Assembly (NCBI RefSeq): GCF_053078305.1
Contig: NZ_CP166879.1
Length of the DNA: 64,000 nucleotides
Strand: one strand, 5' to 3'
Shown here: piece after piece, positions 1-64,000 of the stretch
How positions within the stretch are numbered: the stretch's first letter is position 1
Layout of the letters: every line of letters begins with the position of its first letter
The notes under the pieces: model-generated
What the model was told of the DNA's origin: nothing
Seen by the model: the letters and a program-made list of their open reading frames with translations, nothing else
Databases searched by the model: none
Translations under genes and position numbers: made by a program

Positions 1-222
1 CTGTGGGTCCCCAATTTCGGTGTCCAGGAATACATGGGTTATTCCGAACAAATGCTCGAAGTCTTCCCGCACAACTGGACTTTCGATAACGGCTATATGC
101 ATCCGGGAGACAAACCGGGTCTTGGCATCGAATTCGATGAAAAGCTGGCGGCGAAATATCCCTATGAACCTGCTTATCTGCCAGTCGCACGTCTGGAAGA
201 TGGCACGCTGTGGAACTGGTAA
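1..222 (+). CDS. rspA: C-terminal end of enolase-superfamily dehydratase-like starvation-sensing protein RspA (5' end outside window)
   Basis: Frame open from base 1 to TAA 220-222. The tail [32 protein letters not shown] fits recalled E. coli RspA, and rspB follows as in E. coli. Confidence 0.75.
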
Positions 223-233
223 GGAGTAAGATA

Positions 234-1253
234 ATGAAAAGCATATTAATTGAAAAACCGAATCAACTGGCGATTGTCGAACGTGAAATACCCACCCCGT
301 CAGCGGGTGAAGTTCGAGTAAAAGTAAAACTTGCCGGAATTTGTGGTTCAGATAGCCATATTTATCGTGGGCATAATCCTTTTGCGAAATATCCGCGCGT
401 CATTGGACATGAATTCTTTGGCGTCATTGATGCGGTGGGTGAAGGTGTGGCAAGCGCCAGAGTCGGTGAACGTGTTGCTGTCGATCCGGTGGTCAGCTGT
501 GGTCATTGCTATCCGTGCTCTATAGGTAAGCCGAACGTTTGTACGACACTGGCTGTATTAGGTGTGCACGCTGACGGTGGTTTCAGTGAATATGCCGTGG
601 TTCCGGCAAAAAATGCGTGGAAAATTCCTGAAGCAGTGGCCGATCAATATGCGGTGATGATCGAACCTTTTACCATTGCGGCTAACGTAACCGGTCATGG
701 TCAACCGACTGAAAATGATACCGTTCTGGTTTACGGTGCCGGTCCAATCGGCCTGACGATCGTTCAGGTATTAAAAGGCGTCTATAACGTTAAAAATGTG
801 ATTGTTGCCGATCGCATTGATGAACGACTGGAAAAAGCGAAAGAGAGCGGGGCTGACTGGGTGATTAATAACAGCCAGACACCGCTTGGCGAGATTTTCG
901 CTGAAAAAGGCATCAAGCCGACATTAATTATCGATGCGGCTTGTCATCCTTCTATCTTGAAAGAGGCCGTAACGCTGGCTTCTCCAGCGGCACGTATTGT
1001 ATTGATGGGGTTCTCCAGTGAACCGTCTGAAGTGATTCAGCAAGGAATTACCGGAAAAGAACTCTCTATTTTCTCTTCACGCTTAAATGCAAATAAATTT
1101 CCGGTCGTTATCGACTGGTTAAGTAAAGGGTTAATTAAACCAGAAAAATTAATTACCCATACGTTTGATTTTCAGCATGTTGCTGATGCCATTAGTTTAT
1201 TTGAACAGGATCAAAAACATTGCTGCAAAGTCTTACTCACTTTTTCTGAATAA
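234..1253 (+). CDS. rspB: Zn-dependent alcohol/threonine dehydrogenase-family protein RspB
   Basis: Starts MKSILIEKPNQ with RBS AAGGAG at 221-226. Has GHEFFGVI, a CGHCYPCSIGKPNVC zinc cluster and GAGPIG nucleotide-binding motif. Confidence 0.85.
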   Translation: MKSILIEKPNQLAIVEREIPTPSAGEVRVKVKLAGICGSDSHIYRGHNPFAKYPRVIGHEFFGVIDAVGEGVASARVGERVAVDPVVSCGHCYPCSIGKPNVCTTLAVLGVHADGGFSEYAVVPAKNAWKIPEAVADQYAVMIEPFTIAANVTGHGQPTENDTVLVYGAGPIGLTIVQVLKGVYNVKNVIVADRIDERLEKAKESGADWVINNSQTPLGEIFAEKGIKPTLIIDAACHPSILKEAVTLASPAARIVLMGFSSEPSEVIQQGITGKELSIFSSRLNANKFPVVIDWLSKGLIKPEKLITHTFDFQHVADAISLFEQDQKHCCKVLLTFSE

Positions 1254-1310
1254 TACCAATAACGGCGAGTAAGTAGTACGCATCTTACCTCTTTTTTAGA
1301 GATAACCATT

Positions 1311-1403
1311 ATGACAATAGAAAAACACGAAAGAAGCACTAAGGATTTGGTGAAAGCAGCGGTATCGGGATGGCTGGGCACTGCGCTTGAATTTATGGAT
1401 TTC
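1311..1403 (+). pseudogene. ydfJ: 5' fragment of MFS transporter gene ydfJ, truncated by prophage integration
   Basis: MTIEKHERSTKDLVKAAVSGWLGTALEFMDF matches the recalled YdfJ N-terminus. The frame then diverges and stops. ydfJ is the gene split by Qin in K-12. Confidence 0.55.
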
Positions 1404-1446
1404 AAGAGTCATGCATAGTAACCATTTGATAAATATTAAATTAATT

Positions 1447-2721
1447 TTACCCCGCCTTGTTATGGGGCATGGTTGGGGCAAACTCGCTTAGCTGTGTATT
1501 TAACAGCGTTACCTGTGCATTATTATTTTCTGACATCCATTTTCCGTACACCTGAAACACCATTTGCGCATCGGCATGCCCCATCTGGTTTGCTATGAAT
1601 GCAGGATTAGCACCAGCTGTTAGCGACCAGCAGGCATAAGTATGTCTCGACTGATATGATTTTCGGTGGCGGAGTCCTGCTCGTTTTATTGCTGCGTCCC
1701 ACATCTGTCTTATTGAGTCAACAGTAAAATGGTCACCATAATTTTTTACTCTCGCTGACACTTCAGGTTGAAAAACAAAGGTGCATTTTTGTTTTTCTGT
1801 TCTGCCATACTCTCTGAGGTGAACATCAATGATATGCTCTTTGCTCAGTCTCGTTAGTGTCATCTGATTCTGGAGGGCCTCGATTGCTGGCTTAATAAGG
1901 TGAATTACACGATTAGTCCCCGCCTGTGTTTTTGGTACCGTAAAATGGTCTTTTGCTAAATTTCTCCTGATCATCATTGTTCCATTTTTCAGATCTATGT
2001 CCTCCCATCCAAGTGCACACAACTCACCAGGGCGAACGCCAGTATAAACAGAAACACACCACAAATTTTTGGCTTGCTGATTTCTGCACGCATCTATAAG
2101 GCGGATAAATTCCTCCCGCGAAAGAGGATCTGGAATGGTTCTTGATTCCTTTAATGGCGATATCCCCTTAAACGGATTATCTGCCAGGTAGCTGTTATCA
2201 ACACCAAACTGGAACACGGCGTTAAGATTTGTCATGTAATTATTTACGGTAACAGCCGATCTCCCGGGTTGTGTAACAATATAGTTACTTTTGGGGATCT
2301 GGTATCCAGTCAGTAACTCTTTACGAACCTCCAGTAATTTTTCTTTATTAATCGATGAGGCAAGATTTTTTTCACCGATTATGCTCAGGATATTTTTGAT
2401 GACGGCACGGTATGTATTGAGTGAACTTCTGGCAACTTCGGCCTCTTTTAGTGCCAGAAATTTTTCGGCCAGTTCACCTATAGTCAAATTTTGTCTGGCT
2501 TCCCCAAATTTTTCCAGATTGTGGGAGTAGGGGAACTGTTTTGCGTAGTCAAAAATCCCCGTTTTTATTGCGTAACAAACAGAAGCGCGTAGTTCACCAG
2601 CGATGCGTCTGTTTTTTACTGTGTCAGGGACACCGAGGTTTTCCCTGACTCTTACGCCTTTATAAACAAACCAGATGCGTAATGTCCCCCCGTGTTTTTC
2701 TACGCCTGTCGGATATTTCAT
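1447..2721 (-). CDS. int: Prophage tyrosine integrase
   Basis: 424 aa. C-terminal catalytic region reads SRHTYACW...MGHADAQMVFQVYGKW. It is the first gene inside the junction. Confidence 0.9.
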   Translation of the reverse strand: MKYPTGVEKHGGTLRIWFVYKGVRVRENLGVPDTVKNRRIAGELRASVCYAIKTGIFDYAKQFPYSHNLEKFGEARQNLTIGELAEKFLALKEAEVARSSLNTYRAVIKNILSIIGEKNLASSINKEKLLEVRKELLTGYQIPKSNYIVTQPGRSAVTVNNYMTNLNAVFQFGVDNSYLADNPFKGISPLKESRTIPDPLSREEFIRLIDACRNQQAKNLWCVSVYTGVRPGELCALGWEDIDLKNGTMMIRRNLAKDHFTVPKTQAGTNRVIHLIKPAIEALQNQMTLTRLSKEHIIDVHLREYGRTEKQKCTFVFQPEVSARVKNYGDHFTVDSIRQMWDAAIKRAGLRHRKSYQSRHTYACWSLTAGANPAFIANQMGHADAQMVFQVYGKWMSENNNAQVTLLNTQLSEFAPTMPHNKAG

Positions 2722-2755
2722 GCCAGCTTCTCTCGTTGATTAGTGTTGTTTTGGA

Positions 2756-3007
2756 TTAAGCAAGGTGACGTCTTGGCCTTGCCGATGCCTGACGCTCGAT
2801 CCAGCGATCAATTTCTTCCAGATTGTAAAAACATGGGCTGTTATCCCACGGCATGCCGTCATGAGCGACATGTTTATACTCTCTCCCTTCCATAAATGAT
2901 TTTTCCCTGGCTTTTTTCAGTGTTCCTTTTTTTATTCCTTTCAGCGCAATTAACTGCTCTTCAGATACCCATTTGCCGGGAGAGACAATCATGATTACTT
3001 CACTCAT
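2756..3007 (-). CDS. xis: Excisionase-like small DNA-binding protein
   Basis: 83-aa ORF directly upstream of int in the same orientation, the typical xis position. Sequence family not firmly recognised. Confidence 0.55.
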   Translation of the reverse strand: MSEVIMIVSPGKWVSEEQLIALKGIKKGTLKKAREKSFMEGREYKHVAHDGMPWDNSPCFYNLEEIDRWIERQASARPRRHLA

Positions 3008-3077
3008 CGCTTTTTATCTCTTACATCAGATGAGCGCCGGTTGCAGAATACCAGTCACAACCGGCGACGGTTGAACA

Positions 3078-5597
3078 TTAAAAATCAGCCTGATTCGGGA
3101 ACAGTTTTTGCCAGATAACTGAAACGTATTTTGCCTGGTAACGCGCATCGTGCAGGGCATTATGGCGTTCACCCTCAAATGTGATGACGTTGCGGGCATC
3201 GAAATCCATCACCAGTCCCAGGGCAACAATCGTTCTTACATCACGATCGTTGTAGTGACGCCACGGGCAGGGGATTTCTTGTCGTTTATATGAACGGCTT
3301 AAAATTACGTTGTCGAAGTTGGCTCCATTTCCCCAGACCTGAACAAAAAACTCACCGGAGTTTTCGTCTATAAATTCCCGTAATTGTAAAAGCGCATCAT
3401 CAAGCGGTATTCGATCAGCTAAAATGGCGGCACGGGCTTCGCCAGAGCGTTGAAGCCACCATTCGATGGTGCTTATGTCTACAGTGCCACCACATGTATC
3501 CATATCAATTATTTTGCTGAATTCTGGCCCCAGTTCTCCGGTTTGCGGATCGAAAAAGACTGCGCCTATTGAGGCTATTGGTGCGTCAGGATTTTTGCCC
3601 ATCGTTTCAAGGTCAATCATCAGGTGATCCCACATTCTGCTGGTGGATGTGCTTTCACGATGACCGTTCACCTTAATTAAGGGATTTGCTGTCTCGCCTG
3701 TTTCATTATTGCCATTGGCATGTTGATCGCCTTCGGTGCACTCCTTGTTCGGGTGTCCGGCACTTTCCATTTCCTCCAGATCTTTTTCCCGGGCTTCATC
3801 CTGGCTTTCTTCGTTGAATGTCTCCTGGTATGTTGCGTCGCCCATCACCGCGCCACAGTCAGGACAGTTGCCGCCACCGCTCTGACCGCAGGCGGTGCAG
3901 ACTTTTTCCTCTTCCTGTTGCGCTACTGGTTCGGATTGTTTCGTTTCTGGCTCGTCTTGTAACGCATTTTGGCTGTTTTGTTCTGCTTTCTGGTCGTTCT
4001 GTTCCGTTTCTTGCTGGTTCTGGTTCACAGAATCGCAGGTTTCAATCCCCTTAACCCATTTCGAATCATTCGGGTCGCTAATCCCTTCAACAAACTCACC
4101 ACGGGAAGCGGCAAGCAATTTGTCGGCATCTGGTCGACTGATGTCTGCTGCCTCCATAATTTTATTTACTTCTTCAGCAGTAACTTTTACCTGTGACTTG
4201 TCATCCAGCGGCTGCGGGTCCTGATGATGTTCAACTGTATCCGCTGCCATTGTTTCAGCCGTTGCCTGTTCATCTGCCATTGCGCCAGATGGCTGCGGTT
4301 TTTCTTCATCATCCTGTTTTCCTTCTTTTGTTACACGCTGAGGGATAGGGGCAGAGGAGCGACCGCAGGCAATATCCACGATTTCCGGATCAGGGTTGGC
4401 ATGATCGGTTTCGGTCAGTACTTTGTTCAGATATTCGGTAACACGGTGGGGAGTAGCCTCGATACCAATTGGTGCTTCTTTCACGGACGCAACTACTATC
4501 GCGCGGGAATAATCCAGGTGACCAGGCATGGCGATGAATTTGTCACGAAAAACAGAAAAGGGCGGCTTATTCTCTGAAACGATTTCTTCAATGCGTTTGG
4601 CGTGTGCCGGATGTGGATTGTAAATATCGATGTCCATTGAACGGGCCAGAACGCCAGCGGCAACGTCACGTTCCACTGACGCATCATCGTGGACAAAACC
4701 TTCACCGCGATCGGTAAGAATTCCTCCGCCAGCATTAGCGCCGGACGGGGTGCGATTGATTTCAGATACGCAATTTCCCTTTGCCCACTCTTTTGTCAAC
4801 AGCCCCTGATCAAGGTAGTCAGTCTTCATCCAGGTGGAAATGAACTTGTCGAATTCTGCCGGGCTGATACGGCGTGTTGTTGCGTGAGTGAATGCCTTTT
4901 CCACCGAATGCGCCAGTCTTCCAAGATGATGGTTTGTCAGCTTATCCAGCTCAGGATGCGAACGTACTGCAGTAAGCAGGCTCTGTATGTTTCCATCTTC
5001 CATATCCATTTCGATGCGGATCACGTCCTTGCGTTGTTCTGGTGTGGCGTGATGTTTGTATTTCTCGTCGAACTCCTGACCAAAGAAGTAGAGGTGCAGG
5101 AAGCGATGGGTAAGACTCAGGGTGGAGACGGGGATTTCACATTCAGGGCAGTCATCGTTGCTGTCCGGGGATTCGCTTTTATCTGCGTTCTCTGTCTGAG
5201 AGTCACTTTGTTCATCGCAGTCACGGCTGACACCTGTAACAGCTTCGCCGCTGGTATTGTCAGTGCTGGCAGGTTTGTCCTGAGCTGAAGGGGAAGGAGC
5301 TATAAATATCATTGTGATACCATCTTCCCCGCCTTTTTCGTAACGGTTGCAGAATTCAGTATCAAACACGCCTTCTGGAGGAAGGTCATTCACAACGGGT
5401 AAATGGACGCGAACAGGTTTTTTAAAGTCGTCCTCGTCATAATCATTATCATCCATTGCGGTAATGCAGCGGGAGATGGCAACAGATAATTTTTTTGCTG
5501 TAGTCCAGTAAAAACCACCTTTAATCCCAAGGCGTTTTCTGACCTTGTCATTTTTTGCTTCGCAATATAGTGCAAAAGTTTCTTTATCAGTGCTCAT
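3078..5597 (-). CDS. Large early protein with C-terminal DEDDh-type 3'-5' exonuclease domain
   Basis: 839 aa. C-terminus has MIDLETMG...WGNGANFDNVIL...HNALHDARYQA (DnaQ-like Exo I-III motifs). An acidic Q/E-rich linker and a CTACG..CPDCG zinc ribbon lie in the middle. Confidence 0.6.
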   Translation of the reverse strand: MSTDKETFALYCEAKNDKVRKRLGIKGGFYWTTAKKLSVAISRCITAMDDNDYDEDDFKKPVRVHLPVVNDLPPEGVFDTEFCNRYEKGGEDGITMIFIAPSPSAQDKPASTDNTSGEAVTGVSRDCDEQSDSQTENADKSESPDSNDDCPECEIPVSTLSLTHRFLHLYFFGQEFDEKYKHHATPEQRKDVIRIEMDMEDGNIQSLLTAVRSHPELDKLTNHHLGRLAHSVEKAFTHATTRRISPAEFDKFISTWMKTDYLDQGLLTKEWAKGNCVSEINRTPSGANAGGGILTDRGEGFVHDDASVERDVAAGVLARSMDIDIYNPHPAHAKRIEEIVSENKPPFSVFRDKFIAMPGHLDYSRAIVVASVKEAPIGIEATPHRVTEYLNKVLTETDHANPDPEIVDIACGRSSAPIPQRVTKEGKQDDEEKPQPSGAMADEQATAETMAADTVEHHQDPQPLDDKSQVKVTAEEVNKIMEAADISRPDADKLLAASRGEFVEGISDPNDSKWVKGIETCDSVNQNQQETEQNDQKAEQNSQNALQDEPETKQSEPVAQQEEEKVCTACGQSGGGNCPDCGAVMGDATYQETFNEESQDEAREKDLEEMESAGHPNKECTEGDQHANGNNETGETANPLIKVNGHRESTSTSRMWDHLMIDLETMGKNPDAPIASIGAVFFDPQTGELGPEFSKIIDMDTCGGTVDISTIEWWLQRSGEARAAILADRIPLDDALLQLREFIDENSGEFFVQVWGNGANFDNVILSRSYKRQEIPCPWRHYNDRDVRTIVALGLVMDFDARNVITFEGERHNALHDARYQAKYVSVIWQKLFPNQADF

Positions 5598-5689
5598 TGA
5601 TAAACCTCATTACTATTTTAAGGTTGTGCGAATCCCTGCCATTGCTGGCATTTTTAATCCGTTTGTATGGCGTTAATATGGCTGGTGGG

Positions 5690-5878
5690 TTATCCAGCCG
5701 GTATTTCGTTATTCAGGTACAGCGATACTTTTTTTAACGGGAGGCATTCGCCAGAAATTTTTTGCTCGTCTCTTGCACGGAGGCATGATTCTTTACTGGC
5801 ATAAATTCCGGTAATCACATTCTGTGGCTCACCCGTTATAAGAAAAACAGTCATTACCAGTGCAAATGCAGAAGTCAC
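5690..5878 (-). CDS. Hypothetical small protein
   Basis: 62-aa ORF in the early-left operon with a hydrophobic N-terminus. No family recognised. Confidence 0.3.
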   Translation of the reverse strand: MTSAFALVMTVFLITGEPQNVITGIYASKESCLRARDEQKISGECLPLKKVSLYLNNEIPAG

Positions 5879-6063
5879 TGCTGCCCCCCGAAAATACCAA
5901 GTTTAAGAAGGGCAATTCTGGAGAGTATGGAATTATCATTGAGAAGATAAGGCTCATATTTTCTCATCTTAATGGCATCTTCAGTAAACTCCCGGTTACT
6001 GAGCAGAACACCAATATCAAAACACCCTTCAGACGTATTAACGTTTGGTAATAACGTTTCCAT
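5875..6063 (-). CDS. Hypothetical small protein
   Basis: 62-aa ORF overlapping the start of the next gene by 4 nt (coupled). No family recognised. Confidence 0.3.
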   Translation of the reverse strand: METLLPNVNTSEGCFDIGVLLSNREFTEDAIKMRKYEPYLLNDNSILSRIALLKLGIFGGQQ

Positions 6064-6073
6064 TATCGCGTCC

Positions 6074-6631
6074 TCAACAATGAATTTTTAGTAATTGCTC
6101 CACAGTCATATTTTTAATTGCGCTCCGGTTTACAAGAGTCCAGCCTTGTTTCTCCAGATAAAACTGGAAGGTATCCAGGGTGCAGACCATTGCGCCGTCC
6201 GGAACGGTTTCAGTGAATTTGATATTGCCGTGTTCGTCGAGACGGATAACCAGGGTACGTCCGTCCCCGTGAATCATTTTGTCGGGAGACGGGGCGTTAT
6301 TCTGGCGCAGTTCTTTCTCCATGCGATCGAACTCAGCGATGTAGGCTTCTTTAAATGCAGCGGCTTTTTTGCCGGTGAAGCCCATCACCAGGAAAACGAA
6401 GCCGTTTTTGGTGATTTGGTACATGGGGCGTTTTTCGCCTTTGGCATCGGTGTAGGTAACCGACACAAAATTGTGTTCGTTAAAATTTGATGAGCAGTCT
6501 AAATTGCGAATTTTATCCAGTACTCGCTCGTGACGCTTACCAAAGAACTCTGCAATTGCAACAGACGTAGTGACAGCGCGACCATTTTTGATGGTTACGT
6601 CAGGGTGAGAAAGGGTAGGGATAGTAGCCAT
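6074..6631 (-). CDS. Rha-family phage regulatory protein (antirepressor-type)
   Basis: Starts MATIPTL at 6631 with RBS AAGAGG. Contains ...TTSVAIAEFFGKRHERVLDKIRNL..., a Rha-like N-domain. The upstream 99 codons of the long ORF are an RNA leader. Confidence 0.7.
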   Translation of the reverse strand: MATIPTLSHPDVTIKNGRAVTTSVAIAEFFGKRHERVLDKIRNLDCSSNFNEHNFVSVTYTDAKGEKRPMYQITKNGFVFLVMGFTGKKAAAFKEAYIAEFDRMEKELRQNNAPSPDKMIHGDGRTLVIRLDEHGNIKFTETVPDGAMVCTLDTFQFYLEKQGWTLVNRSAIKNMTVEQLLKIHC

Positions 6632-6800
6632 AATGGCAGCCTCTTGGTTGAGTATTAATAACTCACCACCAAGGTTTTCCACGACCATAAGGGTGGTGAG
6701 ACGTACAGGGGTGGAAATACCGGTCAACCAAGAATCCGGCCAGCCTTGCGGCTGCCCTGCACGCCCCACCATAATCTGAATGTGGCTGTGCATTACGCAT

Positions 6801-6877
6801 AAAAAAACCGCCTGAGCGCGGTTATGCGCTTGATTGAATTCCGGGTTTCCACGCCCGGCACCCGCTTTATGAGGTGC
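6801..6877 (-). ncRNA. C4 / IsrK / P4-CI-like small RNA element in the rha leader
   Basis: 77 nt: hairpin GCACC-TCATAAAGCG-GGTGC, hairpin CCGGG-CGTGGAAA-CCCGG, terminator AACCGC-GCTCAG-GCGGTT plus T7. Loop 2 is complementary to TTTCCAC at 6717-6711. A homologous element lies at 35806-35883. Confidence 0.55.
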
Positions 6878-7119
6878 AGATGAACTATAATTCCACCCGT
6901 TCTGGTTTTCAATAGCTACATTCAACATTTTCTCTTACCCTTCATCACCGAAGTGAACTTTGTTGATGCAGTGCCTGGTGCCTCCAGGTGACGTTAACCA
7001 GTTAACAATTAACGCCGGAATACAGAAGTATGCCCGTTACGCCCCGTAAAAGACCACTTTACGGTTTTAACTGTTCCGCGTGCGCTTAGCCGCATTCACC
7101 GCATCACAAAATTCACTTT

Positions 7120-7176
7120 AAAAAGGGTGGCAGAGCAGTCACGGAGTAGAACTGATGCCACCAAAGACTACACATG
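7120..7176 (-). ncRNA. dicF: DicF-like sRNA
   Basis: Minus strand reads ...GGTGGCATCAGTTCTACTCCGTGACTGCTCTGCCACCCTTTTT, very close to recalled E. coli DicF including the terminator. Lies downstream of a ydfA-like gene as in Qin. Confidence 0.65.
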
Positions 7177-7428
7177 GGTATTGTGGCGGGGCTGTCACTT
7201 AAGCGTATGGTCAACCTGACAACCCGGTGCATTTTCTGGAGCAATGGAGGAAACCCCAGCCATACTTACCGCCGCGCCATTTCGCGGAGTGCCACAACCG
7301 GAAGCGCACGTTCGAAGAAATCTAACGACAAGCCTTCTAAGGGAAAGAGCTTCGCCGTACGCTTTCGCGTTATGCCCTGACTTTTCAGGGTAAATTAACC
7401 AGTGGCAACCTGTTTTTACTGGTGCTAA

Positions 7429-7581
7429 TCAGTTAGTGTTTCTTGCTAACCAGCGACGCGCGCCAGCTTCGGTTTTAAACTTTTTACTTTTGGTATACGT
7501 CATCGCGGTAAACGTGCCGTCCTGGTTAGGGAACACACCGCATACCAGAGATTCGTTGTTGCCAAGATTGAGCGTATCCAT
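7429..7581 (-). CDS. ydfA: YdfA-like (DUF1391) small protein
   Basis: MDTLNLGNNESLVCGVFPNQDGTFTAMTYTKSKKFKTEAGARRWLARNTN closely resembles recalled Qin YdfA. The internal Met is used as start. Confidence 0.6.
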   Translation of the reverse strand: MDTLNLGNNESLVCGVFPNQDGTFTAMTYTKSKKFKTEAGARRWLARNTN

Positions 7582-7771
7582 GTTGACCTCATTTCCCCTT
7601 AACGCCGGGGTAGCGGAACTGTTTGCTGAGAACACCGTGCGGTGTCTTGATGGATGGTAATTTAGTTTTCTCATTGCGCTTGGTCAAATGTTTTTGATGA
7701 GAAATCTCAATATTTAATACAAAACAAAGCCAATACATTGAAATGTAAGGCTTTAAATTTTGTGAAGGGGG

Positions 7772-8179
7772 TTATTGATGTTTGTTACGTTTGCGAGCTT
7801 CTAGTAGCTCGGTGAATAGGCGATTAAAATTCTCAACGCGGGCACGGAGTTCGCTGATCTGTGCTTGCTGCTCTGATTTTGGAAGTGCGCGATACAATCG
7901 CAACATCTCCAACTCATCTTCCGATAAGTCTAAGGCGCTGTTGAGTGCAACTGGTGGATCTGGTGTTTTATCCTCGTCACCAAACAGTATCCAAGTTGGT
8001 GAACATTGCAATACCTCAGCTAGGCGATGCAAATTTTGCCCGCGCGGGGCTGTATGGTCGCTTTCCCATAGTGAAATTGATGAGCCAGATACGCCAGCAG
8101 CTTTGCTTAAATCGTTTTGACTTAAACCAACCTGTTTGCGTCTTTCTCTAATTCGTTGACCTAAAGTTTTCTCGTTCAT
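7772..8179 (-). CDS. dicA: DicA-type HTH repressor (CI position)
   Basis: XRE HTH, then ...LQCSPTWILFGDEDK...SEQQAQISELRARVENFNRLFTELLEARKR, as in recalled DicA. Divergent from a cro-like gene. Confidence 0.75.
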   Translation of the reverse strand: MNEKTLGQRIRERRKQVGLSQNDLSKAAGVSGSSISLWESDHTAPRGQNLHRLAEVLQCSPTWILFGDEDKTPDPPVALNSALDLSEDELEMLRLYRALPKSEQQAQISELRARVENFNRLFTELLEARKRNKHQ

Positions 8180-8256
8180 ATTTAGATATCTTAATAACCC
8201 TTGACTTGAGATTCCTTGAGTGATTACTATTGAGAAAACTCAAGCCTGGAGGGGTG
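8180..8256. promoter_or_regulatory. Divergent immunity promoter/operator region
   Basis: 77-bp intergenic region between divergent repressor genes with repeated CTTGAG/CTCAAG half sites (e.g. TTGAGAAAACTCAA). Confidence 0.4.
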
Positions 8257-8484
8257 ATGTTTAAATCAGACGTAATTAATTTTTATGGGACGAAAGCCAA
8301 AGTAGCGAAAGCTGCTGGTGTTGATCCATCTGCTGTTTCTCAATGGGGGGAACTGGTCCCTGAAGGTCGCGCGATGCGCCTGCAAGAGGCATCCGGCGGG
8401 GAGCTTCAGTATGACCCCAAAGTTTATGACGAATATCGTAAGACGAAGCGGGCGGGGCGGGTGAACAATGAAAATCACTCCTGA
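8257..8484 (+). CDS. dicC: DicC/YdaS-type Cro-like regulator
   Basis: MFKSDVINFYGTKAKVAKAAGV...VPEGRAMRLQEASGGELQYDPKVYDEY resembles recalled DicC. RBS GGAGGGG. Confidence 0.65.
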   Translation: MFKSDVINFYGTKAKVAKAAGVDPSAVSQWGELVPEGRAMRLQEASGGELQYDPKVYDEYRKTKRAGRVNNENHS

Positions 8485-8989
8485 ACAGGTTTGCGAGGCT
8501 CTGGATGCCTGGGTATGCAGACCAGGAATGACACAGGAGCAGGCGACGATATTAATCACCGAAGCATTCTGGGATCTGAAAGAGCGCCCGAACATCGATG
8601 TTCAGCGTGTCACGTTTGATGATGGCGCGGTTGATCAACGGGCGCTTGGCGTTAACCGGGTGAAGATATTCGAACGCTGGAAGGCTATCGACACCAGGGA
8701 TAAGCGTGAAAAATTCACGGCGCTGATTCCGGCAATTATGGAGGCTATCCGGATTAGTGATTTCAGGTTGTACCGCGAAATTACTGACGGAAAAAGCATT
8801 ACGTACATGATTGCCGGGTTAAACAAAGAATATGGCGATGTGGTGGAGTCCGGGCTGCTTTTTGCAGATCCAGCTGTTGTGGAACGTGAGACAGACGAGC
8901 TTATAGAAAAAGCAATCGCTTTCAAGCGTGCCTATCGTCACCAGTACCAACAAAAAGCCGGATGGAATTATGAGCCTTCTTTTTGCTGA
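8468..8989 (+). CDS. YdaT-family protein (CII position)
   Basis: 173 aa. The block KREKFTALIPAIMEAI resembles recalled YdaT (REKIQKLIPAILAIL). Position is right after cro. Confidence 0.45.
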   Translation: MKITPEQVCEALDAWVCRPGMTQEQATILITEAFWDLKERPNIDVQRVTFDDGAVDQRALGVNRVKIFERWKAIDTRDKREKFTALIPAIMEAIRISDFRLYREITDGKSITYMIAGLNKEYGDVVESGLLFADPAVVERETDELIEKAIAFKRAYRHQYQQKAGWNYEPSFC

Positions 8990-9935
8990 ACGCCCGCTGG
9001 TTATAAACACACAGCTGGCGATGAAGATTGGTTTAAACGAAGCCATTGTGTTGCAGCAACTGCATTACTGGTTAAGGGATACCAGTTCCGGCATGGAATG
9101 TGATGGCGTTCGCTGGATTTACAACACAACGGAACAATGGCTGGAACAGTTTCCGTTCTGGTCAGAGTCAACGTTAAAGCGTGCGTTTGCAAGTCTGAAA
9201 GCGCTGGGGCTTTTGCGTAGCGAAAAGCTCAATAAATCGAAGCGTGATATGACTAATTTTTACACAATTAACTACGATAGCGCGCTTTTAGATGATGGCA
9301 AAGTGAACGAATCCATCGGGGCAAAATGCGCCACTCCATCAGGTCAAAATGACACGATGGAAGAGGTCAAAATGAAACGTTCCATTGGTTCAAAACGGCC
9401 CAATGTCATCAGGTCAAAATGGCCCGATGATCCTACAGAGAATACAACAGAGAATACAACAGAGAATAAAAAACTCTCTTGTCCGGACGCTTCGCAACCG
9501 GACGAGTTGACGGCTGAACAGGCGTTTTTAACCCGCCATCCTGATGCAGTTGTGTTCAGCGTGAAAAAACGCCAGTGGGGAACCCGGGAGGATTTGACAT
9601 GTGCGCAGTGGATCTGGGGGCGGGTTGTAAACCTGTACGAACAGGCTGCCAGTGACGATGGTGAGATCACGCGACCGAAAGAGCCCAACTGGACGGCGTG
9701 GGCCAATGACGTGCGCACAATGCGGATGCTGGATGGAAGAAGTCACAGACAAATTTGCGAAATGTTCAGTCGGGCACAACGGGATCCGTTCTGGATAAAA
9801 AACATCAAGAGCCCGGAAAAACTCCGTGAGAAATGGGATGAACTGGTTATTCGACTGTGGCGTGGTCCCGCGCAGCGTTGCGTGAATCATATTTCTGAAC
9901 CGGATACCGAAATTCCGCCGGGTTTCAGGGGGTAG
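8970..9935 (+). CDS. Replication initiator (lambda O-position, winged-helix N-terminus)
   Basis: N-terminal LNEAIVLQQLHYWL...STLKRAFASLKALGLL. Internal iterons are present, and a DnaC-like gene follows. Start uncertain (8928 or 8970). Confidence 0.55.
   Translation: MSLLFAERPLVINTQLAMKIGLNEAIVLQQLHYWLRDTSSGMECDGVRWIYNTTEQWLEQFPFWSESTLKRAFASLKALGLLRSEKLNKSKRDMTNFYTINYDSALLDDGKVNESIGAKCATPSGQNDTMEEVKMKRSIGSKRPNVIRSKWPDDPTENTTENTTENKKLSCPDASQPDELTAEQAFLTRHPDAVVFSVKKRQWGTREDLTCAQWIWGRVVNLYEQAASDDGEITRPKEPNWTAWANDVRTMRMLDGRSHRQICEMFSRAQRDPFWIKNIKSPEKLREKWDELVIRLWRGPAQRCVNHISEPDTEIPPGFRG
9318..9470. repeat. Putative prophage ori iterons inside the initiator gene
   Basis: Five GG(T/G)(T/C)CAAAA(T/C)G repeats starting near 9318, 9342, 9365, 9387 and 9412 (22-24 bp spacing). 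Three tandem 12-mers ACAGAGAATACA follow (9435-9470), then an A-rich stretch. Confidence 0.5.
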
Positions 9936-9941
9936 CGCACC

Positions 9942-10682
9942 ATGAAAAACATTACGTCAGGTGGTGTTCTGGCAAGAGTCAGCAGATTTGTGCCGCAGGA
10001 TGCAATCCCTCCGTACCGTACGGTGGCGGAGTGGCGGGAATGGCAGCTTGCTGAAGGGCGTAAGCGAAGCGAGGAGGTTAATCGTCTGAATCATCAGACG
10101 CGGGTTGAAAAAATCATTAACCGCTCCGGTATCCAGCTGCTTCACCGGAAGTGTACGTTCGGTAACTACCGGGTGCAGAACGATGGTCAGCGCCATGCCC
10201 TGAGTCAGGCGAAATCCATTGTGGCAGAGCTGGAAGGCGGCTGTACGAATTTTGTTTTCAGTGGCAGGCCTGGCACAGGAAAAAACCACCTGGCGGCGGC
10301 TATTGGCAACCACCTTCTGGCGAAAGGTCGCAGTGTGATTGTGATAACAGTGGCGGATGTGATGCTGGCGTTACATGGCAGCTACGACAACAAAAACTCG
10401 GGCGAAAAATTTTTGCAGGGATTGTGTGGCGTTGACCTGCTGGTACTGGATGAAATTGGCATGCAACGGGATACGCGTAATGAGCAGGTCACGCTTAATC
10501 AGATTGTTGACCGCAGAACGGCATCGTTACTCAGTGTGGGGATGCTGACAAATCTTAATCATGCAGCGATGAATACACTTCTCGGCGAGCGGGTAATGGA
10601 CCGCATGTCCATGAACGGTGGTCGCTGGGTGACTTTTAACTGGGAGAGCTGGCGTCCGAACGTCAGCCAGCACAGGAACTGA
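9942..10682 (+). CDS. DnaC/IstB-like AAA+ helicase loader
   Basis: Walker [16 protein letters not shown] and Walker B LLVLDEIG. Position downstream of the initiator. Confidence 0.75.
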
Positions 10683-10711
10683 GAAGTAATTTTTATCCGG
10701 AGGAAATTTTA

Positions 10712-11473
10712 ATGGAAACCGTATTGCATGCACTGAAAGCGATGGGTAAAGCCAATTCTGTTGAACTGGCGGCGCGGCTTGATATCAGCCGTGAAGAAGT
10801 TCTCAACGAACTGTGGGAACTCAAAAAAAATGGCGTTGTTGATAAAACGGGTCACACCTGGTTTCTGGCTGGTGAAGGTGAATCCGGGGTAACCGAAGAG
10901 CAGCCAGCACAGTCTGAAGTACCGGATGTGCTGACCGGGGAGGTCGAACAAAAAGTTACCGCGGACATGATGATTGAGTTTATCTGTCAGGATGGGGCTA
11001 AAACGTGTGAGGAACTGGCGGATAAGTTCGGTGTTAGCATTCGCAAGGTTGCTTCCACGTTGGCGGTCGTAACAGCAACGGGGCGCCTGGCACGCGTAAA
11101 TCAGAACGGTAAATTTCGTTACTGCATACCGGGCGCTGATTTACCGGCAGAGCCGGAAGCTGCATCCGTAGCGGAAACCGATGGTAAAGCCTTTCCTCAG
11201 CCAGCAGGTGTTGCGTTACCAGTCCGGGAAGCTGCAACACAGGAAGAAATAAAAACGGAAAGTGTGGCGGTCACAGTGCAGTCACAGCCGTCGTTCACCA
11301 GAAAGCATCCGGATGGTCTGATTTTACCATCGCTGCATGTGGCTAACCGCGAGCTGCGCCGGGCAAAAGGTCAGGTTCAGAAGTGGGAGCGAGTCTGCGC
11401 CGCGCTGCGGGAGCTGAACAAGTGCCGGGATATTCTCCGGGATATTACCGCCACCAGAGAACACCAGCGGTGA
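10712..11473 (+). CDS. Hypothetical protein (DUF1627-like, N-terminal wHTH)
   Basis: 253-aa ORF in the Nin region. Family assignment from memory only. Confidence 0.4.
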
Positions 11474-11787
11474 GTGGGTGGAAGACGTGGTGCCGGGCTG
11501 AAATTCTGATACTCCGGCAGTGCGCGGGAACAATGAAGGTAAAAAGCATTGGCGCACTTATCGGACGAACTGAAGCGGCAGTGAGAACGAAGGCACGGGA
11601 GTTGGGCATCAGCATGATGTTACGTGGTGATTTTCACCCGTCGGCAAAATATTCACAACGTGATATTGAGCTGGCGCGGCAACTGCATCAGCGCGGTGTA
11701 CCCCGACGGGAAATTGCCGAAAAGTTCGGAATGAAGTTGCGCACAGTGAATAACTACGTTTATTTCGACAGGAGGGTTCAGGCGTGA
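11470..11787 (+). CDS. Hypothetical HTH-like protein
   Basis: GTG at 11470 overlaps the upstream stop. Two repeats resemble HTH units ([16 protein letters not shown]; [15 protein letters not shown]). Confidence 0.35.
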
Positions 11788-12080
11788 GGGTGAGAATTTA
11801 TATCGCCGGTCCGATGACGGGATATGAAAATTTCAACCGCGAGGCGTTTCACAGGGCGGAAGAAGCACTGAAACGGGAAGGGCATACCGTTTTAAACCCG
11901 GCAGTACTTCCGGACGGGCTGACTCAGCCGCAGTACATGGATATTTGCATGGCAATGATTCGTTGTGTGGATGCGGTTTATATGCTGAAAGGCTGGCAGC
12001 GGTCGGCAGGCGCTAAGGCAGAGCTGGCACTGGCGGAGAAACTGGGGCATGCGGTGATTTATCAGGAGGTGGCTCAATGA
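11784..12080 (+). CDS. DUF4406-like (nucleoside deoxyribosyltransferase-fold) protein
   Basis: [22 protein letters not shown]...VLNP pattern typical of this family. Confidence 0.5.
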   Translation: MRVRIYIAGPMTGYENFNREAFHRAEEALKREGHTVLNPAVLPDGLTQPQYMDICMAMIRCVDAVYMLKGWQRSAGAKAELALAEKLGHAVIYQEVAQ

Positions 12081-12538
12081 GAGAGGTTAACTATGAGGCG
12101 CTTCGTGAGGCAGCACAAAACTATCAGTCGACGCTGGCGTGGTATCAGGCTATCCCGGACAGCCCAAATGCTGAACGGGATTGTGATGCGGCTCTTGCTG
12201 CGTTTAAGCGTCACATCCGTCATCGGGAAGCGGATATTATCGCTGATTTGCTGGATGGACTGGAAGAAGCAAAATCACAACTCAACGAGCAACGTGAGTA
12301 TTACGAAGGTGTTATCTCGGATGGGAGTAAGCGCATTGCTGAACTGGAAGCGCGGGAAGTTCAATTACCGACTCGCTACGACCTTCGATATGGACACCCG
12401 ATAAATGCAGATGAGCGACAAGTCATGATACCTAAAGAAAATGGCAGTTGGCTTTACCTGATTGACCTAGAACACGCATTACGCGTCGCTGGCATTCGCA
12501 TCAAAGGAGAGGAGCATGGAAATAAAACCAGAGGATGA
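12077..12538 (+). CDS. Hypothetical protein
   Basis: 153-aa ORF translationally coupled to neighbours. Confidence 0.35.
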   Translation: MREVNYEALREAAQNYQSTLAWYQAIPDSPNAERDCDAALAAFKRHIRHREADIIADLLDGLEEAKSQLNEQREYYEGVISDGSKRIAELEAREVQLPTRYDLRYGHPINADERQVMIPKENGSWLYLIDLEHALRVAGIRIKGEEHGNKTRG

Positions 12539-12872
12539 GTTAAGCAATATCGTTTTATTTCCGGTAAAAGAGGATGACCCTCGTAATCAGGTTAATTTTC
12601 TTTATGAGCCATCGGAAAGACCATATTGTCATCACGCCTCTGTTCGGGTTGACGAAAAAGAGCGTCAGGTCCGCTGTAAAATCTGCGGTGCAGTTGTGGA
12701 GCCGTTTGACTGGATGCTCTCTGTGGCGAAAAGAGAAACCAGACTGGCAGATGATGTAAGGCTATTGCACCAGGAGGAACAGGAAAGGCGGAAAAATATA
12801 GAAAAGTTAATTCAGATTGAGCGTAACGCGAAAGCGCGGATACGCAGGGCGACAAAATCCAGAACTGAATAA
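12516..12872 (+). CDS. Hypothetical zinc-ribbon protein
   Basis: 118 aa with CHH...CKICG motif. Confidence 0.35.
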   Translation: MEIKPEDELSNIVLFPVKEDDPRNQVNFLYEPSERPYCHHASVRVDEKERQVRCKICGAVVEPFDWMLSVAKRETRLADDVRLLHQEEQERRKNIEKLIQIERNAKARIRRATKSRTE

Positions 12873-12922
12873 ATAAATTTAGCGCTGTAAATAAAATCTA
12901 ATCCTTAACTGGAGGTATATTT

Positions 12923-13135
12923 ATGTTAAATACACAGAAATCCATTAATGCGGAAAAATATAACGAGTGGGCAAGAAAATTCTCTGAGCAGATTTTTAAA
13001 ATTACTGGCGATGAGAATGCGGCAAAAAATGAATTAGAACCGTGGACGCCTGAAGGAGCCGACCCAAATTATTGCTGGAGGGAGGTTGATCCAGTTGATG
13101 CTGCAAATGAAGCTATGAGTTATCACAACGATTAA
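12923..13135 (+). CDS. Hypothetical protein
   Basis: 70-aa ORF with RBS GGAGG upstream. Confidence 0.35.
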   Translation: MLNTQKSINAEKYNEWARKFSEQIFKITGDENAAKNELEPWTPEGADPNYCWREVDPVDAANEAMSYHND

Positions 13136-13167
13136 TGTCAGGAGGCCGCCCGAAAGGGCGGTAATGA

Positions 13168-13386
13168 ATGGTCACATTATTTAGAAAAAAATATCCGCGA
13201 AAGAGTAGAACAACAGAATTTCTGTTTCTCATTCTGTTTATCGTGTTGATGATACCGATATCCCCGTTAATCCTAGTCTGGATAATCGGAAAAATAATTG
13301 AGCCAGTTATTGAATTGTATAACGACGTGGTATGGGCGTCATTCAACACACTGCACAATAAAATTAATCCGTATAAGGAAAGCTGA
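13168..13386 (+). CDS. Hypothetical small membrane protein
   Basis: 72 aa with one clear TM segment (FLFLILFIVLMIPISPLILVWIIG). Confidence 0.3.
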   Translation: MVTLFRKKYPRKSRTTEFLFLILFIVLMIPISPLILVWIIGKIIEPVIELYNDVVWASFNTLHNKINPYKES

Positions 13387-13387
13387 T

Positions 13388-13753
13388 ATGGCACTGACGA
13401 AAAAACAACGCGCAGAACTGCGCATGAAGTTCGGTGGTCGCTGTGCTTATTGCGGCTGCGAACTTGGCGAAAAGTGGCATGCAGACCATGTAAAACCGGT
13501 CATTCGTTTTGATGGAAATATGCTTCACCAGGAACGTGACGATATATCCAACATGGTTCCGGCATGCCACCCATGCAATCTGCACAAGCATTGCAGTAGT
13601 CTGGAAGATTATCGGCGAATTATCAGTGATGGTCGTCGTGAATTCCTTGCGTCCGGGAAAGGCAAAGCGCTGGTTCGTATGGGATTGGTTGAAATGAAAT
13701 CTGACCCGGTTGTGTTCTGGTTTGAAAAATATCAAGAAGGGGCTACGGCATGA
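13388..13753 (+). CDS. HNH endonuclease
   Basis: CAYCGC...HADHVKP...[13 protein letters not shown], an HNH/zinc motif. Confidence 0.7.
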
Positions 13754-14094
13754 CGACTTTTACCAGAGAGCAGTTAATAGCTCACGCAGAGGAGACTATT
13801 GAAGCACAGAGACTGTGCATACCGGGCACAATCGACCATGACATCATCCGCACATATAAGATGGATATTGCTGTTCTGGAAATCGCACTGGTATCGCTGG
13901 CAGCAGAGCCAGCCGGTAAATTGCATGAATACAAACCAGTGGGATATCAGCGTCTGGTCGATGAGTTAACCATGCTGGTAAAGCAGTTAACCTGGCAACT
14001 GAGGAAAGCGAAGCCAGACTGCAAATTACCGGATAAGGCGATGAGTTATCTGGAGCGGAACGGACTGATAAGCGTGGAGGATATTTTACGATGA
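13750..14094 (+). CDS. Hypothetical protein
   Basis: 114-aa ORF, coupled (ATGA overlap). Confidence 0.35.
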
Positions 14095-14174
14095 CCTGGC
14101 CTGAAGCATTAACAACGGTAGGAATTGCGATGGCGGTGGCGCTGGTGGTGTATTCGATTTGCCGCTGGGGATAA
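14091..14174 (+). CDS. Possible 27-aa membrane peptide
   Basis: ATGA overlap with the upstream stop. Sequence [27 protein letters not shown]. Confidence 0.25.
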
Positions 14175-14385
14175 AAACGGTTTGCGGGAAAAGGAGAGTT
14201 AAGTAGAATTGCAGCGGGTGCTTGAGGCTATCTGTCTCAGGCATGAACACCAAAAGGCAGATAGAGAAAAGCCCCAGTTAACATTACGCGTCCGGCAAGA
14301 CGCTTAACATTAATCTGAGGCTCAATCTGTGAACGGCAAATCTAGGTTAGCCTCTTACGCGCCGAAAGGCAAGGAGAAGCAGGCT

Positions 14386-14541
14386 ATGAAGCAGCAAAAG
14401 GCGATGTTAGTCGCCCTGATCGTCATCTGTATTACCGTCATTGTGACGGCACTGGTAACGAGGAAAGACCTCTGCGAGGTACGAATCCGAACCGGCCAGA
14501 CGGAGGTCGCTGTCTTCACAGCTTACGAACCTGAGGAGTAA
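14386..14541 (+). CDS. hokD: Hok/Gef-family type I toxin (HokD/RelF-like)
   Basis: MKQQKAMLVALIVICITVIVTALVTRKDLCEVRIRTGQTEVAVFTAYEPEE is near-identical to recalled RelF/HokD. The sok-type antisense RNA was not located. Confidence 0.75.
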   Translation: MKQQKAMLVALIVICITVIVTALVTRKDLCEVRIRTGQTEVAVFTAYEPEE

Positions 14542-14643
14542 GAGACCAGGCGGGGGAGAAATCCCTCGCCACCTCTGATGTGCCAGGCATCCTCAACGCA
14601 CCCGCACTTAACATGCTTCGGCGGGTTTTGTTGTATTAGAATA

Positions 14644-14961
14644 TCAGGATATTACCTGGATCCCGTTTTTCTCGACAACTGAAAGAAGCCGAAGAGCTGC
14701 ACCTCCCGGGCGTTTCACTCCTCGTTCCCAGTCTGATATCAGGTTTTTACTGACGTTGAGGTATCTGGCAAAAACAGGTTGAGACAGATGCTCTCGTTCT
14801 CGCAGTGCACGGATCCTTTCTGGAGACATTACCGGCGCAGGCTGAAGACAAGTTTCATCGAATTCGCGCATAGTTTGTTTTGTGATTGCACCGATATCAT
14901 GGAGTGACTCCATCATTTCATGTACAGATGCAAGTGCATCACTGCGGTAATTTTTACTCAT
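14644..14961 (-). CDS. HTH antitoxin (HigA/NadS-like)
   Basis: 105 aa with a C-terminal XRE HTH (LSQPVFARYLNVSKNLISDWERG). Overlaps the upstream toxin gene by 8 nt. Confidence 0.65.
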   Translation of the reverse strand: MSKNYRSDALASVHEMMESLHDIGAITKQTMREFDETCLQPAPVMSPERIRALREREHLSQPVFARYLNVSKNLISDWERGVKRPGGAALRLLSVVEKNGIQVIS

Positions 14962-15325
14962 TGGGTACCTCCGTGAACTGGCCTTGTTGAATCAATTGTG
15001 CCAGCTGTTCATCAGTAAGATTGAGGACATGGGGAGCGGCTTTTCGAAAAGCATTTTCCTCTATAGCAGTGATATTCTCTCGTTCATTCTTTGCGTATGC
15101 GTAGATGAAAAAGGCTTTTTCTGCAACGCGGTAAAAAATTATTGTCCGGTAACCGCCTGATTTTCCGCCACCACTTCGGGCTAATCTTTGTTTAATGACA
15201 CCACTACCCAAATTTGCGGATATGATCCCCTTATCGGCCAGCTCCACGATTTTGCGCAGCGATTTATCGGAAATCCGATGTTTTCGGGCGAAACGTTCAA
15301 ACCAGGCGTTTTTGAAAATTCGCAT
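14954..15325 (-). CDS. RelE/ParE-superfamily type II toxin (HigB-like, toxin-first order)
   Basis: 123 aa with ...GGKSGGYRTIIFYRVAEKAFFIYAYAKNEREN.., typical of this toxin family. Confidence 0.65.
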   Translation of the reverse strand: MRIFKNAWFERFARKHRISDKSLRKIVELADKGIISANLGSGVIKQRLARSGGGKSGGYRTIIFYRVAEKAFFIYAYAKNERENITAIEENAFRKAAPHVLNLTDEQLAQLIQQGQFTEVPNE

Positions 15326-15345
15326 ACCTGCCTCTGCATTTTATA

Positions 15346-15360
15346 TAACACATAGTGTTA
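15346..15360. promoter_or_regulatory. Palindromic operator candidate for the TA operon
   Basis: TAACAC-ATA-GTGTTA lies 21 bp upstream of the toxin start. Confidence 0.4.
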
Positions 15361-15548
15361 CACCATGTGGACTATGGAGGCAATCTTTATTTGAGAATGC
15401 TTGCTGATTTATCGGTGTTCAAAAAACAGACGTAATTCAGATTGTATAAACGGCAGACAGAAAAAGTCATTGTTCTTGCGCATAAAATCCTCAGATTTAC
15501 TGAGTGAAATGCGTCTCTTTTCATGGTTATAGTCCGAGAGAAGCGATA

Positions 15549-15776
15549 ATGCATTTCATTTCCTTTACGTCAGGAGGTGTTGTGAAAATCCCAGCCAGTT
15601 TGATCCCGGGGTTTTATGAGAGCACGCGCCCGGTTGTTGTTTACAGAAACAGTGATGGTTCTTTTCAATGTGGTTTTGTTATGCGAAGTAATGAGGTTGT
15701 TGTAAGCCTTTCTCTTCTTTCTGAGGTAAGAGAGTTGGCAGGATTACCTGTTGATGATATTCAGAAGCAGCTATAA
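15549..15776 (+). CDS. Hypothetical protein
   Basis: 75-aa ORF (MHFISFTSGG...). Start uncertain. Confidence 0.3.
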   Translation: MHFISFTSGGVVKIPASLIPGFYESTRPVVVYRNSDGSFQCGFVMRSNEVVVSLSLLSEVRELAGLPVDDIQKQL

Positions 15777-15829
15777 AATCAGGCTGACTTGAACCGTCGC
15801 TGAGAAACACCGTGCCACCGGAGATCCCG

Positions 15830-16102
15830 ATGGCGCACGATATCAAACATCACAATTCTGATACCGGCCCTGCCAGCAGGCACGGGCGGCGTTCTCACAC
15901 ATTCAAATCTGACTGGTTCCTGCATGACCCATGCACTGAAGAACAGGCCGAATGGCTGATTCAGTGCTACCGCAGACGCGGGTATAAGTTTGAGAAAGCC
16001 CTCAGTCTTGACCGTCGCCACTGGATAATCTCCGTCAGGCTCCCTTATTCCGAACGCCCACCGCGTCCGTCCCGTACATTCCAGCAGCGCATCTGGAGGT
16101 AA
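15830..16102 (+). CDS. Hypothetical protein
   Basis: About 90-aa ORF immediately upstream of and coupled to the DUF968 gene. Confidence 0.35.
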   Translation: MAHDIKHHNSDTGPASRHGRRSHTFKSDWFLHDPCTEEQAEWLIQCYRRRGYKFEKALSLDRRHWIISVRLPYSERPPRPSRTFQQRIWR

Positions 16103-16103
16103 C

Positions 16104-17153
16104 GTGCGGGTATTACTTCGACCTGTTCTGGTACCGGAACTCGGGATGGTGCTCCTAAAGCCGGGCCGTGAATCAATGTCAGCATTCCATAACGGCAGAA
16201 TATTGGTGGAGCCGGAACCGAAAAACATGCGCGGTCTGCCGTCCGGAGTCGTTCCTGCCGTTCGACAGCCGCTGGCAGAGGATAAAACATTACTGCCATT
16301 TTTCAGCAACGAACGGGTGATTCGTGCTGCGGGTGGCGCTGGTGCACTGTCTGACTGGTTATTACGTCACGTGAAATCCTGCCAGTGGCCACACGGTGAT
16401 TATCATCACAGCGAAACTGTCATTCACCGTTACGGTACCGGCGCGATGGTGTTGTGCTGGCACTGCGACAACCAGCTGCGCGACCAGACATCAGAATCAC
16501 TCGATCAACTTGCTCAGCAGAATCTGGTTGCCTGGATGATTGACGTTATCCGTCACGCAATAAGCAGTACGCAGGAGAGGGAGTTATCGCTGGCCGAATT
16601 ATCCTGGTGGGCGGCCTGCAATCAGGTGGTGGATGCACTACCTGAGGCAGTAGCGCGTCGTTCGCTGGGATTACCAGCGGAAAAAATCCGCTCCGTATAC
16701 CGTGAGAGTGACATCGTACCGGGAGAACAGACAGCCATCAGCATACTGAAGCAGCGCACAAAAAATATTGCGCTGCCACTTCACGTCCACCAGCAACAAA
16801 ATCCACCACAGAAAAAAACGGTTGTCAGTATCGCCGTTGATCCGGAGTCTCCTGAATCGTTCATGAGGCGGCCTAAACGTCGCCGTTGGGTTAATGAGAA
16901 ATACACGCGCTGGGTAAAGACACAGCCGTGTGCGTGTTGTGGTAAGCCTGCTGACGATCCGCATCACCTGATTGGTCATGGTCAGGGGGGAATGGGGACA
17001 AAGGCCCACGATATTTTCACGCTACCGTTGTGCCGGGAGCACCACAACGAACTTCATGCAGACCCGCTGGAGTTTGAGAAAAAGTACGGCTCTCAGATTG
17101 AGTTAATTTTTCGTTTTCTTGATCACGCCTTTGCGACTGGCGTGCTCGGGTAA
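16104..17153 (+). CDS. DUF968 (YdfU-like) protein
   Basis: C-terminal CACCGKPADDPHHLIGHGQGGMGTKAHD...LCREHHNELH motif. RBS GGAGG, GTG start. Confidence 0.65.
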   Translation: MRVLLRPVLVPELGMVLLKPGRESMSAFHNGRILVEPEPKNMRGLPSGVVPAVRQPLAEDKTLLPFFSNERVIRAAGGAGALSDWLLRHVKSCQWPHGDYHHSETVIHRYGTGAMVLCWHCDNQLRDQTSESLDQLAQQNLVAWMIDVIRHAISSTQERELSLAELSWWAACNQVVDALPEAVARRSLGLPAEKIRSVYRESDIVPGEQTAISILKQRTKNIALPLHVHQQQNPPQKKTVVSIAVDPESPESFMRRPKRRRWVNEKYTRWVKTQPCACCGKPADDPHHLIGHGQGGMGTKAHDIFTLPLCREHHNELHADPLEFEKKYGSQIELIFRFLDHAFATGVLG

Positions 17154-17165
17154 AAGAGGTGACTG

Positions 17166-17525
17166 ATGCTCATAGATTTGGTTTTACCTTACCCGCCGAC
17201 GGTGAACACTTACTGGCGACGCCGTGGCAGCACATATTTTGTATCAAAAGCAGGGGAGCGTTATCGCCGGGCAGTGGCACTTATTGTTCGCCAGCAGCGG
17301 CTGAAATTAAGCCTGTCCGGACGGCTGGCAATAAAAATTATTGCAGAGCCACCGGATAAGCGTCGTCGTGACCTGGACAATATTCTGAAAGCACCGCTGG
17401 ATGCGCTGACGCATGCGGGAGTGCTCATTGATGACGAGCAGTTTGATGAAATCAATATTGTACGTGGTCAGCTTGTTCCTGGTGGTCGGTTGGGTGTGAA
17501 GATTTACAAAATTGAGAGTGAGTGA
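17166..17525 (+). CDS. rusA: RusA Holliday-junction resolvase
   Basis: LPYPPTVNTYW...RRRDLDNILKAPLDALTHAGVLIDDEQ, the RusA signature. Confidence 0.85.
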   Translation: MLIDLVLPYPPTVNTYWRRRGSTYFVSKAGERYRRAVALIVRQQRLKLSLSGRLAIKIIAEPPDKRRRDLDNILKAPLDALTHAGVLIDDEQFDEINIVRGQLVPGGRLGVKIYKIESE

Positions 17526-18094
17526 GCGTAAATATGATATATCCGGAAATTACAGGCAAAAGCGGCGAACATTTACGCCTGAACACGCTGGAAGCAGTCT
17601 GGATCCAGGGGAAATTACGGATGTGGGGGCGGTGGTCGTATATCGGTGGGGGTAAATCCGGAAATATGTTTAACCGGTTACTGGTTTCGAAGAAGCTGAC
17701 GAAAACAGCAGTTAATGAGGTTTTACGCAGAATGAAGAAATCCGGGCTGGAAAAACCGGAACTTGAGGCATTTTTTCGGGATATGACCAGAGGGAAGCAG
17801 AAGAGCTGGTTGTCACATTGTACAGACACAGAGGCGTTGATTATTGATCGCGTTATCAGTGAGGTGCTTGGGGAATATCCCGGGCTAATCAATATTCTCC
17901 GGCAAAGGTACGAAGGACGGGGAATGAGCAAACTGAAAATGGCCGAAAGGTTAAATGCAGATCATCCTGAGTGGACGTTGGTTACGTGCAGACGCCGAAT
18001 TGATCAGTGGTTGGGGATATCTGAATTTATGTTACATGCCCCCATGCGTATGGCTTTTGTTACAGAGAAAAAAATGTTGCAAACTGATCAATAA
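17522..18094 (+). CDS. Late antiterminator Q (phage-82/Qin type)
   Basis: 190 aa after rusA. Contains WIQGKLRMWGRWSYIGGG...ILRQRYEGRG, an AntitermQ-like pattern. A promoter/terminator region follows. Confidence 0.7.
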   Translation: MSVNMIYPEITGKSGEHLRLNTLEAVWIQGKLRMWGRWSYIGGGKSGNMFNRLLVSKKLTKTAVNEVLRRMKKSGLEKPELEAFFRDMTRGKQKSWLSHCTDTEALIIDRVISEVLGEYPGLINILRQRYEGRGMSKLKMAERLNADHPEWTLVTCRRRIDQWLGISEFMLHAPMRMAFVTEKKMLQTDQ

Positions 18095-18165
18095 ACTGCT
18101 TCAATCCGTATAAGCTTCGCAAGGCTGTATCGCGAGGCGAAACGCAAGTTTTTTCGCACAAGGAA

Positions 18166-18187
18166 GCCACCGGAAGGTGGTTTTTTT
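18166..18187 (+). terminator. tR'-like intrinsic terminator downstream of Q
   Basis: GCCACC-GGAA-GGTGG followed by T7. Confidence 0.6.
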
Positions 18188-18310
18188 GTGTCCGTAATAT
18201 ACAGCAGCGCAATAAATTCGCTGGTGGTTATTAATACCGTTCTTTCAGCTTGCTGGCTTGTTCGACAAGAGTTATTGGTGTGTCACGTTAACCGGAAAAA
18301 GGAAAAAGAC

Positions 18311-18508
18311 ATGCTGAAACAGCAGGATATGACCGAAACCGCCAGAGTGGTGTTTAATGAATTAAGCGTCACAGAACCGGCGACAGTCGGGGAGATTGCG
18401 CAGAATACTTACCTTTCACGCGAACGCTGTCAGTTAATACTGACCCAGCTGGTTATGGCGGGTCTGGCAGACTATCAGTTCGGTTGTTACAGACGCCTTC
18501 AGTCCTGA
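18311..18508 (+). CDS. Hypothetical small wHTH-like protein
   Basis: 65 aa (MLKQQDMTETARV...), followed by hairpin terminator 18495-18518. Confidence 0.35.
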   Translation: MLKQQDMTETARVVFNELSVTEPATVGEIAQNTYLSRERCQLILTQLVMAGLADYQFGCYRRLQS

Positions 18509-18658
18509 AGGCTTTTTTATTTGTGGTAAATGGGCGGCTGGTGGGTGTTAGGGGCACTCACCAGCCATCTGCTCATGCGTCCGGATCACAAGCAAACCTC
18601 AGGCCCACTGCTTTGCGCAAAAGCAGAATGAGCCTATCAGAGACAGGCTTAATGATCC

Positions 18659-19717
18659 ATGCTTAATACTGTAAAAATATCCAGTTGTGAGTTAATCAAC
18701 GCCGACTGCCTGGCATTTATCCGGTCGTTACCCGAAAATTCTGTTGACCTGATAGTCACGGACCCGCCGTACTTTAAAGTGAAGCCTGAGGGCTGGGATA
18801 ACCAGTGGAAGGGCGACGATGATTACCTGAAGTGGCTGGACCAGTGTCTTGCGCAGTTCTGGCGGGTGCTGAAACCTGCCGGAAGTCTTTACCTGTTCTG
18901 TGGCCATCGCCTGGCATCTGATATCGAAATCATGATGCGTGAACGCTTCAGTGTGCTGAACCATATTATCTGGGCAAAGCCGTCCGGACGCTGGAACGGG
19001 TGCAACAAGGAAAGCCTGAGGGCGTATTTCCCCGCCACAGAGCGCATTCTGTTCGCGGAACATTATCAGGGGCCGTATCGTCCGAAAGATGCCGGGTATG
19101 AGGCGAAGGGCAGGGCACTGAAACAGCATGTGATGGCCCCGCTGATTGCTTACTTTCGTGATGCGCGTGCTGCCCTGGGGATAACGGCAAAACAGATTGT
19201 GGATGCCACAGGAAAGAAAAACATGGTGTCGCACTGGTTCAGTGCCAGTCAGTGGCAGCTACCGAACGAAAGCGATTATCTGAAATTACAGGCGCTGTTT
19301 GCCCGGGTGGCAGAAGAGAAGCATCAGCGCGGTGAACTGGAAAAGCCCCACCACCAGCTGCTGGAGACGTATACTTCACTGAACCGGCAGTATGCGGAAC
19401 TGCAGAGTGAATATAAGCATCTGCGGCGGTATTTTGGCGTGACGGCGCAGGTGCCGTACACCGATGTGTGGACGCATAAACCGGTGCAGTACTATCCCGG
19501 GAAACATCCGTGCGAAAAACCGGCAGAAATGCTGCAGCAGATAATCAGCGCGAGCAGTCGTCCGGGGGACCTGGTTGCAGATTTTTTCATGGGGTCGGGT
19601 TCGACAGTCAAAGCCGCGATGGCGCTGGGGCGTCGTGCAACTGGCGTTGAGCTGGAGACTGAACGTTTTGAGCAGACGGTCAGGGAAGTACAGGATTTAG
19701 CCAGTCAGAACGGATGA
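18659..19717 (+). CDS. Beta-class N6/N4 DNA methyltransferase
   Basis: DPPY motif near the N-terminus (LIVTDPPYF) and FMGSGST near the C-terminus. Same position as the methylase upstream of tRNAs in Stx-type phages. Confidence 0.8.
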   Translation: MLNTVKISSCELINADCLAFIRSLPENSVDLIVTDPPYFKVKPEGWDNQWKGDDDYLKWLDQCLAQFWRVLKPAGSLYLFCGHRLASDIEIMMRERFSVLNHIIWAKPSGRWNGCNKESLRAYFPATERILFAEHYQGPYRPKDAGYEAKGRALKQHVMAPLIAYFRDARAALGITAKQIVDATGKKNMVSHWFSASQWQLPNESDYLKLQALFARVAEEKHQRGELEKPHHQLLETYTSLNRQYAELQSEYKHLRRYFGVTAQVPYTDVWTHKPVQYYPGKHPCEKPAEMLQQIISASSRPGDLVADFFMGSGSTVKAAMALGRRATGVELETERFEQTVREVQDLASQNG

Positions 19718-19757
19718 TATTGCAGTATTAGTTACGTACCGTTATTATCCTGCACCC

Positions 19758-19833
19758 GGCCCTTTAGCTCAGTGGTGAGAGCGAGCGACTCATAATCGCC
19801 AGGTCGCTGGTTCAAATCCAGCAAGGGCCACCA
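19758..19833 (+). tRNA. ileZ: tRNA with CAU anticodon (Ile2/Met, ileZ-like)
   Basis: Cloverleaf folded by hand: acceptor GGCCCTT/AAGGGCC, anticodon loop CTCATAA, T-loop TTCAAAT, encoded CCA. Confidence 0.85.
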
Positions 19834-19842
19834 TATCACATA

Positions 19843-19919
19843 CCGCCATTAGCTCATCGGGACAGAGCGTCAGCCTTCGAAGCTGGTTGCGCGGGGTTCG
19901 AGTCCTCGATGGCGGTCCA
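19843..19919 (+). tRNA. argN: tRNA-Arg (UCG)
   Basis: Acceptor CCGCCAT/ATGGCGG, anticodon loop CTTCGAA, T-loop TTCGAGT, encoded CCA. Confidence 0.8.
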
Positions 19920-19932
19920 TTATCGGTATTCA

Positions 19933-20009
19933 GCGTTGTTAGCTCAGCCGGACAGAGCAATTGCCTTCTAAGCAATCGGTCACTGGTTCGAATCCAGTAC
20001 AACGCGCCA
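19933..20009 (+). tRNA. argO: tRNA-Arg (UCU)
   Basis: Acceptor GCGTTGT/ACAACGC, anticodon loop CTTCTAA, T-loop TTCGAAT, encoded CCA. Confidence 0.85.
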
Positions 20010-20178
20010 TACTTATTTTTCTGGCTCGCTTTTGCGGGCCTTTTTTGTATCCGCGCCACGCCCGGCGCATATCAACCACAGAGCCTTTCGGGGGTGAGCT
20101 TACGGAGTGGTCAGTGTGACTTTCTCTGTGGGCAGATCGCTCCCGGGCGTTGGCTCACCCACCCAAAGGAACGTCACG

Positions 20179-20610
20179 ATGTTTGGTATTTTCAAAAAGA
20201 AAACCCGCAGAGCAGCAACGGAAATTAAAAAGTTTGAGAAACGCGATCTGGCACAGGCGGTTATTAATGCTGCCTACCTGGTAGCCTATGCAGATGGTGA
20301 ATGTGAGGCTTCAGAGAAAGCGAAGATCGAACAGGTATTACGTAACCAGCCTGCGTTGTCCGCGTTTACGTCAGAAATTAATGCCATCAGTGCCACGATC
20401 ACAGGTCAGCTTGACACCAACTTTAAAATTGGTCGTCGAGCGGCGTTGCGTGAAATTGAAGATGTGAAACACGATACGCGTGAAGCGGAAGATGTGCTGG
20501 ATGTGGCGGTGGCTATTGCTGAAGCAGATGGTGAAATTGAGCCGGAAGAGCGTAAGGTTCTGGAAGAGATTGCAGGTGTTCTTGGCCTGCGACTGGAGAA
20601 CCACCTGTGA
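20179..20610 (+). CDS. TerB-like (tellurite-resistance TerB fold) protein
   Basis: 143 aa with two ADGE..E.E acidic repeats (AYADGECEASEKAKI; AEADGEIEPEERKVL), typical of TerB-family metal-binding helices. Confidence 0.5.
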   Translation: MFGIFKKKTRRAATEIKKFEKRDLAQAVINAAYLVAYADGECEASEKAKIEQVLRNQPALSAFTSEINAISATITGQLDTNFKIGRRAALREIEDVKHDTREAEDVLDVAVAIAEADGEIEPEERKVLEEIAGVLGLRLENHL

Positions 20611-20771
20611 CGGTAAAACTGCGTCTGGCCGCTGTGGCACTCCTGCTGTTTCTGGTGGTGATGGTGGATTTCACCAGCAGGATCATGTCGGTGCTGGCGG
20701 ATGGAGTGCTGGTGGTCGGTATTGTGGTGGTGCTTTTTCCTTTGGTGAAAAAGGACATGCCAGGTAGTTAG
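20607..20771 (+). CDS. 54-aa two-TM membrane peptide coupled to the TerB-like gene
   Basis: GTG overlaps the TerB stop (GTGA). Sequence MTVKLRLAAVALLLFLVVMVDF...GVLVVGIVVVLFPLV. Confidence 0.4.
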   Translation: MTVKLRLAAVALLLFLVVMVDFTSRIMSVLADGVLVVGIVVVLFPLVKKDMPGS

Positions 20772-21072
20772 CCGGGTATCAGTCATGCCCCGAAAATTTT
20801 AAATGTCTCACAATTCAGACGGTTGACAGTTGTCTGTTTTGCGGGGAGTTTGTTAAAAGAAACTGGCATGGTGAATCCCCCTGAGCGGAGGGGCGACTGG
20901 TGCATTAGGTGTTATCTTTGATACCTAGGAAAGTGAACGCGCGGGTTTGGTTGCACCGGGCTGAACTCACCGGGAGGCACCCGGCATCATGCGCATGATG
21001 ATACAGATACGCGGCTTTAGCCCCTCTCCGGAGGGGCTTTTATATGAATTTTGTAAGATATGAGTAAACTAA

Positions 21073-21408
21073 TTATGGACACTGTTGTTTTAGTCCGTAA
21101 GGGCATATTTGCAGAATGCAATGATTATTAAAGCATTCTTTCAATACGTTATCTGAATTTGCAGGACATTCCTGGCTGTTTTTGATTAAATCCCAGAATC
21201 TTTTATTGAATGGTACAACGTTGTAAATGGTTACAGGTAGCACTTTGTTATTAAGTACGATACCTGTGTGAGTCAACGTAAATATACTTTCAGGAGGTAA
21301 GAAAACATCCGATTGATACCAGATTATTAATTTTATTTTACTCCATATGGCTGAAAAAGATATTCCGCATGATGGCTGGATAACTGTATCAATCACAATC
21401 CACTTCAT
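21073..21408 (-). CDS. Hypothetical protein in an AT-rich moron
   Basis: 111-aa ORF on the opposite strand to the late operon. Local AT-rich block spans 21060-21650. Confidence 0.35.
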
Positions 21409-21661
21409 TTAGCCTCCTTATTTATGCTGTGCTGGTGATGTTCTGAAAAGTATAAATGATAATTTTGAATGTAAACCATAGAGCAGAATTATTTTTCTGA
21501 TGTTGTTTATTTAAATACAGGTTTTTTATATCCCGTCTTGTAGTTTATCCATGCATACCTGCTTTATGATGAGGTTTTCATTTAAGGTATGGTTTTGTGT
21601 TTTTTTCTGTATTTCATGTCAGGTATTTTAAAGAATTGTTTTTAATATGGTGGAAAGAACC

Positions 21662-23629
21662 ATGGCATTTAAACACTACGATGTGGTCAGGGCGGCGTCG
21701 CCGTCAGACCTTGCGGAGCGACTGACTCAAAAACTGAAGGAGGGGTGGCAGCCATTTGGCAGTCCTGTCGCCATCACGCCTTATACCCTGATGCAGGCCA
21801 TTGCGGCGGAAGGTGATGTCACCACACCTGTGCTGGTGAAGCCGTCGGATGGAGAAGGCACAGTTATCAGCACCACCAGCGAACCGGAGTATTACTTTGT
21901 TGTTGTTCTGGCGGGGCAGTCAAACAGCATGGCATATGGTGAAGGCCTTCCGCTGCCGGAGACATATGACCGTCCGGACCCGCGTATTAAGCAGCTGGCG
22001 CGCCGCAGTACGGTGACACCGGGCGGTGCCGCCTGTAAGTATAACGACATTATTCCGGCGGACCATTGTCTGCATGATGTGCAGGACATGAGCCGTCTTA
22101 ACCATCCGAAAGCGAACCTGTCAAAGGGGCAGTACGGAACCGTGGGGCAGGGGCTGCATATCGGCAAAAAACTGCTGCCGTTTATACCGGCGAATGCGGG
22201 CATTCTGCTGGTTCCGTGCTGCCGTGGTGCTTCGGCATTCACAACGGGTGCAGACGGCACATACAGCGAATCAGCCGGTGCATCGGAAAATTCACTGCGC
22301 TGGGGTGTGGGTAAGCCGCTGTATCAGGATTTGGTGAGCCGGACTAAAGCCGCACTGGCGAAGAACCCGAAAAACCGTCTGCTTGCGGTGGTGTGGATGC
22401 AGGGAGAAGGTGATGCGGCAGTGGGGACGCATGCGCAGCATCCGGGGCTGTTTAGTGCGATGGTGAATCAGTTCAGAACGGAGCTTGCCGGTCTGGCATC
22501 ACAGAGCACAGGAGGCAGCGCATCAGCGGTACCGTGGATTTGCGGGGACACAACGTATTTCTGGAAGCAGCGTCATGCGGAAGGGTATGCATCAGTATAC
22601 GGAGGGTATAAGGGTAAGGAGTCGCAGAACATTTTCTTTGTACCGTTAATGACGGATGAGAATGGTGCGAATGTGCAGACCAATGACCCGGCAGAAGACC
22701 CGGACCTGGAAGCCGTCGGTTATTACGGTTCAAAGTGGCGTAATGACCAGAAGACCTGGACATCTGTGGACAGGGCAAGCCATTTCAGTTCATGGGCACG
22801 CCGTGGGATTATTTCCGACCGTCTGGCAACGGCGATTCTGGTGCATGCCGGGAGAACTGCTGAATTCATTACCGGAAAACAGCCTGATACGGTGAAGCCC
22901 ACCGGACCTTCCGGTGAAGGCCCGGAGAGAGAGCCGGAAGCCCCGGTCAGTAACCGAACCCTGATGAGTCTGCTGGCGTCCGGTGAAGACCTGGCATCAC
23001 AGGGCTGGCGCTATTATCACAAACCGGCGAGCGGAGACAATGTTGATAAAAACATCGCTGAGGCTGTGGTCAGTGATGAGGGTGCCACCGGTGGTAAGGC
23101 CCTGCAACTGAACAAACCGGAAAGCCACATCTGGTTTCTGGAGCATGATGCCGCCGGGCAGGGGGCAGAGTTGCTGAAGAAAGGCGGACGTGTGAGCGTA
23201 CGGTTTAAGGTGCCGGGCTCACTGGTGCCGAATCAGTTTGCCCTGGGTATTTACTGGCAGTTGTCGTCCCTGCCGGAGGGAGTGACGCTGGCAGAGGAAG
23301 GCAACGACATGCTGATGTCCTTCTTCCTGCAGACGGATGCGACGAACCTGAACGCGATGTACCACAAGAAGCAGAATGCGAAGCTGGATACGTTCGGGGT
23401 CTTTGATAACGGATGGCACACACTGGCTTTTGAGTTTGCCGGAAACAACAGCATTCAGGTGACGCCGGTACTGGATGAGAAACGGGGTACACCGTTCACA
23501 CTGGTGAAATCTCCGGCATCAGGGGCGGCGGACAAACTGCAACTGACAGGCATATCAAAGGCGGCGACATATACGTTGCTGATTGACAGTGTGAAGGTGG
23601 AAGTGAACAACGCGGACGCCGCGGCATGA
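21662..23629 (+). CDS. nanS-p: Prophage sialate O-acetylesterase NanS-p (DUF1737 + SGNH/SASA esterase + C-terminal lectin-like domain)
   Basis: MAFKHYDVVRAASPSDLAE... N-terminus and the VLAGQSNSMAYGEG esterase motif, as recalled for EHEC prophage NanS-p. Lies in the post-stx position. Confidence 0.75.
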   Translation: MAFKHYDVVRAASPSDLAERLTQKLKEGWQPFGSPVAITPYTLMQAIAAEGDVTTPVLVKPSDGEGTVISTTSEPEYYFVVVLAGQSNSMAYGEGLPLPETYDRPDPRIKQLARRSTVTPGGAACKYNDIIPADHCLHDVQDMSRLNHPKANLSKGQYGTVGQGLHIGKKLLPFIPANAGILLVPCCRGASAFTTGADGTYSESAGASENSLRWGVGKPLYQDLVSRTKAALAKNPKNRLLAVVWMQGEGDAAVGTHAQHPGLFSAMVNQFRTELAGLASQSTGGSASAVPWICGDTTYFWKQRHAEGYASVYGGYKGKESQNIFFVPLMTDENGANVQTNDPAEDPDLEAVGYYGSKWRNDQKTWTSVDRASHFSSWARRGIISDRLATAILVHAGRTAEFITGKQPDTVKPTGPSGEGPEREPEAPVSNRTLMSLLASGEDLASQGWRYYHKPASGDNVDKNIAEAVVSDEGATGGKALQLNKPESHIWFLEHDAAGQGAELLKKGGRVSVRFKVPGSLVPNQFALGIYWQLSSLPEGVTLAEEGNDMLMSFFLQTDATNLNAMYHKKQNAKLDTFGVFDNGWHTLAFEFAGNNSIQVTPVLDEKRGTPFTLVKSPASGAADKLQLTGISKAATYTLLIDSVKVEVNNADAAA

Positions 23630-23768
23630 TAAAAAGAGCCGCCAGCGGCAGGAATGGAAGCTGGCGGAGGTAATCCCAATGGAGAATGTAAAGAAAAGAT
23701 GCTTTCGTACATCGGTTGTTTTTTTAAATGAAAACAGTTCTCATTGTCAACCATAACGGTAAGAAATT

Positions 23769-23948
23769 ATGACATTTATTCATCAGGTGATGCTGTACTT
23801 CTGTACGGCGGTCTGTGTGCTGTATCTTCTTTCGGGTGGGTACAGGGCCGTGCGCGATTTCTGGCGCAGGCAGATTGATAAAAGGGCCGCAGAGAAAATC
23901 AGCGCCAGTCAGTCAGCCGGAAGCAAACCCGAAGAGCCGCTCATTTAG
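23769..23948 (+). CDS. 59-aa membrane protein
   Basis: MTFIHQVMLYFCTAVCVLYLLSGGY..., below the ORF-track cutoff. Read directly from the DNA. Confidence 0.4.
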   Translation: MTFIHQVMLYFCTAVCVLYLLSGGYRAVRDFWRRQIDKRAAEKISASQSAGSKPEEPLI

Positions 23949-23988
23949 CTGCAACTTTCTTAACAACCATTTTCAACGAGAAAATCCC

Positions 23989-24234
23989 ATGTCAGAAATC
24001 ACATCCCTGGTCACTGCAGAGGCAGTGAAGGAAGTCCTGCGCTCTGAAGAAGTCCTGAGCGCACTGAAACAGAAACTCCGCCAGAACCTTGAGTCGCGTC
24101 TTGATGCAGAAGTGGATGCCATTCTGGATGAACTGCTGGGCGCACCGGCTGTTCCGGAGCCGGAAGGCATTGCGGGTGACGGGAGTGCTTCAGATGGCGG
24201 TGAACCCACACCCGACAGCGACATGATGATGTAA
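23989..24234 (+). CDS. Hypothetical acidic protein
   Basis: 81 aa starting [13 protein letters not shown]. Lies upstream of the holin. Confidence 0.45.
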
Positions 24235-24310
24235 GCATGCGCAAGGGACCATCGGTGTGTGCCGGTGGTCTTTATATTGTTGTGAGCTTCCGGATTGCGG
24301 GAGACGGGGT

Positions 24311-24526
24311 ATGTACCAGATGGAAAAAATCACAACAGGTGTGTCATACACCACGTCAGCGGTGGGAACGGGCTACTGGTTCCTGCAGTTGCTGGACAGG
24401 GTTTCCCCGTCTCAGTGGGCGGCAATAGGCGTGCTGGGGAGTCTGCTGTTTGGTCTGCTGACATACCTGACGAACCTGTATTTTAAAATCAGAGAAGACC
24501 GGCGTAAGGCGGCCCGGGGAGAGTAA
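24311..24526 (+). CDS. S: Holin S (dual-start motif)
   Basis: [29 protein letters not shown]...[25 protein letters not shown] matches recalled Stx-phage holin. Met codons at 24311 and 24320. Confidence 0.8.
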
Positions 24527-24530
24527 AGCG

Positions 24531-25517
24531 ATGAATAACAAATATGAACTGGTTGTAAAAGGGATAAATCATTACCCGGATAAGATAACTGTTACGGTGG
24601 CACTGGAAATTGCCGGTCAGCCGTCGTTGTTGTCGCCATATGTGGCGATTAGTCTTGACCGTACTGAAGGTGCCACGCTGGAATTTTACGAAGCTGAGGC
24701 GAAAAAACAGGCGAAGCAGTTTTTCATGGATGCGGCTCTCGGATTACGCGAAGGGACTGCGCGATGTGGCTTTCAGAATATTTCTTCATGGACAATGCCG
24801 GAAAAAATCGCCACTTACCCGGGGCGTGAAAAGGTCAACGAACCGGTAAAAAATGCGCCTGATGATGTGCAGAGCGCGATGGTTAATGTGGAGCTTCCGG
24901 CACGTGTGACACCAGGAGTGAAAGTCGGGGAAGATTCTCGTCTTGTGCTGACCAAAAGAATAGGCAGCGTGGTCAGTGTTCATATTGATCATGAGGAAGT
25001 TCTGTCGGTTATGTACAGGGAAGACTACGATCCGAAAACAACATTCAGCGACTATGAAGCGAGAGCAAAGGAGTATGCCTTGTCGGTATTTGCTGCGGTA
25101 CGTGGCGAGGACTGTCGTAAAAACGGGCATGAAAGTGATTTTACTGTGCCTGTGTCGGACAAAAACCAGGAACGGGAGTGTAACCGGCCATCCTTTGTTG
25201 TATCCGGTGATGACGGGAAAATCACCATATCAGAAAATGGAAAAGTAACACCGCCATCGCACCAGCACAGTGAGACGCTCATTGAATTTGCCATTGATTA
25301 CCTGAAGAACAATAAAAAACAGGGGCTGATGAAGCGCATTGGTCGCTGCATGGGATATCTGCAGCTGGCGGCAGAGATTGAAGCACTTGCCAGTGGTGCA
25401 GACAGGGATGCTGCGGTGCGGGAGGCTCTTCTTTGTGATTTCAATACGCCACCCTTTAAGAAAGAGCCTGATGGCTGGATCCAGCCGGGGCTGACTTATC
25501 TTAAAGTGCGTATTTAG
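24531..25517 (+). CDS. Unknown 328-aa protein inserted between holin and endolysin
   Basis: Tight spacing (4 nt after the holin stop). No recognisable motif. Confidence 0.6.
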   Translation: MNNKYELVVKGINHYPDKITVTVALEIAGQPSLLSPYVAISLDRTEGATLEFYEAEAKKQAKQFFMDAALGLREGTARCGFQNISSWTMPEKIATYPGREKVNEPVKNAPDDVQSAMVNVELPARVTPGVKVGEDSRLVLTKRIGSVVSVHIDHEEVLSVMYREDYDPKTTFSDYEARAKEYALSVFAAVRGEDCRKNGHESDFTVPVSDKNQERECNRPSFVVSGDDGKITISENGKVTPPSHQHSETLIEFAIDYLKNNKKQGLMKRIGRCMGYLQLAAEIEALASGADRDAAVREALLCDFNTPPFKKEPDGWIQPGLTYLKVRI

Positions 25518-25553
25518 TGGGCCAGGGACAGCGGCTGAATATTTAATATATAC

Positions 25554-26087
25554 ATGAACGCAAAAATCAAATACGGCCTGTCAGCTGCTGTTCTGGCGCT
25601 GATTGCCGCAGGTGCGCCTGCGCCTGAAATCCTCGACCAGTTTCTTGACGAAAAAGAAGGTAACCACAGCACGGCATACCGTGATGGTGCGGGTATCTGG
25701 ACCATCTGCCGTGGTGCCACCCGGGTGGATGGTAAGCCTGTCGTCCCTGGCATGAAGCTGTCGAAGGAAAAATGCGACCAGGTTAACGCCATTGAACGTG
25801 ATAAGGCGCTGGCATGGGTGGCGAAAAACATCAAAGTGCCACTGACTGAACCCCAGAAAGCGGGGATCGCGTCATTCTGTCCTTACAACATTGGCCCAGG
25901 TAAGTGTTTCCCGTCGACGTTTTATAAACGAATTAATGCAGGCGATCGCAGGGGAGCGTGTGAGGCGATTCGCTGGTGGATTAAGGACGGTGGCAGAGAC
26001 TGCCGTATTCGCTCAAATAACTGTTACGGTCAGGTATCCCGGAGAGACCAGGAGAGCGCGCTGGCGTGCTGGGAAATCGACAGATAA
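25554..26087 (+). CDS. R: SAR-type endolysin (GH24 lysozyme)
   Basis: N-terminal Gly/Ala-rich SAR segment GLSAAVLALIAAGAPA, then the catalytic region EGNHSTAYRDGAGIWTICRG. Confidence 0.85.
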   Translation: MNAKIKYGLSAAVLALIAAGAPAPEILDQFLDEKEGNHSTAYRDGAGIWTICRGATRVDGKPVVPGMKLSKEKCDQVNAIERDKALAWVAKNIKVPLTEPQKAGIASFCPYNIGPGKCFPSTFYKRINAGDRRGACEAIRWWIKDGGRDCRIRSNNCYGQVSRRDQESALACWEIDR

Positions 26088-26243
26088 GCAGAATATTTTG
26101 CTGAAAAATGAGGTTTGCTTACATGGACGGATAACACGAAATCCTGCGAACTGGCAAAATGTAAGTGAATAAAAGTAAAAACCCCGTTTGTTGGCAGCAA
26201 GCGGGGTTTTGTGTTTCTGACCTTGGATAAGGCAAGGGAGAAC

Positions 26244-26426
26244 ATGGAAAAGTATAAACGAATTCTGTTGAGGTTGACTATGAAAAACGGCCTTGAACTG
26301 AAAGCGCCAGTAACTGATGACATCAGCAGAGCACTGGCTTTTGCTATTAAGTGGGTGGCGGTCGGTATCGCTGTGTCTCCGATGCTGTATGGGCTGGCAA
26401 AACTGGTCATTGCGTTGAAATCGTGA
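26244..26426 (+). CDS. 60-aa membrane protein
   Basis: Starts after terminator 26179-26212 with RBS AGGGAG. C-terminal TM segment WVAVGIAVSPMLYGLAKLVIAL. Confidence 0.45.
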   Translation: MEKYKRILLRLTMKNGLELKAPVTDDISRALAFAIKWVAVGIAVSPMLYGLAKLVIALKS

Positions 26427-26440
26427 AGGGAGGATTAAAC

Positions 26441-26572
26441 ATGTCAGACAAACTCATAATGCTGGCGAAGATCCTCTGTGTAATCGTCGGCATTTCATTT
26501 TCACTAATGCTGGTTGCTATTTGCTTTTCCACTGCCTGGCGCGTCTTAACTCTGTCAGGGCTGGTGGGGTGA
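26441..26572 (+). CDS. 43-aa membrane protein
   Basis: RBS GAAGGGAGG. Sequence MSDKLIMLAKILCVIVGISFSLMLVAICFSTAW... Confidence 0.45.
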   Translation: MSDKLIMLAKILCVIVGISFSLMLVAICFSTAWRVLTLSGLVG

Positions 26573-26579
26573 CAGAAAC

Positions 26580-27515
26580 ATGAAATGTGTACTGTATTCC
26601 GGTGACTGTCTTGATGTTATGCCTTCATTACTACCGGGAAGTGTTGACCTGGTTTTATGTGACCCGCCGTATGGAACCATTAAAGGGCTTACACTCCGTA
26701 CATGGGATAAGAGTACGACAGCATGGGACGATGCCTTAAATCCTGAAGATATTTTCACACAGTGCGAACGACTGCTGAGGGTGGGCGGTGTGCTGGTCAT
26801 GTTCAGCCAGGAGCCGCATACAAGCACGATGATTACTCTGGCGGATAAAAACCTGCCGTTTTTATATCGTATGGTGTGGAAGAAGGAGCATTTCCCCAAC
26901 CCGCTTTCAGTAAAAAAAGCACCTGTATCTTTATTCGAGGATATCGTTGTTTTCCGGAAAAAATATGACAGTGAGAAAAACCACCCGCTGAGGGAGTACG
27001 CCCGAAATATCCTTTCTTTCATTGGCCACAGGACAGACAAGGAAGTTAACAAAACACTGGGGCACTGTCGGGCAGAGCATTTTTTTCGCGTGAACACAGT
27101 CCAGTTTTCCCTCTGCTCACAGGATACGTACAACGAGTTAATTAAACGCTTTGGTATCGACCGTATGCCGGGTTTCATGACATATGAAGAAATGTGCAAA
27201 GTGAATTCCGGTTACGGCACTGTGGTTTTTAATCTCCCTCAGGGGAAAAAATACCGCGCAAATATTCTGGAGTACGCGCGGGAGCGGGAGCGATGGCATC
27301 CGACCCAGAAGCCAGTTGCATTACTGGAAGAGCTGATTCAGACGTACAGCAACCCTGGCGACAGGGTACTGGATTTTACTATGGGGAGTGGTTCAACAGG
27401 TGTTGCATGTATCCGGACGGGGAGACGGTTTACCGGAATAGAAAAGGATGACCGGTATTTCGCTGTTGCAAAAAAACGTCTGGAAAAAGAAAACAGTGAA
27501 ATGGTGGTGATATGA
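26580..27515 (+). CDS. Second beta-class N6/N4 DNA methyltransferase
   Basis: LVLCDPPYG near the N-terminus, then HPTQKP and FTMGSGSTG near the C-terminus. Overlaps the Rz start by 4 nt. Confidence 0.8.
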
Positions 27516-27979
27516 ACCGTGTTCTGTGTGTGGTGATTATTGTCCTGCTGGTGGCCTGTGGTGCGCTTAGTCTGGGGCTGAATCATTACCGCGATAACGC
27601 CATCACCTACAAAGCGCAGCGCGATAAAAAAGCCAGAGAGCTGGAGCTGGCAAACGCAACCATTACTGATATGCAGCAGCGCCAGCGCGATGTTGCTGCG
27701 CTCGATGCTAAATACTCGAGGGAATTAGCCGATGCGAGAGCTGAAAATGAAACTCTGCGTGCTGATGTTGCCGCTGGTCGTAAGCGCCTGCGGGTTAAAG
27801 CCACCTGTCCAGGCTCCGTGCGTGAAGCCCCCACCACCTCCGGCGTGGATAATGCAACCGGCCCCCGACTGGCAGACACCGCTGAACGGGATTATTTCAT
27901 CCTCAGAGAACGGTTGATGACAATGCAGAAGCAGCTGGAAGGGGCGAAGGAATATATCCGCACTCAGTGTATTAACTAG
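27512..27979 (+). CDS. Rz: i-spanin Rz
   Basis: N-terminal TM segment followed by a coiled-coil. Resembles recalled lambdoid Rz. Confidence 0.8.
27747..27917 (+). CDS. Rz1: o-spanin Rz1 (embedded, +1 frame)
   Basis: [15 protein letters not shown] lipobox and a proline-rich body, fully embedded in Rz. Confidence 0.7.
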
Positions 27980-28002
27980 TATTTTTGTTATCCGGAGAAT
28001 GC

Positions 28003-28227
28003 ATGAAGAAATTACTGGTAACCGTAAAGCCTTTTCAGGGAACAATTCCGTTCCGTATTTTGCAGTGTGGTCGTGTTCTTGTTGAAGGTTCGTTCAGTGG
28101 TAAATGTACGCAATTACACTCCCGGACCTTTCAGGTGAATGCCACGAATGAAGAGCTAACCGTTGAGTGTACGATGAATGCAGCTAAATGCCGCATGGTA
28201 TCGGCTGCATTACAGCCAGTGTGTTGA
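28003..28227 (+). CDS. Hypothetical protein (bor position)
   Basis: 74-aa ORF after the spanins. It is not Bor-like. Confidence 0.35.
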   Translation: MKKLLVTVKPFQGTIPFRILQCGRVLVEGSFSGKCTQLHSRTFQVNATNEELTVECTMNAAKCRMVSAALQPVC

Positions 28228-28456
28228 GCGACCTTATTATCCATGCGCGGTATTGTCGCCGTATTCCTGCATTAACAGAGACCGCAGCCCGACAGGGAGA
28301 CTCCTCTGCGCGAGTGTGCGGGGATAATCAAAAACGATACACACCGGGGTTTACCGCGTTAACGGAGCGCGGCGTTGTCCCCTCATGGTCGCTGGTCCGG
28401 TGCGATGGTGGAAGAAACTGGATTTTGTTGCAACTGATAATCATTATCATTTTCTC

Positions 28457-28640
28457 GGGTCCTTTCCGGCATATGGACCCGTTACGGGGCGGCGACCTCG
28501 CGGATTTTCACTATTTATGAAAATTTTCCGGGATCCATGTCCGGTTTCTCTGCAAGTTAACCATATGAAAAATATAAAAACATGCTTTCCATGAACCGGA
28601 CATGCGCAAAAAATAGACACTAAAACCGGACATGACCGGT
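28457..28640 (+). promoter_or_regulatory. Helper cos site (cosQ side, cosN, cosB)
   Basis: GGGTCCTTTCCGG...CCGTTACG then GGGCGGCGACCT (28487-28498, the lambda cohesive-end sequence as recalled), then CGCGG..TATTTATGAAAATTTTCCGG. Three AACCGGACATG repeats at 28536-46 (inverted), 28594-604 and 28624-34. Confidence 0.85.
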
Positions 28641-28681
28641 TTTGTTGTGATTGTGAGGTGAGAGTTTTTGCGAGGTGAGGA

Positions 28682-29191
28682 GTGGCTACGCAGACTGAAG
28701 TTGCCAGGCATTTAAGTCTGACCGATCGCCAGCTTCGCAGATTGCAGAAATTGCCGGGTGCCCCGATATCGAATAAGCGAGGGCAACTGGATCTGGATGC
28801 CTGGCGCGATTTTTACATATCGTATCTGAGAAGAAGTAAAAACGATGTGCCTGATGGCGATAGCGAAGACGACTATGAGGAGAAATTGCTTATTGCCAGA
28901 TGGGAACTGACAGCAGAACAGGCTGTTACACAGCAGTTAAAAAATGAGGTGTCAAAAGGAAAACTTATTGACACCGGGTTCTGTATTTTTGCCCTCAGCA
29001 AGCTGGCAATGGCGTTATCCAGTACGCTTGATTCCATCCCTTTATCCATGCAGCGACAGTTTCCTGATTTAACACCGCGCCATCTTGACCATCTGAAAAC
29101 CCTTATTGCGAAGGGGGCAAATCAGTGTGCGCGGGCGGGGGATAAATTACCGGATTTACTCGATGAATATATCAGAGCAACAACTGAATAA
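28682..29191 (+). CDS. nu1: Terminase small subunit (Nu1 family C-terminal part, distinct N-terminal HTH)
   Basis: GTG start. The C-terminal part FCIFALSKLAMALSSTLDSIPLSMQRQFPDL...LLDEYI aligns with recalled lambda Nu1. Confidence 0.8.
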   Translation: MATQTEVARHLSLTDRQLRRLQKLPGAPISNKRGQLDLDAWRDFYISYLRRSKNDVPDGDSEDDYEEKLLIARWELTAEQAVTQQLKNEVSKGKLIDTGFCIFALSKLAMALSSTLDSIPLSMQRQFPDLTPRHLDHLKTLIAKGANQCARAGDKLPDLLDEYIRATTE

Positions 29192-31091
29192 TATGATGAG
29201 CGCTGTCACAACAGCATTACAGCCCCTGATAAGGGCATTGCCGGTGACGCCAGTTGAATGGGCTGATCAAAATTATTATCTGCCTAAAGAATCTTCATAT
29301 GGTGAGGGAGAATGGAAAACGCTGCCGTTCCAGATCGCCATCATGAACAGCATGGGGAATGATCAGATCCGGACTGTTAATCTGATTAAATCTGCCCGTG
29401 TTGGCTATACAAAGATGTTGCTGGGAGTCGCCGGGTATTTTATTGAGCATAAATCCCGAAACAGTCTGCTTTTTCAGCCCACGGATTCTGCCGCTGAAGA
29501 TTTTATGAAGTCTCACGTGGAGGCGACGATTCGCGATGTTCCCTGCCTGAAAAAACTTTCTCCCTGGCTGGGACGTAAACATCGTGATAATACCATCACG
29601 CTGAAACGCTTTTCATCGGGTGTGGGTTTCTGGTGCCTGGGTGGTGCGGCAGCAAAAAACTACCGTGAAAAATCCGTGGATGTGGTCTGCTATGACGAGC
29701 TTTCCTCGTTCGAGCCGGATGTTGAAAAAGAGGGCTCGCCAACCCTGCTGGGGGATAAGCGTATTGAGGGCTCGGTATGGCCAAAATCCATTCGCGGCTC
29801 GACGCCAAAAATAAAAGGTTCCTGCCAGATCGAAAAAGCGGCCAACGAGTCGGCGCATTTTATGCGTTTTTATGTGCCCTGCCCACACTGCGGGGAGGAG
29901 CAGTATCTGAAATTTGGCGATGAGTCCACGCCTTTTGGCCTTAAATGGGAGAAGGACAGCCCCGAAAGCGTTTTCTACCTCTGTGAACATCATGGCTGCG
30001 TGATCCATCAGTCTGAGCTTGACCAGAGCAACGGGCGGTGGATCTGTGAAAACACGGGGATGTGGACCCGTGATGGTCTGACGTTTTTCAGCGCTGCGGG
30101 TAATGAAATTCCACCGCCGCGCTCCATCACGTTCCACATCTGGACGGCGTACAGTCCGTTCACCACCTGGGTACAGATAGTCTATGACTGGCTGGATGCA
30201 CTGAAAGATCCCAACGGCGTGAAAACCTTTGTGAACACCACGCTGGGCGAGACCTGGGAAGAGGCCGTGGGCGAAAAACTCGATCACCAGGTGCTGATGG
30301 ATAAGGTTGTGCGTTACACAGCGGCGGTGCCTGCCCGGGTGGTTTATCTGACGGCGGGTATTGACTCGCAGCGAAACCGTTTTGAGATGTATGTCTGGGG
30401 ATGGGCTCCGGGAGAGGAAGCCTTTCTGGTGGATAAAATCATCATTATGGGGCGTCCCGATGAGGAAGAGACGCTGTTACGTGTGGATGCGGCGATCAAC
30501 AAAAAATACCGCCATGCAGACGGAACCGAAATGACCATTTCCCGTGTCTGCTGGGACACAGGGGGGATCGATGGCGAAATTGTCTATCAGAGGTCAAAAA
30601 AACACGGTGTTTTCCGGGTGCTGCCGGTAAAAGGTGCATCTGTTTATGGCAAGCCGGTGATCACCATGCCAAAAACCCGCAATCAGCGGGGCGTGTATCT
30701 GTGCGAAGTGGGGACGGACACCGCAAAAGAAATTCTCTATGCCCGTATGAAAGCCGATCCCACGCCTGCGGATGAAGCCACGTCGTATGCCATCCGTTTT
30801 CCTGATGATCCGGAGATTTTTTCGCAGACAGAGGCGCAGCAACTGGTGGCGGAAGAGCTTGTGGAGAAGTGGGAAAAAGGAAAGATGCGTCTGCTGTGGG
30901 ATAACAAAAAGCGGCGTAACGAAGCGCTGGACTGCCTGGTGTATGCCTACGCGGCATTACGTGTGTCCGTGCAACGCTGGCAGCTTGATCTGGCTGTACT
31001 GGCAAAATCCCGGGAAGAAGAGACGACCCGGCCAACCCTTAAAGAACTGGCAGCGAAGCTGTCCGGAGGAGTGAATGGTTACAGTCGCTGA
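29163..31091 (+). CDS. A: Terminase large subunit gpA
   Basis: MNISEQQ...VEWADQNYYLPKESSYGEGEWKTLPFQIAIMN...KNYREKSVDV..YDEL is collinear with recalled lambda gpA throughout. Confidence 0.95.
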   Translation: MNISEQQLNNMMSAVTTALQPLIRALPVTPVEWADQNYYLPKESSYGEGEWKTLPFQIAIMNSMGNDQIRTVNLIKSARVGYTKMLLGVAGYFIEHKSRNSLLFQPTDSAAEDFMKSHVEATIRDVPCLKKLSPWLGRKHRDNTITLKRFSSGVGFWCLGGAAAKNYREKSVDVVCYDELSSFEPDVEKEGSPTLLGDKRIEGSVWPKSIRGSTPKIKGSCQIEKAANESAHFMRFYVPCPHCGEEQYLKFGDESTPFGLKWEKDSPESVFYLCEHHGCVIHQSELDQSNGRWICENTGMWTRDGLTFFSAAGNEIPPPRSITFHIWTAYSPFTTWVQIVYDWLDALKDPNGVKTFVNTTLGETWEEAVGEKLDHQVLMDKVVRYTAAVPARVVYLTAGIDSQRNRFEMYVWGWAPGEEAFLVDKIIIMGRPDEEETLLRVDAAINKKYRHADGTEMTISRVCWDTGGIDGEIVYQRSKKHGVFRVLPVKGASVYGKPVITMPKTRNQRGVYLCEVGTDTAKEILYARMKADPTPADEATSYAIRFPDDPEIFSQTEAQQLVAEELVEKWEKGKMRLLWDNKKRRNEALDCLVYAYAALRVSVQRWQLDLAVLAKSREEETTRPTLKELAAKLSGGVNGYSR

Positions 31092-31281
31092 ACTGCAGGC
31101 GCTGCGTCAGGCGCGCCTTGATTTATTAACCGGTAAACGGGTGGTGTCTGTCCAGAAAGATGGTCGCAGAATTGAATATACGGCGGCCTCTCTGGATGAG
31201 CTTAACCGTGCGATCAATGATGCTGAGTTGGTACTGGGGACAACCCGCCGTCGCCGTCGTCCGCTGGGAGTGAGGTTATGA
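31075..31281 (+). CDS. W: Head-tail joining protein gpW
   Basis: 68 aa in the lambda W position, with a basic C-terminus. Confidence 0.8.
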   Translation: MVTVAELQALRQARLDLLTGKRVVSVQKDGRRIEYTAASLDELNRAINDAELVLGTTRRRRRPLGVRL

Positions 31282-32098
31282 AACGAACGCCTGTCCTGAT
31301 TGATGTGAACGGCGTTCCGCTTCGGGAGAGCCTAAGCTACAACGGGGGCGGCGCAGGATTTGGCGGGCAAATGGCAGAGTGGTTGCCACCCTCGCAGAGT
31401 GCCGATGCGGCCCTGCTGCCCGCGTTGCGTCTGGGGAATGCCCGTGCAGATGATCTGGTGCGCAATAACGGAATAGCGGCCAATGCGGTGGCCCTGCATA
31501 AGGATCACATTGTCGGGCATATGTTTCTGATTAGCTACCGTCCGAACTGGCGCTGGCTGGGGATGCGGGAGACCGCGGCAAAAAGTTTTGTCGATGAGGT
31601 GGAGGCGGCCTGGTCAGAATACGCAGAAGGGATGTTTGGTGAGATCGACGTGGAAGGGAAACGCACGTTTACGGAATTTATCCGTGAAGGTGTGGGCGTT
31701 CATGCGTTTAACGGCGAAATCTTTGTGCAGCCGGTCTGGGATACGGAGAGCACGCAACTGTTTCGTACGCGTTTTAAAGCCGTGAGTCCGAAACGGGTGG
31801 ACACGCCAGGACACGGTATGGGGAACCGTTTTCTGCGGGCCGGTGTGGAGGTCGATCGATATGGTCGTGCCGTTGCGTACCATATCTGTGAGGATGATTT
31901 TCCTCACTCCGGGAGTGGACGATGGGAACGGATCCCGCGTGAACTTCTCACCGGGCGTCCGGCCATGCTGCATATTTTCGAGCCGGTGGAGGACGGGCAG
32001 ACCCGTGGGGCCAATCAGTTTTACAGCGTCATGGAACGGCTGAAGATGCTCGATTCCCTGCAGGCAACACAGCTTCAGTCGGCCATTGTTAAAGCCAT
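31278..32098 (+). pseudogene. B: Portal protein gpB, 5' part (about 273 codons), interrupted by island insertion
   Basis: Lambda B-like up to ...TQLQSAIVKA, then 17 unrelated codons and a stop at 32150. Confidence 0.9.
32091..32098. repeat. attL core (AAAGCCAT)
   Basis: Identical octamer at 43930-43937. TATG follows 1 nt downstream at both junctions. Confidence 0.7.
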
Positions 32099-32227
32099 TT
32101 ATGTCTATCATCTCCCCGTAGTTGTCCGCATCGTTCGCCAACTCCACTGAAACCCTTGCTGCGGCTGGAATGTCGTTTTCCATACTTTTGATGACCGTTC
32201 ATCACACTTCCAGGTTTTCGCGGTTTT

Positions 32228-32280
32228 GTGTATTGCAATGTGTATTGCAAATTGGCGATCGGGATGGGTGTGTATTGCAA
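32228..32280. repeat. GTGTATTGCAA repeats (candidate integrase arm-type sites, left arm)
   Basis: Three copies at 32228-38, 32240-50 and 32270-80. Two more lie at 43835-57 near the other end. Confidence 0.5.
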
Positions 32281-32298
32281 ATCTCTTGAGGGCTGTTA

Positions 32299-33540
32299 AT
32301 GGCTATTGAAAACAAACTCAGTGACAAACTGTTAAAGAGTCTTGTCGGAAAACGGCAGGACAAACAAAAAACAATAGCGGATGGGCGCGGGTTGTCTGTG
32401 CGTGTAAGCATGGTTGGGGGGATCAGCTTTGTTTTTTACTATCGTCTTGGTGGCAGGGAATCCCCTCCGGTATGGCTTACACTTGGGCGCTATCCTGATA
32501 TGTCTCTTGCAACAGCCAGGCGCATGCGTGATCAGTGCCGTGAGTGGCTGGCTGAAAATCTGGACCCCCGCAGGCAAATAAAACTTGCCGCCGAAAAAAC
32601 CATGCAACCAGTGACCGTAAGGGATGCGCTGTTTTACTGGTACGACAATCACGCCACAACAGCCAGAAAAGAGCATGAATATTTAATAAAACGATTTGAA
32701 AAGCATATCTTCCCCTATATCGGTGATATGGCTATAGAACAGTGCAAATTACACACATGGCTTGCCGTCTTTGACAGGATCAAAAAAAATGCGCCTGTTA
32801 TGTCTGGTGCAATTTTTCTTGATATCAAACAGGCGTTGCGTTTTTGTCGCGTCAGGCAATACATCGCGTGCGATCCCTTTGGCGATATTAACGTAAGTTA
32901 TGTCGGGCGCTCATCCGGTATAAGGGATCGCGTTCTTAATATCAATGAAACAGCGGATGTATGGTCTTATGCTTACGGTAATAATTTGCTGACACTGTCA
33001 TCAATACATAACAGAAGAATAATGGTTATCTGCCTGGTGTTTGGTTGCCGTCAGCAGGAGGCGAGGTTATCCACATGGGACGAATGGGATTTAAAAAACT
33101 GGGTATGGACAGTCCCAAAAGAGCACAGCAAAAACAAGGAGGCCATAGTAAGGCCTGTTCCTGACGGCATAAAACAATGGCTCGTTAATCTTTACGCAGA
33201 AACAAAAAATCGCGGTTATGTTGTCGGTTGTGCTTTGCAAAGGGCGACAATAACAGGGGCTGCAAACAGAATATGCAGGCGTCTTGGTCATGATATTAAT
33301 GGCTTGTGGTGCATACATGATTTCAGGCGCACATTTTCCACTGCGCTTAATGATATGGGGGCGGATCCTTATATTGTCGAACTTCTTTTAGGTCATAAAG
33401 TGAAAGGGGTTGCCGGTGTTTACAATAAAAGCAGGCATATAAAGAAAAAACTTGAGGTGCTTAATATGTGGGTTAATTACCTTAATACGATAGCAGGATT
33501 TAACAACAACGTTATCGAGCTTAATAAAGAGGTGGTGTGA
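32299..33540 (+). CDS. int: P4-type tyrosine integrase
   Basis: 413 aa. N-terminal KLSDKLLKSL...DGRGLSVRV...FVFYYRLGG (DUF4102-like arm-binding domain). C-terminal HDFRRTFST...LLGHKV..VAGVYN. Confidence 0.9.
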   Translation: MAIENKLSDKLLKSLVGKRQDKQKTIADGRGLSVRVSMVGGISFVFYYRLGGRESPPVWLTLGRYPDMSLATARRMRDQCREWLAENLDPRRQIKLAAEKTMQPVTVRDALFYWYDNHATTARKEHEYLIKRFEKHIFPYIGDMAIEQCKLHTWLAVFDRIKKNAPVMSGAIFLDIKQALRFCRVRQYIACDPFGDINVSYVGRSSGIRDRVLNINETADVWSYAYGNNLLTLSSIHNRRIMVICLVFGCRQQEARLSTWDEWDLKNWVWTVPKEHSKNKEAIVRPVPDGIKQWLVNLYAETKNRGYVVGCALQRATITGAANRICRRLGHDINGLWCIHDFRRTFSTALNDMGADPYIVELLLGHKVKGVAGVYNKSRHIKKKLEVLNMWVNYLNTIAGFNNNVIELNKEVV

Positions 33541-33541
33541 T

Positions 33542-33799
33542 ATGGCAATTTATTCTCTTGTTGATGAAAACGATTTGCGCACAATGAAGGACATTGATCG
33601 GTTCATTCGTGAAAAAGAGTGCATAGCACTTACCACGCTGGCAAACTCAACACGCTGGAAAATGGAGCAGGCAGGTAAATTCCCGCGACGTATCAAGATC
33701 GGTGAACGTGCGGCAGGGTATCGACTTTCAGAGGTTCAGGCATGGATCCGTGGTGAGTGGCATCCTGGATGGAAACCTGGAAAAACAAAACAGCAATAA
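33542..33799 (+). CDS. alpA: AlpA-family regulator/excisionase
   Basis: 85 aa with ...STRWKMEQAGKFPRRIKIGERAAGYRLSEVQAWI, the AlpA/Vis-type HTH. Directly after int. Confidence 0.75.
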   Translation: MAIYSLVDENDLRTMKDIDRFIREKECIALTTLANSTRWKMEQAGKFPRRIKIGERAAGYRLSEVQAWIRGEWHPGWKPGKTKQQ

Positions 33800-33812
33800 C
33801 CAGTAAATAACG

Positions 33813-33834
33813 CCCCTCATCAAGAGGGGTTTTT
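33813..33834 (+). terminator. Intrinsic terminator after alpA
   Basis: CCCCTC-ATCAA-GAGGGG followed by T5. Confidence 0.6.
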
Positions 33835-33853
33835 GTCTATAGGGTAAAACGCG

Positions 33854-34432
33854 ATGAATAAAAATATTGCCGTGACGGGCAAGGGGTACGCTCGTCCAGT
33901 GAAAAAATTCTGTGATATTCGTGATCTTGTCGTTCTGCGCTTTGATGGTGTGAGCGTTCGCGTGGTGTATGTGAACGGCGATCCGTGGTTTGTTGCCGTT
34001 GACGTGTGCGCTGCGCTGGAAATTGTTGATCACAAGGTTGCGTTACGCCGTCTCGATGATGATGAAAAGGGGGAGTGTTTAATACCCACCCCAGGTGGAA
34101 ATCAAACAATGCGAACGGTATGCGAGTCAGGGTTCTACAAACTAATCGCCAGAAGTCGGAAAGCTGTTACTCCTGGCACGTTCGCCCGTCGTTTCAGTAA
34201 CTGGGTATTCAGAAATGTGATACCAGGTATCAGAAAAACGGGGGCTTATGGTATCCCGTGGGGGGCATTACAGGATTTTTCCCGCCGTAAAGAGCAATAT
34301 CAAATAAGTGCCAGCGAGAAGGGGAGGGAGCTACAGGCATGTAAGCGCAAAAAACGTGAACTGGAGGAAGAAGAAAAAAGGCTGATACGTGAATATCAGC
34401 CTGAGTTTTACTTTGGTGAGCGTATTCAGTAA
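33854..34432 (+). CDS. BRO-N domain protein (antirepressor-like)
   Basis: ...LRFDGVSVRVVYVNGDPWFVAVDVCAALEI...GGNQTMRTVCESGFYKLIARSR, a Bro-N pattern. Confidence 0.65.
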   Translation: MNKNIAVTGKGYARPVKKFCDIRDLVVLRFDGVSVRVVYVNGDPWFVAVDVCAALEIVDHKVALRRLDDDEKGECLIPTPGGNQTMRTVCESGFYKLIARSRKAVTPGTFARRFSNWVFRNVIPGIRKTGAYGIPWGALQDFSRRKEQYQISASEKGRELQACKRKKRELEEEEKRLIREYQPEFYFGERIQ

Positions 34433-34770
34433 CCACACGCGGTGCTGATTATACGGTACATCGTGTTAACCGAGAAGCTACCCACCAGCAAGGCAAAATC
34501 TTCTGCTAAAAAATGACATATGGCCAGTCGTCCGGAAAGCATGAAATTTTACAAAAATGGAAAATGAAGATTTTTATTGTGCTGGTGGGTAAAAACAAAA
34601 AGCGCCCCGTTGCCGGAGCGCCCTTGTGAACAATTAACCTGCTGCGAAAAAATTGGATCAGTGCAGGGAAATTATATCAACTGTGTGAAGAAGCGCCACA
34701 ATTGCCAGTTTAGCTTTGCGGCGAACGCGTCAATAAAGAATATTCTTTCTTTAAATTCTGTTTGTGTATT

Positions 34771-34800
34771 TTTTCGTAGTTTTTCGTAGTTTTTCGTAAG
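34771..34800. repeat. Three tandem 10-bp repeats TTTTCGTAGT
   Basis: Exact 10-bp periodicity. The same CTACGAAA half site forms a palindrome at 43442-43458. Confidence 0.6.
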
Positions 34801-34895
34801 GAGAAAGAGCGGCGCGTATGCACCGCTAAGGAGTTTATTTTCATGACTTATGCAGCTTTCAATCTTAGCACCGCCGTAGCTGGTGGACAAGGCTA

Positions 34896-35123
34896 TCAGC
34901 CAGGCGGTCGGTTTTTAGTGGCTTTTAACCGCCGTGGGTATTTCTCGACAAAATCTTCAAGGGCAAATTTTTCTGGTGGCACTAAGCGCGGCGCTGGTGG
35001 TGGTATTTTTGTTCTGGTTAGTTCTTCCTCAAGTCTGGCGCAGGCTTCTAACTGCCTTTGCCGGATGATTTCATCATCTTGCGTTTGCGTGTCTTGTATT
35101 GGTGATAGTGTGTTGTTGGTCAT
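34896..35123 (-). CDS. Hypothetical protein (second gene of the leftward regulatory operon)
   Basis: 75-aa ORF downstream of the RHH gene. Confidence 0.4.
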   Translation of the reverse strand: MTNNTLSPIQDTQTQDDEIIRQRQLEACARLEEELTRTKIPPPAPRLVPPEKFALEDFVEKYPRRLKATKNRPPG

Positions 35124-35180
35124 GATACTGCCCTGTAAAGCAATGCGCCGGAGTACCTCACGCCACGGCGCTGATAGTGA

Positions 35181-35486
35181 TTATTCTGATTCTTGGGTCT
35201 TGCGACGCTGGAGTTCTTCGCGTGCAACGGTGACAAGTTGCCCGATTTCTTCCGCTGCTTTGATGCCGATTTGTTCGACCTTAGCCAGAGCATCCAGTGA
35301 AGACACAAGGGGATTTTCTCCGCTGCCTTCTGCCTGGCGGCGGGCGATTTCACCGCGCATGGCGGTTACTATGAATCCGGCGTTGCTTTCACCGTCCAGT
35401 TTTACGGATTCCATGCCTTCAATAACATCATGCGGGATCCGAGCTGTCAGTGATTGTGATTTTGCGTTTTTTGAACCTGTAGCCAT
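35181..35486 (-). CDS. Ribbon-helix-helix (Arc/CopG-like) regulator
   Basis: ATG at 35486 with RBS GAGAGGA. N-terminal KSQSLTARIPHDVIEGMESV beta-strand/helix pattern. Divergent from the rightward operon. Confidence 0.55.
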   Translation of the reverse strand: MATGSKNAKSQSLTARIPHDVIEGMESVKLDGESNAGFIVTAMRGEIARRQAEGSGENPLVSSLDALAKVEQIGIKAAEEIGQLVTVAREELQRRKTQESE

Positions 35487-35507
35487 CTGTAATCCTCTCA
35501 ATGAAAG

Positions 35508-35576
35508 TGTAAGACAATATACACATAAAAAGTCTTACATAAAAGCATTGACATGTAAGCCACCTATAAATAAAGT
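35508..35576. promoter_or_regulatory. Operator palindrome plus rightward promoter
   Basis: TGTAAGAC (35508-15) and GTCTTACA (35532-39) form an inverted repeat. TTGACA (35548-53), 17 bp, TAAAGT (35571-76). Confidence 0.45.
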
Positions 35577-35805
35577 TACTTACACCTTGTTAATGCAAGG
35601 TGCAGAAACGACGAAACCCGGCAGTGCGCTAACACTAACCGGGCTTCTAACCACCAACGATAGAAAGCGTATCGAGGTAGCTATGAGAAATCATACCACA
35701 CACCCGCAAGGGCGGGACTCGCACAACCTGAATAAATACATCTGGCGTTTTCTGGCCCGAAAAAACCAGTTGATCGCCAGTGTCGAAAATAGCTATGATT
35801 CCCGC

Positions 35806-35883
35806 GCACCTCATAAAACGGGTGCCGGGATTGGCGTCCTGGGCAAAACTGAAGCGCATAACACGCGCCCCGCGTGTTTTTTT
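35806..35883 (+). ncRNA. C4 / IsrK / P4-CI-like small RNA element in the island leader
   Basis: GCACC-TCATAAAACG-GGTGC; CCGGGA-TTGGCG-TCCTGG; ACACGCG-CCC-CGCGTGT plus T7. Loop 2 is complementary to ACGCCAA at 35963-69. Homologous to 6877-6801. Confidence 0.55.
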
Positions 35884-36045
35884 GTGCCGCATAGTCACAC
35901 CTTATCAATGGTGGGCTGTACGGGGGCGGAGCAATCCGCGCCGGTTTCTTCAGTGTCCGGTTACGCCAACCCTGTACAGTCCGCCACCAGCGAAATTGGC
36001 GTTTCCGGTGGCGGTTATCTTAACCACACTGAGGAGGCTGCCAAC

Positions 36046-36237
36046 ATGGCTACTATCCCTACCCTTGTACATTCTCAAACCGCCTTTCTCTGGCGCTTTA
36101 TCATCTTTGGCGCGTCAGACCATCAAATCATCCACGTCACCGCCTGGACGGAACGCGAAGCGCGTAGCCGTTGCCCGTCCGGTTGTGTTGCTGTATTCGC
36201 CGCCCGTATTCGTCAGGAGGTGTGCCATGTGCAATAA
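36046..36237 (+). CDS. Icd-like small protein (host cell-division inhibitor family of P1/P4-type elements)
   Basis: RBS GAGGAGG. MATIPTLVHSQTAFLWRF...VTAWTEREARSRCPSG... Has the same first 7 codons as the helper rha gene. Confidence 0.5.
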   Translation: MATIPTLVHSQTAFLWRFIIFGASDHQIIHVTAWTEREARSRCPSGCVAVFAARIRQEVCHVQ

Positions 36238-36484
36238 AACCACACCGGACGCAGCCGCCGCGCTCACTACACTGATGCACGCGCTGATTGATATTTCTGT
36301 TATTGCTGACAGGGCGCATAAGCACGCCACCAGTGAAACAGAATATGCCGGGGCTTTCGTTCCTCATTCGCTGGCGGTTATGCAACTTAGTGCTGATATG
36401 GCGCTGAATGAGGCCAAAGCTATCCTGATTTCTGATTGTGAAAATGGGGGGGGGTTATGCGTGATGATCGTTTTAATGCCCTGA
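36227..36484 (+). CDS. Hypothetical protein
   Basis: 85 aa, RBS AGGAGG. Overlaps the icd-like stop. Confidence 0.4.
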   Translation: MCNKTTPDAAAALTTLMHALIDISVIADRAHKHATSETEYAGAFVPHSLAVMQLSADMALNEAKAILISDCENGGGLCVMIVLMP

Positions 36485-36678
36485 AACAGGAGTTTGATGG
36501 TGCGCCTGATGATGCAGGTGATGCGCTTTCGTCAATATCCGAACTGATAAGAGTGGCCTTTTTCTTACTTGGCACGAAAGAATATAAATCAACTGGAATA
36601 GACGTACTGAATATTACTGCTGATTATGCGGAATATATGGCAGAAGTGGATTTAAGAAAGATAACGGACAGGGGGTAA
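36457..36678 (+). CDS. Hypothetical protein
   Basis: 73-aa coupled ORF. Confidence 0.4.
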   Translation: MRDDRFNALKQEFDGAPDDAGDALSSISELIRVAFFLLGTKEYKSTGIDVLNITADYAEYMAEVDLRKITDRG

Positions 36679-36679
36679 T

Positions 36680-36913
36680 ATGCGTGATATTTACCACGAA
36701 ACAATAGACCGCGCATTTAGTGCCCTTGCTTACGCTGAAGGTATGTACGAAATATTGCAAATGTGTCTGGAAACATTTGGCGATAATGAGCGTGATGTAA
36801 AGAAGGCGCGGATTATTAAATCACTGATAACTCTCCTTGAACCTGTAATAACAGAGTTGCAGGAAATAGACTTATTGCACGACAGATATAACGAACAGCA
36901 CACCGGAGAATAA
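36680..36913 (+). CDS. Hypothetical protein
   Basis: 77-aa coupled ORF. Confidence 0.4.
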   Translation: MRDIYHETIDRAFSALAYAEGMYEILQMCLETFGDNERDVKKARIIKSLITLLEPVITELQEIDLLHDRYNEQHTGE

Positions 36914-36918
36914 AAATA

Positions 36919-37218
36919 ATGAAACTTAAATATCCTGGCTTAACTGCCAGTGGCAACACTCACCCTAAATTTACGCGCGGTGATATTTACCGCGACCAGT
37001 ACGGCGGCACGGTAATGATTAAGGGCGTGGCGGGACGGTGCGTAACTTACCGCCGTGAAGGCTACGAATATGATTGCGTGATGCCTGTTTATCAGTTCCG
37101 GCGTGATTTTTCTCTGGTACAGACCGCGCCGCATAACGTGCCCACCAGCAACGCCAGGGCACGGGCAAACATCCAGAAGCTGAAAACCATGATTAACGGA
37201 TTCAGGGGTAAAAAATGA
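36919..37218 (+). CDS. Hypothetical protein
   Basis: 99-aa coupled ORF. Confidence 0.4.
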   Translation: MKLKYPGLTASGNTHPKFTRGDIYRDQYGGTVMIKGVAGRCVTYRREGYEYDCVMPVYQFRRDFSLVQTAPHNVPTSNARARANIQKLKTMINGFRGKK

Positions 37219-38624
37219 AACTGGCACCGAACGTAAAACGATTACCGAAAGATAAATACACCGAAGCGGTTATTTTTGCGGGTATTGATGCTCACTCATT
37301 CGCAGAGCATTACATCATTGCACAGGCCAAAAAAGCAGGCGATCCAGTCCCTCCCGTTTATCTGGGGCGTTATCAGTTAAGCGAACTGGATAACCTCCAG
37401 ATTGTTGATGATGGGCGATACAGGGCGACGGTGATACGCGCCGGAAATATTGAAGAGCCGCAGCTGTTAACCATCGCCACGAAACTGGCGAGCGCCGGAG
37501 TCCAGGAGGCGCGGCTACTTTCTGAAAATTTCGAATTGCTGGAGGAATGGAGCGACCAGCTTCCACGGCTTAGGGAGGCATGGGAACGCGGGGAAAGCCT
37601 GGTCATGAAAAAAATTCCCCAGCGAAAAACCACGCTACCGATGAGCGTTGGATCTACCGGATACGACACACAGCTTGATTACGTGGTAAAGGGGATTATT
37701 CCGGCATCGTCGCTTTGCAGCATATACGGGGCGAGCGGTTCCTATAAATCATTCCTTGCCGGATCGTGGGCGTGTCACGTTTCCACGGGCCGCCAGTGGG
37801 GAGGCCGCAGGGTGGCGCATGGCGCTGTTCTCTATGTGGTTGGTGAAGGCGGTATCGGCGTTCCGCGTCGTGTAAAAGCCTGGGAGGTTGTGCACGGTGA
37901 GCAGGTGAAAAATCTGTATCTGGTAAACCGTCCCATCTTTCCGGCTGTCCCGCTTGATGTTGATGAACTGGTTATTGCTGCCAGTCAGGTGGAGAGGGAA
38001 ACGGGTAAACCTGTTCGCATGATTATTCTGGACACGCTGGCGCGTTGCTTTGGCGGCAATGATGAAAATGACTCCCGCGACATGGGGGCATTTATCCGTG
38101 GTTGTGACGAGCTTAAACGGCGCACAGGGGCTACGGTGCTGGTGGTTCACCATTCCGGCAAGGATGAAACAAAGGGGGCGCGTGGTTCCAGTGCATTTCG
38201 TGCATCACTGGACGCTGAATACCGGATACGCAGGGAGGACGCAGGAAGCGAAGCGCTGGTTATCTCATGCACCAAAATGAAGGACGCGGAGGAACTCAAA
38301 GAGGCTGCCTATGATTTGCGGGTGGTGGAGCTTTTTACCGACGCTGACGGGGAGTTAATTACGTCGCTGGTGGTGGTGGATAAGCCGCGCCCTCCCGTTG
38401 AACTGGAGCGCATCGAGGAGGCAGGCAACAAGACGGAAAACCATACCGCGCTATGGGGGTGCATCCGTTCACGCACACAGAACGGCGACAAGTGCACGAT
38501 CCCGCTGTTACGTGACGATATGAAAAAGCTGGGGTATGACACAAAACACCTTAAACGATGGTTAGCCAAACTGGAAAAAGACGACGTGATCTACATTGAC
38601 GGTGATGATGTAGGACCACTGTAA
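37215..38624 (+). CDS. Replication protein with RepA/AAA_25-type RecA-fold ATPase domain
   Basis: Walker A-like YGASGSYKSF, MIILDTLARCFGG..ENDSRDM and LVVHHSGKDETKGARGSSA motifs typical of RepA-like helicases. Iterons follow. Confidence 0.65.
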   Translation: MKLAPNVKRLPKDKYTEAVIFAGIDAHSFAEHYIIAQAKKAGDPVPPVYLGRYQLSELDNLQIVDDGRYRATVIRAGNIEEPQLLTIATKLASAGVQEARLLSENFELLEEWSDQLPRLREAWERGESLVMKKIPQRKTTLPMSVGSTGYDTQLDYVVKGIIPASSLCSIYGASGSYKSFLAGSWACHVSTGRQWGGRRVAHGAVLYVVGEGGIGVPRRVKAWEVVHGEQVKNLYLVNRPIFPAVPLDVDELVIAASQVERETGKPVRMIILDTLARCFGGNDENDSRDMGAFIRGCDELKRRTGATVLVVHHSGKDETKGARGSSAFRASLDAEYRIRREDAGSEALVISCTKMKDAEELKEAAYDLRVVELFTDADGELITSLVVVDKPRPPVELERIEEAGNKTENHTALWGCIRSRTQNGDKCTIPLLRDDMKKLGYDTKHLKRWLAKLEKDDVIYIDGDDVGPL

Positions 38625-38825
38625 AAAGTGGGCATTAAAAGTGGGAAAGGTGGGCGATTTAACGTAATTTTAACAAAATCACCCACTTTCCCACGTGTAT
38701 ATATCCCAAAAAGTGGGCACTAAAAAAATACCTATGAAACAAGATGATATAAATCCCAAACTTCCCACGTTGGACGAAGTGGGAAAACGTAAAAAGTGGG
38801 CGAAAAAAGTGGGTAGAGGTGGGCG
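38620..38825. repeat. Island ori candidate: AAAGTGGG iterons
   Basis: At least 8 direct (A/G)GTGGG copies (38627, 38640, 38649, 38712, 38778, 38795, 38808, 38818). Inverted copies at 38682-94 and 38764. Located directly 3' of rep. Confidence 0.6.
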
Positions 38826-38826
38826 A

Positions 38827-39078
38827 ATGACTCAAAAACACAGAGACAGAACAGAGCCAAAATATAAAGCGTTAGACATGACAGAGCACGCTTTAAAGGT
38901 GGCAATCAGGGTAATAGACCGCCACACGCGGGAAGGATACGCGAAGGAACATCCCGACCTGATAAGCGCATTCATGACCACAGCGGCGGCAAACTTTGCC
39001 ACGCTGACAGAACGGGAGATAGCCGAAGCGGAACAGGTAACAACCATCAACGTTAAAACCGGAGAGGTGGAATCATGA
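38827..39078 (+). CDS. Hypothetical protein
   Basis: 83 aa from the ATG at 38827. Longer starts (38695 GTG) would read through the iterons. Confidence 0.35.
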   Translation: MTQKHRDRTEPKYKALDMTEHALKVAIRVIDRHTREGYAKEHPDLISAFMTTAAANFATLTEREIAEAEQVTTINVKTGEVES

Positions 39079-39485
39079 CAGCACAGATAGCCGCTTACGG
39101 GCGGCTGGTGGACGACCCGCAGGTAAAACAAACCAGCAAGGGCACACCGATGACGCTGGCGCGTATGGCGGTATCTCTGCCATGCAGCCAGGCACAGGAC
39201 GGGCAGGCTACGTTATGGCTATCAGTGATGGCATTTGGTAAGCAGGCCGACTTCCTGGCTAAACATCAAAAAGGCGATGTTGCCAGCGTATCCGGCACGA
39301 TGCAGGTAAGCCAGTGGACCAGACAGAACGGGGAAACGCGGCAGGGTTATCAGGTTATTGCAGACAGTGTAATCAGTGCCCGTGCTGCCCGTCCTGGCGG
39401 GAGCAGACGTACAACCACAGGCACACAGGGTAATCAGCCACCAGCGGGAGGCGATGACCCTTACGGTGACGGTATTCCGTTCTGA
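39075..39485 (+). CDS. ssb: Single-stranded DNA-binding protein
   Basis: OB-fold N-terminus, Gly/Pro-rich linker and an acidic tail DDPYGDGIPF. Confidence 0.8.
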   Translation: MTAQIAAYGRLVDDPQVKQTSKGTPMTLARMAVSLPCSQAQDGQATLWLSVMAFGKQADFLAKHQKGDVASVSGTMQVSQWTRQNGETRQGYQVIADSVISARAARPGGSRRTTTGTQGNQPPAGGDDPYGDGIPF

Positions 39486-39495
39486 GGGGGTGACG

Positions 39496-39768
39496 ATGGT
39501 ACATGACCGCATAGCGGAGGAACTCGAGGCAAAAGGCTTTTACCGGAGGGCGGCGGCGCGATGGGGTGAAGTTATGCAGCTGGTGGAGACAGACAAGGAA
39601 CGGCATCAGGTTACGATGCGACGGCTGGAATGTTCCAGGAAGGCACAGAGGCCACCGGAGCCGCCGGATAACTTCGGAGACCTGAAAAAAGCAGTAGATC
39701 GCACTTATGCCGAAATGGGTATGGATGGTGTAAGCGATGAAATATGGCGTAATTACCCAGACAGCTAA
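39496..39768 (+). CDS. PerC-like transcriptional activator
   Basis: MVHDRIAEELEAKGFYRRAAARWGEVM.. resembles the recalled PerC-family N-terminus. Confidence 0.45.
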   Translation: MVHDRIAEELEAKGFYRRAAARWGEVMQLVETDKERHQVTMRRLECSRKAQRPPEPPDNFGDLKKAVDRTYAEMGMDGVSDEIWRNYPDS

Positions 39769-39774
39769 TCAACA

Positions 39775-39796
39775 GCCGGAGAAATCCGGCTTTTTT
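39775..39796 (+). terminator. Intrinsic terminator
   Basis: GCCGGAGAAATCCGGC plus T6, identical to the hairpin at 42049-42071. A second hairpin lies at 39810-39845. Confidence 0.65.
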
Positions 39797-40007
39797 GTAC
39801 CCAAAAAAAGCCCGATAAGTACAGGAGGCATCTTATCGGGCTTTTGCATATGAGGTTTTTTTGGTGCACTGACACACATGATCGGGGTAATCATTTCATA
39901 ATTTGCAACACAACTCAACATCATTGCACAAAATGCAATCCTGATTATAATCAGAGCTGGATGAACATCCAGTTCTGATTTTTTAAGTCAAAGAGGAATT
40001 TCTTACT

Positions 40008-40214
40008 ATGGCTGAAGAGAAAAAAGGCGGTGTTTCGGTGTACATAAGCCCCGAAATCGTGGAGGTGCTCAAGCAGCGCCACAAAAAAAACTATGAGGCT
40101 GGCGTAGCGGCTGGACTGGATCCGCTGATGACGCCGGAGCCGTCGATAGGTTCACTTGTGCGCTCTTATTTACTTGCGGCGCTTGGGATGCATAAAAATT
40201 ATGGTGGTGAATAA
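40008..40214 (+). CDS. Hypothetical small protein, first gene of the island head operon
   Basis: 68 aa, RBS AAGAGGA. Stop overlaps the capsid-gene start. Confidence 0.4.
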   Translation: MAEEKKGGVSVYISPEIVEVLKQRHKKNYEAGVAAGLDPLMTPEPSIGSLVRSYLLAALGMHKNYGGE

Positions 40215-41269
40215 TGACAGTAAAAGCAATGGCACTTACAACTAACCAGCTTTTCGCGTACCTGAATCGCGGGGATATTGCAGAATTTAAATTCAGTCCG
40301 CTGTTTACCACGCTGTTTTTCCCGAACGTGGCGACCTTCAACACCCAGAACATCATGCTGGACACCCTGGACATTGAAGAGGTTACGATGTCAGCGTTCT
40401 GTTCGCCTATGGTGGGTAGTCAGGTCCAGCGCGATAAAGGGTACGAAACCAGCACGATTAAACCAGGCTACATGAAACCCAAACACGAAATCGATCCAAC
40501 AAAAACCATCATGCGCATGGCTGGAGAAGATCCGGCACAGCTTAACGACCCTACCTACCGCCGTATGCGCCTGATTACTGGCAACATGCGCCGCCAGATA
40601 AACGCCATTAAAGCGCGCGTGGAATGGCTGGCGGTGAATGCGATAACGACCGGAAAAAACATCATTGAGGGCGAAGGCATAGAACGCTATGAAATCGACT
40701 GGAAAATACCGGAAAACTGCATCATAGAGCAGGCCAAGGGTAAAAAATGGTCCGAGCATGATAAAGATATTTACGATCCAATCTATGACATCGAACTATA
40801 CGCAGATCAGGCAGGTTGCCCCGCCAACGTCATGATTATGGGCGCTGAGGTATGGCGCACGTTACGCAGCTTTAAAAAATTCCGCGAACTGTACGATCTT
40901 TCCCGTGGTTCAGAATCCGCCGCAGAACTGGCCTGTAAAAACCTGGGTGAAGTAGTGAGCTTTAAAGGCTATCTGGGCGATATTGCCCTTATCGTCTATT
41001 CCGGCAAATACACTGACAGCGACGGTACCGAAAAATATTTCCTTGAGCCTGATTTGCTGGTCCTGGGTAACACCAACAATAAAGGGCTGGTGGCCTATGG
41101 TGCGATTATGGATCAGGAAGCGGTAAGAACGGGCGCAACGCAAAACATGTTCTACCCGAAAAACTGGATTGAAGACGGCGATCCGGCGATTGAGTACGTT
41201 CAGACGCACAGCGCACCGCAGCCGGTACCGGCAGATATTCGCAAATTTGTTACCGTCAAAATTGCTTAA
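40214..41269 (+). CDS. Lambda gpE-family major capsid protein paralogue (E')
   Basis: 351 aa. Shares PGY.KPKHE, GEDPAQLNDP.YRR, VVSFKGY.GD, DGTEK, YPK.W and GDPA.E blocks with helper E (46646-47674). Confidence 0.85.
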   Translation: MTVKAMALTTNQLFAYLNRGDIAEFKFSPLFTTLFFPNVATFNTQNIMLDTLDIEEVTMSAFCSPMVGSQVQRDKGYETSTIKPGYMKPKHEIDPTKTIMRMAGEDPAQLNDPTYRRMRLITGNMRRQINAIKARVEWLAVNAITTGKNIIEGEGIERYEIDWKIPENCIIEQAKGKKWSEHDKDIYDPIYDIELYADQAGCPANVMIMGAEVWRTLRSFKKFRELYDLSRGSESAAELACKNLGEVVSFKGYLGDIALIVYSGKYTDSDGTEKYFLEPDLLVLGNTNNKGLVAYGAIMDQEAVRTGATQNMFYPKNWIEDGDPAIEYVQTHSAPQPVPADIRKFVTVKIA

Positions 41270-41280
41270 CGGGGGATTCT

Positions 41281-41616
41281 ATGGACACTCCATACATTGA
41301 GTTATTTGCAGGCAGTCAGCAGGTATCCACGACGCTGGTACATTTTGCCGCTGATGCTGGCGTTATTCAGGAATTTACCCCGCTGATGCTGGCGGACAAT
41401 GGCGAGTTTAAGCCGTGGGATGGTCAGGAATCTGGCAAGGCTGTTTATCTGACCTCGTACCCCGTGGACACGTCAAAGCAGAAATCAGCACAGTGTTACA
41501 AGACGGGGATATTTAATATCGCCGCCGTAAACTGGCCTGAGAGCGCCGACACTGACGCGAAAAAATGCGCCGCCTTTGCGGGTTCTGGCGTATCCGTTCA
41601 GCCGCTGGCGCGATAA
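41281..41616 (+). CDS. Lambda gpD-family head decoration protein paralogue (D')
   Basis: 111 aa. Shares TPLML, WDGQ, YK.G.F, WPES and AF.G blocks with helper D. Confidence 0.75.
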   Translation: MDTPYIELFAGSQQVSTTLVHFAADAGVIQEFTPLMLADNGEFKPWDGQESGKAVYLTSYPVDTSKQKSAQCYKTGIFNIAAVNWPESADTDAKKCAAFAGSGVSVQPLAR

Positions 41617-41628
41617 GCAGGGGAAACG

Positions 41629-42042
41629 ATGGCAACGAATGAAAGCATCATGGCGCTACCGCTGGCGAGTAAATTTAAAGCAGAAGCGCGGGCAATGGCT
41701 GACAGAGGTTTATCAACCTACGAGGCCGTATATCAACTCAACAAACTGGAAGAGCAGGACAAGCCGCGCGCTGATGCGATTATGGCGCTTCATGAACATA
41801 ACGACTATCAGCCGCTGTTACGTGCAATGGCAAACGTGCCATGTATTAGCGTCGATAATGCTCGTGAAATCCTGAACATGACCATAGAGCAGGAGCGCCC
41901 AAAGGTTGCGCCGGAGCTTACCGCAGCCTTTGAAAACTTTATGGACATGCACAGCCCGAAAGCCGTATCACCCGGCATGGCATACGACGGCAGAAACCAG
42001 GGCGATGAAGGCGACGTCGATCGCATACTGAAAACCATCTGA
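41629..42042 (+). CDS. Nu3-like scaffolding protein (Nu3')
   Basis: The tail LTAAFENFMDMHSPKAVSPG...GDEGDVDRIL parallels the helper gpC tail TTALFEHFMANHSPAAVQGG...GDADVKML. Also IMALHE...ISVDNAREIL versus IMALDE...MTVESARAVL. Confidence 0.65.
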   Translation: MATNESIMALPLASKFKAEARAMADRGLSTYEAVYQLNKLEEQDKPRADAIMALHEHNDYQPLLRAMANVPCISVDNAREILNMTIEQERPKVAPELTAAFENFMDMHSPKAVSPGMAYDGRNQGDEGDVDRILKTI

Positions 42043-42048
42043 CATAAG

Positions 42049-42071
42049 GCCGGAGAAATCCGGCTTTTTTT
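42049..42071 (+). terminator. Intrinsic terminator abutting the island cos
   Basis: GCCGGAGAAATCCGGC plus T7. Confidence 0.65.
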
Positions 42072-42073
42072 AC

Positions 42074-42140
42074 GGGTCCTTTCCGGCATATGGACCCGTT
42101 ACGGGGCGGCGACCTCGCGGTTTTTCGCTATTTATGAGCT
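42074..42140 (+). promoter_or_regulatory. Island cos site 2 (same orientation as helper cos)
   Basis: 42074-42120 is identical to helper 28457-28503, including GGGCGGCGACCT (42104-42115). The downstream cosB-equivalent is different. Confidence 0.85.
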
Positions 42141-42248
42141 TTTTTCGGGTGCTGGTGGTGGTTTTGTTGTTCGCTCTATCTCTATGAATAAAAAGGGAAA
42201 GATAAAACCAATACACCAACCTGAAACATTACTTAAGTGGGGATATTG

Positions 42249-42791
42249 ATGAAATCGCACCTGATGAACAAAAAAAACATGGCGCAAAGCTGCCGTGTAA
42301 GTGCGACAGCGTTCGACAAGTGGGGAGTGACTCCCGTTGAACGTAAAGGACGCGAGGCTTTTTACGATGTTGCCAGCGTGATAGACAATCGGGTAAGCAA
42401 TGCAATTAACCAGGTTACAAACGACAAAGGCGAGATTGATGATGATGAACTCTTACGAGTCAGGATCAGATTACTGACCGCCCAGGCTGAGGCGCAGGAA
42501 CTTAAAAACGAGCGCGATCGCGGTGACGTAATTGATACTGAGTTTTGCCTGTACGCGCTTTCAAAGCTGGCGAGTCAGATTTCTTCAATCATGGACAGTT
42601 TGCCGCTTACCATGCAAAGGCGCTTCCCGCAGATTACTCCCGCTATGCTGGATGGGCTTAAAAGGGAAGTGGTTAAAGCCTGTAATGCCAGTGCCACAGT
42701 TGCCGACAACCTCCCGAAGATACTGGCTGATTACCTGATGGAAACTACCGGAGACGTACCGGAGAAGTTGCTACAGAAGAAAGGCGAGTAA
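42249..42791 (+). CDS. Nu1-family terminase small subunit paralogue (TerS')
   Basis: N-terminal MNKKNMAQSCRVSATAFDKWGV resembles lambda Nu1 (VNKKQLADIFGASIRTIQNW). The C-terminal FCLYALSKLASQISSIMDSLPLTMQRRFPQI..ILADYL parallels the helper TerS. Start 42237, 42249 or 42264. Confidence 0.8.
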   Translation: MKSHLMNKKNMAQSCRVSATAFDKWGVTPVERKGREAFYDVASVIDNRVSNAINQVTNDKGEIDDDELLRVRIRLLTAQAEAQELKNERDRGDVIDTEFCLYALSKLASQISSIMDSLPLTMQRRFPQITPAMLDGLKREVVKACNASATVADNLPKILADYLMETTGDVPEKLLQKKGE

Positions 42792-42940
42792 CAGACGCGC
42801 AATTATTGAACAAAAGTAAGGCCCGACATGAAATCACCCAAAAATGCCTTTTTCATGCGTTTGTATGTCTGACCTTTTACGGTTTCGATATTATAAAAAA
42901 CAAATAGTTACGCTCGAGAGGTACCGACACGCATTTTTCA

Positions 42941-43014
42941 GGAAAATTTTCATAAACAGATAAAAACCGCGAGGTCGCCGCCCCGTAACGGGCCATAATT
43001 CCAGGAAGGACCCG
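42941..43014 (-). promoter_or_regulatory. Island cos site 3 (inverted, diverged flanks)
   Basis: Reverse complement reads GGGTCCTTCCTGGAATTATGGCCCGTTACG-GGGCGGCGACCT-CGCGGTTTTTATCTGTTTATGAAAATTTTCC. The core lies at 42972-42983. Confidence 0.8.
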
Positions 43015-43047
43015 ACGACACCAGGCTATCAGAACGATGAGGGCACA

Positions 43048-43329
43048 ATGACAGAAGCCGAACTACTGGGATTAATCCGCTACGTTACCGGAATCAGCCA
43101 GCAGCATGACGAACAGGCCACGCAGCCGGACAGCGTGACCGCTGAAAATTATGCGCGTGTTGTTGCTGAGGTGATGCGCCGTGATGGTATCCAGCTTAAT
43201 GATGCAGATATGCGCGACATACGGATCCGCGTTCTTGAAATGCTGGCCTACCGTCGCCGCGTGCAGACGTACAGGGAAAAAGCAAAAATAACGTACCAGT
43301 GGAAGAAGCCGGAGCGATTACGGCGGTAA
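43048..43329 (+). CDS. Hypothetical protein
   Basis: 93-aa ORF, last gene before the right arm. Confidence 0.4.
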   Translation: MTEAELLGLIRYVTGISQQHDEQATQPDSVTAENYARVVAEVMRRDGIQLNDADMRDIRIRVLEMLAYRRRVQTYREKAKITYQWKKPERLRR

Positions 43330-43441
43330 CTTGCTGATATTCCCGATAACGCAAAATTGCGCTCTGTCCTAACCCGTTGATATTTTCGGGAACAGCCAAC
43401 GGCTGAGGCCGGAACAACGATTATCTTTCAGATAGTCAGAG

Positions 43442-43458
43442 CTACGAAATTTTCGTAG
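43442..43458. repeat. Palindrome CTACGAAA-T-TTTCGTAG
   Basis: Perfect 8+1+8 inverted repeat of the half site that is repeated at 34771-34800. Confidence 0.6.
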
Positions 43459-43724
43459 TTTAATTACTCGCCAGTTTATCGTTAACTCGTTGATATTTTC
43501 GGTAACCTCAATTTGAGGAGATCGGAAACATAACCCTTCACATTCTGAATGGTTATAATGACCACTCAGACCATCAAGGCAACCATAACGAACATCGTTA
43601 CGGTTGGAGCTTTTACCCCACTGGGGGGAAGGTGCACATCTGGATCATCATTACCGTGATCAAGGGTATGTAAAACCCACCAGCCTGATTAACTGTTAAC
43701 CGGAAAAAAGCCAGGTAGCCAATC

Positions 43725-43748
43725 TCGATATGGGGATCCCCATATCGA
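43725..43748. repeat. 24-bp perfect palindrome TCGATATGGGGATCCCCATATCGA
   Basis: Read directly from the sequence, in the ORF-free right arm. Confidence 0.6.
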
Positions 43749-43834
43749 CATTAACGCCCCCTAGAACTGCGCATATCTGCATATAAAAACATCCACCAGC
43801 TTTATGACGGATGCCGCTCATCTGATAAATAATC

Positions 43835-43857
43835 GTGTATTGCAATGTGTATTGCGA
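43835..43857. repeat. GTGTATTGCAA repeats (right arm)
   Basis: GTGTATTGCAA at 43835-45 and GTGTATTGCGA at 43847-57. Confidence 0.5.
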
Positions 43858-43929
43858 CTCCTTTAAACGATAGGTTTGAGCATTCGTAATGTACTGTTTT
43901 TAAATTTTATTTTTTCCTGTCTTTTCATA

Positions 43930-44709
43930 AAAGCCATGTATGCAGCGACGATTGAAAGTGAACTTGATACCGAAAAGGCCTTTGAATATATCGCCGGTGC
44001 GCCGCAGGGGCAGAAGGATAATCCGCTTATTAATATTCTGGATAAGTTCTCCACCTGGTATGACACGAATATCGTGACGCTGGGCGGTGTCAAAATTCCG
44101 CACCTTTTCCCCGGTGATGATCTGAAACTTCAGACCGCGCAGGATTCAGACAATGGATTTTCGGCGCTTGAACAGGCGCTGCTGCGGTATATCGCCGCCG
44201 GTCTTGGCGTTTCCTACGAACAGTTGTCCCGTGATTACTCGAAGGTCAGTTATTCAAGTGCCCGCGCCTCCGCCAATGAGTCGTGGCGCTATTTTATGGG
44301 ACGACGAAAATTTATTGCAGCCCGGCTGGCCACGCAGATGTTTTCCTGCTGGCTGGAAGAGGCACTTCTTCGGGGGATTATCCGTCCGCCACGGGCACGT
44401 TTTGATTTTTATCAGGCGCGTTCAGCCTGGTCGCGGGCAGAGTGGATTGGCGCAGGAAGAATGGCCATTGACGGGCTCAAGGAGGTCCAGGAATCAGTGA
44501 TGCGCATTGAGGCCGGACTGAGCACGTATGAGAAAGAGCTGGCGCTGATGGGTGAGGATTATCAGGACATTTTCCGCCAGCAGGTCAGGGAATCCGCAGA
44601 GCGGGAAAAAGCCGGACTCTCACGTCCGGTGTGGATAGCGCAGGCGTATCAGCAGCAGATAGCAGAGAGCCGCAGGCCGGAAGAGGAGACAACACCACGT
44701 GAGACGTAA
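43930..44709 (+). pseudogene. B: Portal protein gpB, 3' part
   Basis: KAMYAATIESELD...LLRYIAAGLGVSYEQLSR...ARASANESWRYFMGRRKF...GAGRMAIDGLKEVQE is collinear with the recalled lambda B C-terminal half. Codons upstream of 43930 are island DNA. Confidence 0.9.
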
Positions 44710-46204
44710 TCTTTCACACATTATTGCCGCAGCATTCAATGAACCGCTGCTTCTGGAGCCCGCCTATGCGCGGGTTTTCTTTTGCGCGCTCGGGCGCGAG
44801 ATGGGGGCAGCAAGTCTTTCGTTACCACAACAGCAGGTACAGCTTGATGCTCCCGGGATGCTGGCTGAAACGGACGAGTACATGGCCGGAGGTAAACGAC
44901 CGGCCCGTGTTTACCGGGTGGTGAACGGTATTGCGGTACTGCCGGTGACCGGCACGCTGGTGCACCGGCTGGGTGGTATGCGGCCATTTTCCGGAATGAC
45001 AGGCTATGACGGCATTGTTGCCTGTCTTCAGCAGGCAATGGCGGACACCTCTGTCCGGGGCGTACTGCTGGATATTGACAGTCCGGGCGGGCAGGCCGCC
45101 GGTGCGTTTGACTGCGCTGACATGATTTACCGCCTCCGGCAGCAGAAGCCGGTCTGGGCACTGTGTAATGACACGGCCTGTTCTGCGGCCATGCTGCTGG
45201 CGTCGGCCTGCTCCCGACGGCTGGTTACCCAGACATCCCGTATCGGCTCCATTGGCGTGATGATGGGCCATGTCAGCTATGCCGGTCATCTGGCGCAGGC
45301 CGGAGTGGATATCACGCTGATTTATGCCGGGGCGCATAAGGTGGATGGCAATCAGTTTGAAGCGTTGCCGTCAGAGGTTCGCCAGGACATGCAGCAGCGG
45401 ATTGATGCGGCGCGCCGGATGTTTGCCGAAAAAGTGGCGATGTATACGGGGCTGTCTGTGGAAGCTGTCACGGGGACAGAGGCTGCCGTTTTTGAAGGTC
45501 AGTCCGGTATTGAAGCCGGGCTGGCGGATGAATTAATCAATGCGTCGGATGCCATCAGTGTGATGGCTGCGGCGTTGAACACACATGATACAGGAGGCAC
45601 TATGCCGCAATTAACTGCAACGGAAGCCGCCGCGCAGGAGAACCAGCGAGTGATGGGGATCCTGACGTGTCAGGAAGCGAAAGGACGTGAACAGCTTGCC
45701 ACGATGCTGGCAGGACAACAGGGCATGAGCGTTGAACAGGCCCGGGCGATTCTGGCCGCGGCGGCACCACAGCAGCCGGTGGCATCCGCGCAGAGTGAAG
45801 CCGATCGCATTATGGCGTGTGAAGAAGCTAAAGGTCGTGAACAACTGGCGGCAACGCTGGCGGCGATGCCGGATATGACGGTGGAAAAAGCCCGCCCGAT
45901 CCTGGCGGCTTCACCGCAGGTGGATGCCGGCCCCTCACTCCGTGATCAGATTATGGCTCTGGATGAGGCAAAAGGGGCTGAGGCGCAGGCTGAACAGCTG
46001 GCTGCCTGCCCGGGAATGACAGTGGAGAGCGCCCGGGCTGTGCTGGCTGCGGGATCAGGTAAGGCAGAACCGGTTTCTGCATCAACAACCGCCCTGTTTG
46101 AACATTTCATGGCGAACCATTCACCGGCAGCCGTGCAGGGTGGCGTGTCACAGACGTCGGCAGACGGTGATGCGGACGTGAAAATGCTCATGGCCATGCC
46201 ATGA
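44699..46204 (+). CDS. C: Head protease/scaffold gpC (S49 ClpP-like) with nested Nu3-type C-terminus
   Basis: FNEPLLLEPAYARVFF..., SPGGQAAGAFDCAD and RIGSIGVMM are collinear with recalled lambda C. The C-terminal scaffold module is triplicated. Confidence 0.9.
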   Translation: MRRNLSHIIAAAFNEPLLLEPAYARVFFCALGREMGAASLSLPQQQVQLDAPGMLAETDEYMAGGKRPARVYRVVNGIAVLPVTGTLVHRLGGMRPFSGMTGYDGIVACLQQAMADTSVRGVLLDIDSPGGQAAGAFDCADMIYRLRQQKPVWALCNDTACSAAMLLASACSRRLVTQTSRIGSIGVMMGHVSYAGHLAQAGVDITLIYAGAHKVDGNQFEALPSEVRQDMQQRIDAARRMFAEKVAMYTGLSVEAVTGTEAAVFEGQSGIEAGLADELINASDAISVMAAALNTHDTGGTMPQLTATEAAAQENQRVMGILTCQEAKGREQLATMLAGQQGMSVEQARAILAAAAPQQPVASAQSEADRIMACEEAKGREQLAATLAAMPDMTVEKARPILAASPQVDAGPSLRDQIMALDEAKGAEAQAEQLAACPGMTVESARAVLAAGSGKAEPVSASTTALFEHFMANHSPAAVQGGVSQTSADGDADVKMLMAMP

Positions 46205-46240
46205 AGTCAGTGCTGACCATCAATATGAGGTTTTTACAAT

Positions 46241-46588
46241 ATGGTAACGAAAACCATCACTGAACAACGTGCGGAAGTACGTATTTTTGCCGGTAATGAT
46301 CCGGCTCATACCGCCACAGGCAGCAGCGGGATTTCTCAGGCAACACCGGCACTGACGCCCCTGATGCTGGATGAAGCCAGCGGGAAACTGGTGGTCTGGG
46401 ACGGACAGAAAGCCGGTAATGCGGCTGGCATACTGGTACTGCCGCTTGAAGGCACAGAGACGGTGCTGACGTATTACAAGTCGGGGACCTTTGCGACGGA
46501 GGCAATCCGCTGGCCTGAAAGTGTGGATGAACACAAAAAGGCCAACGCCTTTGTCGGCACAGCCCTGAGTCACGCGGCGCTGCCGTAA
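46241..46588 (+). CDS. D: Head decoration protein gpD
   Basis: NDPAHTATG...TPLMLDEASGKLVVWDG...YYKSGTF resembles lambda D. Confidence 0.85.
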   Translation: MVTKTITEQRAEVRIFAGNDPAHTATGSSGISQATPALTPLMLDEASGKLVVWDGQKAGNAAGILVLPLEGTETVLTYYKSGTFATEAIRWPESVDEHKKANAFVGTALSHAALP

Positions 46589-46645
46589 CACGTTATCAGG
46601 CCACCGCGTTGGCCTGACTGATTTCTGAATGAAAGGAACTGATTT

Positions 46646-47674
46646 ATGGGATTGTTTACGACCCGCCAGTTACTCGGTTATACCGAACAAAAAGTGAAAT
46701 TTCGTGCGCTGTTTCTGGAGCTGTTTTTCCGCCGTACGGTGAATTTCCACACCGAAGAGGTGATGCTGGATAAAATTACCGGAAAAACGCCGGTGGCAGC
46801 CTATGTCTCCCCGGTTGTTGAAGGAAAAGTGCTGCGTCATCGTGGTGGTGAAACCCGCGTGTTGCGTCCGGGCTACGTCAAGCCGAAACACGAATTTAAT
46901 TACCAGCAGGCGGTGGAGCGCCTTCCCGGTGAAGATCCGGCGCAACTGAACGACCCGGCCTACCGTCGTCTGCGTATCATCACTGATAACCTCAAACAGG
47001 AAGAGCATGCCATTGTCCAGGTGGAGGAAATGCAGGCGGTGAATGCCGTGCTGTATGGCAAATACACCATGGAAGGGGAGCAGTTTGATACTGTCGAGGT
47101 GGATTTCGGGCGCTCTGAAGGAAATAACATTGAGCAGGCTGACGGTAAAAAATGGTCTGAGCAGGACCGTGATACGTTTGATCCGACGCATGATATTGAC
47201 CTCTACTGCGATCAGGCCAGCGGTCTTGTGAATATCGCCATTATGGACGGTACGGTCTGGCGTCTGCTGAATGGCTTTAAGTTGTTCCGCGAAAAACTGG
47301 ATGCCCGTCGCGGCTCAAATTCACAACTCGAAACAGCAGTGAAAGACCTGGGGTCGGTGGTGTCCTTCAAGGGGTATTACGGCGATCTGGCCATTGTGGT
47401 GGCGAAAACGTCTTATGTGGCAGAGGACGGTACCGAAAAACGTTATCTGCCGGAGGGCACGCTGGTCCTGGGAAATACGTCAGCGGAGGGCATCCGTTGC
47501 TATGGTGCCATTCAGGATGCGCAGGCGTTGTCCGAAGGTGTGGTGGCCTCTTCCCGTTATCCGAAACACTGGATGACCGTGGGCGATCCGGCCCGTGAAT
47601 TCACCATGACGCAGTCCGCGCCGCTGATGGTGCTGCCGGATCCGGATGAGTTTGTGGTGGTACAGGTGAAATAA
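46646..47674 (+). CDS. E: Major capsid protein gpE
   Basis: Collinear with recalled lambda E (PGYVKPKHE, VEEMQAVNAVLYGKYTM, RRGSNSQLETAVKDLG, GDPAREFTMTQSAPLM). Confidence 0.95.
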   Translation: MGLFTTRQLLGYTEQKVKFRALFLELFFRRTVNFHTEEVMLDKITGKTPVAAYVSPVVEGKVLRHRGGETRVLRPGYVKPKHEFNYQQAVERLPGEDPAQLNDPAYRRLRIITDNLKQEEHAIVQVEEMQAVNAVLYGKYTMEGEQFDTVEVDFGRSEGNNIEQADGKKWSEQDRDTFDPTHDIDLYCDQASGLVNIAIMDGTVWRLLNGFKLFREKLDARRGSNSQLETAVKDLGSVVSFKGYYGDLAIVVAKTSYVAEDGTEKRYLPEGTLVLGNTSAEGIRCYGAIQDAQALSEGVVASSRYPKHWMTVGDPAREFTMTQSAPLMVLPDPDEFVVVQVK

Positions 47675-47725
47675 TCCGGGAGCGGGGGCGAAATGCCCCC
47701 GTGTCTTTTTTCACAGGGGGCTGAG

Positions 47726-48109
47726 ATGGCAACAAAAGAAGAAAATCTGAATCGTCTTCGTCAACTGGCTGGTCTGCTGGGGCGCGAGGCGGATATGTCG
47801 GGGAGTGCTGCGGATATTGCTCTGCGTGTGTCTGAGTGGGAAGAGGAGCTTGCAGCTTCCCGGGAGGGCATTATGCACTCTGATGAGAGCGGGTCTGATC
47901 AAAATGACACAGACGATGGTGAGCAGTTGAACAACACGGATTCTCCGGATGATGTTAAAGCCGTCCGGGTACGGAAGTGCCTGCAAGTGATGGGGTATTG
48001 CCCGGAGACAGGTCGTCCCGTTGAGCTGGCGTTACGGGGTATGCGTGTTCTGGTGCCATCATCACTGGCAACGGCCATGATACAGCACGGAACGGCTGAA
48101 TATGCGTGA
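47726..48109 (+). CDS. FI: DNA-packaging protein FI
   Basis: MATKEENLNRLRQLAGLLGREADMSGS...ALRVSEWEEEL with an acidic linker, lambda FI-like. Correct position. Confidence 0.7.
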   Translation: MATKEENLNRLRQLAGLLGREADMSGSAADIALRVSEWEEELAASREGIMHSDESGSDQNDTDDGEQLNNTDSPDDVKAVRVRKCLQVMGYCPETGRPVELALRGMRVLVPSSLATAMIQHGTAEYA

Positions 48110-48455
48110 TTTTCAGAATGCCTTTGATGCTGCCCTCGCCGGGGTGGACAGTACGATCGTTGAAGTGATGGGGATCCGTGCGCAGTTCACCTCCGGTGCA
48201 CAGCGTGGCGGCGAAGTTCAGGGGGTTTTTGACGATCCGGAGTCGCTGGGTTTTGCCGGTGGCGGGGTCCGTATTGAAGGAAGCAGCCCGTCATTATTTG
48301 TGCGGACGGATACGGTGCGTGCTGTGCGGCGTGGTGACACGCTGACCATTAACGGCGAGATGTTCTGGGTGGATCGTGTTTCTCCGGATGACGGGGGCAG
48401 CTGTTATCTCTGGCTCAACCGTGGGCAACCACCCGCTGTTAACCGGCGACGATAA
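48102..48455 (+). CDS. FII: Head-tail connector FII
   Basis: ...GVFDDPESLGFAGGGVRIEGSSPSLFVRTD..RRGDTLTI...FWVDRVSPDDGGSCYLWL..PPAVNRRR is near-identical to recalled lambda FII. Confidence 0.9.
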   Translation: MRDFQNAFDAALAGVDSTIVEVMGIRAQFTSGAQRGGEVQGVFDDPESLGFAGGGVRIEGSSPSLFVRTDTVRAVRRGDTLTINGEMFWVDRVSPDDGGSCYLWLNRGQPPAVNRRR

Positions 48456-48470
48456 ACGCAGGGTGAAATT

Positions 48471-48940
48471 ATGGCGATAAAAGGGCTTGATCAGGCGATT
48501 GATAATCTGAGCCGGGTTCGTAAAAACGCCATTCCTGCTGCTTCAGCAATGGCCATTAACCGCGTGGCCACAACGGCAATAAATCAGTCTGCGTCACAGG
48601 TTGCCCGTGAGACAAAGGTACGCCGGAAACTGGTAAAGGAAAGGGCCAGGCTGAAAAGGGCCACGGTAAAAAATCCGCAGGCCAGAATCAAAGTTAACCG
48701 GGGGGATTTGCCTGTAATCAGGCTGGGTAATGCGCGGGTTGTCCTGTCCCGACGCAGGCGACGTAAAAAGGGGCAGCGTTCATCCCTGAAAGGTGGCGGC
48801 AGTGTGCTTGTGGTGGGTAACCGTCGCATTCCCGGCGCGTTTATTCAGCAACTGAAAAATGGGCGGTGGCATGTCATGCAGCGTGTGGCCGGGAAAAACC
48901 GTTACCCCATTGATGTGGTAAAAATCCCGATGGCGGTGCC
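48471..48940 (+). pseudogene. Z: Tail protein gpZ, truncated at about codon 157 by the Mu-like insertion
   Basis: MAIKGLDQAIDNLSR...YPIDVVKIPMAVP matches recalled lambda Z. The frame then reads VTR-stop in foreign DNA. Confidence 0.85.
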
Positions 48941-49115
48941 TGTAACCAGGTAAATCATTTGATACCGACAAGGGTTTTAGTGAAAGGAGGTGAAATCACC
49001 TGTAAGATACTGAAATAAAACAGGTGATCGATGATTCTGGAGGTTGTTTAGTTTTGATACTGATTAAATAAAATCCGGTATAAAATTAAGGTATCGGCAA
49101 CAAATTTGATACTGC
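48941..49115. repeat. Left-end transposase binding-site region (attL of Mu-like phage)
   Basis: TTTGATAC at 48958-65, 49053-60 and 49105-12. Related AAGATAC at 49004 and inverted GTATC at 49091. The terminal dinucleotide is TG. Confidence 0.6.
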
Positions 49116-49245
49116 ACATACTGCTTATGGACGTTTTTAAAAGTACTTAAAATGTCTTTTATGCTAAAAAGTTTATATCAATATCGATCTGGTCACAAAT
49201 CAAGTTGAAAGTGCTCGCTAAGTGCATAGCCTGGGCTTCATGGGG

Positions 49246-49764
49246 TTACGCTTTGGCTTCTTTATGGGTTAAATTGAAATGATGCTCCTTGGTTTCATCT
49301 CCCTCGAAAATCTCTCTAACCTTTTGATCTGATAAATTATTAAGGCTCAATGCTGCCAGGCGTCGAATACCTGTTAAAGCGATCAACTCTTGATTCTCTT
49401 GATTGCAGAATTCCAGCAATTTTTCTACCCCTTTCCTTCTCAAGGTGTAAATAACTAATTCTTGCTCTTCTTGGCTCAAAGTGTCGATGAGTTCGAGCAA
49501 CTCGCTATTGCCACCGTTCTTTTGAGGGGGCTGGTGTTTTATTTCTGCACTACCTGTAATGATGGAAACAACATGTGCAGGTAAGTCGCTTAAACGGTAG
49601 GCAAATGCTCTCCCTCTGATACCAGGTGTAGTTACCGAACGTTTTTCCCATCCTTCATTTTTTGCTCGTTTATGAAGCCCAGCCAGAGATGAAGGAAGAC
49701 CTCCAACCCCCAACAAGTCACTGGCAAGGATCCATTCTTGGTCAAGGATCATATCAAACTCCAT
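49246..49764 (-). CDS. Mu-type repressor
   Basis: 172 aa on the minus strand at the left end. N-terminal domain LLGVGGLPSSLAGLHKRAKNEGWEKR is shared with the transposase N-terminus, as in Mu c/A. Confidence 0.7.
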   Translation of the reverse strand: MEFDMILDQEWILASDLLGVGGLPSSLAGLHKRAKNEGWEKRSVTTPGIRGRAFAYRLSDLPAHVVSIITGSAEIKHQPPQKNGGNSELLELIDTLSQEEQELVIYTLRRKGVEKLLEFCNQENQELIALTGIRRLAALSLNNLSDQKVREIFEGDETKEHHFNLTHKEAKA

Positions 49765-49981
49765 TTGATATTAACTTTTGTTTATATCTTTTATGCGGTT
49801 TATTTCAAAAATAACTCAATAAAAAACAAATAGATACAGAGCAAATTTAAAAATTTGAAATTAACCAGTTGATATTTACTAAGTTAATATCTAACATATC
49901 AAACATACACTAGTGAGTAACTCAATAGAGTAGCACACATGAGTAATAAAGTTTGCCATAGAAAGTACACAGGGGGCCATT

Positions 49982-50227
49982 GTGAGTCTTATTGAAGATT
50001 GGTCTTCCGCCGATATAAAGGCAGCCTTAGAAAAACGCGATACCAATTTGTCACGTTTATCAAGGGAAAATAATTTGCAGCCTAGGACTTTGGGTAATGC
50101 TTTGCGAGTTCCCTACCCTAAAGGTGAAAAGATAATTGCTAGGGCTATAGGTGTAGAGCCACAGGTTATTTGGCCTACTAGATATGAACGACGTGCGCGG
50201 AGGAAATATGTGGGTTGCAATGACTGA
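49982..50227 (+). CDS. ner: Ner-like early regulator
   Basis: DWSSADIKAALEKRDTNLSRLSRENNLQPRTLGNAL...KGEKIIARAIGVEPQVIWPTRYE resembles recalled Mu Ner. Confidence 0.75.
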   Translation: MSLIEDWSSADIKAALEKRDTNLSRLSRENNLQPRTLGNALRVPYPKGEKIIARAIGVEPQVIWPTRYERRARRKYVGCND

Positions 50228-52292
50228 ATTGATTTCATTCAGTGACCTACCTAGTTCTTTGGCAGGTCTGCACAAAAAAGCAAAGAGGGAAGCGTGGAAA
50301 ACGCGGCTAAAACCAGGGGTAAAAGGGAAAGTTTTAGAGTGTGAAATAGGAGCTTTGCCTTTAACTGTTCAGCAGGCAGTACGCGAACGCCATGCCCTGC
50401 AACTGATGACGCAAAAAGCCGATGAATCACCGGCTCCGGTGGTGACAAAGGCCAGACGCTCACCTGCCGTGGTTGATGCGGTGGAGGCATATCGCGGATC
50501 ACCCCAACTGATGGTCGAACGCCTCAATGCCCTGACTGAAAATCAGCGCCAGGTGGCTGATGCACGAATCGCGATCGTCAGCGAAGTTCTGAAAGTCGCG
50601 CAACAACCTGGTTTCAGCTGTGCGAAGGCTATCCGGTTTATCGTTGACAACCTGGCACGTTCGCAGTTGGACGAGCGCATTGTGGCAATGGTTGAGACGG
50701 CGAACGCCAAAAAGGGAAACAGCCGCGCGTTAAGTGAAATCACGCTGAAACGCTGGATTGCGGCCTTTAACAAGGCGCAGAACGCCGCTGAACGCCTGCT
50801 TTTACTGGCACCGGGTAAGCGCCAGGAAATAAAAGCCGAAGATATTAACTGGCTGCCCGAATTTCTGGCGCAGTATCGCCAGTCAAACGGCCGACCAATG
50901 ACCGAGGCTTACGAGGATTTTGTCGCTGAATGGCAGCACCGGCACGCCGATGAGCCTTATATGCTCGATATCATGCCGTCTTATGACACCATTCGCCGCG
51001 CAATGAAGAAACTGCCGGAAGTGGTGAAACAAAAAGGCCGGGTGACCGGCAGTGAATACCGCCAGCTTGAGGGATTCACGCGCCGCGACTGGTCAAAAAT
51101 GCCGGTGAATTATGTCTGGATTGGTGACGGTCACGGCATGAAGCTGAAATGCGCACACCCGGTTCACGGTCGGCCATTTGCACCGGAAGTGACCTTTGTT
51201 ATCGACGGTGGCACGCGCTTTGTGGTGGGCTGGAGCCTTGACCTGGCTGAAAATGTTTTCGCCGTAGCCGGTGCCATACAGCACGGCATTCGCCATCACG
51301 GCAAACCGTTTCTGTATTACTCGGATAACGGCTCCGGGGAAACCGCCGACATCCTGGATAAGGAGGTTGTGGGGATACTGCCGCGACTGGGGATTAATCA
51401 CCCGACCGGGATTGCCGGTAATCCGCAGGGACGAGGCATTATCGAACGGCTTAACCGCACATTACCGATGCGCATAGCCCGTAAATACCGCACCTATTTC
51501 GGGAAAGGTGCAGATCGCGAGACGTTACGCAAAACCAACCGCGATTTACGCTCGGCATTTACTGCCCTGCAACAGGGCAAACGGCTGAACGCCCGGCAGC
51601 AGTCAGCGATGCGTGATTTACCGTCCTGGTCTGAACTGATTGATGCCATTCGTGACGGTGTTGAGTGGTACAACAACCGGCCGCACGATGAATTACCGGT
51701 GAAGCCGAACGGCAAGCATTACAGCCCGGCGGAGTTCAGAAAAAAACGCCTGGCGGAAGAGGACACGGAAATTGAATGGCTGTCCGATGTTGAGCTGCGG
51801 GATATGTTCCGGCCGATGGTGGAACGCCCTGTAAGACGCTGTGAAATACGCTGGCTGAATAATATTTACTACGCGCCCGAGCTGCGTGACGAGCATGGTC
51901 GTAAGGTGCTTATCAGCTATGACATTCATGATGCCGAACGAATTACCGTACGTCGCCTGGATGGCAGCGTGATTTGCGAGGCGGTATGGGACGGTAATAA
52001 ACGCGAAGCCTTCCCGGTTAGCGCGGAATACTACAAACAGCAGCAACGCCTTAAAGGCATGCGTAAACGCGCAGAGGAAAAAATCCGTGATGCCGAGGAT
52101 GAGGTTGTCAACGTGCTGGAGCACAAGCCGCAGGAGCCCTGGCTGGAAAACATATACCGCCCTGTGGGTAATACGGTGACCGTTCAGCAACCGGTCGCTG
52201 ACGATGAACCTGATGAAGAATACGAGCGTAATTTCCAGCGGGGATTGCAGTTGCTGGAAGCGAAATTAAAAGAAAATGACCCGCTGGCCTGA
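50208..52292 (+). CDS. A: MuA-like DDE transposase
   Basis: About 694 aa. N-terminal site-binding domain, then an rve core WIGDGHGMK...YYSDNGSGE...GRGIIERLN. Confidence 0.85.
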   Translation: MWVAMTELISFSDLPSSLAGLHKKAKREAWKTRLKPGVKGKVLECEIGALPLTVQQAVRERHALQLMTQKADESPAPVVTKARRSPAVVDAVEAYRGSPQLMVERLNALTENQRQVADARIAIVSEVLKVAQQPGFSCAKAIRFIVDNLARSQLDERIVAMVETANAKKGNSRALSEITLKRWIAAFNKAQNAAERLLLLAPGKRQEIKAEDINWLPEFLAQYRQSNGRPMTEAYEDFVAEWQHRHADEPYMLDIMPSYDTIRRAMKKLPEVVKQKGRVTGSEYRQLEGFTRRDWSKMPVNYVWIGDGHGMKLKCAHPVHGRPFAPEVTFVIDGGTRFVVGWSLDLAENVFAVAGAIQHGIRHHGKPFLYYSDNGSGETADILDKEVVGILPRLGINHPTGIAGNPQGRGIIERLNRTLPMRIARKYRTYFGKGADRETLRKTNRDLRSAFTALQQGKRLNARQQSAMRDLPSWSELIDAIRDGVEWYNNRPHDELPVKPNGKHYSPAEFRKKRLAEEDTEIEWLSDVELRDMFRPMVERPVRRCEIRWLNNIYYAPELRDEHGRKVLISYDIHDAERITVRRLDGSVICEAVWDGNKREAFPVSAEYYKQQQRLKGMRKRAEEKIRDAEDEVVNVLEHKPQEPWLENIYRPVGNTVTVQQPVADDEPDEEYERNFQRGLQLLEAKLKENDPLA

Positions 52293-52363
52293 AATAAAAA
52301 AATAACCCGAGCGGCGACTCAGGTTATTTGATTAAACAAGGTATCAAATGAAAGGTTAATAAT

Positions 52364-53296
52364 ATGACTGATATTAACGATGTAATCAAGACCATTGATG
52401 AACTTATTGATGGCGGCGTACTGACGCAGTATGCCATCGCCAGAGAGGCGGGAATTTCCGACGGCACATTATCGGCTTTCCGTAAGGGAAAATATAAAGG
52501 CGATAACGCTGCTGTGGCTGCTTCCCTGCGTTCCTGGTATGAGAACTGGAATAAACAAAGCGCACTGCCGGAACCGCCGCAGTTTGTGGAAACGCAGACA
52601 GTCCAGGAGCTGCGCACACTGTTTCAGGCGGTTCGTCTGATGGGCTGTATTAACGTTATTGTGGGCGTACCGGGTGTGGGTAAAACGGCCACTGCCCGTA
52701 ATTACTGCCAGGAGCAACCAAACACCTGGATGATCACCCTGTCACCCGCGCACTCCAGCGTCACGGAGTGTCTGCTGGAGCTGGCCGATGCGCTGGGGAT
52801 TGATTACACCCGCGCGAACAAAGGGGCATTATCCCGCGCCATCCGCCGTCGCCTGATGGGAACGCGTGGACTGGTGATTGTGGATGAGGCGGATCATCTT
52901 GGTATTGACGGTCTGGAGCAACTCCGGGCAATTCAGGACGCCACGGGGATCGGGATGGTGCTTATTGGTAACCCGCGCGGATTGTTTAAAGGTGGACGCC
53001 GCGCCTTTGATGATTTATCGCGCCTGTTCAGCCGTCTTGCCCGTACAAAACAACTTCGCAAGGCCAAAAAGGCGGATGTGCTGGCCATTGCCAGTGCGTG
53101 GGGGATCAGTGGTGAGGCCGAGCTGGCCGTCATGCAGGCTATCGCTGAAAAGCCGGGAGCGTTACGCGTTCTGACACATACGCTTAACCAGGCGTGGCTC
53201 ACCGCCAGCGGTGAAGGCGCGGCGCTGACAGAAAAACATATTAATGCGGCCTTTAAAGAGGTTTATACCAACCCTGAATTACTCTCACAGGTGTGA
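52364..53296 (+). CDS. B: MuB-like AAA+ transposition ATPase
   Basis: N-terminal HTH, Walker A GVPGVGKT, Walker B LVIVDEADHL. Confidence 0.85.
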   Translation: MTDINDVIKTIDELIDGGVLTQYAIAREAGISDGTLSAFRKGKYKGDNAAVAASLRSWYENWNKQSALPEPPQFVETQTVQELRTLFQAVRLMGCINVIVGVPGVGKTATARNYCQEQPNTWMITLSPAHSSVTECLLELADALGIDYTRANKGALSRAIRRRLMGTRGLVIVDEADHLGIDGLEQLRAIQDATGIGMVLIGNPRGLFKGGRRAFDDLSRLFSRLARTKQLRKAKKADVLAIASAWGISGEAELAVMQAIAEKPGALRVLTHTLNQAWLTASGEGAALTEKHINAAFKEVYTNPELLSQV

Positions 53297-53520
53297 TTAT
53301 GGCGGTATTTAATATTCCTGATATTTACGGACGCTTTTACCTGGTTAATTTCGATAACGTGAAGGTGATTTCACTGGCCGAAAATAAAGAATGTGGCGAT
53401 TTACTTTTTGAATTTAATGACCGCACACGAATGGTGATATCTGCCGGACTTGATCGCGAAGGTGCGACAGACGTTTACAGCGGAATATGCCGTTCTGTTG
53501 GTGCGAAACAAGTCAGCTAA
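53293..53520 (+). CDS. Hypothetical early protein
   Basis: 75-aa coupled ORF. Confidence 0.35.
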   Translation: MIMAVFNIPDIYGRFYLVNFDNVKVISLAENKECGDLLFEFNDRTRMVISAGLDREGATDVYSGICRSVGAKQVS

Positions 53521-53787
53521 ATGAGGTGTTATATGAATATGCAATCCTGCGGTAACAAAATGAATTTATTCGACTCCCTGAACAGCGCGCGCCGTCTGAC
53601 CGAACTTGCCGGTGCGGTACTGGAACGCAGTAAGCGCTATCCGCAACGTTTTGCACTGAAAACCACGCCGCCGGTAGGCAACGTGCAGGGAACCGGTGAA
53701 ATTGAAATCACCATACAGACCAACGGCCTGCGCCGCCGTGTGAAGGCCACCCGCATCAGCGGCTGCACGGTTTACTGGGAGGTGTGA
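53521..53787 (+). CDS. Hypothetical early protein
   Basis: 88-aa ORF. Alternative start at 53533. Confidence 0.35.
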   Translation: MRCYMNMQSCGNKMNLFDSLNSARRLTELAGAVLERSKRYPQRFALKTTPPVGNVQGTGEIEITIQTNGLRRRVKATRISGCTVYWEV

Positions 53788-53788
53788 G

Positions 53789-54071
53789 GTGAAAAAAAAA
53801 TCTCATTGCATGGGCGTGGTCGAGTGGTCTTATTGAGTTTGGTTACGTCCTGCCGGAAGGTGCATTGCCGATAGTTGCCGGAAAGCCTGCCACGGTACGG
53901 CATGTGATTGAGGTTATGGCGCGTCATGGACGTGATGAACAGGAGCAGTTACTGGTTCCGGGGATACCGGAAGCGGTGACGGAGGAAGAAGCCTTTAATG
54001 CCATGATTCGGTTCTGCCGTGAGGTCAGACGCCGGGTCAGTTATCCAAACAGAACGAGGACCAGAGGATGA
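53789..54071 (+). pseudogene. Early gene whose GTG start is out of frame across an A9 tract
   Basis: GTG 53789 plus A9 (53792-53800) stops after 15 codons. The downstream frame (KKNLIAWAWSSGLIEFG...) is open from 53793 but has no start until the TTG at 53865. Confidence 0.4.
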
Positions 54072-54340
54072 GTAAAGTCGTACGCATTATTTTCGAATAC
54101 AAGGAGCACGTTATCCATAAAAACGCGGATGGAACAGTGCGCATGGGGATAAGTCTGGACATACGTTCAACCGGGATAAAGCAGAAAGGTGATGGACCTG
54201 CCATGATTTTTGGGGTGGTTATGCTCGCGGAAAGCAGAGACTTTGCTGAACTTGTGGCAATGAAAGCCAGTGCGCTCATGAAAGATATGAGCATGCGTTC
54301 CGGGGTTATTAAAGGTAATGAATTTAATCAGCAGGGGTAA
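54068..54340 (+). CDS. Hypothetical early protein (paralogue 1)
   Basis: Starts MSKVVRIIFEYKEH. Tandem with a related gene. Confidence 0.4.
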   Translation: MSKVVRIIFEYKEHVIHKNADGTVRMGISLDIRSTGIKQKGDGPAMIFGVVMLAESRDFAELVAMKASALMKDMSMRSGVIKGNEFNQQG

Positions 54341-54344
54341 TTCC

Positions 54345-54638
54345 ATGAGCAAAGTACGCGTTATTTTTGAATTTAAGCATGTTTCGCATGACGAAAAACC
54401 GGCAGGCAATGACTGTGTTGAAGTGCATGAAAAGATTGGTGTGGATGTAAAAACAGAACGTGATACGAATAACAGGCCGACGTCACTCTGTGACGTTTAT
54501 GTAAGTATTCTCCAGTATCACAGTCCTGAAATTATTCAGTTTCTCTCAGCGGAATTTCAGGCATCTGTACAGGCTTTTGGGGCGGATGCCATCATTAAAC
54601 GCCACCGCGTGCATAAAGCATCAGGCACACTGCAATAA
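54345..54638 (+). CDS. Hypothetical early protein (paralogue 2)
   Basis: Starts MSKVRVIFEFKH. Confidence 0.4.
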   Translation: MSKVRVIFEFKHVSHDEKPAGNDCVEVHEKIGVDVKTERDTNNRPTSLCDVYVSILQYHSPEIIQFLSAEFQASVQAFGADAIIKRHRVHKASGTLQ

Positions 54639-54649
54639 GGAAAAACAAA

Positions 54650-55180
54650 ATGGCAAAACGCGTTACAAAATTAAAGGCCGCAGCAGAGGCGGCACCGCAG
54701 ACCCGTGAAGAGGTCAGCCGCGATATCCGCACCCTGGGCGATATTCAGCGAGAGGCGCTGCGCCTGGAAACAGCGATGAATGATGAAGTGGCAGAAATCA
54801 CCGCCCGTTATACGCCGCAGATTGAAAACCTTAAAAAAGAAATCAAAGTGCTTTTTAAGGGGATTCAGGACTGGTGCAAAACCAACCGTGATGAGCTGAC
54901 GAACGGCGGCAAAACCAAAACTGCCAATCTGACCACCGGAACAGTGTCATGGCGGCTGGGAAATCCATCATGCAGCGTCAGCCGTGATGTGGAAGGTGTG
55001 ATTGAAATGCTGCGCCGTATGGGGCTTGAGCGATTCATCCGCACGAAAGAGGAAGTGAACAAGGAAGCGGTCCTGGCGGAGCCGGATGCAGTGAAAGGCA
55101 TTGCCGGTATTAAGGTGAATAAAGGCGCTGAAAGTTTTTATGTCGAGCCTTTTGAACAGGACGCCGGACTGAATAAATAA
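54650..55180 (+). CDS. gam: Gam-like host-nuclease inhibitor
   Basis: 176 aa in the Mu Gam pattern (..REEVSRDIRTLGDIQRE...YTPQIENLKKEI...NGGKTKTANLTTGTVSWR). Confidence 0.8.
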   Translation: MAKRVTKLKAAAEAAPQTREEVSRDIRTLGDIQREALRLETAMNDEVAEITARYTPQIENLKKEIKVLFKGIQDWCKTNRDELTNGGKTKTANLTTGTVSWRLGNPSCSVSRDVEGVIEMLRRMGLERFIRTKEEVNKEAVLAEPDAVKGIAGIKVNKGAESFYVEPFEQDAGLNK

Positions 55181-55277
55181 CACCGCATTAAATCTTTAAA
55201 TATCACATCGTTTTAAGTATGGCGCTCGCGTCAGGGGACTGTCTGCGCCTGTAAACTGAAAATAAGGAACAGGATAT

Positions 55278-55820
55278 ATGGCATATTTTTATTTCAAATT
55301 AGACCGTGTGCAGACAAATAAATATTTCACCAAATATCAACAGACTGTTTTACCGCTACGCAACAGTATTCTTCGGGCATTACTGAAAAATACAGGCGCT
55401 GCCGGATTGCGCTTAAAGCCGTTTGCCATGGACGTAATCAGTGAGTTTTATTTTTCTGGTACTCTGCCTGCGGGCTGGCGTAAGCGCGATGATGTGGCTT
55501 TTATCGGGGACGGACCGTGCTTTATTGCCAGACCTGATGAGTCATGCCCTGAAGGACCGGCGATTGCCGCAATGATTGAAGCCGCTGAACGCGAGTTAAG
55601 AAAGCGTCCTGATTTCCTTGTCTGGCTCTGTGAAAAGCTGGGGGTAATGAGAATCCCCTCCATGTTTAACATGGACTCCTGGTGGACCCCGTCGCTCTCC
55701 CGTGATGCCCTGTGCGTGGTGTTTAAAGTAGGCGCTTATGGCAGGGAAATAAAAGGGGGTATTCCTGAAGAATGCCAGGAGATTAAACATTCTGAATATG
55801 TGGCGCTGACGGAGGAATAA
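55278..55820 (+). CDS. Hypothetical protein
   Basis: 180-aa ORF in the semi-essential early region. Confidence 0.4.
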   Translation: MAYFYFKLDRVQTNKYFTKYQQTVLPLRNSILRALLKNTGAAGLRLKPFAMDVISEFYFSGTLPAGWRKRDDVAFIGDGPCFIARPDESCPEGPAIAAMIEAAERELRKRPDFLVWLCEKLGVMRIPSMFNMDSWWTPSLSRDALCVVFKVGAYGREIKGGIPEECQEIKHSEYVALTEE

Positions 55821-55823
55821 TTC

Positions 55824-56357
55824 ATGATTGATGCAAAAGTGCTTGAAGGGGTTAAAAACTGGCTGAGTATTTACGGGCGTCTGACCTGCGGAGTTCTGGC
55901 TGAAAAAATGAATATGCCGCCATCCTCGATGGTTTATTTTCTGCGTGATGCGGTTGATGCCGGGGTGCTGACGGAATGTAACGGTTTTTATGATATTCCG
56001 CGTCCCCGCCCGGTGCAGCCGGTTCGTCGCAAATGCAGCCAGGAGTCTGCGGCTGATGATGTTCAGTGGTGCAGCTTCAGAAAATCCCTGCCGTGGATTG
56101 AGGGGCATGATATTCCGTCGATGGCGTGGGAATTTGCTCAGGGCATACTGACCTGTGAAACCGTTTATGTGGTGGCTGAAGTTGATGAGCAGGCCATGAA
56201 AGAAGGCGTGCCCCAGTTTGTGATGGCGTATATCGACATACGCCTGGGTGTCATTATCTGCGGTTTAAGCGGCTGGAATATCACCTCGCGCGTTCTGCGT
56301 TACCTGATTGTTGACCGGACGGCCGCGCCTGCCGGGATATCTGCGGAGGTGGCGTAA
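55824..56357 (+). CDS. Hypothetical protein (N-terminal wHTH-like)
   Basis: 177-aa ORF. Confidence 0.4.
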   Translation: MIDAKVLEGVKNWLSIYGRLTCGVLAEKMNMPPSSMVYFLRDAVDAGVLTECNGFYDIPRPRPVQPVRRKCSQESAADDVQWCSFRKSLPWIEGHDIPSMAWEFAQGILTCETVYVVAEVDEQAMKEGVPQFVMAYIDIRLGVIICGLSGWNITSRVLRYLIVDRTAAPAGISAEVA

Positions 56358-56872
56358 TGTTCTTTAAAACATCAAACCCTTCCGCGCTGGCCGCGTGGCA
56401 AAAATATCAGCAGGACTGCCAGAAAGTTAAGGATGAGGCAAAACGCCTTGAGGCCGTGCTGAATGTTGCGTGCCGGTCGGTATTTGTATCCGGTATCAGT
56501 GGCTTTTGTTTTAAAGGGCTGCGCTTTATGGATGACAAATATCCTTTTCATCGCGACTTATGGCGAAAACCGACTGCGTCGAATGGCTGGAGCTGCACAC
56601 CGCGCACATCACGTATTCCCAAAGCCCTGCGCGTTGCCTCTGACGAACTTAACAGTCTGTGGCGTGAATATTCGCCCGTCACGTATGCCAGAACCGATGC
56701 ACTGTTGTTCTGGCTGGGTATTGATTTCTCGGCAATCATGTTTGGCCCTGTGAAGTGGTTCTGCGTTGACGATGTGATTTACCTTGAGTGCGGCGTAAAA
56801 CCCGCAAATCAGAAAATGACCGAAATTCTGTCTGATGAGTTTTATGCTGCTGAAAAGCGAGTCAGGGGGTGA
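56357..56872 (+). CDS. Hypothetical protein
   Basis: 171-aa ORF with ATGA-type coupling. Confidence 0.4.
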   Translation: MFFKTSNPSALAAWQKYQQDCQKVKDEAKRLEAVLNVACRSVFVSGISGFCFKGLRFMDDKYPFHRDLWRKPTASNGWSCTPRTSRIPKALRVASDELNSLWREYSPVTYARTDALLFWLGIDFSAIMFGPVKWFCVDDVIYLECGVKPANQKMTEILSDEFYAAEKRVRG

Positions 56873-56875
56873 TGT

Positions 56876-57427
56876 ATGATGATTTTACAACCCATGGGGC
56901 GAAAAGGTCAGGCACCTGCTCATGTCCGTGCGTGGACACCTGAAGAAGATGCGCTGCTGATTGCGCTTTATCCATCCACCCCGGTTAAGGATATTGCTGT
57001 CAGGGTAAAAAGAAGTTTCTGGGGTGTACATAACCGGATTGTTTTATTACGCGGTACTTACCCGGAGTTGCTCAAATGCAAACGTCCAAGATTTAAACAT
57101 GATGAAGATAAATTTATCCGAAAAAATGCCAGAACGATGACCGGTAAGCAAATAGGAGAATATCTGGGGCGAGACCGGGATTCTGTCCACAATCGGGCGC
57201 GATATATTGGCGTAAGCATGAAAAAATACGGAGAATTGCTGCCCTTCACCCGTATACCTGACGATGATGTTCATCTTATTCGTGAATTACGGGATGCTGA
57301 ATCACCACGACGTCTTACCTTCCGGGAAATAGGCGAGAAATTTGAATTATCCGAGAGTACGGTGAATTTTATTTATCACCATCGCCGGACTGCCGAGGAC
57401 GCTGTATTACGGGAGTTAACGCCATGA
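56876..57427 (+). CDS. Hypothetical DNA-binding-like protein
   Basis: 183 aa with repeated HTH-like segments (e.g. RLTFREIGEKFELSESTVNFIY). Confidence 0.4.
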   Translation: MMILQPMGRKGQAPAHVRAWTPEEDALLIALYPSTPVKDIAVRVKRSFWGVHNRIVLLRGTYPELLKCKRPRFKHDEDKFIRKNARTMTGKQIGEYLGRDRDSVHNRARYIGVSMKKYGELLPFTRIPDDDVHLIRELRDAESPRRLTFREIGEKFELSESTVNFIYHHRRTAEDAVLRELTP

Positions 57428-57609
57428 TAAAGAGACTTGTATTTTTCGCAATTTTCGTTCCGGTGTTGGGGGTTGGTTTTATATTTGCGATTACAGGAAA
57501 CCTGTCCATGATGCCAGATATTTGGTTCTTTATCAGGATGTCGCTCTTCCTGTTTATTATGAATCTTCTTATCGACATATATATCCGTATTACTGGAAAA
57601 CATAAATGA
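57424..57609 (+). CDS. Small membrane protein
   Basis: 61 aa with two TM segments. Confidence 0.35.
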   Translation: MIKRLVFFAIFVPVLGVGFIFAITGNLSMMPDIWFFIRMSLFLFIMNLLIDIYIRITGKHK

Positions 57610-57980
57610 GAAAAATCACGTCCTTGTCAGAGTTACAGGAGATGAATATGAGTATTGAATTAAGATCGTCTTATGAGTATCGCAAATTTCTTATCGCCGG
57701 AGGCATGAAACCGGAAGATGTGGAAAAAATCGTTTCTTTTATGGATAAGGAATGTGACAAGCGGGATGTGTCAGAAATTATTATGGATGACATGATTCTG
57801 GATTCAGTCGTGGCGTTAAGTCCGTTATGGATTGTGCATTCTCTTGCGGAAATTGCCAAAGGCACCGATAAACAGGCAGCTGTTGCTGCCCTTCAGACGC
57901 TTAATGAAATGCGTATATCTCCACGCCCGACATTAATACAGATGATTTTGTCCAGTATGGAGGATAAAGCAAATGAATAG
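57606..57980 (+). CDS. Hypothetical protein
   Basis: 124-aa coupled ORF. Confidence 0.35.
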   Translation: MRKITSLSELQEMNMSIELRSSYEYRKFLIAGGMKPEDVEKIVSFMDKECDKRDVSEIIMDDMILDSVVALSPLWIVHSLAEIAKGTDKQAAVAALQTLNEMRISPRPTLIQMILSSMEDKANE

Positions 57981-58170
57981 TCTACCCGCTGGATGGGCGC
58001 GCCCTCTGATGGCTAAGAAGCATCATTTTTTTAAAACTGGCGATAATATCAGTATATGTAGGCGGTGGTTATATCTGGCTCATAATCGCGAGCCGGATAC
58101 ATTTGAAAGCCCTGATGACTGTGCCGAATGTCGCAGAAGACTGAATAAGGAGAAAGATAATGGACAGTAG
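57973..58170 (+). CDS. Hypothetical small protein
   Basis: 65 aa with Cys pairs (ICRRW...CAECRRR). Confidence 0.35.
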   Translation: MNSLPAGWARPLMAKKHHFFKTGDNISICRRWLYLAHNREPDTFESPDDCAECRRRLNKEKDNGQ

Positions 58171-58456
58171 TTCGCAGTTGTTCTGGTGTTTATATATCAC
58201 ATCGTTTTTCGGTGCATTCGTCATTACACGATGGCTGTGCCGGAAAGTTATCAGTATTTTTCATAAAAAATACCTGATTGGGCTGGCGGCGACTTCTCTG
58301 ATTAATGCACTTGCCAGATATCATAAGGGGGAATACTACTCAAGAATAAAAACTGATGATGGTTTTAATATTTTTGTGATTCCTCCGGAGTATCGGGTTC
58401 AGCTCGATCGGGAAAGTAATATCTATCATATCAGCAGGAGTGTTGATACAGCATGA
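58160..58456 (+). CDS. Small membrane protein
   Basis: 98 aa with an N-terminal TM segment. Confidence 0.35.
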   Translation: MDSSSQLFWCLYITSFFGAFVITRWLCRKVISIFHKKYLIGLAATSLINALARYHKGEYYSRIKTDDGFNIFVIPPEYRVQLDRESNIYHISRSVDTA

Positions 58457-58962
58457 GAGGGAAACTGATATCCGCTATTCATGTGGCAAAGCGCGAGCTT
58501 GCCCTGGATGATGAGACCTACACATTCGTACTACTGGCAGCCACCGGCAAAACCAGTTGCCGGGATATGTCACCGGATGAGTTATCCCGCGTGCTGGATG
58601 TTTTCAAAAAACGCGGTTTTAAAGTGCGTCAGAAACCGGTTAACCGGGCCTTAAAACCGGGTACGGTGACCGCCAAAATTCGCGCCATCTGGAAAGTGAT
58701 GCACTGGCAGGGCTTTATCTCTGATGGTGCGGAAACCGCTCTTAACCGCTGGGTGAAATCGCAGACGGCCGCGCAGAACGGCGGCGAAGGTGTGGCAAAC
58801 TGGCAGTGGCTGGAGCAACACCCCGCCCTGGCCTCAGATGTGCTGGAGCGTCTCAAGCGATGGCACCGCCGCAAAATGCTGGCCGCGATGGGAATGCCCG
58901 AACGCACGCTGATGGGGTATGACGCCGTTTGCAGGCAGTATGAAAAATCACTTCCCCGTTAA
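58453..58962 (+). CDS. gemA: GemA-like (Mu gp16, DUF1018) regulator
   Basis: LISAIHVAKRELALDDETY...MSPDELSRVLDVFKKRGF pattern. Confidence 0.7.
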   Translation: MRGKLISAIHVAKRELALDDETYTFVLLAATGKTSCRDMSPDELSRVLDVFKKRGFKVRQKPVNRALKPGTVTAKIRAIWKVMHWQGFISDGAETALNRWVKSQTAAQNGGEGVANWQWLEQHPALASDVLERLKRWHRRKMLAAMGMPERTLMGYDAVCRQYEKSLPR

Positions 58963-59031
58963 CCCCAAATCCCGCCACAACGCGGGATTTTTATTTTAAA
59001 CTTACCGGGAACGCGAGAACCGGAGGCTGAT

Positions 59032-59457
59032 ATGGCAGAAACTCAGATGAGCATGTTTGGTGGTGACAGTGAGCAACTGCACGCCCTTATCGACCGCCTT
59101 GATGACATCCCTGATGATGTTCTCAAAAAGAACTGGCCGCGTACCCTGTCTGAACTGGTTGAAGTCACCGGCGCAGAACTTCAGCGTCAGGGGATTGAGC
59201 CGGTACTGGCCGGTAAACTGGCACGCAAGGTGGCTGCGGCTCAGGCCGCCTATATGGGCGGACGGGGTTATTACCTGCCGGTCGGGGAATCTCTCTTTGC
59301 CGAGCTGCGAAACAATGAGATATTTTCGCGCTGGGACCGGGGCGAGAAAATTGAATCCCTTCGCCGCCATTACCGGATGTCAGAAACCCAGATTTATACC
59401 GTCATACGTGAACAGCGCCGTCTGCATCTGGCAAGAACACAACCGCCACTTTTCTGA
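59032..59457 (+). CDS. mor: Mor-family middle-operon activator
   Basis: C-terminal ...RNNEIFSRWDRGEKIESLRRHYRMSETQIYTVIREQR HTH as in Mor/C. Confidence 0.75.
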   Translation: MAETQMSMFGGDSEQLHALIDRLDDIPDDVLKKNWPRTLSELVEVTGAELQRQGIEPVLAGKLARKVAAAQAAYMGGRGYYLPVGESLFAELRNNEIFSRWDRGEKIESLRRHYRMSETQIYTVIREQRRLHLARTQPPLF

Positions 59458-59528
59458 TATTCCGCAAAGCCTGCCGCCTTTCCTTCACCGTTACGCTGAC
59501 TCAGAGAACATCATGAGACAGCGTAACA

Positions 59529-60029
59529 ATGCCAAAACTCCCCGCACCACTGCGTAAAAAGCTGATTGCCCTTGTTCTGGCCGGTGCCGGGACGTTCACG
59601 ATTGCCACGCATTACACCGGTTACTGGGAAGGGAAAGAAAACTCCACGTATATCGATCCCACCGGTACACCCACCATCTGTTACGGCCATACCGGCCCGG
59701 ATGTGAAACCGGGTATGACCCTGACGGATGAAGAATGCCTGGAACTACTGGAAAAGGACATGAAATGGGCCTTTGCGGCCATTGATCGGCGTGTTCAGGT
59801 GCCGCTTACCCGTGGTCAGACGGTGGCGCTGGCTTCGTGGATCTTCTGGGCCGGTGAAACGAACTTTCGCAACTCCACGCTTCTGCGCCTGATCAATGCC
59901 GGGCAGATGCCCGCGTCCTGTAAGCAGTATATCCGCTGGATTTATTCAAAGGGGGTGAAGCTCCCCGGCCTTGAGGCCCGCCGTTCGGCGGATGAATGGT
60001 TATGTCGCTACGATTTGCCGAAAGTCTGA
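59529..60029 (+). CDS. Endolysin (GH24 lysozyme, SAR-like N-terminus)
   Basis: LIALVLAGAGTFTIA, then EGKENSTYIDPTGTPTICYGHT, the catalytic E-D-T pattern. Confidence 0.85.
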   Translation: MPKLPAPLRKKLIALVLAGAGTFTIATHYTGYWEGKENSTYIDPTGTPTICYGHTGPDVKPGMTLTDEECLELLEKDMKWAFAAIDRRVQVPLTRGQTVALASWIFWAGETNFRNSTLLRLINAGQMPASCKQYIRWIYSKGVKLPGLEARRSADEWLCRYDLPKV

Positions 60030-60106
60030 ACCGCTTCTGGCGACCGATCATGATAGCGCTGCTGTGTGCGGTACTGCTGTTACGGGGTGTCCTGTGGCTG
60101 CGGTGA
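60002..60106 (+). CDS. Possible 34-aa membrane peptide overlapping the endolysin end
   Basis: MSLRFAESLNRFWRPIMIALLCAVLLLRGVLWLR. Below the ORF cutoff, read from the DNA. Confidence 0.3.
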   Translation: MSLRFAESLNRFWRPIMIALLCAVLLLRGVLWLR

Positions 60107-60492
60107 ATAATGCCTTACCGGCCCTGATTGCCGGGGCGTGCATGGCGGCGCTGGGGATTATCGCTGTACTGGTTGCCGCGATATGGGGAATGCACCAGAA
60201 GACGCAGCGCCTTGAAGACAATAATCAGGTGCTTGTGCGTGAGCGGGATGAGGCGCGTCAGGTGCTGGCAAATCAGCAGCACACCCTGCAACTCATTTCA
60301 CAAATCAGTGAGGCGGCCACGAATGAAAAACAACAGAACATTCAGCACAGCGAGGGGCAGCAGAGCGTTGTCCGCCGGTCGCTGGCAGCAGTGCCTGCGG
60401 CCTCTGCCCCTGTTCCTGATGATGTGGCTGATCGGGTGCGCCGGGCCGTCTGTGAAATACGTGCCTGTGAAGCCGGTGCCGATCCCCGCTGA
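60103..60492 (+). CDS. i-spanin candidate
   Basis: GTG start. TM segment ALPALIAGACMAALGIIAVLVAAIW, then a coiled-coil-like Q/E/R-rich region. Confidence 0.55.
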   Translation: MNNALPALIAGACMAALGIIAVLVAAIWGMHQKTQRLEDNNQVLVRERDEARQVLANQQHTLQLISQISEAATNEKQQNIQHSEGQQSVVRRSLAAVPAASAPVPDDVADRVRRAVCEIRACEAGADPR

Positions 60493-60694
60493 ATGGCTGG
60501 CTGACTGCCTGGTCCCTCCTGCGCCGGAGCCGTTCACGTTTGGGGCATCGGTCACTTACAACCTGCAACTGCTGGCGGTGATCAAGAACTGCAACGTGGA
60601 CAAGGCCAGTATTCGTCGTCTGGAGGCGCGGCGACAACATGAATTTACTGATATGGCCGGAACGCCTGCTGTTCCGGCAGGAAAGACGAAGTAA
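60323..60694 (+). CDS. o-spanin candidate (lipoprotein, overlapping frame)
   Basis: Lipobox LMMWLIGC followed by a Pro-rich segment. Overlaps the i-spanin 3' end. Confidence 0.55.
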   Translation: MKNNRTFSTARGSRALSAGRWQQCLRPLPLFLMMWLIGCAGPSVKYVPVKPVPIPAEWLADCLVPPAPEPFTFGASVTYNLQLLAVIKNCNVDKASIRRLEARRQHEFTDMAGTPAVPAGKTK

Positions 60695-60704
60695 GGAAAA
60701 AGGT

Positions 60705-60932
60705 ATGGATGATTCAGATCGTGCTCAGGCTGTGATGGAGCGGGGATCAGAACGCGCCCTTTGTAACCGGCTGACACGTAAGCGCCGGGCAGTGGATGCT
60801 CCGGGCAGACGTGTCTGCGCAGACTGTGGCGGAGAGATCCCCGCCGCACGTCTTGTTGCTGTGCCGGATGCCATCCGTTGTGTGAACTGCCAGAACATCA
60901 TGGAGGCCCGTCATGTGGGTCAGCATCGTTAA
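60705..60932 (+). CDS. TraR/DksA-type zinc-finger protein
   Basis: CADCGGEIPAARL...IRCVNCQ four-Cys finger. Confidence 0.7.
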   Translation: MDDSDRAQAVMERGSERALCNRLTRKRRAVDAPGRRVCADCGGEIPAARLVAVPDAIRCVNCQNIMEARHVGQHR

Positions 60933-61221
60933 AGATTATGTTGTGCCGATCCTTTCGGCGACGGCAACCGCTGGCGGGATATTCATGGCGCTGATGCGCA
61001 AAACGTTTGTCCCCCGCGAGGCCTTTGAAAAACTCTCCGACCGCGTTGAGAAGGTGGAAACCCGCCTGTCGTCACTGCCGACAGAAGCCGAGGTCAACCG
61101 TCTGAATGTGGAAATCGTGACCCTGCGGGGTGAACTGAAAACCACGAACGCCACGCTCCGCTCTGTCTCCTATCAGAACGAACTGCTGCTGGAGCAGGCT
61201 GTAAGGAAAAAAACGCAATGA
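60913..61221 (+). CDS. Mu gp25-position protein (TM plus coiled-coil)
   Basis: 102 aa with an N-terminal TM segment and a heptad-like region. Confidence 0.45.
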   Translation: MWVSIVKDYVVPILSATATAGGIFMALMRKTFVPREAFEKLSDRVEKVETRLSSLPTEAEVNRLNVEIVTLRGELKTTNATLRSVSYQNELLLEQAVRKKTQ

Positions 61222-61508
61222 GTGATTTCATTACTGAAGATCAGCGTCTGGTCATTCTGCGGTCGCTGGCAGATTACAACGGTGAACTGGGTGAATCCGT
61301 GCTCCAGGACTGTCTGGATGATTACGGCCACCGCGTGTCCCGCGACACCGTTCACACCCACATAGCCTGGCTTGCCGAGCAGGGACTGGTGCGCAAACGC
61401 GTTCTGATTAACGGTTATTTCATCGCGGAACTGACCGGTCGTGGGCAGGATGTGGCGGAAGGCCGGGCCTGCGTTCCGGGTGTGAAGAAACCACGCGCAA
61501 GGGGGTAA
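61218..61508 (+). CDS. Mu gp26-position wHTH protein
   Basis: 96-aa coupled ORF. Confidence 0.45.
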   Translation: MSDFITEDQRLVILRSLADYNGELGESVLQDCLDDYGHRVSRDTVHTHIAWLAEQGLVRKRVLINGYFIAELTGRGQDVAEGRACVPGVKKPRARG

Positions 61509-61510
61509 CG

Positions 61511-62092
61511 ATGGACAAGCCGACGCGTGGTCGTGTACGCAAGGTGGATTTGCTCCCCGACAGCATCCGTAAGCCGCTGCTGGAAATGCTGCGTGAAAAA
61601 CGTCTGACGCAGGTCCAGATCCGCGAGGAAATCAACCGTCTGATCCGTGAGGCGGGCCTGCCGGAAGAGCAGCAGCTTTCACCGGCGGCCATCAGCCGGG
61701 AAGCCTCCCGTAATGAGCTGATTGCCCGTAACCTGCGTGATTTACGCGAGCAGACAAAAGCCATGATGGCCGAACTGGGGGACAAGCCAACCGGTGAAAC
61801 CACAGCGCTGATTCTGGAAATGTCCCGCGCCCTGATGTACCGCCGCCTGCGTGCCGCGACCGAATCTCTGAACAGCGACAGCGACGTGGATATGCGCCTC
61901 ATCAAAGACATCCTCCTGTCAGCACAGCGTGCGGAAAGTGCCGCCGAGCGCAGCATTAAGCGTGAAAAAGAAATCCGGGCCGCATTTGCTGAAGAGATGG
62001 CAAACGCGGTCACCGACGAGCTGCGCGGCGTGGATGGCATGAGCGAGCAGATAGAATTTCGTATCAGGCAGATGCTGCTGGGTAAAGCGTAG
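61511..62092 (+). CDS. Mu gp27-like terminase small subunit (DUF3486-like)
   Basis: 193 aa immediately upstream of the large terminase, with a basic N-terminus. Confidence 0.6.
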   Translation: MDKPTRGRVRKVDLLPDSIRKPLLEMLREKRLTQVQIREEINRLIREAGLPEEQQLSPAAISREASRNELIARNLRDLREQTKAMMAELGDKPTGETTALILEMSRALMYRRLRAATESLNSDSDVDMRLIKDILLSAQRAESAAERSIKREKEIRAAFAEEMANAVTDELRGVDGMSEQIEFRIRQMLLGKA

Positions 62093-62102
62093 GAGGTGAA
62101 TC

Positions 62103-62351
62103 ATGGCAACAGATAACCGCTCACTGATGATCTGTGCCCATCAGAAGGCATTCAGTCTTGCAACACAGTTACCTCCTGAAACCATAAAAGTGTGTCGTGA
62201 GTTGACTGAACTCTGCATTGCCGGGGAAATCTCCCTGAAACAACTGCATTCGCTGCTGGCAGAGGCTGTCACTGATGAATTGAGCAGCGTGGACGTGATG
62301 ACTGAAGAGCTTGAGTCCCGAATCAGGGGCATTCTGACAGGTAAAGCATGA
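62103..62351 (+). CDS. Small protein duplicating the C-terminal segment of the gp27-like protein
   Basis: AVTDELSSVDVMTEELESRIRGILTGKA versus AVTDELRGVDGMSEQIEFRIRQMLLGKA. Confidence 0.45.
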   Translation: MATDNRSLMICAHQKAFSLATQLPPETIKVCRELTELCIAGEISLKQLHSLLAEAVTDELSSVDVMTEELESRIRGILTGKA

Positions 62352-64000
62352 TGAGCAAAGCCAAAGAAACGTCTCCTTCACTGATGCAAATGACGCCTCC
62401 CCGCAAAATTGATCTGGCCGGTGAAAAAGCCCTGCTGGGCGTGGATGTGCCGGACAGCCTTGATTTACCCGGTGATATGCCGGTGTTTCTGGATTATCAG
62501 GCCCGCTGGTTTGAGGATGAAAGTCAGGTCTGCATCGCGGAAAAATCCCGACGCACCGGGCTGACCTGGGCGGAAGCCGGGCGTAACGTCATTACCGCCG
62601 CAAAGCCTAAGCGTCGTGGTGGCCGTAATGTGTTTTATGTGGGGTCAAAGCAGGAGATGGCGCTGGAATATATTTCTGCCTGCGCCCTGTTCTCCCGTGC
62701 CTTTAACCAGCTGGCAGATGCTGATGTGTATGAGCAGACCTTCTGGGATCGGAATAAAAAAGAAGAAATTCTGACCTACATGATCCGCTTTCCGAACAGT
62801 GGATTCAAAATTCAGGCACTGTCTTCCCGTCCGTCAAACCTGCGCGGCCTTCAGGGGGATGTGGTGATTGATGAAGCCGCGTTCCACGAGTCACTGGATG
62901 AGCTTCTCAAGGCGGCAATGGCGCTCACCATGTGGGGCGCGCGCGTGCGTATTATCTCCACGCATAACGGCGTCGATAATCTGTTTAATCAGTACATTCA
63001 GGAAGCCCGCGAGGGGCGCAAGGATTACAGCGTCCACCGCATAACCCTGGATGATGCCATTGCGGACGGGCTGTACCGTCGTATCTGTTATGTCACCGGC
63101 CGCGAATGGTCACCGGAAAGCGAGCAGAAGTGGCGTGATGATCTCTACAAAAACGCCCCGACCCGTGAGGATGCCGACGAGGAATACGGCTGTATCCCGA
63201 AAAAATCCGGCGGTGCCTATATTCCTCACGCGCTTATTGAAATGGCGATGCTCCGCGACATCCCGATTCTGACGTTTGAAGCCCCGGACGACTTCATCAG
63301 CCGTGCCGCATGGCTGCGTGAATCGGAGGTTTTAACCTGGTGTGAAGAACATTTAAAACCGCTTTTAGAGGCGTTAAATCCCCGTTCCCGCTTCAGCTTC
63401 GGGGAAGACTTTGCCCGCACCGGTGACCTCTCCTGCTTTGTGCTGCTGGAAATCACTGAATCCCTGGCAAAACGCGAGGTGTTTCGCGTGGAGCTGCGCA
63501 ACCTGCCGTATGCCCAGCAGGAGCAGGTGATGATGTACATCCTGACCCGCGTTCCGGCGCTGGTCGGTGCGGCGTTCGACGCCACCGGTAACGGCGGCTA
63601 TCTGGCCGAAGCCGCGCTGCTGGCCTTTGGCCCGGACATCATCGACTGCGTGATGTTATCGCCGAAGTGGTACGGCGAGTGGATGCCAAAACTGAAGGCC
63701 GAGTTTGAGGATCAGAATATCCTCGTCGCCCGCCATCAGACCACGCTTGATGATTTGCGCCATGTGAAGGTGGTGAACGGTATCCCGCAAATCGACAAGG
63801 GGCGTACGAAGGACCAGAACGCAACGGCTGTGAACGCCCGCCGCCATGGCGATTTTGCCGTGGCGCTCTGTATGGCAAACCGGGCGTCGTACATGGAGGG
63901 CTTCATCCTGGATGAATCAGCCTGTCAGGCGCTGCCGGAGCGGTCGCGGGCCATGGAGGGCGGTTATCGTGATGACGATGAGGCATATCATGAATTTGAT
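62348..64000 (+). CDS. Mu gp28-like terminase large subunit (3' end outside window)
   Basis: ATG overlaps the upstream stop. The frame is open for 551 codons to the window end. Not in the ORF track because no stop is reached. Walker-B-like VVIDEAAF. Confidence 0.75.
   Translation, partial: MMSKAKETSPSLMQMTPPRKIDLAGEKALLGVDVPDSLDLPGDMPVFLDYQARWFEDESQVCIAEKSRRTGLTWAEAGRNVITAAKPKRRGGRNVFYVGSKQEMALEYISACALFSRAFNQLADADVYEQTFWDRNKKEEILTYMIRFPNSGFKIQALSSRPSNLRGLQGDVVIDEAAFHESLDELLKAAMALTMWGARVRIISTHNGVDNLFNQYIQEAREGRKDYSVHRITLDDAIADGLYRRICYVTGREWSPESEQKWRDDLYKNAPTREDADEEYGCIPKKSGGAYIPHALIEMAMLRDIPILTFEAPDDFISRAAWLRESEVLTWCEEHLKPLLEALNPRSRFSFGEDFARTGDLSCFVLLEITESLAKREVFRVELRNLPYAQQEQVMMYILTRVPALVGAAFDATGNGGYLAEAALLAFGPDIIDCVMLSPKWYGEWMPKLKAEFEDQNILVARHQTTLDDLRHVKVVNGIPQIDKGRTKDQNATAVNARRHGDFAVALCMANRASYMEGFILDESACQALPERSRAMEGGYRDDDEAYHEFD

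What the first reader, a model, noticed from the sequence alone, without database searches (positions are those of the whole stretch)
35780..36240. Island RNA switch homologous to one in the helper, with a three-way compensatory sequence swap
Seen: downstream of TTGACA-17-TAAAGT lies a 78-nt element (35806-35883). It has hairpin GCACC-TCATAAAACG-GGTGC, hairpin CCGGGA-TTGGCG-TCCTGG, and a terminator with T7. The helper has the same element upstream of rha (6877-6801), with hairpin 1 almost identical but hairpin-2 loop CGTGGAAA. In each leader the loop-2 sequence is complementary to a site about 130 nt downstream, at the same position just 5' of the conserved CC(C)CTGTAC. In the island this is ACGCCAA (35963-69) against loop TTGGCGT. 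In the helper it is TTTCCAC (6717-6711) against loop GTGGAAA. About 25 nt further on, each leader repeats its own loop sequence (island ATTGGCGT 35995-36002; helper GTGGAAAA 6682-6675). So the target can pair either with the small RNA or with that downstream copy. Both leaders end with the same GCTGCC-N3-ATGGCTACTATCCCTACCC start (MATIPTL). Established: P1/P7 C4 RNA controls icd-ant through same-strand targets, and P4 CI RNA and Gifsy-1 IsrK use related logic. Inference: helper and island carry versions of one RNA switch with different specificities. The island copy gates the icd-like gene and the replication operon.
Basis: partly seen in the sequence, partly recalled or inferred. Interest (0 to 1): 0.8.

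Follow-up and report, generated by a model that had tools for sequence, protein, structure and literature searches.

The report
P1-type C4/IsrK antisense RNA switch
The phage satellite and the prophage it sits inside each carry a copy of a well-known phage RNA switch (the IsrK leader plus C4 antisense RNA, as in phage P1), tuned to different pairing sequences; it is a clean new example of a known mechanism, not a new one.

Summary
What it saw is half of a known system. Rfam calls isrK (35806-35882; 6801-6877) and, right after it, a full C4 antisense RNA (35904-35991; 6689-6776) in both leaders.

The IsrK loop is a1 and the downstream copy is a2, as annotated in phage P1.

In 61 unique homologous leaders, 6 a-classes and 15 b-classes covary perfectly and reassort. 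Tool pair counts show 6/7, 8/9 and 8/12 pairs with changes on both sides. Gifsy-1 mutants G28A/C162U and G31A/C159U hit exactly the a1:a' pairs.

The island's first gene is an Icd homologue, followed by replication genes. Predicted helper and island specificities are orthogonal: cognate about -24 to -25 kcal/mol, cross -5 to -9.

The island is a published helper-embedded PICI at the portal site, and that paper already noted C4 and isrK hits. Verdict: real and well supported, a new member of a known kind, of modest interest.

The parts
35770..35799 (+). Island leader promoter, TTGATC-18-TATGAT. It places +1 at 35806.
   Evidence: scan. Its position is conserved in 42 unique upstream regions and aligns with P1 P1c4/P51b.
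35806..35883 (+). Island IsrK / c4-a1b1 element: hairpin 1, hairpin 2 (a1 in the loop), spacer (b1), intrinsic terminator.
   Evidence: Rfam isrK 66 bits. c4-a1b1 reaches only 21.2 bits, below threshold. Terminator 35860-35878 plus T run.
35831..35837 (+). a1 (TTGGCGT), in the loop of IsrK hairpin 2. Complementary to a'.
   Evidence: Contains G28 and G31, the residues mutated in Gifsy-1.
35848..35854 (+). b1 (ACTGAAG), in the IsrK spacer. Complementary to the b' loop.
   Evidence: 9 pairs, 8 with changes on both sides.
35904..35991 (+). Island C4 antisense RNA homologue: 17-bp closing stem and two hairpins.
   Evidence: Rfam C4 77.6 bits. The MFE fold equals the Rfam structure, -46.9 kcal/mol, z = -5.2.
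35945..35956 (+). b' (UUUCUUCAGUGU), the 12-nt loop of C4 hairpin 2.
35963..35969 (+). a' (ACGCCAA), a single-stranded segment of C4.
   Evidence: Leader nt 158-164 include C159 and C162, mutated in Gifsy-1.
35981..36014 (+). a2 hairpin. The 3' strand of the C4 closing stem (CCGCCACC) pairs with GGTGGCGG and displays a2 in the loop. This is an alternative to the C4 closing stem.
   Evidence: 8 pairs, 5 with changes on both sides, 99.3% paired. -18.9 kcal/mol, z = -3.2.
35996..36002 (+). a2 (TTGGCGT), the downstream copy of a1 and a target of a'.
36026..36037 (+). b2 (ACACUGAGGAGG), the target of b'. It includes the Shine-Dalgarno sequence of icd.
   Evidence: 12 of 12 positions pair, including G-U. 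12 pairs, 8 with changes on both sides, 93.4% paired.
36046..36237 (+). Icd-like gene (63 aa, MATIPTL...), the first gene under the switch.
   Evidence: NCBIfam NF033153 58.9 bits. 39% identity to P1 Icd, E = 1e-7.
36227..39485 (+). Co-oriented downstream genes: small ORFs, DUF4222, AAA_25/RepA-type helicase (37215-38624), SSB (39075-39485).
   Evidence: Operon membership is inferred from overlapping or abutting same-strand ORFs.
6884..6912 (-). Helper leader promoter, TTGAAA-17-TATAGT.
6801..6877 (-). Helper IsrK element. a1 GTGGAAA at 6852-6846; b1 TCAATCAAG at 6837-6829.
   Evidence: Rfam isrK 68.4 bits.
6689..6776 (-). Helper C4 antisense RNA. b' AUUCUUGGUUGA at 6735-6724; a' UUUCCAC at 6717-6711.
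   Evidence: Rfam C4 79.8 bits. MFE -47.3 kcal/mol, z = -5.0.
6640..6682 (-). Helper targets. a2 GTGGAAA at 6682-6676; b2 UCAACCAAGAGG at 6651-6640, covering the SD.
6074..6631 (-). Helper Rha-family regulator gene (MATIPTL...), the first gene under the helper switch.
   Evidence: Pfam Phage_pRha 107 bits; TIGR02681 113 bits.

Best explanation
Both loci are immI-type antisense-RNA switches of the phage P1 c4-icd kind. I use P1's site names throughout.

How it most likely works:
1. A constitutive sigma-70 promoter starts transcription at 35806.
2. Most transcripts stop at the intrinsic terminator. This yields the roughly 77-nt IsrK RNA, which carries a1 (hairpin-2 loop) and b1 (spacer).
3. Read-through transcripts contain the C4 RNA. 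C4 presents b' in its hairpin-2 loop and a' in a single-stranded segment.
4. C4 pairs with a2 (just downstream of C4) and with b2 (which includes the Shine-Dalgarno sequence). This blocks translation of the first gene.
5. By polarity, that also blocks expression of the genes behind it. In the island these are icd-like plus the replication genes. In the helper it is the Rha regulator.
6. IsrK carries decoy copies (a1, b1) of the same targets. It competes for C4, in cis (an inactive long-range fold) and in trans (activation).
7. Specificity lies entirely in the a and b sequences. These differ between island and helper, so the two switches should not cross-talk.

Shown here:
- family membership and the six-site anatomy;
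- covariation of all four interactions;
- site-by-site collinearity with P1 and base-for-base correspondence of the mutated a1/a' residues with Gifsy-1;
- Icd homology.

Inferred, not shown:
- processing of C4;
- translational block followed by polarity;
- the decoy role of IsrK;
- control of island replication;
- absence of cross-talk in vivo.
For: - Rfam isrK and C4 score above gathering in both leaders. C4 folds alone into the family structure, z = -5.2 and -5.0.
- The P1 record annotates a1, b1, c4, a2, b2 and icd in the same order and at the same structural positions.
- 61 unique leaders fall into 6 a-classes and 15 b-classes. Each has matching a1/a'/a2 and b1/b'/b2.
- Cognate versus non-cognate longest complementary runs: a':a1 6.8 vs 3.7; a':a2 7.0 vs 5.1; b':b1 9.0 vs 4.4; b':b2 11.3 vs 5.9.
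- Tool pair counts: a1:a' 6/7, b1:b' 8/9 and b':b2 8/12 pairs with changes on both sides, 93-98% paired. None of 500 shuffles reached the observed covariation score.
- b2 always ends in the SD.
- Gifsy-1 experiments: G28A/C162U and G31A/C159U compensatory mutants; trans IsrK activates translation 139-fold; a processed RNA, STnc1160, lies downstream of IsrK. These residues map onto a1 and a', and Rfam calls C4 at that place.
- The island's first gene is Icd-like.
- Duplex energies: cognate -25.3 and -23.7 kcal/mol; cross -5.5 and -9.1.
Against: - There are no expression data for this locus. Processing of C4, its stability and the IsrK:C4 ratio are unknown.
- In Gifsy-1, a1 mutations in cis raise basal translation (Table 1D). 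A pure decoy model does not predict this. The authors favour a structural switch coupled to translation of an ORF that starts inside C4.
- That frame is open in 32 of 34 leaders, so translation through C4 may be part of the mechanism.
- IsrK alone is not unusually stable (z = -0.8).
- The homologue sample was collected with a pattern that fixed the IsrK stems, and it was filtered for a C4 scaffold. Those helices are therefore uninformative, and the sample is biased towards close relatives.
- Two sibling islands at the same portal site lack the leader, so it is not essential to this kind of satellite.
Confidence: 0.75

Rival explanations
1. Gifsy-1-type self-activation is the main mode. The read-through leader folds into an inactive structure in which IsrK's a1/b1 pair in cis with a'/b'. 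Short IsrK in trans displaces this fold and exposes the start of an ORF that begins at the ATG in the C4 closing stem. Ribosomes running through that ORF then open or couple to the downstream start. In this view C4 is not a separate diffusible repressor.
For: - Published genetics and native gels for the homologous Gifsy-1 locus.
- The MFE of both full leaders here pairs IsrK with the C4 region in cis.
- The C4-ATG frame is open in 32 of 34 leaders and in frame with the downstream ATG in 28 of 34.
- Two mutually exclusive helices (the C4 closing stem and the a2 hairpin) both show covariation.
Against: - This model does not need a2 or b2, yet both covary strictly with a' and b' in every class, and b2 covers the SD.
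- P1 C4 acts in trans on a2/b2 (P1 record annotation).
- The Gifsy-1 'restoring' double mutants stay 50-80 times above wild type (224 and 327 versus 4). That fits loss of a':a2 pairing better than restoration of a cis helix.
- The two models are not mutually exclusive.
Confidence: 0.3
2. P4-type immunity. The C4/CI-like RNA pairs with the upstream and downstream sites on the nascent transcript and causes premature transcription termination, rather than blocking translation. This keeps the satellite's replication operon off.
For: - P4 is a satellite whose CI RNA controls its replication operon in this way. The HE-PICI paper interprets the C4 and isrK hits in PICIs by this analogy.
- An intrinsic terminator lies directly after a1/b1.
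Against: - The scan found no terminator-like site between C4 and icd.
- b2 overlaps the SD in all 15 classes. That is the P1 signature of translational repression.
- The first gene is an icd homologue, as in P1.
- The P4 sequence itself was not compared here.
Confidence: 0.2
3. The conserved leader is a protein-coding region: an 'Ash family' N-terminal extension of Icd or Rha. The similarity between island and helper would then reflect a shared protein domain, not RNA.
For: - Pfam Phage_ASH matches the translated leaders at 63.2 and 59.1 bits.
- PGAP annotates an 'ash family protein' across the homologous E. coli leader.
- The frame is open across the leader in nearly all homologues.
Against: - There is no codon periodicity in the leader: entropy 0.73/0.75/0.69 at codon positions 1/2/3, against 0.42/0.38/0.69 in the adjacent Rha coding sequence.
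- Variation follows base pairing, with dozens of changes on both sides.
- The frame crosses an intrinsic terminator and starts upstream of the conserved promoter.
- RNA species have been shown experimentally in P1 and Gifsy-1.
Confidence: 0.05

Closest known systems
Phage P1/P7 immI operon (c4 - icd - ant) with C4 antisense RNA and sites a1, b1, a', b', a2, b2
   Same: - Same order and the same structural placement of all six sites.
- The promoter is at the same distance. An IsrK-like element with a terminator-like hairpin lies upstream. C4 has the same fold. b2 lies over the SD.
- icd is the first gene in the island.
- Specificity is changed by matched changes in the sites. That this is the basis of P1/P7 heteroimmunity is from my own knowledge of Citron & Schuster 1990, cited.
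   Different: - In the island, icd is followed by satellite replication genes rather than by the antirepressor ant. In the helper the first gene is Rha, not icd.
- No C1-type operator was examined at the promoter.
- The upstream element scores as isrK (66-68 bits), not as c4-a1b1 (21 bits). In P1 it is the reverse: c4-a1b1 51 bits, isrK 35 bits.
Salmonella Gifsy-1 isrK - orf45 (STnc1160) - anrP locus
   Same: - The mutated residues correspond base for base: G28 and G31 lie in a1, C159 and C162 in a', and the a-class is the same as the island's (ATTGGCGT / ACGCCAA).
- Rfam isrK, C4 and c4-a1b1 all hit Gifsy-1.
- The helper copy has the same kind of downstream gene (an antirepressor/Rha-type regulator next to the Q region).
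   Different: - In Gifsy-1 the ORF starting in C4 ends at the anrP start. Here it runs in frame into the downstream gene.
- The Gifsy-1 b' loop is shorter.
- The published model does not name C4, a2 or b2.
Satellite phage P4 immunity (CI RNA with seqA and seqC)
   Same: An RNA encoded in the leader of a satellite's replication operon has complementary sites on both sides. According to the HE-PICI paper, Rfam C4 and isrK detect CI and seqA relatives.
   Different: P4 acts by premature transcription termination. Here the SD-covering site points to translational repression. There is no sid, psu, delta or alpha gene set. P4 was not compared directly.
Helper-embedded PICIs (Tommasini, Mageeney & Williams 2023, PMC10111431)
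   Same: - The island has the four zones described there: integration, Bro, replication and late.
- It lies co-oriented inside a helper late gene at the published site B:Phage_portal_2:241.
- It carries 'immunity RNAs' in the Bro zone.
   Different: That paper does not describe the six-site anatomy, the a and b specificity classes, or a helper that carries its own copy with a different specificity.

Membership tests
Rfam isrK (RF01394) | Covariance-model score at or above the gathering threshold (50 bits) over the full model. | tested here: met
   66.0 bits (35806-35882) and 68.4 bits (6801-6877), model positions 1-77 of 77.
Rfam isrK (RF01394) | Two 5' hairpins followed by a Rho-independent terminator. 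| tested here: met
   Hairpin 1 is 100% paired and hairpin 2 89% paired in 34 homologues, but these stems were fixed by the search pattern.
Rfam isrK (RF01394) | Expressed as a stable Hfq-binding RNA of about 77 nt. | not testable with these tools
   Needs Northern blot, RNA-seq or Hfq co-immunoprecipitation.
C4 antisense RNA (RF01695) | Covariance-model score at or above the gathering threshold (45 bits). | tested here: met
   77.6 and 79.8 bits, model positions 1-87 of 87.
C4 antisense RNA (RF01695) | Long closing stem enclosing two hairpins, with a single-stranded 3' segment. | tested here: met
   The MFE equals the Rfam structure, z = -5.2 and -5.0. The closing stem is 100% paired with 6 pairs changed on both sides; hairpin 1 has 5 of 5 pairs changed on both sides.
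P1-type immI switch | a' and b' are complementary to a2 and b2 on the same transcript downstream, with one site over the RBS of the first gene. | tested here: met
   b2 ends in GGAGG or AGAGG in all classes.
P1-type immI switch | Upstream copies a1 and b1 of the targets. | tested here: met
P1-type immI switch | The first regulated gene is icd. | tested here: met
   Met for the island: NF033153 58.9 bits and 39% identity to P1 Icd. Not met for the helper copy, whose first gene is Rha.
P1-type immI switch | C4 is cut out of the operon transcript (RNase P) and acts in trans. | not testable with these tools
   Known for P1/P7 from my own knowledge. A processed species, STnc1160, is reported in Gifsy-1.
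Rfam c4-a1b1 (RF03163) | Covariance-model score at or above the gathering threshold (46.7 bits). | tested here: not met
   21.2 bits at 35793-35845. In P1 (51 bits) and Gifsy-1 (48.1 bits) this model overlaps the isrK match, so the two families describe the same element.
Helper-embedded PICI | [quoted passage not shown] | tested here: met
   The portal gene is split at Pfam profile positions 235-241. A 13-nt core lies at 32091-32103 and 43930-43942, and joining at the core in silico gives a 530-aa portal ORF. In other E. coli genomes the portal match ends exactly at the core.
Helper-embedded PICI | Zones in the order integration (int, small HTH), Bro, replication, late. | tested here: met
   int, Bro-N, Icd, DUF4222, helicase, SSB, E-type capsid protein, D-type decoration protein, Nu1-type TerS. 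AlpA itself was not confirmed; the 70-aa and 85-aa ORFs have no Pfam hit.
Pfam Phage_ASH (PF10554) | HMM score above the cut-off (26 bits). | tested here: met
   63.2 and 59.1 bits on the conceptual translation of the leaders.
Pfam Phage_ASH (PF10554) | Evolves as a protein-coding sequence. | tested here: not met
   No excess variation at the third codon position in the leader, in contrast to the adjacent Rha coding sequence.
P4 CI / seqA / seqC immunity | Pairing causes premature transcription termination upstream of the replication genes. | not tested
   P4 was not fetched. No terminator-like site was found between C4 and icd.

The most novel reading that the evidence does not exclude
The a and b sites may form a modular, two-part RNA 'address code'. 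At least 6 a-classes and 15 b-classes occur here in 23 combinations. The code reassorts among lambdoid prophages and their satellites. Selection may keep elements that share a cell, including a satellite embedded in its own helper, on different addresses. The satellite's replication switch would then be insulated from the helper's antirepressor switch. It could still respond to whatever raises read-through or IsrK levels on induction.
Probability: 0.35. Interest if true: 0.5.

Novelty: new member of a known kind. Interest (0 to 1): 0.3.

Why it matters
This gives a fully dissected example of the P1-type C4 switch inside a helper-embedded satellite. It shows that the published Gifsy-1 IsrK system and the P1 c4 system are the same six-site device. 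It also shows that the device exists in many interchangeable specificities.

That helps in three practical ways:
- **Annotation.** 'Ash family protein' calls and two separate Rfam families cover one RNA element.
- **Experiment design.** The exact bases that set specificity are now known for this locus.
- **A testable question.** Do satellites keep their replication control orthogonal to the helper's own switch?

It does not reveal a new mechanism.

Tried and rejected
- **Wrong loop length in two patterns.** My C4 patterns for the collection scans specified a 13-nt hairpin-2 loop by miscount; the enteric leaders have 12 nt. One search gave about 7 real homologues among 35 hits. I used those only as an outgroup. 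In 113 unique loci, a1, a2 and b2 show cognate complementarity, but b1 does not.
- **Swapped labels.** My first a/b labels (notes 1 and 2; printouts) were swapped relative to P1. I corrected them after reading the P1 record.
- **Hairpin register.** IsrK hairpin 1 was mis-registered by one base, giving a false 37% pairing. This is corrected.
- **Alignment shift at a2.** The a':a2 count on alignment A1 is depressed for 7 sequences by a 3-nt alignment shift. The per-sequence test shows a run of 7 in all 61 leaders.
- **Orthogonality as a rule could not be tested.** Two other E. coli islands at the same portal site, and their helpers, have no IsrK-C4 leader at all. Only three contigs with two leaders were available: the window, L170 and L245. 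The a site differs in 3 of 3 and the b site in 2 of 3.
- **Attachment core.** The 21-nt direct repeat at 32228 and 43835 is not the core. Excision there does not restore the portal gene. The true core is 13 nt.
- **Rejected readings.** Chance complementarity; a purely protein-coding leader.
Full report

Yes.
- the 78-nt island element at 35806-35883 with two hairpins and a terminator;
- its helper counterpart at 6877-6801;
- the loop sequences TTGGCGT and GTGGAAA;
- their complements ACGCCAA (35963-35969) and TTTCCAC (6717-6711), just 5' of CCCTGTAC;
- the downstream loop copies (35995-36002; 6682-6675);
- the shared GAGGCTGCC-N3-ATGGCTACTATCCCTACCC start.

One detail is off. TTGACA-17-TAAAGT lies at 35548-35576, about 230 nt upstream. 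The promoter that fits the RNA 5' end is TTGATC-18-TATGAT at 35770-35799. Its position is conserved in 42 unique homologous upstream regions and aligns with P1's P1c4/P51b promoter.

**2. What is it?**

Rfam at curated thresholds finds the following in both leaders:

| Family | Island | Helper | Gathering |
|---|---|---|---|
| isrK | 35806-35882, 66 bits | 6801-6877, 68.4 bits | 50 |
| C4 antisense RNA | 35904-35991, 77.6 bits | 6689-6776, 79.8 bits | 45 |

The C4 match begins 21-24 nt downstream of the isrK match. Folded alone, both C4 copies adopt exactly the family structure (-46.9 and -47.3 kcal/mol; z = -5.2 and -5.0).

The GenBank record of phage P1 annotates a1, b1, c4, a2, b2 and icd. 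Reading that leader gives the following placement:
- a1 lies in the loop of the second hairpin of an upstream element.
- b1 lies in the spacer after that hairpin.
- b' lies in the C4 hairpin-2 loop.
- a' lies in the 3' single-stranded segment of C4.
- a2 lies just after C4.
- b2 lies over the icd Shine-Dalgarno sequence.

The window's leaders have the same order and the same structural placement.

| Site | Island | Helper |
|---|---|---|
| b1 | ACUGAAG, 35848-35854 | UCAAUCAAG, 6837-6829 |
| b' | UUUCUUCAGUGU, 35945-35956 | AUUCUUGGUUGA, 6735-6724 |
| b2 | ACACUGAGGAGG, 36026-36037 | UCAACCAAGAGG, 6651-6640 |

In both leaders b2 covers the SD.

P1's upstream element also scores as isrK (35 bits), overlapping its c4-a1b1 match (51 bits). 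In Gifsy-1, isrK (79 bits), c4-a1b1 (48 bits) and C4 (69 bits) all hit. So Rfam isrK and c4-a1b1 model one homologous element.

**3. Does the covariation hold in further homologues?**

A scan of viral contigs with an IsrK-scaffold pattern that left the loops free gave 120 loci. Of the isrK matches, 108 have a C4 scaffold within 330 nt, giving 61 unique leaders.

These fall into six a-classes, written as a1 loop / a' / a2:
- ATTGGCGT / ACGCCAA / ATTGGCGT
- GGTCGCAG or TTTCGCAG / CTGCGAA / TTTCGCAG
- CGTGGAAA / TTTCCAC / CGTGGAAA
- CGTGAGAA / TTCTCAC / CGTGAGAA
- ATTGGAAC / GTTCCAA / ATTGGAAC
- ATTTGCAC / GTGCAAA / ATTTGCAC

There are also 15 b'-loop classes, each with matching b1 and b2, in 23 a-by-b combinations.

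Cognate sites pair much better than non-cognate ones. Longest complementary runs:

| Interaction | Cognate | Non-cognate |
|---|---|---|
| a':a1 | 6.8 | 3.7 |
| a':a2 | 7.0 | 5.1 |
| b':b1 | 9.0 | 4.4 |
| b':b2 | 11.3 | 5.9 |

On a 34-sequence alignment, the pair-counting tool gives:

| Helix | Pairs | Changed on both sides | Cells paired |
|---|---|---|---|
| a1:a' | 7 | 6 | 97.9% |
| b1:b' | 9 | 8 | 98.4% |
| b':b2 | 12 | 8 | 93.4% |
| a':a2, 5-pair segment | 5 | 5 | 95.9% |

The other two a':a2 pairs are blurred by a 3-nt alignment shift in 7 sequences. None of 500 shuffles reaches the observed covariation score. Over the whole tested structure, pairing falls from 87.6-90.7% to 34-47% when the partner is slid by 1-3 columns.

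One further conserved helix appeared. The 3' strand of the C4 closing stem can instead pair with a downstream GGTGG... segment (35981-35988 with 36007-36014), which places a2 in a loop. It has 8 pairs, 5 changed on both sides, and is 99.3% paired. Its energy is -18.9 kcal/mol, z = -3.2. It excludes the C4 closing stem, which has 17 pairs, 6 changed on both sides, and is 100% paired. The read-through leader therefore has two conserved alternative folds.

Caveat: the IsrK stems and a few C4 bases were fixed by my pattern and filter, so those helices say nothing. The sample also leans towards enteric relatives.

In 113 distant Pseudomonas-type C4 loci, a1, a2 and b2 show cognate complementarity but b1 does not.

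**4. Link to experiments**

In the Gifsy-1 study (PMC4825925), the following were shown:
- The middle of IsrK pairs with a region about 130 nt downstream.
- G28A and G31A are compensated by C162U and C159U.
- IsrK in trans raises anrP translation 139-fold.
- A processed RNA, STnc1160, lies downstream of IsrK.

I fetched Gifsy-1 and aligned it. G28 and G31 lie in the a1 loop ATTGGCG. C159 and C162 lie in a' (TTACGCCAAC). In the island leader, a' occupies nt 158-164, so the residue numbers coincide. The published "orf45" starts at the ATG in the C4 closing stem. The island thus has the same a-class as Gifsy-1, and its a1:a' pairing has in effect been proven genetically.

The paper compares IsrK with P4 seqA, but the sections I read do not name C4, a2 or b2.

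**5. Context**

The island's first gene (36046-36237) is a true Icd homologue: NCBIfam NF033153 at 58.9 bits, and 39% identity to P1 Icd. It is followed on the same strand by small ORFs, DUF4222, an AAA_25/RepA-type helicase and SSB. After these come a lambda E-type capsid protein, a D-type decoration protein, a connector and a Nu1-type TerS. The helper leader precedes a Rha-family regulator.

Among the 108 homologous leaders, the first downstream gene is as follows:
- Rha-type: 68.
- Icd-like: 10, of which 5 are followed by the RepA-type helicase and 3 of those 5 also by the island-type capsid gene.
- Other or too short a flank: 30.

The first roughly 7 codons (MATIP..) are shared whatever the gene, so the module boundary lies just inside the coding sequence.

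The island splits the prophage's lambda-family portal gene at Pfam profile positions 235-241. A 13-nt core, AAAGCCATNTATG, lies at 32091-32103 and 43930-43942. Joining at the core restores a 530-aa portal ORF. In most other E. coli genomes the portal match ends exactly at the core.

This is the published helper-embedded PICI configuration at site B:Phage_portal_2:241 (PMC10111431). That paper already states that Rfam C4 and isrK hit several PICIs and HE-PICIs, and it calls them immunity RNAs of the Bro zone.

**6. Mechanism**

The best-supported reading is the P1 immI logic:
1. IsrK transcripts mostly terminate.
2. Read-through transcripts supply C4.
3. C4 pairs through b' and a' with b2 (the SD) and a2, and blocks translation of the first gene.
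4. Polarity then silences the genes behind it.
5. IsrK carries decoy sites and relieves or tunes repression.

The anatomy, the covariation and the homology are shown. Processing, the translational block, polarity, the decoy role and control of island replication are inferred from P1 and Gifsy-1.

Two observations complicate a pure decoy model:
- Mutations in a1 in cis raise basal translation in Gifsy-1.
- The frame that starts in C4 stays open in 32 of 34 leaders.

These suggest that translation through C4, and the two alternative folds, are part of the switch, as the Gifsy-1 and P4 work proposes.

The leader is not simply coding. It matches Pfam Phage_ASH at 63 and 59 bits. However, its variation shows no codon periodicity (0.73/0.75/0.69, against 0.42/0.38/0.69 in the Rha coding sequence). 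The variation follows base pairing instead.

**7. Helper versus island specificity**

| C4 from | mRNA targets (a2 + b2) | Summed duplex energy (kcal/mol) |
|---|---|---|
| Island | Island | -25.3 |
| Helper | Helper | -23.7 |
| Island | Helper | -5.5 |
| Helper | Island | -9.1 |

IsrK pairing behaves the same way: -19.1 and -18.4 cognate, against -6.3 and -5.2 cross. The two switches are therefore predicted to be orthogonal.

Whether that is a rule could not be tested. Two sibling islands at the same portal site, and their helpers, lack the leader altogether. Only three contigs with two leaders were available. The a site differs in 3 of 3 and the b site in 2 of 3.

**8. Verdict**

It is incomplete about the actors: C4 itself and the SD-covering b set were missed.

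The system is a new member of a known kind, drawing on P1/P7 C4, Gifsy-1 IsrK, P4 CI and the HE-PICI immunity RNAs. Three small additions come out of this work:
- the explicit unification of the IsrK and c4-a1b1 systems;
- the catalogue of reassorting a and b classes;
- a helper/embedded-satellite pair with orthogonal addresses.

Noticed in passing
window 32091-43942 (cores 32091-32103 and 43930-43942); portal halves 31278-32150 and 43876-44709: The 11.8-kb island is integrated inside the prophage's lambda-family portal gene, in the same orientation. Joining at the 13-nt core AAAGCCATNTATG restores a 530-aa portal ORF. [quoted passage not shown] 63 complete E. coli genomes carry the same portal-attL-int junction.
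   Followed up: yes
window 35794-36076 and 6600-6890; L001 6657-6995: Pfam Phage_ASH (PF10554) matches the conceptual translation of the whole IsrK-C4 leader (63 and 59 bits). PGAP annotates an 'ash family protein' pseudogene over it. The region shows no coding periodicity, so this protein family appears largely to be a translated RNA element.
   Followed up: partly
L276 (P1) 4218-4312; L277 (Gifsy-1) 34240-34329; window 35793-35882: Rfam isrK (RF01394) and c4-a1b1 (RF03163) overlap on the same element in P1, Gifsy-1 and this window. isrK is nevertheless not in the C4 clan CL00128. The two families seem to describe one homologous RNA.
   Followed up: partly
window 32227-32282 and 43835-43859: Repeats of TGTGTATTGCAA(A/T) lie just inside both island ends, including a perfect 21-nt direct repeat. 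They are not the crossover core. They are probably arm-type integrase or excisionase binding sites.
   Followed up: partly
window 38621-38813: Three copies of AAAAAGTGGGCA(T/C)TAAAA, spaced 83-85 nt apart, lie directly after the helicase gene. They look like iterons, possibly the island's replication origin.
   Followed up: no
window 39775-39796 and 42049-42070: The identical 22-nt terminator-like hairpin GCCGGAGAAATCCGGCTTTTTT occurs twice in the island: after the SSB region and after the connector gene.
   Followed up: no
L170 9645-11209; L245 about 10220-11132: Two complete IsrK-C4 leaders lie in tandem on the same strand, 0.65-1.3 kb apart, in single viral contigs. They have different a-classes. 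In L245 the b-class is the same.
   Followed up: partly
L278 about 13187-13378; L279 35095-35295: Sibling islands at the same portal site in E. coli EC28 and SCEC020022 have an icd-like gene but no IsrK-C4 leader. Their short icd upstream region instead carries GAATACCA / TGGTATTC repeats, possibly an operator for a protein repressor. The regulatory module in front of icd is therefore swappable.
   Followed up: partly
window 36046-36066 and 6631-6611; many loci: The first roughly 7 codons (MATIP..) are conserved whether the downstream gene is icd-like, Rha-type or something else. The recombination boundary of the regulatory cassette therefore lies inside the coding sequence.
   Followed up: partly
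window 7125-7176 (-), 14216-14391 (+), 19758-20006 (+), 20837-21049 (+): Other curated RNA hits in the helper prophage: DicF about 250 nt upstream of the helper IsrK on the same strand, a hok/sok antitoxin RNA, three tRNAs, and STnc100.
   Followed up: no
window 34843-36237 (+): A 464-aa open frame runs through the leader and across about 960 nt upstream, where it lies opposite real minus-strand genes (YlcI/YnfO family, 35181-35501). The upstream part has no Pfam match and is probably not a gene.
   Followed up: partly

What the first reader, a model, noticed from the sequence alone, without database searches (positions are those of the whole stretch)
40008..42791. The island encodes diverged copies of helper capsid, decoration, scaffold and small terminase but no portal, protease, TerL or tail genes
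Seen: 40214-41269, 41281-41616, 41629-42042 and 42249-42791 are diverged paralogues of the helper's E, D, the Nu3-type tail of C, and Nu1. Shared blocks are visible by eye. Capsid: PGY.KPKHE, GEDPAQLNDP.YRR, VVSFKGY.GD, DGTEK, GDPA.E. Decoration: TPLML, WDGQ, YK.G.F, WPES. Scaffold: A.FE.FM..HSP.AV and (T/S)V(E/D).AR..L. Gene order is permuted (E-D-Nu3-cos-Nu1, against Nu1-A-W-B-C/Nu3-D-E in the helper). No portal, protease domain, TerL, W, FI, FII or tail gene is present. Established: SaPI, PICI and P4 satellites remodel helper capsids with scaffold-like or capsid-like proteins (CpmAB, Sid, Ccm), and cf-PICIs carry a complete HK97-type head module. Inference: this is an intermediate design. 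It has its own shell, cement, scaffold and DNA-recognition subunit, and would depend on the helper's portal, protease, packaging ATPase and tail. At 11.84 kb it is about one quarter of a lambda-size chromosome, so either a smaller shell built by E' or multimer packaging is expected.
Basis: partly seen in the sequence, partly recalled or inferred. Interest (0 to 1): 0.9.

Follow-up and report, generated by a model that had tools for sequence, protein, structure and literature searches.

The report
Known satellite island with capsid genes
This is a known type of E. coli phage satellite (an EcCICFT073-family PICI, here sitting inside its helper prophage's portal gene) that carries its own lambda-type capsid, decoration, scaffold-like and small-terminase genes; near-identical capsid and decoration genes were shown in 2018 to be dispensable for transfer, so what they do is still unknown.

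Summary
Window 40214-42791 encodes a lambda-E capsid protein (E'), a gpD decoration protein (D'), a 137-aa protein homologous to the scaffold tail of the helper's protease C (Nu3'), a cos site and a full-length Nu1-type small terminase (TerS'). The 11,839-bp island has no portal, protease, TerL, W, FI, FII or tail gene.

It is not new. E', D' and Nu3' are 96.6%, 97.3% and 89.8% identical to c1499, c1500 and the next gene of the prototype PICI EcCICFT073. The c1499 orthologue has a crystal structure (PDB 3BQW). [quoted passage not shown]

Published experiments on EcCICFT073 weaken the "own small shell" reading:
- Deleting c1499 or c1500 changes neither transfer nor interference.
- Packaged DNA is phage-sized.
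- Only Rpp blocks lambda when the late genes are expressed one at a time.

What I add:
- E'/D' form a satellite-only clade. No phage capsid in 50,697 records exceeds 47% identity, and the satellite/phage split has 200/200 bootstrap support.
- E' is under strong purifying selection (dN/dS 0.07-0.15).
- E'-D' is the constant core of a variable late zone.

The role of the shell genes remains open.

The parts
32091..32098 (+). attL core (AAAGCCAT) inside the helper portal gene B
   Evidence: Removing the 11,839 bp between the two cores restores a 530-aa portal that is 98.3% identical to the intact CFT073 prophage portal. The break falls at Pfam Phage_portal_2 profile positions 238/239.
32299..33540 (+). 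Island tyrosine integrase
   Evidence: Pfam Arm-DNA-bind_3 and Phage_integrase. It is 54% identical to the integrase of a capsid-gene-embedded PICI and 99% identical to that of the portal-embedded island in E. coli EC28.
33542..33799 (+). AlpA-family regulator or excisionase
   Evidence: Pfam Phage_AlpA, E=5e-14.
33854..34432 (+). Bro-N domain protein
   Evidence: Pfam Bro-N, E=5e-16.
35806..35991 (+). isrK and C4 RNAs (P4-type immunity RNA pair)
   Evidence: Rfam isrK 66 bits and C4 77.6 bits, both above their gathering scores.
37215..38624 (+). Replication helicase (RepA / AAA_25 type)
   Evidence: Pfam AAA_25, E=6.5e-44. PHROG_2850 and primase/helicase families.
39075..39485 (+). Single-stranded DNA-binding protein
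   Evidence: PHROG_44. It is 97% identical to the EcCICFT073 SSB.
39496..39768 (+). PerC-family transcriptional activator, directly upstream of the late cassette
   Evidence: Pfam PerC, E=3.4e-45.
40008..40214 (+). orf68, a small conserved ORF whose stop overlaps the E' start codon; function unknown
   Evidence: PHROG_3255, E=8.5e-46. It is present upstream of E' in related islands. It has no similarity to gpW.
40214..41269 (+). E', a lambda-type (HK97-fold) major capsid protein of the satellite lineage
   Evidence: Pfam Phage_cap_E, E=2.5e-50. It is 96.6% identical to EcCICFT073 c1499. It matches PDB 3BQW at E=2.9e-232. dN/dS is 0.07-0.15.
41281..41616 (+). D', a gpD-type head decoration (cement) protein
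   Evidence: Pfam HDPD, E=1e-17. It matches solved gpD/SHP structures at E=6e-13. It is 97.3% identical to EcCICFT073 c1500. It sits next to E' in 15 of 15 elements.
41629..42042 (+). Nu3', a scaffold-like protein collinear with the C-terminal ~133 aa of the helper's protease/scaffold C
   Evidence: BLASTP E=2e-9. hhalign 96.6%, E=5e-10. Full-length alignment shows two IMAL..E..V..A..L repeats plus the F(E/D)xFMxxHSPxAV tail. The predicted structure is all-helical with pLDDT 65.
42049..42070 (+). Intrinsic terminator after Nu3'; an identical 22-nt copy lies at 39775-39796
42072..42137 (+). cos1: a cosQ-cosN-I2-like segment, with cosN GGGCGGCGACCT at 42104-42115
   Evidence: It is 63/65 identical to the helper cos at 28456-28520 and aligns with the lambda left end and EcCICFT073 cos1.
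42138..42236 (+). Island-specific cosB-like region
   Evidence: It is conserved among PICIs that carry this TerS' type (RM14516, L007). It is unrelated to the cosB of the helper, lambda or the Rpp-type EcCICFT073.
42249..42791 (+). TerS', a Nu1-family small terminase subunit, in the slot where EcCICFT073 has RppA
   Evidence: Pfam Phage_Nu1, 84.9 bits. PHROG_57, E=8.8e-52. It is 36% identical to lambda Nu1 over the full length. It has no similarity to RppA (E=1.3). dN/dS is 0.10-0.25.
42945..43012 (-). cos2: a second cos site in inverted orientation (cosN 42983 to 42972)
   Evidence: It is 62/69 identical to the helper cos. It mirrors the functional cos1/cos2 pair of EcCICFT073 (PMC6092414).
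43048..43329 (+). orf93, a conserved last gene of the island; function unknown
   Evidence: PHROG_1561, E=1.5e-55. It is 82-86% identical in EcCICFT073 and RM14516.
43930..43937 (+). attR core (AAAGCCAT); the helper portal 3' part follows (43938-44709)

Best explanation
Shown: The region is the late zone of an 11,839-bp classical Gram-negative PICI of the EcCICFT073 family. The island is in the helper-embedded configuration, integrated co-directionally in the portal gene of a lambda-like prophage.

Inferred, by analogy with the EcCICFT073/Rpp system and SaPI TerS: after induction the island excises and replicates from its own helicase/SSB module into concatemers. It is then packaged by the cos route. 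The diverged N-terminal DNA-binding domain of TerS' would read the island's own cosB. Its C-terminal domain, 48% identical to the helper's Nu1, would recruit the helper's TerL, which cuts at a cosN identical to the helper's. The DNA would leave as roughly four-unit multimers (47.4 kb) in full-size lambda-type heads on the helper's portal and tails.

Shown: orf68-E'-D'-Nu3' is a conserved cassette of a satellite-specific lineage, and it encodes a matched shell, cement and scaffold-like set.

My best guess, and the weakest step: these proteins make or join ordinary full-size lambda-type shells. They would act as an accessory or backup supply that is redundant with the helper's E/D/Nu3 under laboratory conditions. 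I do not think they act as a capsid-size switch.
For: Identity of the element:
- The order int-AlpA-Bro-C4/isrK-DUF4222-helicase-SSB-PerC-late zone matches the family.
- E', D', Nu3', SSB and orf93 are 82-97% identical to EcCICFT073.
- Excising 11,839 bp restores a portal 98.3% identical to an intact one. The break is at profile position 238/239, which matches the published B:Phage_portal_2:241 site (PMC10111431).
- The same portal|int junction occurs in other E. coli genomes.

Packaging:
- cos1 is 63/65 identical to the helper cos, with identical cosN.
- cosB co-varies with the TerS'/Rpp type.
- TerS' is a full-length Nu1 homologue under purifying selection.
- In EcCICFT073, both cos sites work, helper TerS/TerL are required, and packaged DNA is phage-sized (PMC6092414; PMC6739421).

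Shell cassette is functional but accessory:
- dN/dS is 0.07-0.15 for E'.
- The cassette is intact in 593 of 5,426 complete E. coli genomes.
- E'-D' are adjacent in 15 of 15 elements from six genera.
- The orthologue has an HK97-fold crystal structure, 3BQW.
- E' is collinear with lambda E, with no domain-level change.
- Deleting c1499 or c1500 has no effect on transfer or interference (PMC6092414, section 13).
- No single late gene other than rpp inhibits lambda (PMC6739421, section 8).
Against: - No experiment shows E', D' or Nu3' in any particle, so their role is inferred only.
- Strong purifying selection and a satellite-only clade are hard to reconcile with plain redundancy.
- The published knock-outs used one island, without TerS', and few helpers.
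- TerS' binding to cosB and to the helper's TerL is untested. TerS' types occur with helpers that carry different Nu1 types.
- The flanking prophage is also broken by a Mu-like insertion in tail gene Z, so it may not be the working helper.
Confidence: 0.6

Rival explanations
1. E', D' and Nu3' build a satellite-only, smaller-than-T=7 shell on the helper's portal, using the helper's protease. TerS' plus the helper's TerL fill it with one island unit. This would be a half-way design between classical PICIs and capsid-forming PICIs.
For: - The island carries a matched shell, cement and scaffold-like trio.
- E' belongs to a satellite-only clade under strong purifying selection.
- The island is about a quarter of a lambda genome.
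- There are precedents: SaPIbov5 Ccm and PmCI172 (PMC6893505).
Against: - With EcCICFT073, whose E' and D' are 96.6% and 97.3% identical, all packaged DNA was phage-sized, and deleting c1499 or c1500 did not change transfer (PMC6092414).
- Nu3' is absent from 10 of 15 related elements.
- E' is collinear with lambda E, with no insertion that suggests a change in shell size.
Confidence: 0.12
2. E' and D' are interference or defence factors. They would poison or act as decoys in capsid assembly of helper or competing lambdoid phages, and would not build transducing particles.
For: - Satellites commonly interfere with helper assembly.
- E' is too diverged (38-48% identity) to be an obvious co-assembly partner.
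Against: - Expressing each EcCICFT073 late gene alone did not reduce lambda or phage 80 plaques; only rpp did (PMC6739421, section 8).
- Deleting c1499 or c1500 did not relieve interference (PMC6092414).
- There are no PADLOC hits.
- Keeping a matched decoration protein makes little sense for a poison.
Confidence: 0.06
3. The genes are recently captured helper late genes with no current function; that is, passengers in decay.
For: - Late-gene capture by PICIs is documented (PMC10111431).
- Knock-outs show no phenotype (PMC6092414).
Against: - dN/dS is 0.07-0.15 for E', comparable to SSB.
- The ORFs are intact in 593 genomes.
- No phage source is above 47% identity.
- The clade is monophyletic across genera.
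Confidence: 0.03

Closest known systems
EcCICFT073, the prototype E. coli PICI (Fillol-Salom et al. 2018 ISME J; 2019 Mol Cell)
   Same: - Same overall organisation.
- orf68, E', D', Nu3', SSB, PerC and orf93 are 68-97% identical.
- Two cos sites with lambda-type cosN.
- About 11-12 kb in length.
   Different: - The window island has a 180-aa Nu1-type TerS where EcCICFT073 has RppA (144 aa; no detectable similarity).
- Different integrase (40% identity) and integration site (prophage portal gene rather than the chromosomal roxA-phoQ site).
- RepA-type helicase instead of a D5-type primase.
Helper-embedded PICIs (Tommasini, Mageeney and Williams 2023), site B:Phage_portal_2:241
   Same: - Integrated co-directionally inside the lambda-type portal gene at the same profile position.
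- Integrase of the same clade.
- Four-zone layout (integration, Bro, replication, late).
- Carries a capsid gene.
   Different: This particular mosaic, which combines the portal-site integration module with the EcCICFT073-type shell cassette and TerS', is not present at 80% or more coverage in any of 5,426 complete E. coli genomes. The EC28 portal-embedded island has a different late zone.
Capsid-forming PICIs (EcCIEDL933; Alqurainy et al. 2023)
   Same: - A satellite that encodes its own major capsid protein.
- The satellite capsid proteins form a clade separate from phage homologues.
   Different: - cf-PICIs also encode portal, protease, head-tail connectors, TerL and HNH, and they make small capsids.
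- None of these genes is present here.
- The capsid protein here is lambda-E type and comes with a gpD cement.
SaPIbov5 Ccm (a capsid-protein homologue that redirects phi12 capsid shape)
   Same: A satellite-encoded homologue of the helper's major capsid protein in a cos-packaged island.
   Different: Ccm is required for size redirection and strongly interferes with the helper. The EcCICFT073 orthologue of E' does neither in the published tests. Here the capsid homologue also comes with its own decoration protein.
SaPI TerS (SaPI1/SaPIbov1) and Rpp
   Same: A satellite-encoded DNA-recognition subunit that redirects the helper's large terminase to satellite DNA.
   Different: - SaPI TerS serves headful (pac) packaging, whereas this one is a cos/Nu1-type subunit.
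- Rpp lacks the TerL-binding C-terminal domain and works by forming a heterocomplex with helper TerS.
- TerS' has the full Nu1 architecture.

Membership tests
Classical Gram-negative PICI (EcCICFT073 type) | int and alpA at the left end, reading inward | tested here: met
   Pfam Phage_integrase and Phage_AlpA at 32299-33799, + strand.
Classical Gram-negative PICI (EcCICFT073 type) | Own replication module (primase or helicase, with or without SSB) | tested here: met
   AAA_25 helicase at 37215-38624 and SSB at 39075-39485.
Classical Gram-negative PICI (EcCICFT073 type) | Late zone with cos and Rpp or TerS; no tail or lysis genes; about 10-15 kb | tested here: met
   cos1, cos2 and TerS' are present. 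No tail, lysis, portal or TerL families were found. Length is 11,839 bp.
Classical Gram-negative PICI (EcCICFT073 type) | Induced, packaged and transferred by a helper phage | not testable with these tools
   This has been shown only for EcCICFT073 in the literature (PMC6092414).
Helper-embedded PICI (HE-PICI) | Integrated inside a prophage late gene and co-oriented with it; excision restores the gene | tested here: met
   The portal is split at profile positions 238/239. The in-silico excision product is a 530-aa portal 98.3% identical to an intact homologue.
Helper-embedded PICI (HE-PICI) | Integrase of the 11capE-related clade | tested here: inconclusive
   The integrase is 54% identical to that of a Phage_cap_E-site island and 99% identical to that of EC28's portal-embedded island. 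No tree was built against the published clade.
Capsid-forming PICI (cf-PICI) | Own portal, prohead protease, head-tail connectors and TerL | tested here: not met
   None was detected by Pfam, PHROGs or tblastn with the helper's portal, protease and TerL.
Lambda gpE major capsid protein family (PF03864) | Full-length profile match and HK97 fold | tested here: met
   171.9 bits against a cutoff of 22.9. The orthologue has a solved structure, 3BQW, and E' matches lambda gpE 7VI9 at E=7.7e-82. My own AlphaFold model was too poor to use (pLDDT 43).
Lambda gpD / SHP decoration protein family (PF02924) | Profile match above the gathering score | tested here: met
   64.7 bits against a cutoff of 29.1. 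It matches solved gpD/SHP chains at E=6e-13 to 1e-9.
Lambda-type Nu3 scaffold (C-terminal part of protease C) | Homology to the Nu3-equivalent tail of a lambda-family C protein; small helical protein | tested here: met
   Helper C: hhalign 96.6%, E=5e-10, with a collinear alignment. The model is all-helical. Against lambda Nu3 itself the match is only 56%, E=1e-4.
Lambda-type Nu3 scaffold (C-terminal part of protease C) | Acts as a scaffold in procapsid assembly and is removed by protease C | not testable with these tools
   No experiment on this gene was found in the papers searched.
Nu1-type small terminase (PF07471) | Full-length Nu1 architecture next to cos | tested here: met
   84.9 bits against a cutoff of 30. 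It is 36% identical to lambda Nu1 over residues 6-166. It lies 112 nt downstream of cos1.
Nu1-type small terminase (PF07471) | Binds its cognate cosB and the helper's TerL | not testable with these tools
   The only evidence is indirect: cosB co-varies with TerS' type, and the C-terminal domain is 48% identical to helper Nu1.
Rpp (redirecting phage packaging) | Sequence similarity to RppA/B/C | tested here: not met
   TerS' against RppA gives E=1.3. There was no match to the solved RppC chains at E<=0.01.
Ccm-type capsid size redirection | A satellite capsid homologue that causes small capsids and interference | not testable with these tools
   Published tests on the 96.6%-identical orthologue were negative: phage-sized DNA and no effect of deletion (PMC6092414, section 13).

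The most novel reading that the evidence does not exclude
E'-D', with Nu3' in some lineages, would be an old, satellite-only lineage of lambda-type shell proteins. With the right natural helpers, it would assemble satellite-specific capsids on a stolen portal. That would be a true intermediate between classical PICIs, which steal whole heads, and cf-PICIs, which steal only tails. Its function would have been missed because the only knock-outs were tested with lambda-like helpers whose own E/D can substitute.
Probability: 0.2. Interest if true: 0.7.

Novelty: already known. Interest (0 to 1): 0.3.

Why it matters
As a discovery it adds little. The capsid and decoration genes of EcCICFT073-type PICIs, terS-carrying variants and portal-embedded PICIs are all published, and the capsid protein even has a deposited crystal structure.

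It does sharpen an unanswered question. A satellite-restricted capsid/decoration pair sits in about 11% of complete E. coli genomes and in several other enterobacterial genera. It is under selection as strong as on the island's SSB. Yet it has no phenotype in the only knock-out tests done. Working out what it does, whether that is backup shell supply, helper-range extension or satellite-specific capsids, would fill a gap between classical and capsid-forming PICIs.

Tried and rejected
- AlphaFold2 of E' from an 11-sequence alignment gave pLDDT 43. I judged it unusable and relied on PDB 3BQW/7VI9 sequence matches instead.
- AlphaFold2 of Nu3' (pLDDT 65, all-helical) followed by Foldseek against the PDB gave no match at E<=0.001. 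This neither supports nor excludes a scaffold role. It gives no support for the RefSeq name 'phage head-tail connector protein'.
- NCBIfam and PADLOC scans of the late-zone proteins found nothing.
- PDB sequence searches with TerS', Nu3' and orf93 found nothing useful.
- tblastn of Nu3' against the helper with low-complexity masking missed the C-tail match. BLASTP, PHROGs and hhalign all find it.
- The genome-contig scan with the E' clade alignment returned only 3 loci, so the census rests on 15 elements.
- orf68 as a gpW equivalent (both are 68 aa): no similarity.
- TerS' as an Rpp variant: rejected.
- Recent capture from this helper: rejected, because identity to phage E proteins is a uniform 38-48% and the clade split has 200/200 support.


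Full report
**1. Checking the observation**

ORF calling and profile searches confirm all four assignments.
- 40214-41269 is a lambda-E-family capsid protein (Pfam Phage_cap_E, E=2.5e-50).
- 41281-41616 is a gpD-family decoration protein (HDPD, E=1e-17).
- 42249-42791 is a Nu1-family small terminase (Phage_Nu1, 84.9 bits against a cutoff of 30). PHROGs agree.

Pairwise comparisons with the flanking prophage give the following.
- E' against E: 47% identity over 343 aa.
- D' against D: 34%.
- TerS' against Nu1: 48% over the C-terminal 115 aa, with a diverged N-terminus.
- The 137-aa protein against residues 416-493 of protease C: 35% over 83 aa, E=2e-9.

That last, weakest link is reinforced three ways.
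- A PHROG_53 'head maturation protease' C-terminal hit (E=1.5e-9).
- A full-length collinear alignment with the last ~133 residues of three helper-type C proteins. It shows two IMAL..E...V..A..L repeats and the F(E/D)xFMxxHSPxAV tail.
- hhalign at 96.6% probability, E=5e-10.

Against lambda's own Nu3 the match is only marginal (56%, E=1e-4; no BLASTP hit). The scaffold-like protein therefore resembles this helper type's C tail, not lambda's.

Against canonical lambda, E' is 43% identical, D' 37% and TerS' 36% over the full length.

No island ORF matches a portal, protease, TerL, gpW, FI, FII or tail family.

**2. What the element is**

The island lies inside the portal gene of the lambda-like prophage. 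The 5' part of the portal (31278-32098) matches Pfam Phage_portal_2 positions 2-238. The 3' part (43938-44709) matches positions 239-354. Deleting the 11,839 bp between two AAAGCCAT cores (32091 and 43930) recreates a 530-aa portal that is 98.3% identical to the intact portal of the CFT073 lambda-like prophage.

The island's layout runs in this order:
- integrase, AlpA, Bro-N
- isrK and C4 RNAs
- DUF4222, RepA-type helicase, SSB, PerC
- the late zone

This is the four-zone organisation described for Gram-negative PICIs. [quoted passage not shown] The same portal|integrase junction occurs in other complete E. coli genomes, for example EC28. There the late zone is of a different type, so the modules are mosaic.

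**3. Relation to the prototype**

EcCICFT073, retrieved from the CFT073 chromosome between roxA and phoQ, has the same late zone gene for gene. The amino-acid identities are:

| Gene | Identity to EcCICFT073 |
|---|---|
| orf68 | 68% |
| E' (c1499) | 96.6% |
| D' (c1500) | 97.3% |
| Nu3' | 89.8% |
| orf93 | 82% |

The one exception is the slot after the first cos site. It holds RppA (144 aa) in EcCICFT073 and a 180-aa Nu1-type TerS here; the two are unrelated in sequence. E. coli RM14516 carries a chromosomal island with the same TerS' at 93% identity.

A PDB sequence search shows that the EcCICFT073 capsid protein has a deposited crystal structure, 3BQW. It matches E' at E=2.9e-232 with only about a dozen substitutions in 351 residues. 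Lambda gpE structures match at E=7.7e-82.

**4. Published experiments that bear on the interpretation**

For EcCICFT073:
- Lysates with lambda contained only phage-sized DNA.
- Deleting c1499 or c1500 neither restored lambda plaques nor changed transfer by the resident prophages (PMC6092414, section 13).
- Both cos sites are functional and the helper's TerS is required.
- When each post-ori gene was expressed alone, only c1503 (rppA) blocked lambda and phage 80 (PMC6739421, section 8).
[quoted passage not shown] They suggest the genes may act as backup copies, while noting that a knock-out was tolerated.

I found no later paper in the library that assigns a function to these genes.

**5. What I could add**

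(a) Origin.
- tblastn of E' against 50,697 phage records finds 410 homologues, none above 47% identity.
- The large protein collection holds homologues at 52-95% identity.
- Every genomic context I examined is a PICI-like island. This covers Salmonella, E. coli (two types), Edwardsiella and Serratia, plus a Salmonella island embedded among P2-like tail genes.
- A neighbour-joining tree of 12 island and 8 phage capsid proteins separates the two groups in 200 of 200 bootstraps.
- Identity is 48-97% within islands, 58-100% within phages and 38-48% between the groups.
- Embedded islands are no closer to their own helper's E than to any other.
- E' is therefore not a recent copy of helper E. It is a member of a satellite-restricted lineage.

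(b) Selection.

| Gene | dN/dS |
|---|---|
| E' | 0.07-0.15 |
| D' | 0.03-0.35 |
| Nu3' | 0.23-0.33 |
| TerS' | 0.10-0.25 |

The E' values are comparable to the island's SSB.

(c) Prevalence. The orf68-E'-D'-Nu3' cassette is present at 80% or more coverage and 90-95% nucleotide identity in 593 of 5,426 complete E. coli genomes.

(d) Architecture. Across 15 elements:
- E' is always followed by D'.
- The third gene is Nu3'-like in 5, an AlpA-like HTH protein in 8, and absent in 2.
- The packaging gene is a Nu1-type TerS, Rpp, or absent.
- No island contains a portal, protease or TerL.
- The different Nu3' types resemble the C tails of different helper types.

(e) Packaging signals.
- cos1 is 63/65 identical to the helper cos, and cosN is identical.
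- The adjacent cosB-like region is conserved only among islands with this TerS' type. It is unrelated to the cosB of the helper, lambda or the Rpp-type EcCICFT073.
- A second, inverted cos site lies at 42945-43012, as in EcCICFT073.

**6. Mechanism**

The best-supported part is packaging.
- The island carries the helper's cosN.
- It has its own cosB.
- It has a full-length Nu1 homologue whose DNA-binding end is diverged and whose TerL-binding end resembles the helper's.

By analogy with Rpp and SaPI TerS, this should redirect the helper's TerL to island concatemers. This step is inferred, not shown.

Four island units (47.4 kb) fit a lambda-size head. That agrees with the phage-sized DNA reported for the prototype.

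The role of the shell cassette is unresolved.
- A matched capsid/cement pair under strong constraint argues that E' forms real, expanding, DNA-filled shells.
- The published negative results argue that such shells are not small and not required when a lambda-like helper supplies E and D.
- I therefore favour an accessory full-size shell supply, with low confidence.
- Interference and junk explanations are poorly supported.

**7. Verdict**

The arrangement is the known late zone of EcCICFT073-family PICIs, in a known helper-embedded configuration. It is not a new intermediate design. The remaining interest lies in the still-unexplained function of a widespread, satellite-only capsid/decoration pair.

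Noticed in passing
window 48471-64000: A Mu-like prophage begins at about 48,950 and truncates the lambda-like prophage's tail gene Z (Minor_tail_Z profile 1-157 of 190). Its genes include a repressor at 49246-49764 on the minus strand, MuA at 50184-52292, MuB at 52364-53296, Gam at 54650-55180 and a gp11-like gene at 55824-56357. The supposed helper is therefore interrupted twice and is probably not competent as it stands.
   Followed up: partly
window 31278-32098 and 43938-44709: The island sits inside the helper's portal gene. Excision in silico restores a 530-aa portal 98.3% identical to an intact homologue. GTGTATTGCAA repeats, which are likely integrase arm sites, lie just inside both ends at 32228-32280 and 43836-43858.
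   Followed up: yes
window 42945-43012 (minus strand): A second cos site (cos2) lies in inverted orientation between TerS' and orf93, so the terminase gene is flanked by two cos sites, as reported for EcCICFT073.
   Followed up: partly
window 39775-39796 and 42049-42070: An identical 22-nt terminator hairpin, GCCGGAGAAATCCGGCTTTTTT, brackets the orf68-E'-D'-Nu3' cassette. EcCICFT073 and the RM14516 island have only the downstream copy. It may be a recombination scar or a cassette boundary.
   Followed up: partly
window 34993-35014 and 42151-42172: The cosB core next to cos1, GCTGGTGGTGGT.TTT.TGTTC, has a near-identical copy in the island's regulatory zone. None is expected by chance. Its meaning is unknown.
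   Followed up: no
window 35806-35991: isrK and C4 RNA genes, the P4-type immunity RNA pair, score above their Rfam gathering thresholds. The 464-aa ORF at 34843-36237 that overlaps them is probably not a gene.
   Followed up: partly
window 41629-42042 and homologues P0060-P0072: RefSeq names this protein 'phage head-tail connector protein'. No Pfam, NCBIfam or fold-search result supports that name. The detectable homology is to the scaffold tail of protease C.
   Followed up: yes
L011 (Salmonella GCA_005980655.1) 3292-10812: An island with a lambda-type E'-D' pair is embedded among P2-like tail genes (baseplate J, gpI and tail fibre upstream; tube, gpU, gpX and gpD downstream). That prophage type presumably uses a non-lambda capsid protein.
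   Followed up: no
L013 (Edwardsiella tarda GCA_001700615.1) 786-10394: A portal-embedded island has a late zone of only orf70-E'-D', with no TerS, Rpp or Nu3'. This suggests E'-D' is the minimal conserved late module.
   Followed up: partly
window 28521-28660: The helper's cosB carries repeated CCGGACATG / CATGTCCGG elements, and its Nu1 has a non-lambda N-terminal domain. The helper therefore has its own packaging specificity type, distinct from lambda and from the island.
   Followed up: no

What the first reader, a model, noticed from the sequence alone, without database searches (positions are those of the whole stretch)
42049..42240. The island cos copies the helper's cosQ/cosN base for base but has a different cosB
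Seen: 42074-42120 is identical to helper 28457-28503 (GGGTCCTTTCCGGCATATGGACCCGTTACG GGGCGGCGACCT CGCGG). This includes the 12-nt lambda-type cohesive-end sequence as I recall it. Downstream the two diverge. The helper has three AACCGGACATG repeats (28536-46 inverted, 28594-604, 28624-34), an R-site-like arrangement. The island has none of these before its own Nu1-like gene. The island cos is abutted by a terminator hairpin (42049-71) identical to the one at 39775-96. Inference: the nicking site is the same, so the helper TerL could cut it, but a private cosB is read by the island TerS. That would be a packaging-specificity swap.
Basis: partly seen in the sequence, partly recalled or inferred. 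Interest (0 to 1): 0.75.

Follow-up and report, generated by a model that had tools for sequence, protein, structure and literature searches.

The report
Satellite cos site with private cosB
A small phage satellite sitting inside a prophage's portal gene keeps the phage's DNA-cutting site but pairs it with its own recognition site and its own small terminase; this strategy is already known for this island family, here using a full terminase subunit instead of the usual adaptor protein.

Summary
42073-42120 equals 28456-28503 exactly (cosQ, spacer, cosN GGGCGGCGACCT). Similarity continues at 90% to 42149, then stops. The helper's CATGTCCGGTT boxes are absent from the island.

The island (about 32104-43929) is a helper-embedded PICI of the EcCICFT073 family, split precisely into portal site B:Phage_portal_2:241. 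"Same cosQ/cosN, private cosB" is already published for this family, where the adaptor Rpp reads the private cosB. Here a full-length Nu1-family TerS with an N15-type DNA-binding domain occupies the rpp slot.

Comparative evidence supports TerS reading the adjacent cosB:
- the DNA-binding domain and the 133-nt cosB are co-conserved across islands while the cosQ-cosN spacer varies;
- a natural chimera with a phage-21-type domain carries a 21-like cosB.

- a second, inverted cos (42792-43015) with a phage-21-type cosB;
- the cassette between the two cos sites occurs in both orientations in other genomes;
- the exact spacer is also in EcCICFT073, so it is not copied from this helper.

The helper is also broken by a Mu-like prophage in gene Z. 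TerS'-TerL pairing is untested. Verdict: a variant of a known kind, of moderate interest.

The parts
28457..28463 (+). helper cosQ (GGGTCCT)
   Evidence: Sequence. The cosQ identity rests on my own knowledge of lambda and on PMC9026076.
28487..28498 (+). helper cosN, the 12-nt cohesive-end sequence GGGCGGCGACCT
   Evidence: Phage 21 and N15 records start at this 12-mer.
28536..28642 (+). helper cosB. R boxes CATGTCCGGTT at 28536-46 (forward), 28594-604 and 28624-34 (inverted), plus a degenerate forward copy at 28631-42.
   Evidence: The same cosB type is found in 1118 complete E. coli genomes and in cos2 of EcCICFT073.
28682..29191 (+). helper TerS (Nu1 family)
   Evidence: Pfam PF07471 E=1e-18; PHROG terminase small subunit.
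29163..31091 (+). helper TerL (gpA ATPase plus nuclease)
   Evidence: Pfam GpA_ATPase and GpA_nuclease; start chosen.
31278..32103 (+). helper portal gene, 5' part (portal nt 1-826), ending at the attL core AAAGCCATTTATG (32090-32103)
32104..43929 (+). helper-embedded PICI, about 11.8 kb. Gene order: int, AlpA, Bro-N, Ash/Icd-like, DUF4222, RepA-like helicase, iterons, SSB, PerC, gpE-like capsid, gpD-like decoration, phrog_1999, cos1, TerS', cos2, phrog_1561.
   Evidence: The site equals the published B:Phage_portal_2:241 (PMC10111431).
42049..42071 (+). intrinsic-terminator hairpin abutting cos1
   Evidence: (D10).
42074..42080 (+). cos1 cosQ (GGGTCCT)
42104..42115 (+). cos1 cosN
42116..42149 (+). 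cos1 I2-like segment, still homologous to the helper and to lambdoid phages
   Evidence: D1. Phage similarity stops at 42149.
42151..42163 (+). candidate R3 of the private cosB: GCTGGTGGTGGTT at bp 48-60 from the cohesive end. This is the position of N15 R3 (GAGGTTGTTGTTT).
   Evidence: Alignment A2. A (GGT)n motif sits at the same position in an Enterobacteriaceae homologue. N15 R3 position is from PMC9026076.
42213..42221 (-). candidate inverted R2-like box (ACACCAACC on the top strand), bp 110-118
   Evidence: Conserved in four islands. It covaries with the forward box in L018 and in the N15-type cos of L001. This assignment is inference.
42249..42791 (+). island TerS' (180 aa, Nu1 family, N15-type winged-helix domain)
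   Evidence: Pfam PF07471 84.9 bits. 46% identity to N15 gp1. Alignments A1 and A7. Only residues 54-167 align to helper TerS, at 48% identity.
42792..42971 (-). cos2 cosB, phage-21 type. R3 is at 42919-42934, a degenerate R2 at 42862-42877, and R1 at 42818-42833.
   Evidence: 80% identity to phage 21 M81255 161-331, which has annotated R boxes. Alignment A5.
42972..43013 (-). cos2 cosN (42972-83) and cosQ (43007-13), inverted relative to cos1
   Evidence: (I1, I2).
43048..43329 (+). conserved island gene phrog_1561, the fixed right flank of the cos cassette
   Evidence: same position in L001, L004, L005, L007 and L010.
43930..44709 (+). helper portal gene, 3' part (portal nt 814-1593), starting at the attR core AAAGCCATGTATG

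Best explanation
Coordinates 42049-42240 are the principal packaging site (cos1) of an 11.8-kb phage-inducible chromosomal island. The island is embedded in, and co-oriented with, the portal gene of a lambdoid prophage.

cos1 keeps the parts of a lambda-type cos that the large terminase subunit uses. These are cosQ for termination, cosN for nicking, and the I2-like segment. It replaces the part read by the small subunit.

The island's own TerS' has an N15-type winged-helix domain. I infer that this domain binds an island-specific cosB: a (GGT)n box at bp 48-60 and an inverted box at bp 110-118. I also infer that its Nu1-like C-terminal half recruits the helper's TerL. TerL would then nick the shared cosN and package island concatemers rightward, ending at the next cosQ/cosN.

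Helper TerS has no boxes in the island, and TerS' has none in the helper. The two genomes would therefore compete for one TerL with mutually exclusive recognition. This is the same logic as Rpp in EcCICFT073 and TerS in pac-type SaPIs.

A second, inverted cos with a phage-21-type cosB gives a second, phage-type entry point.

Shown: the sequence anatomy, the homologies, the co-conservation and covariation of DNA-binding domain with cosB, and the precise embedding in the portal gene. Inferred: TerS' binding to cosB, TerS'-TerL pairing, cutting at 42104-42115, and interference with the helper.
For: 1. Exact 48-nt cosQ-cosN identity, with no helper R boxes in the island.
2. TerS' is a full-length Nu1-family protein. 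Its first ~53 residues are unrelated to helper TerS, while residues 54-167 are 48% identical. The N-domain is N15-like.
3. Across three islands, TerS' residues 1-49 differ at one position, against 22 or more changes in residues 124-177. The 133-nt cosB keeps its length and nearly its sequence, while the cosQ-cosN spacer has three variants.
4. A natural swap exists. P0100 has a phage-21-type DNA-binding domain fused to a C-terminal half that is nearly identical to that of TerS' (one difference in the last 88 residues). Its adjacent cosB is 21-like, on the same island backbone.
5. A (GGT)n motif sits at the R3 position in a 56%-identical Enterobacteriaceae homologue whose remaining cosB has diverged. 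Forward and inverted boxes covary in L018 and in L001 cos2.
6. Sister islands have RppA or RppC in the same slot between the same two cos sites. In those islands the private-cosB mechanism has been shown experimentally (PMC6739421).
7. The module is present in 487 of 5426 complete E. coli genomes.
Against: There is no experimental evidence for any binding or cutting step.

The C-terminal, presumed TerL-binding region of TerS' is no closer to this helper's TerS than to lambda or N15. The L006 variant is actually closer to the helper type. TerL N-termini differ between phage types. Compatibility with this helper is therefore unproven.

The candidate R3 matches N15 R3 at only 8 of 13 positions. 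The R2-like box is short.

Plasmids carrying PICI cos sites are transferred at a low level without Rpp (PMC6092414). cosB reading is therefore not absolutely required.

The helper here has lost the end of gene Z to a Mu-like prophage. In this genome the pair may no longer make infectious particles.
Confidence: 0.6

Rival explanations
1. Rpp-like mode. TerS' does not act alone. It forms mixed oligomers with the helper's TerS through the conserved central region. The hybrid complex reads the island cosB, and the helper TerS supplies the matched TerL contact.
For: Residues 54-125 (oligomerisation region) are about 48% identical to helper TerS. Rpp occupies the identical slot in sister islands and works by heterodimerising with phage TerS. 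The TerS' C-terminus is not matched to this helper.
Against: TerS' keeps a full-length Nu1-type C-terminal region that Rpp lacks (alignment A1; PMC9026076). That region is conserved in length and carries an island-specific tail, which suggests it is used. TerS' gives no detectable sequence match to Rpp (compared).
Confidence: 0.15
2. TerS' is mainly an interference or decoy protein that titrates TerL. The island is packaged through whichever cos matches the helper's TerS (the cos2 type) or through weak non-specific use of cos1.
For: The island carries a complete phage-type cos2. Other islands carry cos2 of other phage types, including this helper's type. PICI cos plasmids transfer at a low level without Rpp.
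Against: In this window cos2 is 21-type and does not match the resident helper's CATGTCCGGTT boxes. L006 and the Enterobacteriaceae islands have only cos1 plus TerS. The strong co-conservation of DNA-binding domain and cosB argues for a specific protein-site pair.
Confidence: 0.12
3. Inert relic. The helper and island are a decaying composite, and the cos identity only reflects common ancestry or gene conversion between neighbouring repeats, with no current packaging role.
For: The helper is interrupted by a Mu-like prophage in gene Z. Spacer variants are shuffled between phages and islands, and some islands carry the same spacer at both cos sites. This indicates recombination or conversion.
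Against: All island ORFs are intact. The att junctions are precise. terS' shows mostly synonymous change: 27 synonymous against 13 non-synonymous codons versus L004. The module is kept in hundreds of genomes at several integration sites.
Confidence: 0.08

Closest known systems
EcCICFT073 and its Rpp/cos1-cos2 packaging module (Fillol-Salom 2018, PMC6092414; 2019, PMC6739421; Murialdo & Feiss 2022, PMC9026076)
   Same: Same late-zone backbone: gpE-like capsid, gpD-like decoration, phrog_1999, cos, one small gene, inverted cos, phrog_1561. cos1 has the identical cosQ-spacer-cosN string. cosQ/cosN are shared with helpers but the cosB is private. There are two cos sites.
   Different: The slot holds a 180-aa Nu1-family TerS with its own C-terminal half instead of the 144-153-aa Rpp, so helper TerS may not be needed. 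The private cosB has (GGT)n on the top strand, whereas the Rpp-type has ACCACCACC. This island is embedded in a prophage portal gene rather than next to phoQ.
Lambda, 21 and N15 packaging-specificity groups (Feiss laboratory)
   Same: A common cosN and cosQ with divergent cosB, read by the N-terminal winged helix of the small subunit. The TerS' domain is N15-like, and cos1 has a short N15-like layout with a box at bp 48-60.
   Different: Here the two specificities sit in a parasite and its host phage rather than in two independent phages. The box sequence differs from N15 R3 (8 of 13 positions match).
pac-type SaPIs (SaPI1, SaPIbov1), which encode their own TerS
   Same: The satellite supplies a TerS homologue that pairs with helper TerL and redirects packaging to satellite DNA.
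   Different: SaPIs use headful pac packaging, need a separate Ppi to block phage TerS, and are unrelated in sequence. Here packaging is cos-type with a shared nicking site.
cos satellites that carry the helper's whole cos (P4, SaPIbov5)
   Same: A satellite packaged through a cos site that the helper terminase can cut.
   Different: Those satellites rely on the helper's TerS and its recognition site. Here the recognition part is replaced.
Helper-embedded PICIs (Tommasini, Mageeney & Williams 2023, PMC10111431)
   Same: Integrated in and co-oriented with a lambdoid late gene at the published site B:Phage_portal_2:241. It has the same zone order, and an att-proximal doubled motif is present.
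   Different: The described prototype 11capE lacks terS and shares about 258 bp of cos with its helper. Here only about 83 bp is shared and a terS is present.

Membership tests
lambda-type cos site | 12-nt cohesive-end sequence at the position where related phage genomes begin | tested here: met
   GGGCGGCGACCT at 42104-15. Phage 21 and lambda-like records start at the matching base, and N15 annotates its first 12 bases as the sticky end.
lambda-type cos site | cosQ heptamer about 30 nt upstream, and an I2-like segment downstream of cosN | tested here: met
   GGGTCCT at 42074-80. 42116-42149 is homologous to lambdoid phages. The role of cosQ is from the literature.
lambda-type cos site | cosB with TerS-binding R sequence(s) near bp 48-65 | tested here: inconclusive
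   A conserved (GGT)n box lies at bp 48-60 and an inverted box at bp 110-118. They are co-conserved with the TerS' DNA-binding domain and covary in relatives. No binding data exist.
lambda-type cos site | cleavage by terminase to give cohesive ends | not testable with these tools
   Requires sequencing of virion DNA ends.
Gram-negative PICI (EcCICFT073 family) | int, alpA, replication module with ori, unidirectional genes, 10-20 kb, no lysis or tail genes | tested here: met
   int, AlpA, Bro-N, RepA-like helicase, SSB and PerC. Iterons at 38623-38808 (D5). Size 11.8 kb.
Gram-negative PICI (EcCICFT073 family) | late zone with capsid and decoration homologues, and cos site(s) flanking a packaging-redirection gene | tested here: met
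   Same order as in CFT073.
Gram-negative PICI (EcCICFT073 family) | induction and high-frequency transfer by a helper phage | not testable with these tools
   Experimental.
Helper-embedded PICI | [quoted passage not shown] | tested here: met
   Portal nt 1-826 and 814-1593 flank the island with a 13-nt core. Pfam Phage_portal_2 positions 2-241 and 235-354. This is the published site B:Phage_portal_2:241.
Helper-embedded PICI | integrase belongs to the HE-PICI clade | not tested
   No phylogeny was made.
Rpp (redirecting phage packaging) proteins | sequence homology to RppA/B/C and a short protein lacking the Nu1 C-terminal region | tested here: not met
   TerS' gives no PDB match to 6hlk/6hn7, whereas the L001 protein in the same slot matches RppC at E=6e-31. 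TerS' is full length.
Phage_Nu1 small terminase | Pfam PF07471 above the gathering score, plus an N-terminal winged helix | tested here: met
   84.9 bits against a cutoff of 30. Aligns over residues 5-163 with N15 gp1.
Phage_Nu1 small terminase | C-terminal binding to a cognate TerL | not testable with these tools
   Only homology of the region is shown. TerL N-termini vary.
capsid-forming PICI (cf-PICI) | encodes its own TerL, portal, protease and capsid (HK97/HNH type) | tested here: not met
   The island has no TerL, portal or protease gene.

The most novel reading that the evidence does not exclude
The two inverted cos sites bound a dual-specificity, invertible packaging cassette. One cos is read by the island's own TerS or Rpp. 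The other carries a phage-type cosB that differs from island to island. The segment between the two cosN sites flips because terminase cuts at both sites leave a fragment with two identical cohesive ends, which can rejoin in either orientation. The alternative is short-homology recombination at cosN. This would be a terminase-driven DNA inversion and a way for satellites to shuffle helper range.
Probability: 0.3. Interest if true: 0.7.

Novelty: new variant of a known kind. Interest (0 to 1): 0.45.

Why it matters
The cosB-swap strategy of E. coli PICIs appears not to be tied to Rpp. The same slot can hold a complete small terminase, and its DNA-binding domain and cosB are exchanged as a unit (N15-like or 21-like).

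This gives a natural series for dissecting how lambda-type terminases couple site recognition (TerS with cosB) to a shared nicking site (TerL with cosN).

It also gives a sequence rule for predicting which phages can mobilise which islands. Members of the family include the O157:H7 OI-51 island, which carries virulence regulators.

The second, phage-type cos and the flipped cassettes are cheap to test. They could explain the unexplained cos2 of EcCICFT073.

Tried and rejected
- Two scans of species-representative genomes with TerS' peptides found nothing. The cross-species survey therefore rests on protein hits and three context look-ups.
- PDB sequence searches with TerS', helper TerS and phrog_1561 gave no meaningful match.
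- I aligned TerL N-termini to judge TerS'-TerL compatibility. The result was uninformative.
- The consensus terminator scan missed the 42049 hairpin, probably because the stem extended into the T-run. Folding confirmed it.
- Short-repeat searches inside cos1 alone gave only low-complexity pairs. The R-box assignment rests on comparison between islands, not on internal repeats.
- cf-PICI was considered and rejected: the island has no TerL, portal or protease.
- I considered that the Chi site inside the R3 candidate is functional there. It is absent in L004, L005 and L006, so it is incidental to cosB.
- I considered that the helper-island identity is a local gene conversion. The same string in CFT073, L001 and L004 argues against this. 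The helper-type phage of STEC2018-607 has it too.

Full report
**Observation**

The stated identity is real. 42073-42120 equals 28456-28503 base for base (48 nt). The homologous block runs for 83 nt at 90% identity, 42067-42149 against 28450-28532. It covers cosQ (GGGTCCT), a 23-nt spacer, the 12-nt cohesive-end sequence GGGCGGCGACCT and an I2-like segment.

Phage 21 and lambda-like genome records begin exactly at this 12-mer, and N15 annotates its first 12 bases as the sticky end. After 42149 the similarity ends, both to the helper and to every phage in the collection.

A fourth, degenerate copy makes the last box palindromic. The hairpin at 42049-71 is identical to the one at 39775-96, and both fold like intrinsic terminators.

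**What the element is**

The region from about 32104 to 43929 is an 11.8-kb island that splits the prophage's portal gene cleanly. Portal nucleotides 1-826 lie to its left and 814-1593 to its right, with a 13-nt core duplicated at the junctions.

The island encodes, in order:
- an integrase, AlpA, a Bro-N protein and an Ash/Icd-like protein;
- DUF4222, a RepA-like helicase followed by iterons, SSB and PerC;
- gpE-like capsid and gpD-like decoration homologues, and a phrog_1999 protein;
- the cos site, a small-terminase homologue, and a phrog_1561 protein.

This is the organisation of Gram-negative PICIs. [quoted passage not shown] A related island in strain AREA_492 sits in the terminase large-subunit gene instead. 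Others sit at chromosomal sites, including the O157:H7 island next to phoQ.

The late zone is collinear with EcCICFT073 of strain CFT073. The cos1 of EcCICFT073 has the very same cosQ-spacer-cosN string as the window.

**Comparison with the literature**

[quoted passage not shown] Their cosQ/cosN match those of helper phages, but they lack the phage cosB. The island protein Rpp binds the phage TerS so that the complex reads the island's cosB and no longer the phage's (PMC6092414, PMC6739421).

Murialdo and Feiss proposed an R3-like Rpp site at bp 48-65 and noted the N15-like layout (PMC9026076).

What differs here is the protein in the slot. In AREA_492 and CFT073 the slot holds an Rpp (match to RppC structure 6hlk at E=6e-31). 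In the window it holds a 180-residue Nu1-family protein (PF07471, 84.9 bits) with no detectable match to Rpp. The 2018 paper mentions that some Gram-negative PICIs carry a terS homologue but does not study them.

**Does TerS' read the private cosB?**

Six lines of comparative evidence support it.

1. TerS' and the helper TerS align only over residues 54-167 (48% identity). The first ~53 residues, which form the winged-helix DNA-binding domain, are unrelated.
2. That domain is clearly N15-like (AFDKWGV.PVE..GRE; 46% identity to N15 gp1 over residues 5-163).
3. Among islands from three other genomic contexts, the 133-nt interval from cosN to the start codon keeps its length and almost its whole sequence. 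The cosQ-cosN spacer upstream comes in three variants. Over the same comparison TerS' residues 1-49 change at one position, while residues 124-177 accumulate more than twenty changes.
4. A natural chimera (P0100) has a phage-21-type DNA-binding domain joined to a C-terminal half that is nearly identical to that of the window's TerS' (one difference in the last 88 residues). On the same island backbone, its adjacent cosB is 21-like, with R3 reading AATCATGTCGGTACTG.
5. At bp 48-60, exactly where linker scanning placed N15 R3, the TerS'-type sites read G(C/G)TGGTGGTGGTT against N15's GAGGTTGTTGTTT. A 56%-identical Enterobacteriaceae homologue keeps GGTGGTGGTG there, although the rest of its cosB has diverged.
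6. An inverted box (ACACCAACC, bp 110-118) sits at the lambda R2 position. In L018 and in the N15-type cos of AREA_492, the forward and inverted boxes change together.

These points make a specific TerS'-cosB pair likely. None is a binding assay.

**What is not supported**

The identical cosQ-spacer-cosN string is not a copy of this particular helper. The same string occurs in EcCICFT073, in the AREA_492 island (whose helper has a different spacer and a 21-type cosB) and in a chromosomal island. Typical phages with this helper's cosB type carry a lambda-like spacer instead. Spacers and cosB modules are evidently reassorted among phages and islands.

The presumed TerL-binding C-terminus of TerS' is not specially similar to this helper's TerS. 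TerL N-termini vary among phage types. Whether this prophage's TerL is a partner remains open.

**The second cos**

Its downstream region, running back toward the 3' end of terS', is 80% identical to phage 21 cos. The 21 R3 and R1 boxes are intact and R2 is degenerate.

The second cos has a different cosB type in each of the other islands I examined:

| Island | Type of the second cos |
|---|---|
| SCU-106 | mixed 21/lambda-like |
| O157:H7 island | a TCAGATCC type |
| AREA_492 | exact N15 R3 |
| EcCICFT073 and a sister island (L007) | the CATGTCCGGTT type of this window's helper |
| L006 and the Enterobacteriaceae islands | none |

The published statement that EcCICFT073 cos2 lacks a phage cosB therefore seems to reflect the phages it was compared with. 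In the three cases where a resident lambdoid prophage could be read, cos2 did not match that prophage's cosB (window, AREA_492, CFT073). Three cases are too few to call this a pattern.

**Cassette orientation**

The segment between the two cosN sites occurs in both orientations relative to the fixed flanks.

- The identical RppA protein is on opposite strands in CFT073 and L007.
- The identical P0100 cassette is flipped between L012 and L011/L013. The breakpoints lie inside CCCGTTACG-cosN-CGCG.
- I built the junction predicted for a flipped version of the window's own cassette. It is present at full length, at 92-97% identity, in five complete genomes, against 155 genomes for the native junction. 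Strain 2014C-4587 confirms terS facing the capsid genes.

Either short-homology recombination or terminase cutting at both sites followed by rejoining would produce this. Cutting at both sites leaves a fragment with two identical cohesive ends. I cannot tell the two apart.

**State of the helper**

The prophage runs from an integrase at 1447-2721 through early and lysis genes to cos, then Nu1, A, W, the split B, C, D, E, FI, FII and Z. Gene Z is truncated at 48953 by a Mu-like prophage carrying a repressor, MuA, MuB, Gam and gp27. In this genome the helper is probably defective. The packaging module should be judged by its conservation across the lineage rather than by this locus alone.

**Verdict**

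The TerS-for-Rpp substitution with modular exchange of DNA-binding domain and cosB, and the dual, invertible cos cassette, are the parts I could not find described in the searched literature.

Noticed in passing
window 48940-64000: A Mu-like transposable prophage is inserted in the helper's tail gene Z, which ends prematurely at 48953. The prophage carries a c-type repressor at 49246-49764 on the minus strand, MuA at 50184-52292, MuB at 52364-53296, Gam at 54650-55180 and gp27 at 61511-62092. Repeated TTGATAC(C/T)G motifs at 48958-49110 look like transposase end-binding sites.
   Followed up: partly
window, whole; island 32104-43929: Chi (GCTGGTGG) occurs 27 times in the window, against 2.3 expected. 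Fifteen copies lie in the 11.8-kb island (9 plus strand, 6 minus strand), 12 in the helper early and lysis region (3.6-27.6 kb), and none in the helper head genes or the Mu-like element. One copy overlaps the candidate R3 but is not conserved in other islands.
   Followed up: partly
L010 (NC_004431.1 1385000-1430000) 3090-3330: EcCICFT073 cos2 carries three CATGTCCGGTT boxes, which is the cosB type of this window's helper and of prophages in 1118 complete genomes. The published work states that no phage cosB could be identified in that island.
   Followed up: partly
L011, L012, L013, L014, L007 vs L010: The cassette bounded by the two inverted cosN sites is found in both orientations with identical content. 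The crossover is confined to about 25 nt around cosN. A synthetic flipped junction for the window's cassette matched five genomes at full length.
   Followed up: yes
P0100; L012 3001-3585: A natural chimeric island TerS: a phage-21-type DNA-binding domain joined to a C-terminal half that is nearly identical to that of the window's TerS' (one difference in the last 88 residues), with a 21-like cosB upstream.
   Followed up: yes
L001 20307-20360; L010 2572-2625: The Rpp-type private cosB has ACCACCACCAC at bp 55-65. This is the reverse complement of the (GGT)n box of the TerS'-type cosB at nearly the same distance from cosN. I have no explanation.
   Followed up: no
L018 1240-1252: A 74%-identical TerS' relative from a metagenome contig sits behind a cos whose 12-mer reads GGGCGTCAGCGT instead of GGGCGGCGACCT. 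This may be a variant cohesive end.
   Followed up: no
window 32227-32282 and 43835-43859: GTGTATTGCA repeats occur next to both att junctions: doubled at 32228-48 and 43835-55, with a further copy at 32269-82. They are likely the doubled attP motif reported for helper-embedded PICIs (arm-type integrase sites).
   Followed up: no
window 38623-38808: Three copies of AAAAAGTGGGCATTAAAA spaced 83-85 nt apart lie just after the RepA-like helicase gene. This is probably the island replication origin.
   Followed up: no
L015-L017, 4059-5416: Enterobacteriaceae helper-embedded islands in the capsid gene E carry a TerS homologue followed by FRG-domain and DUF3892 genes on the opposite strand. These may be accessory or defence cargo.
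   Followed up: no
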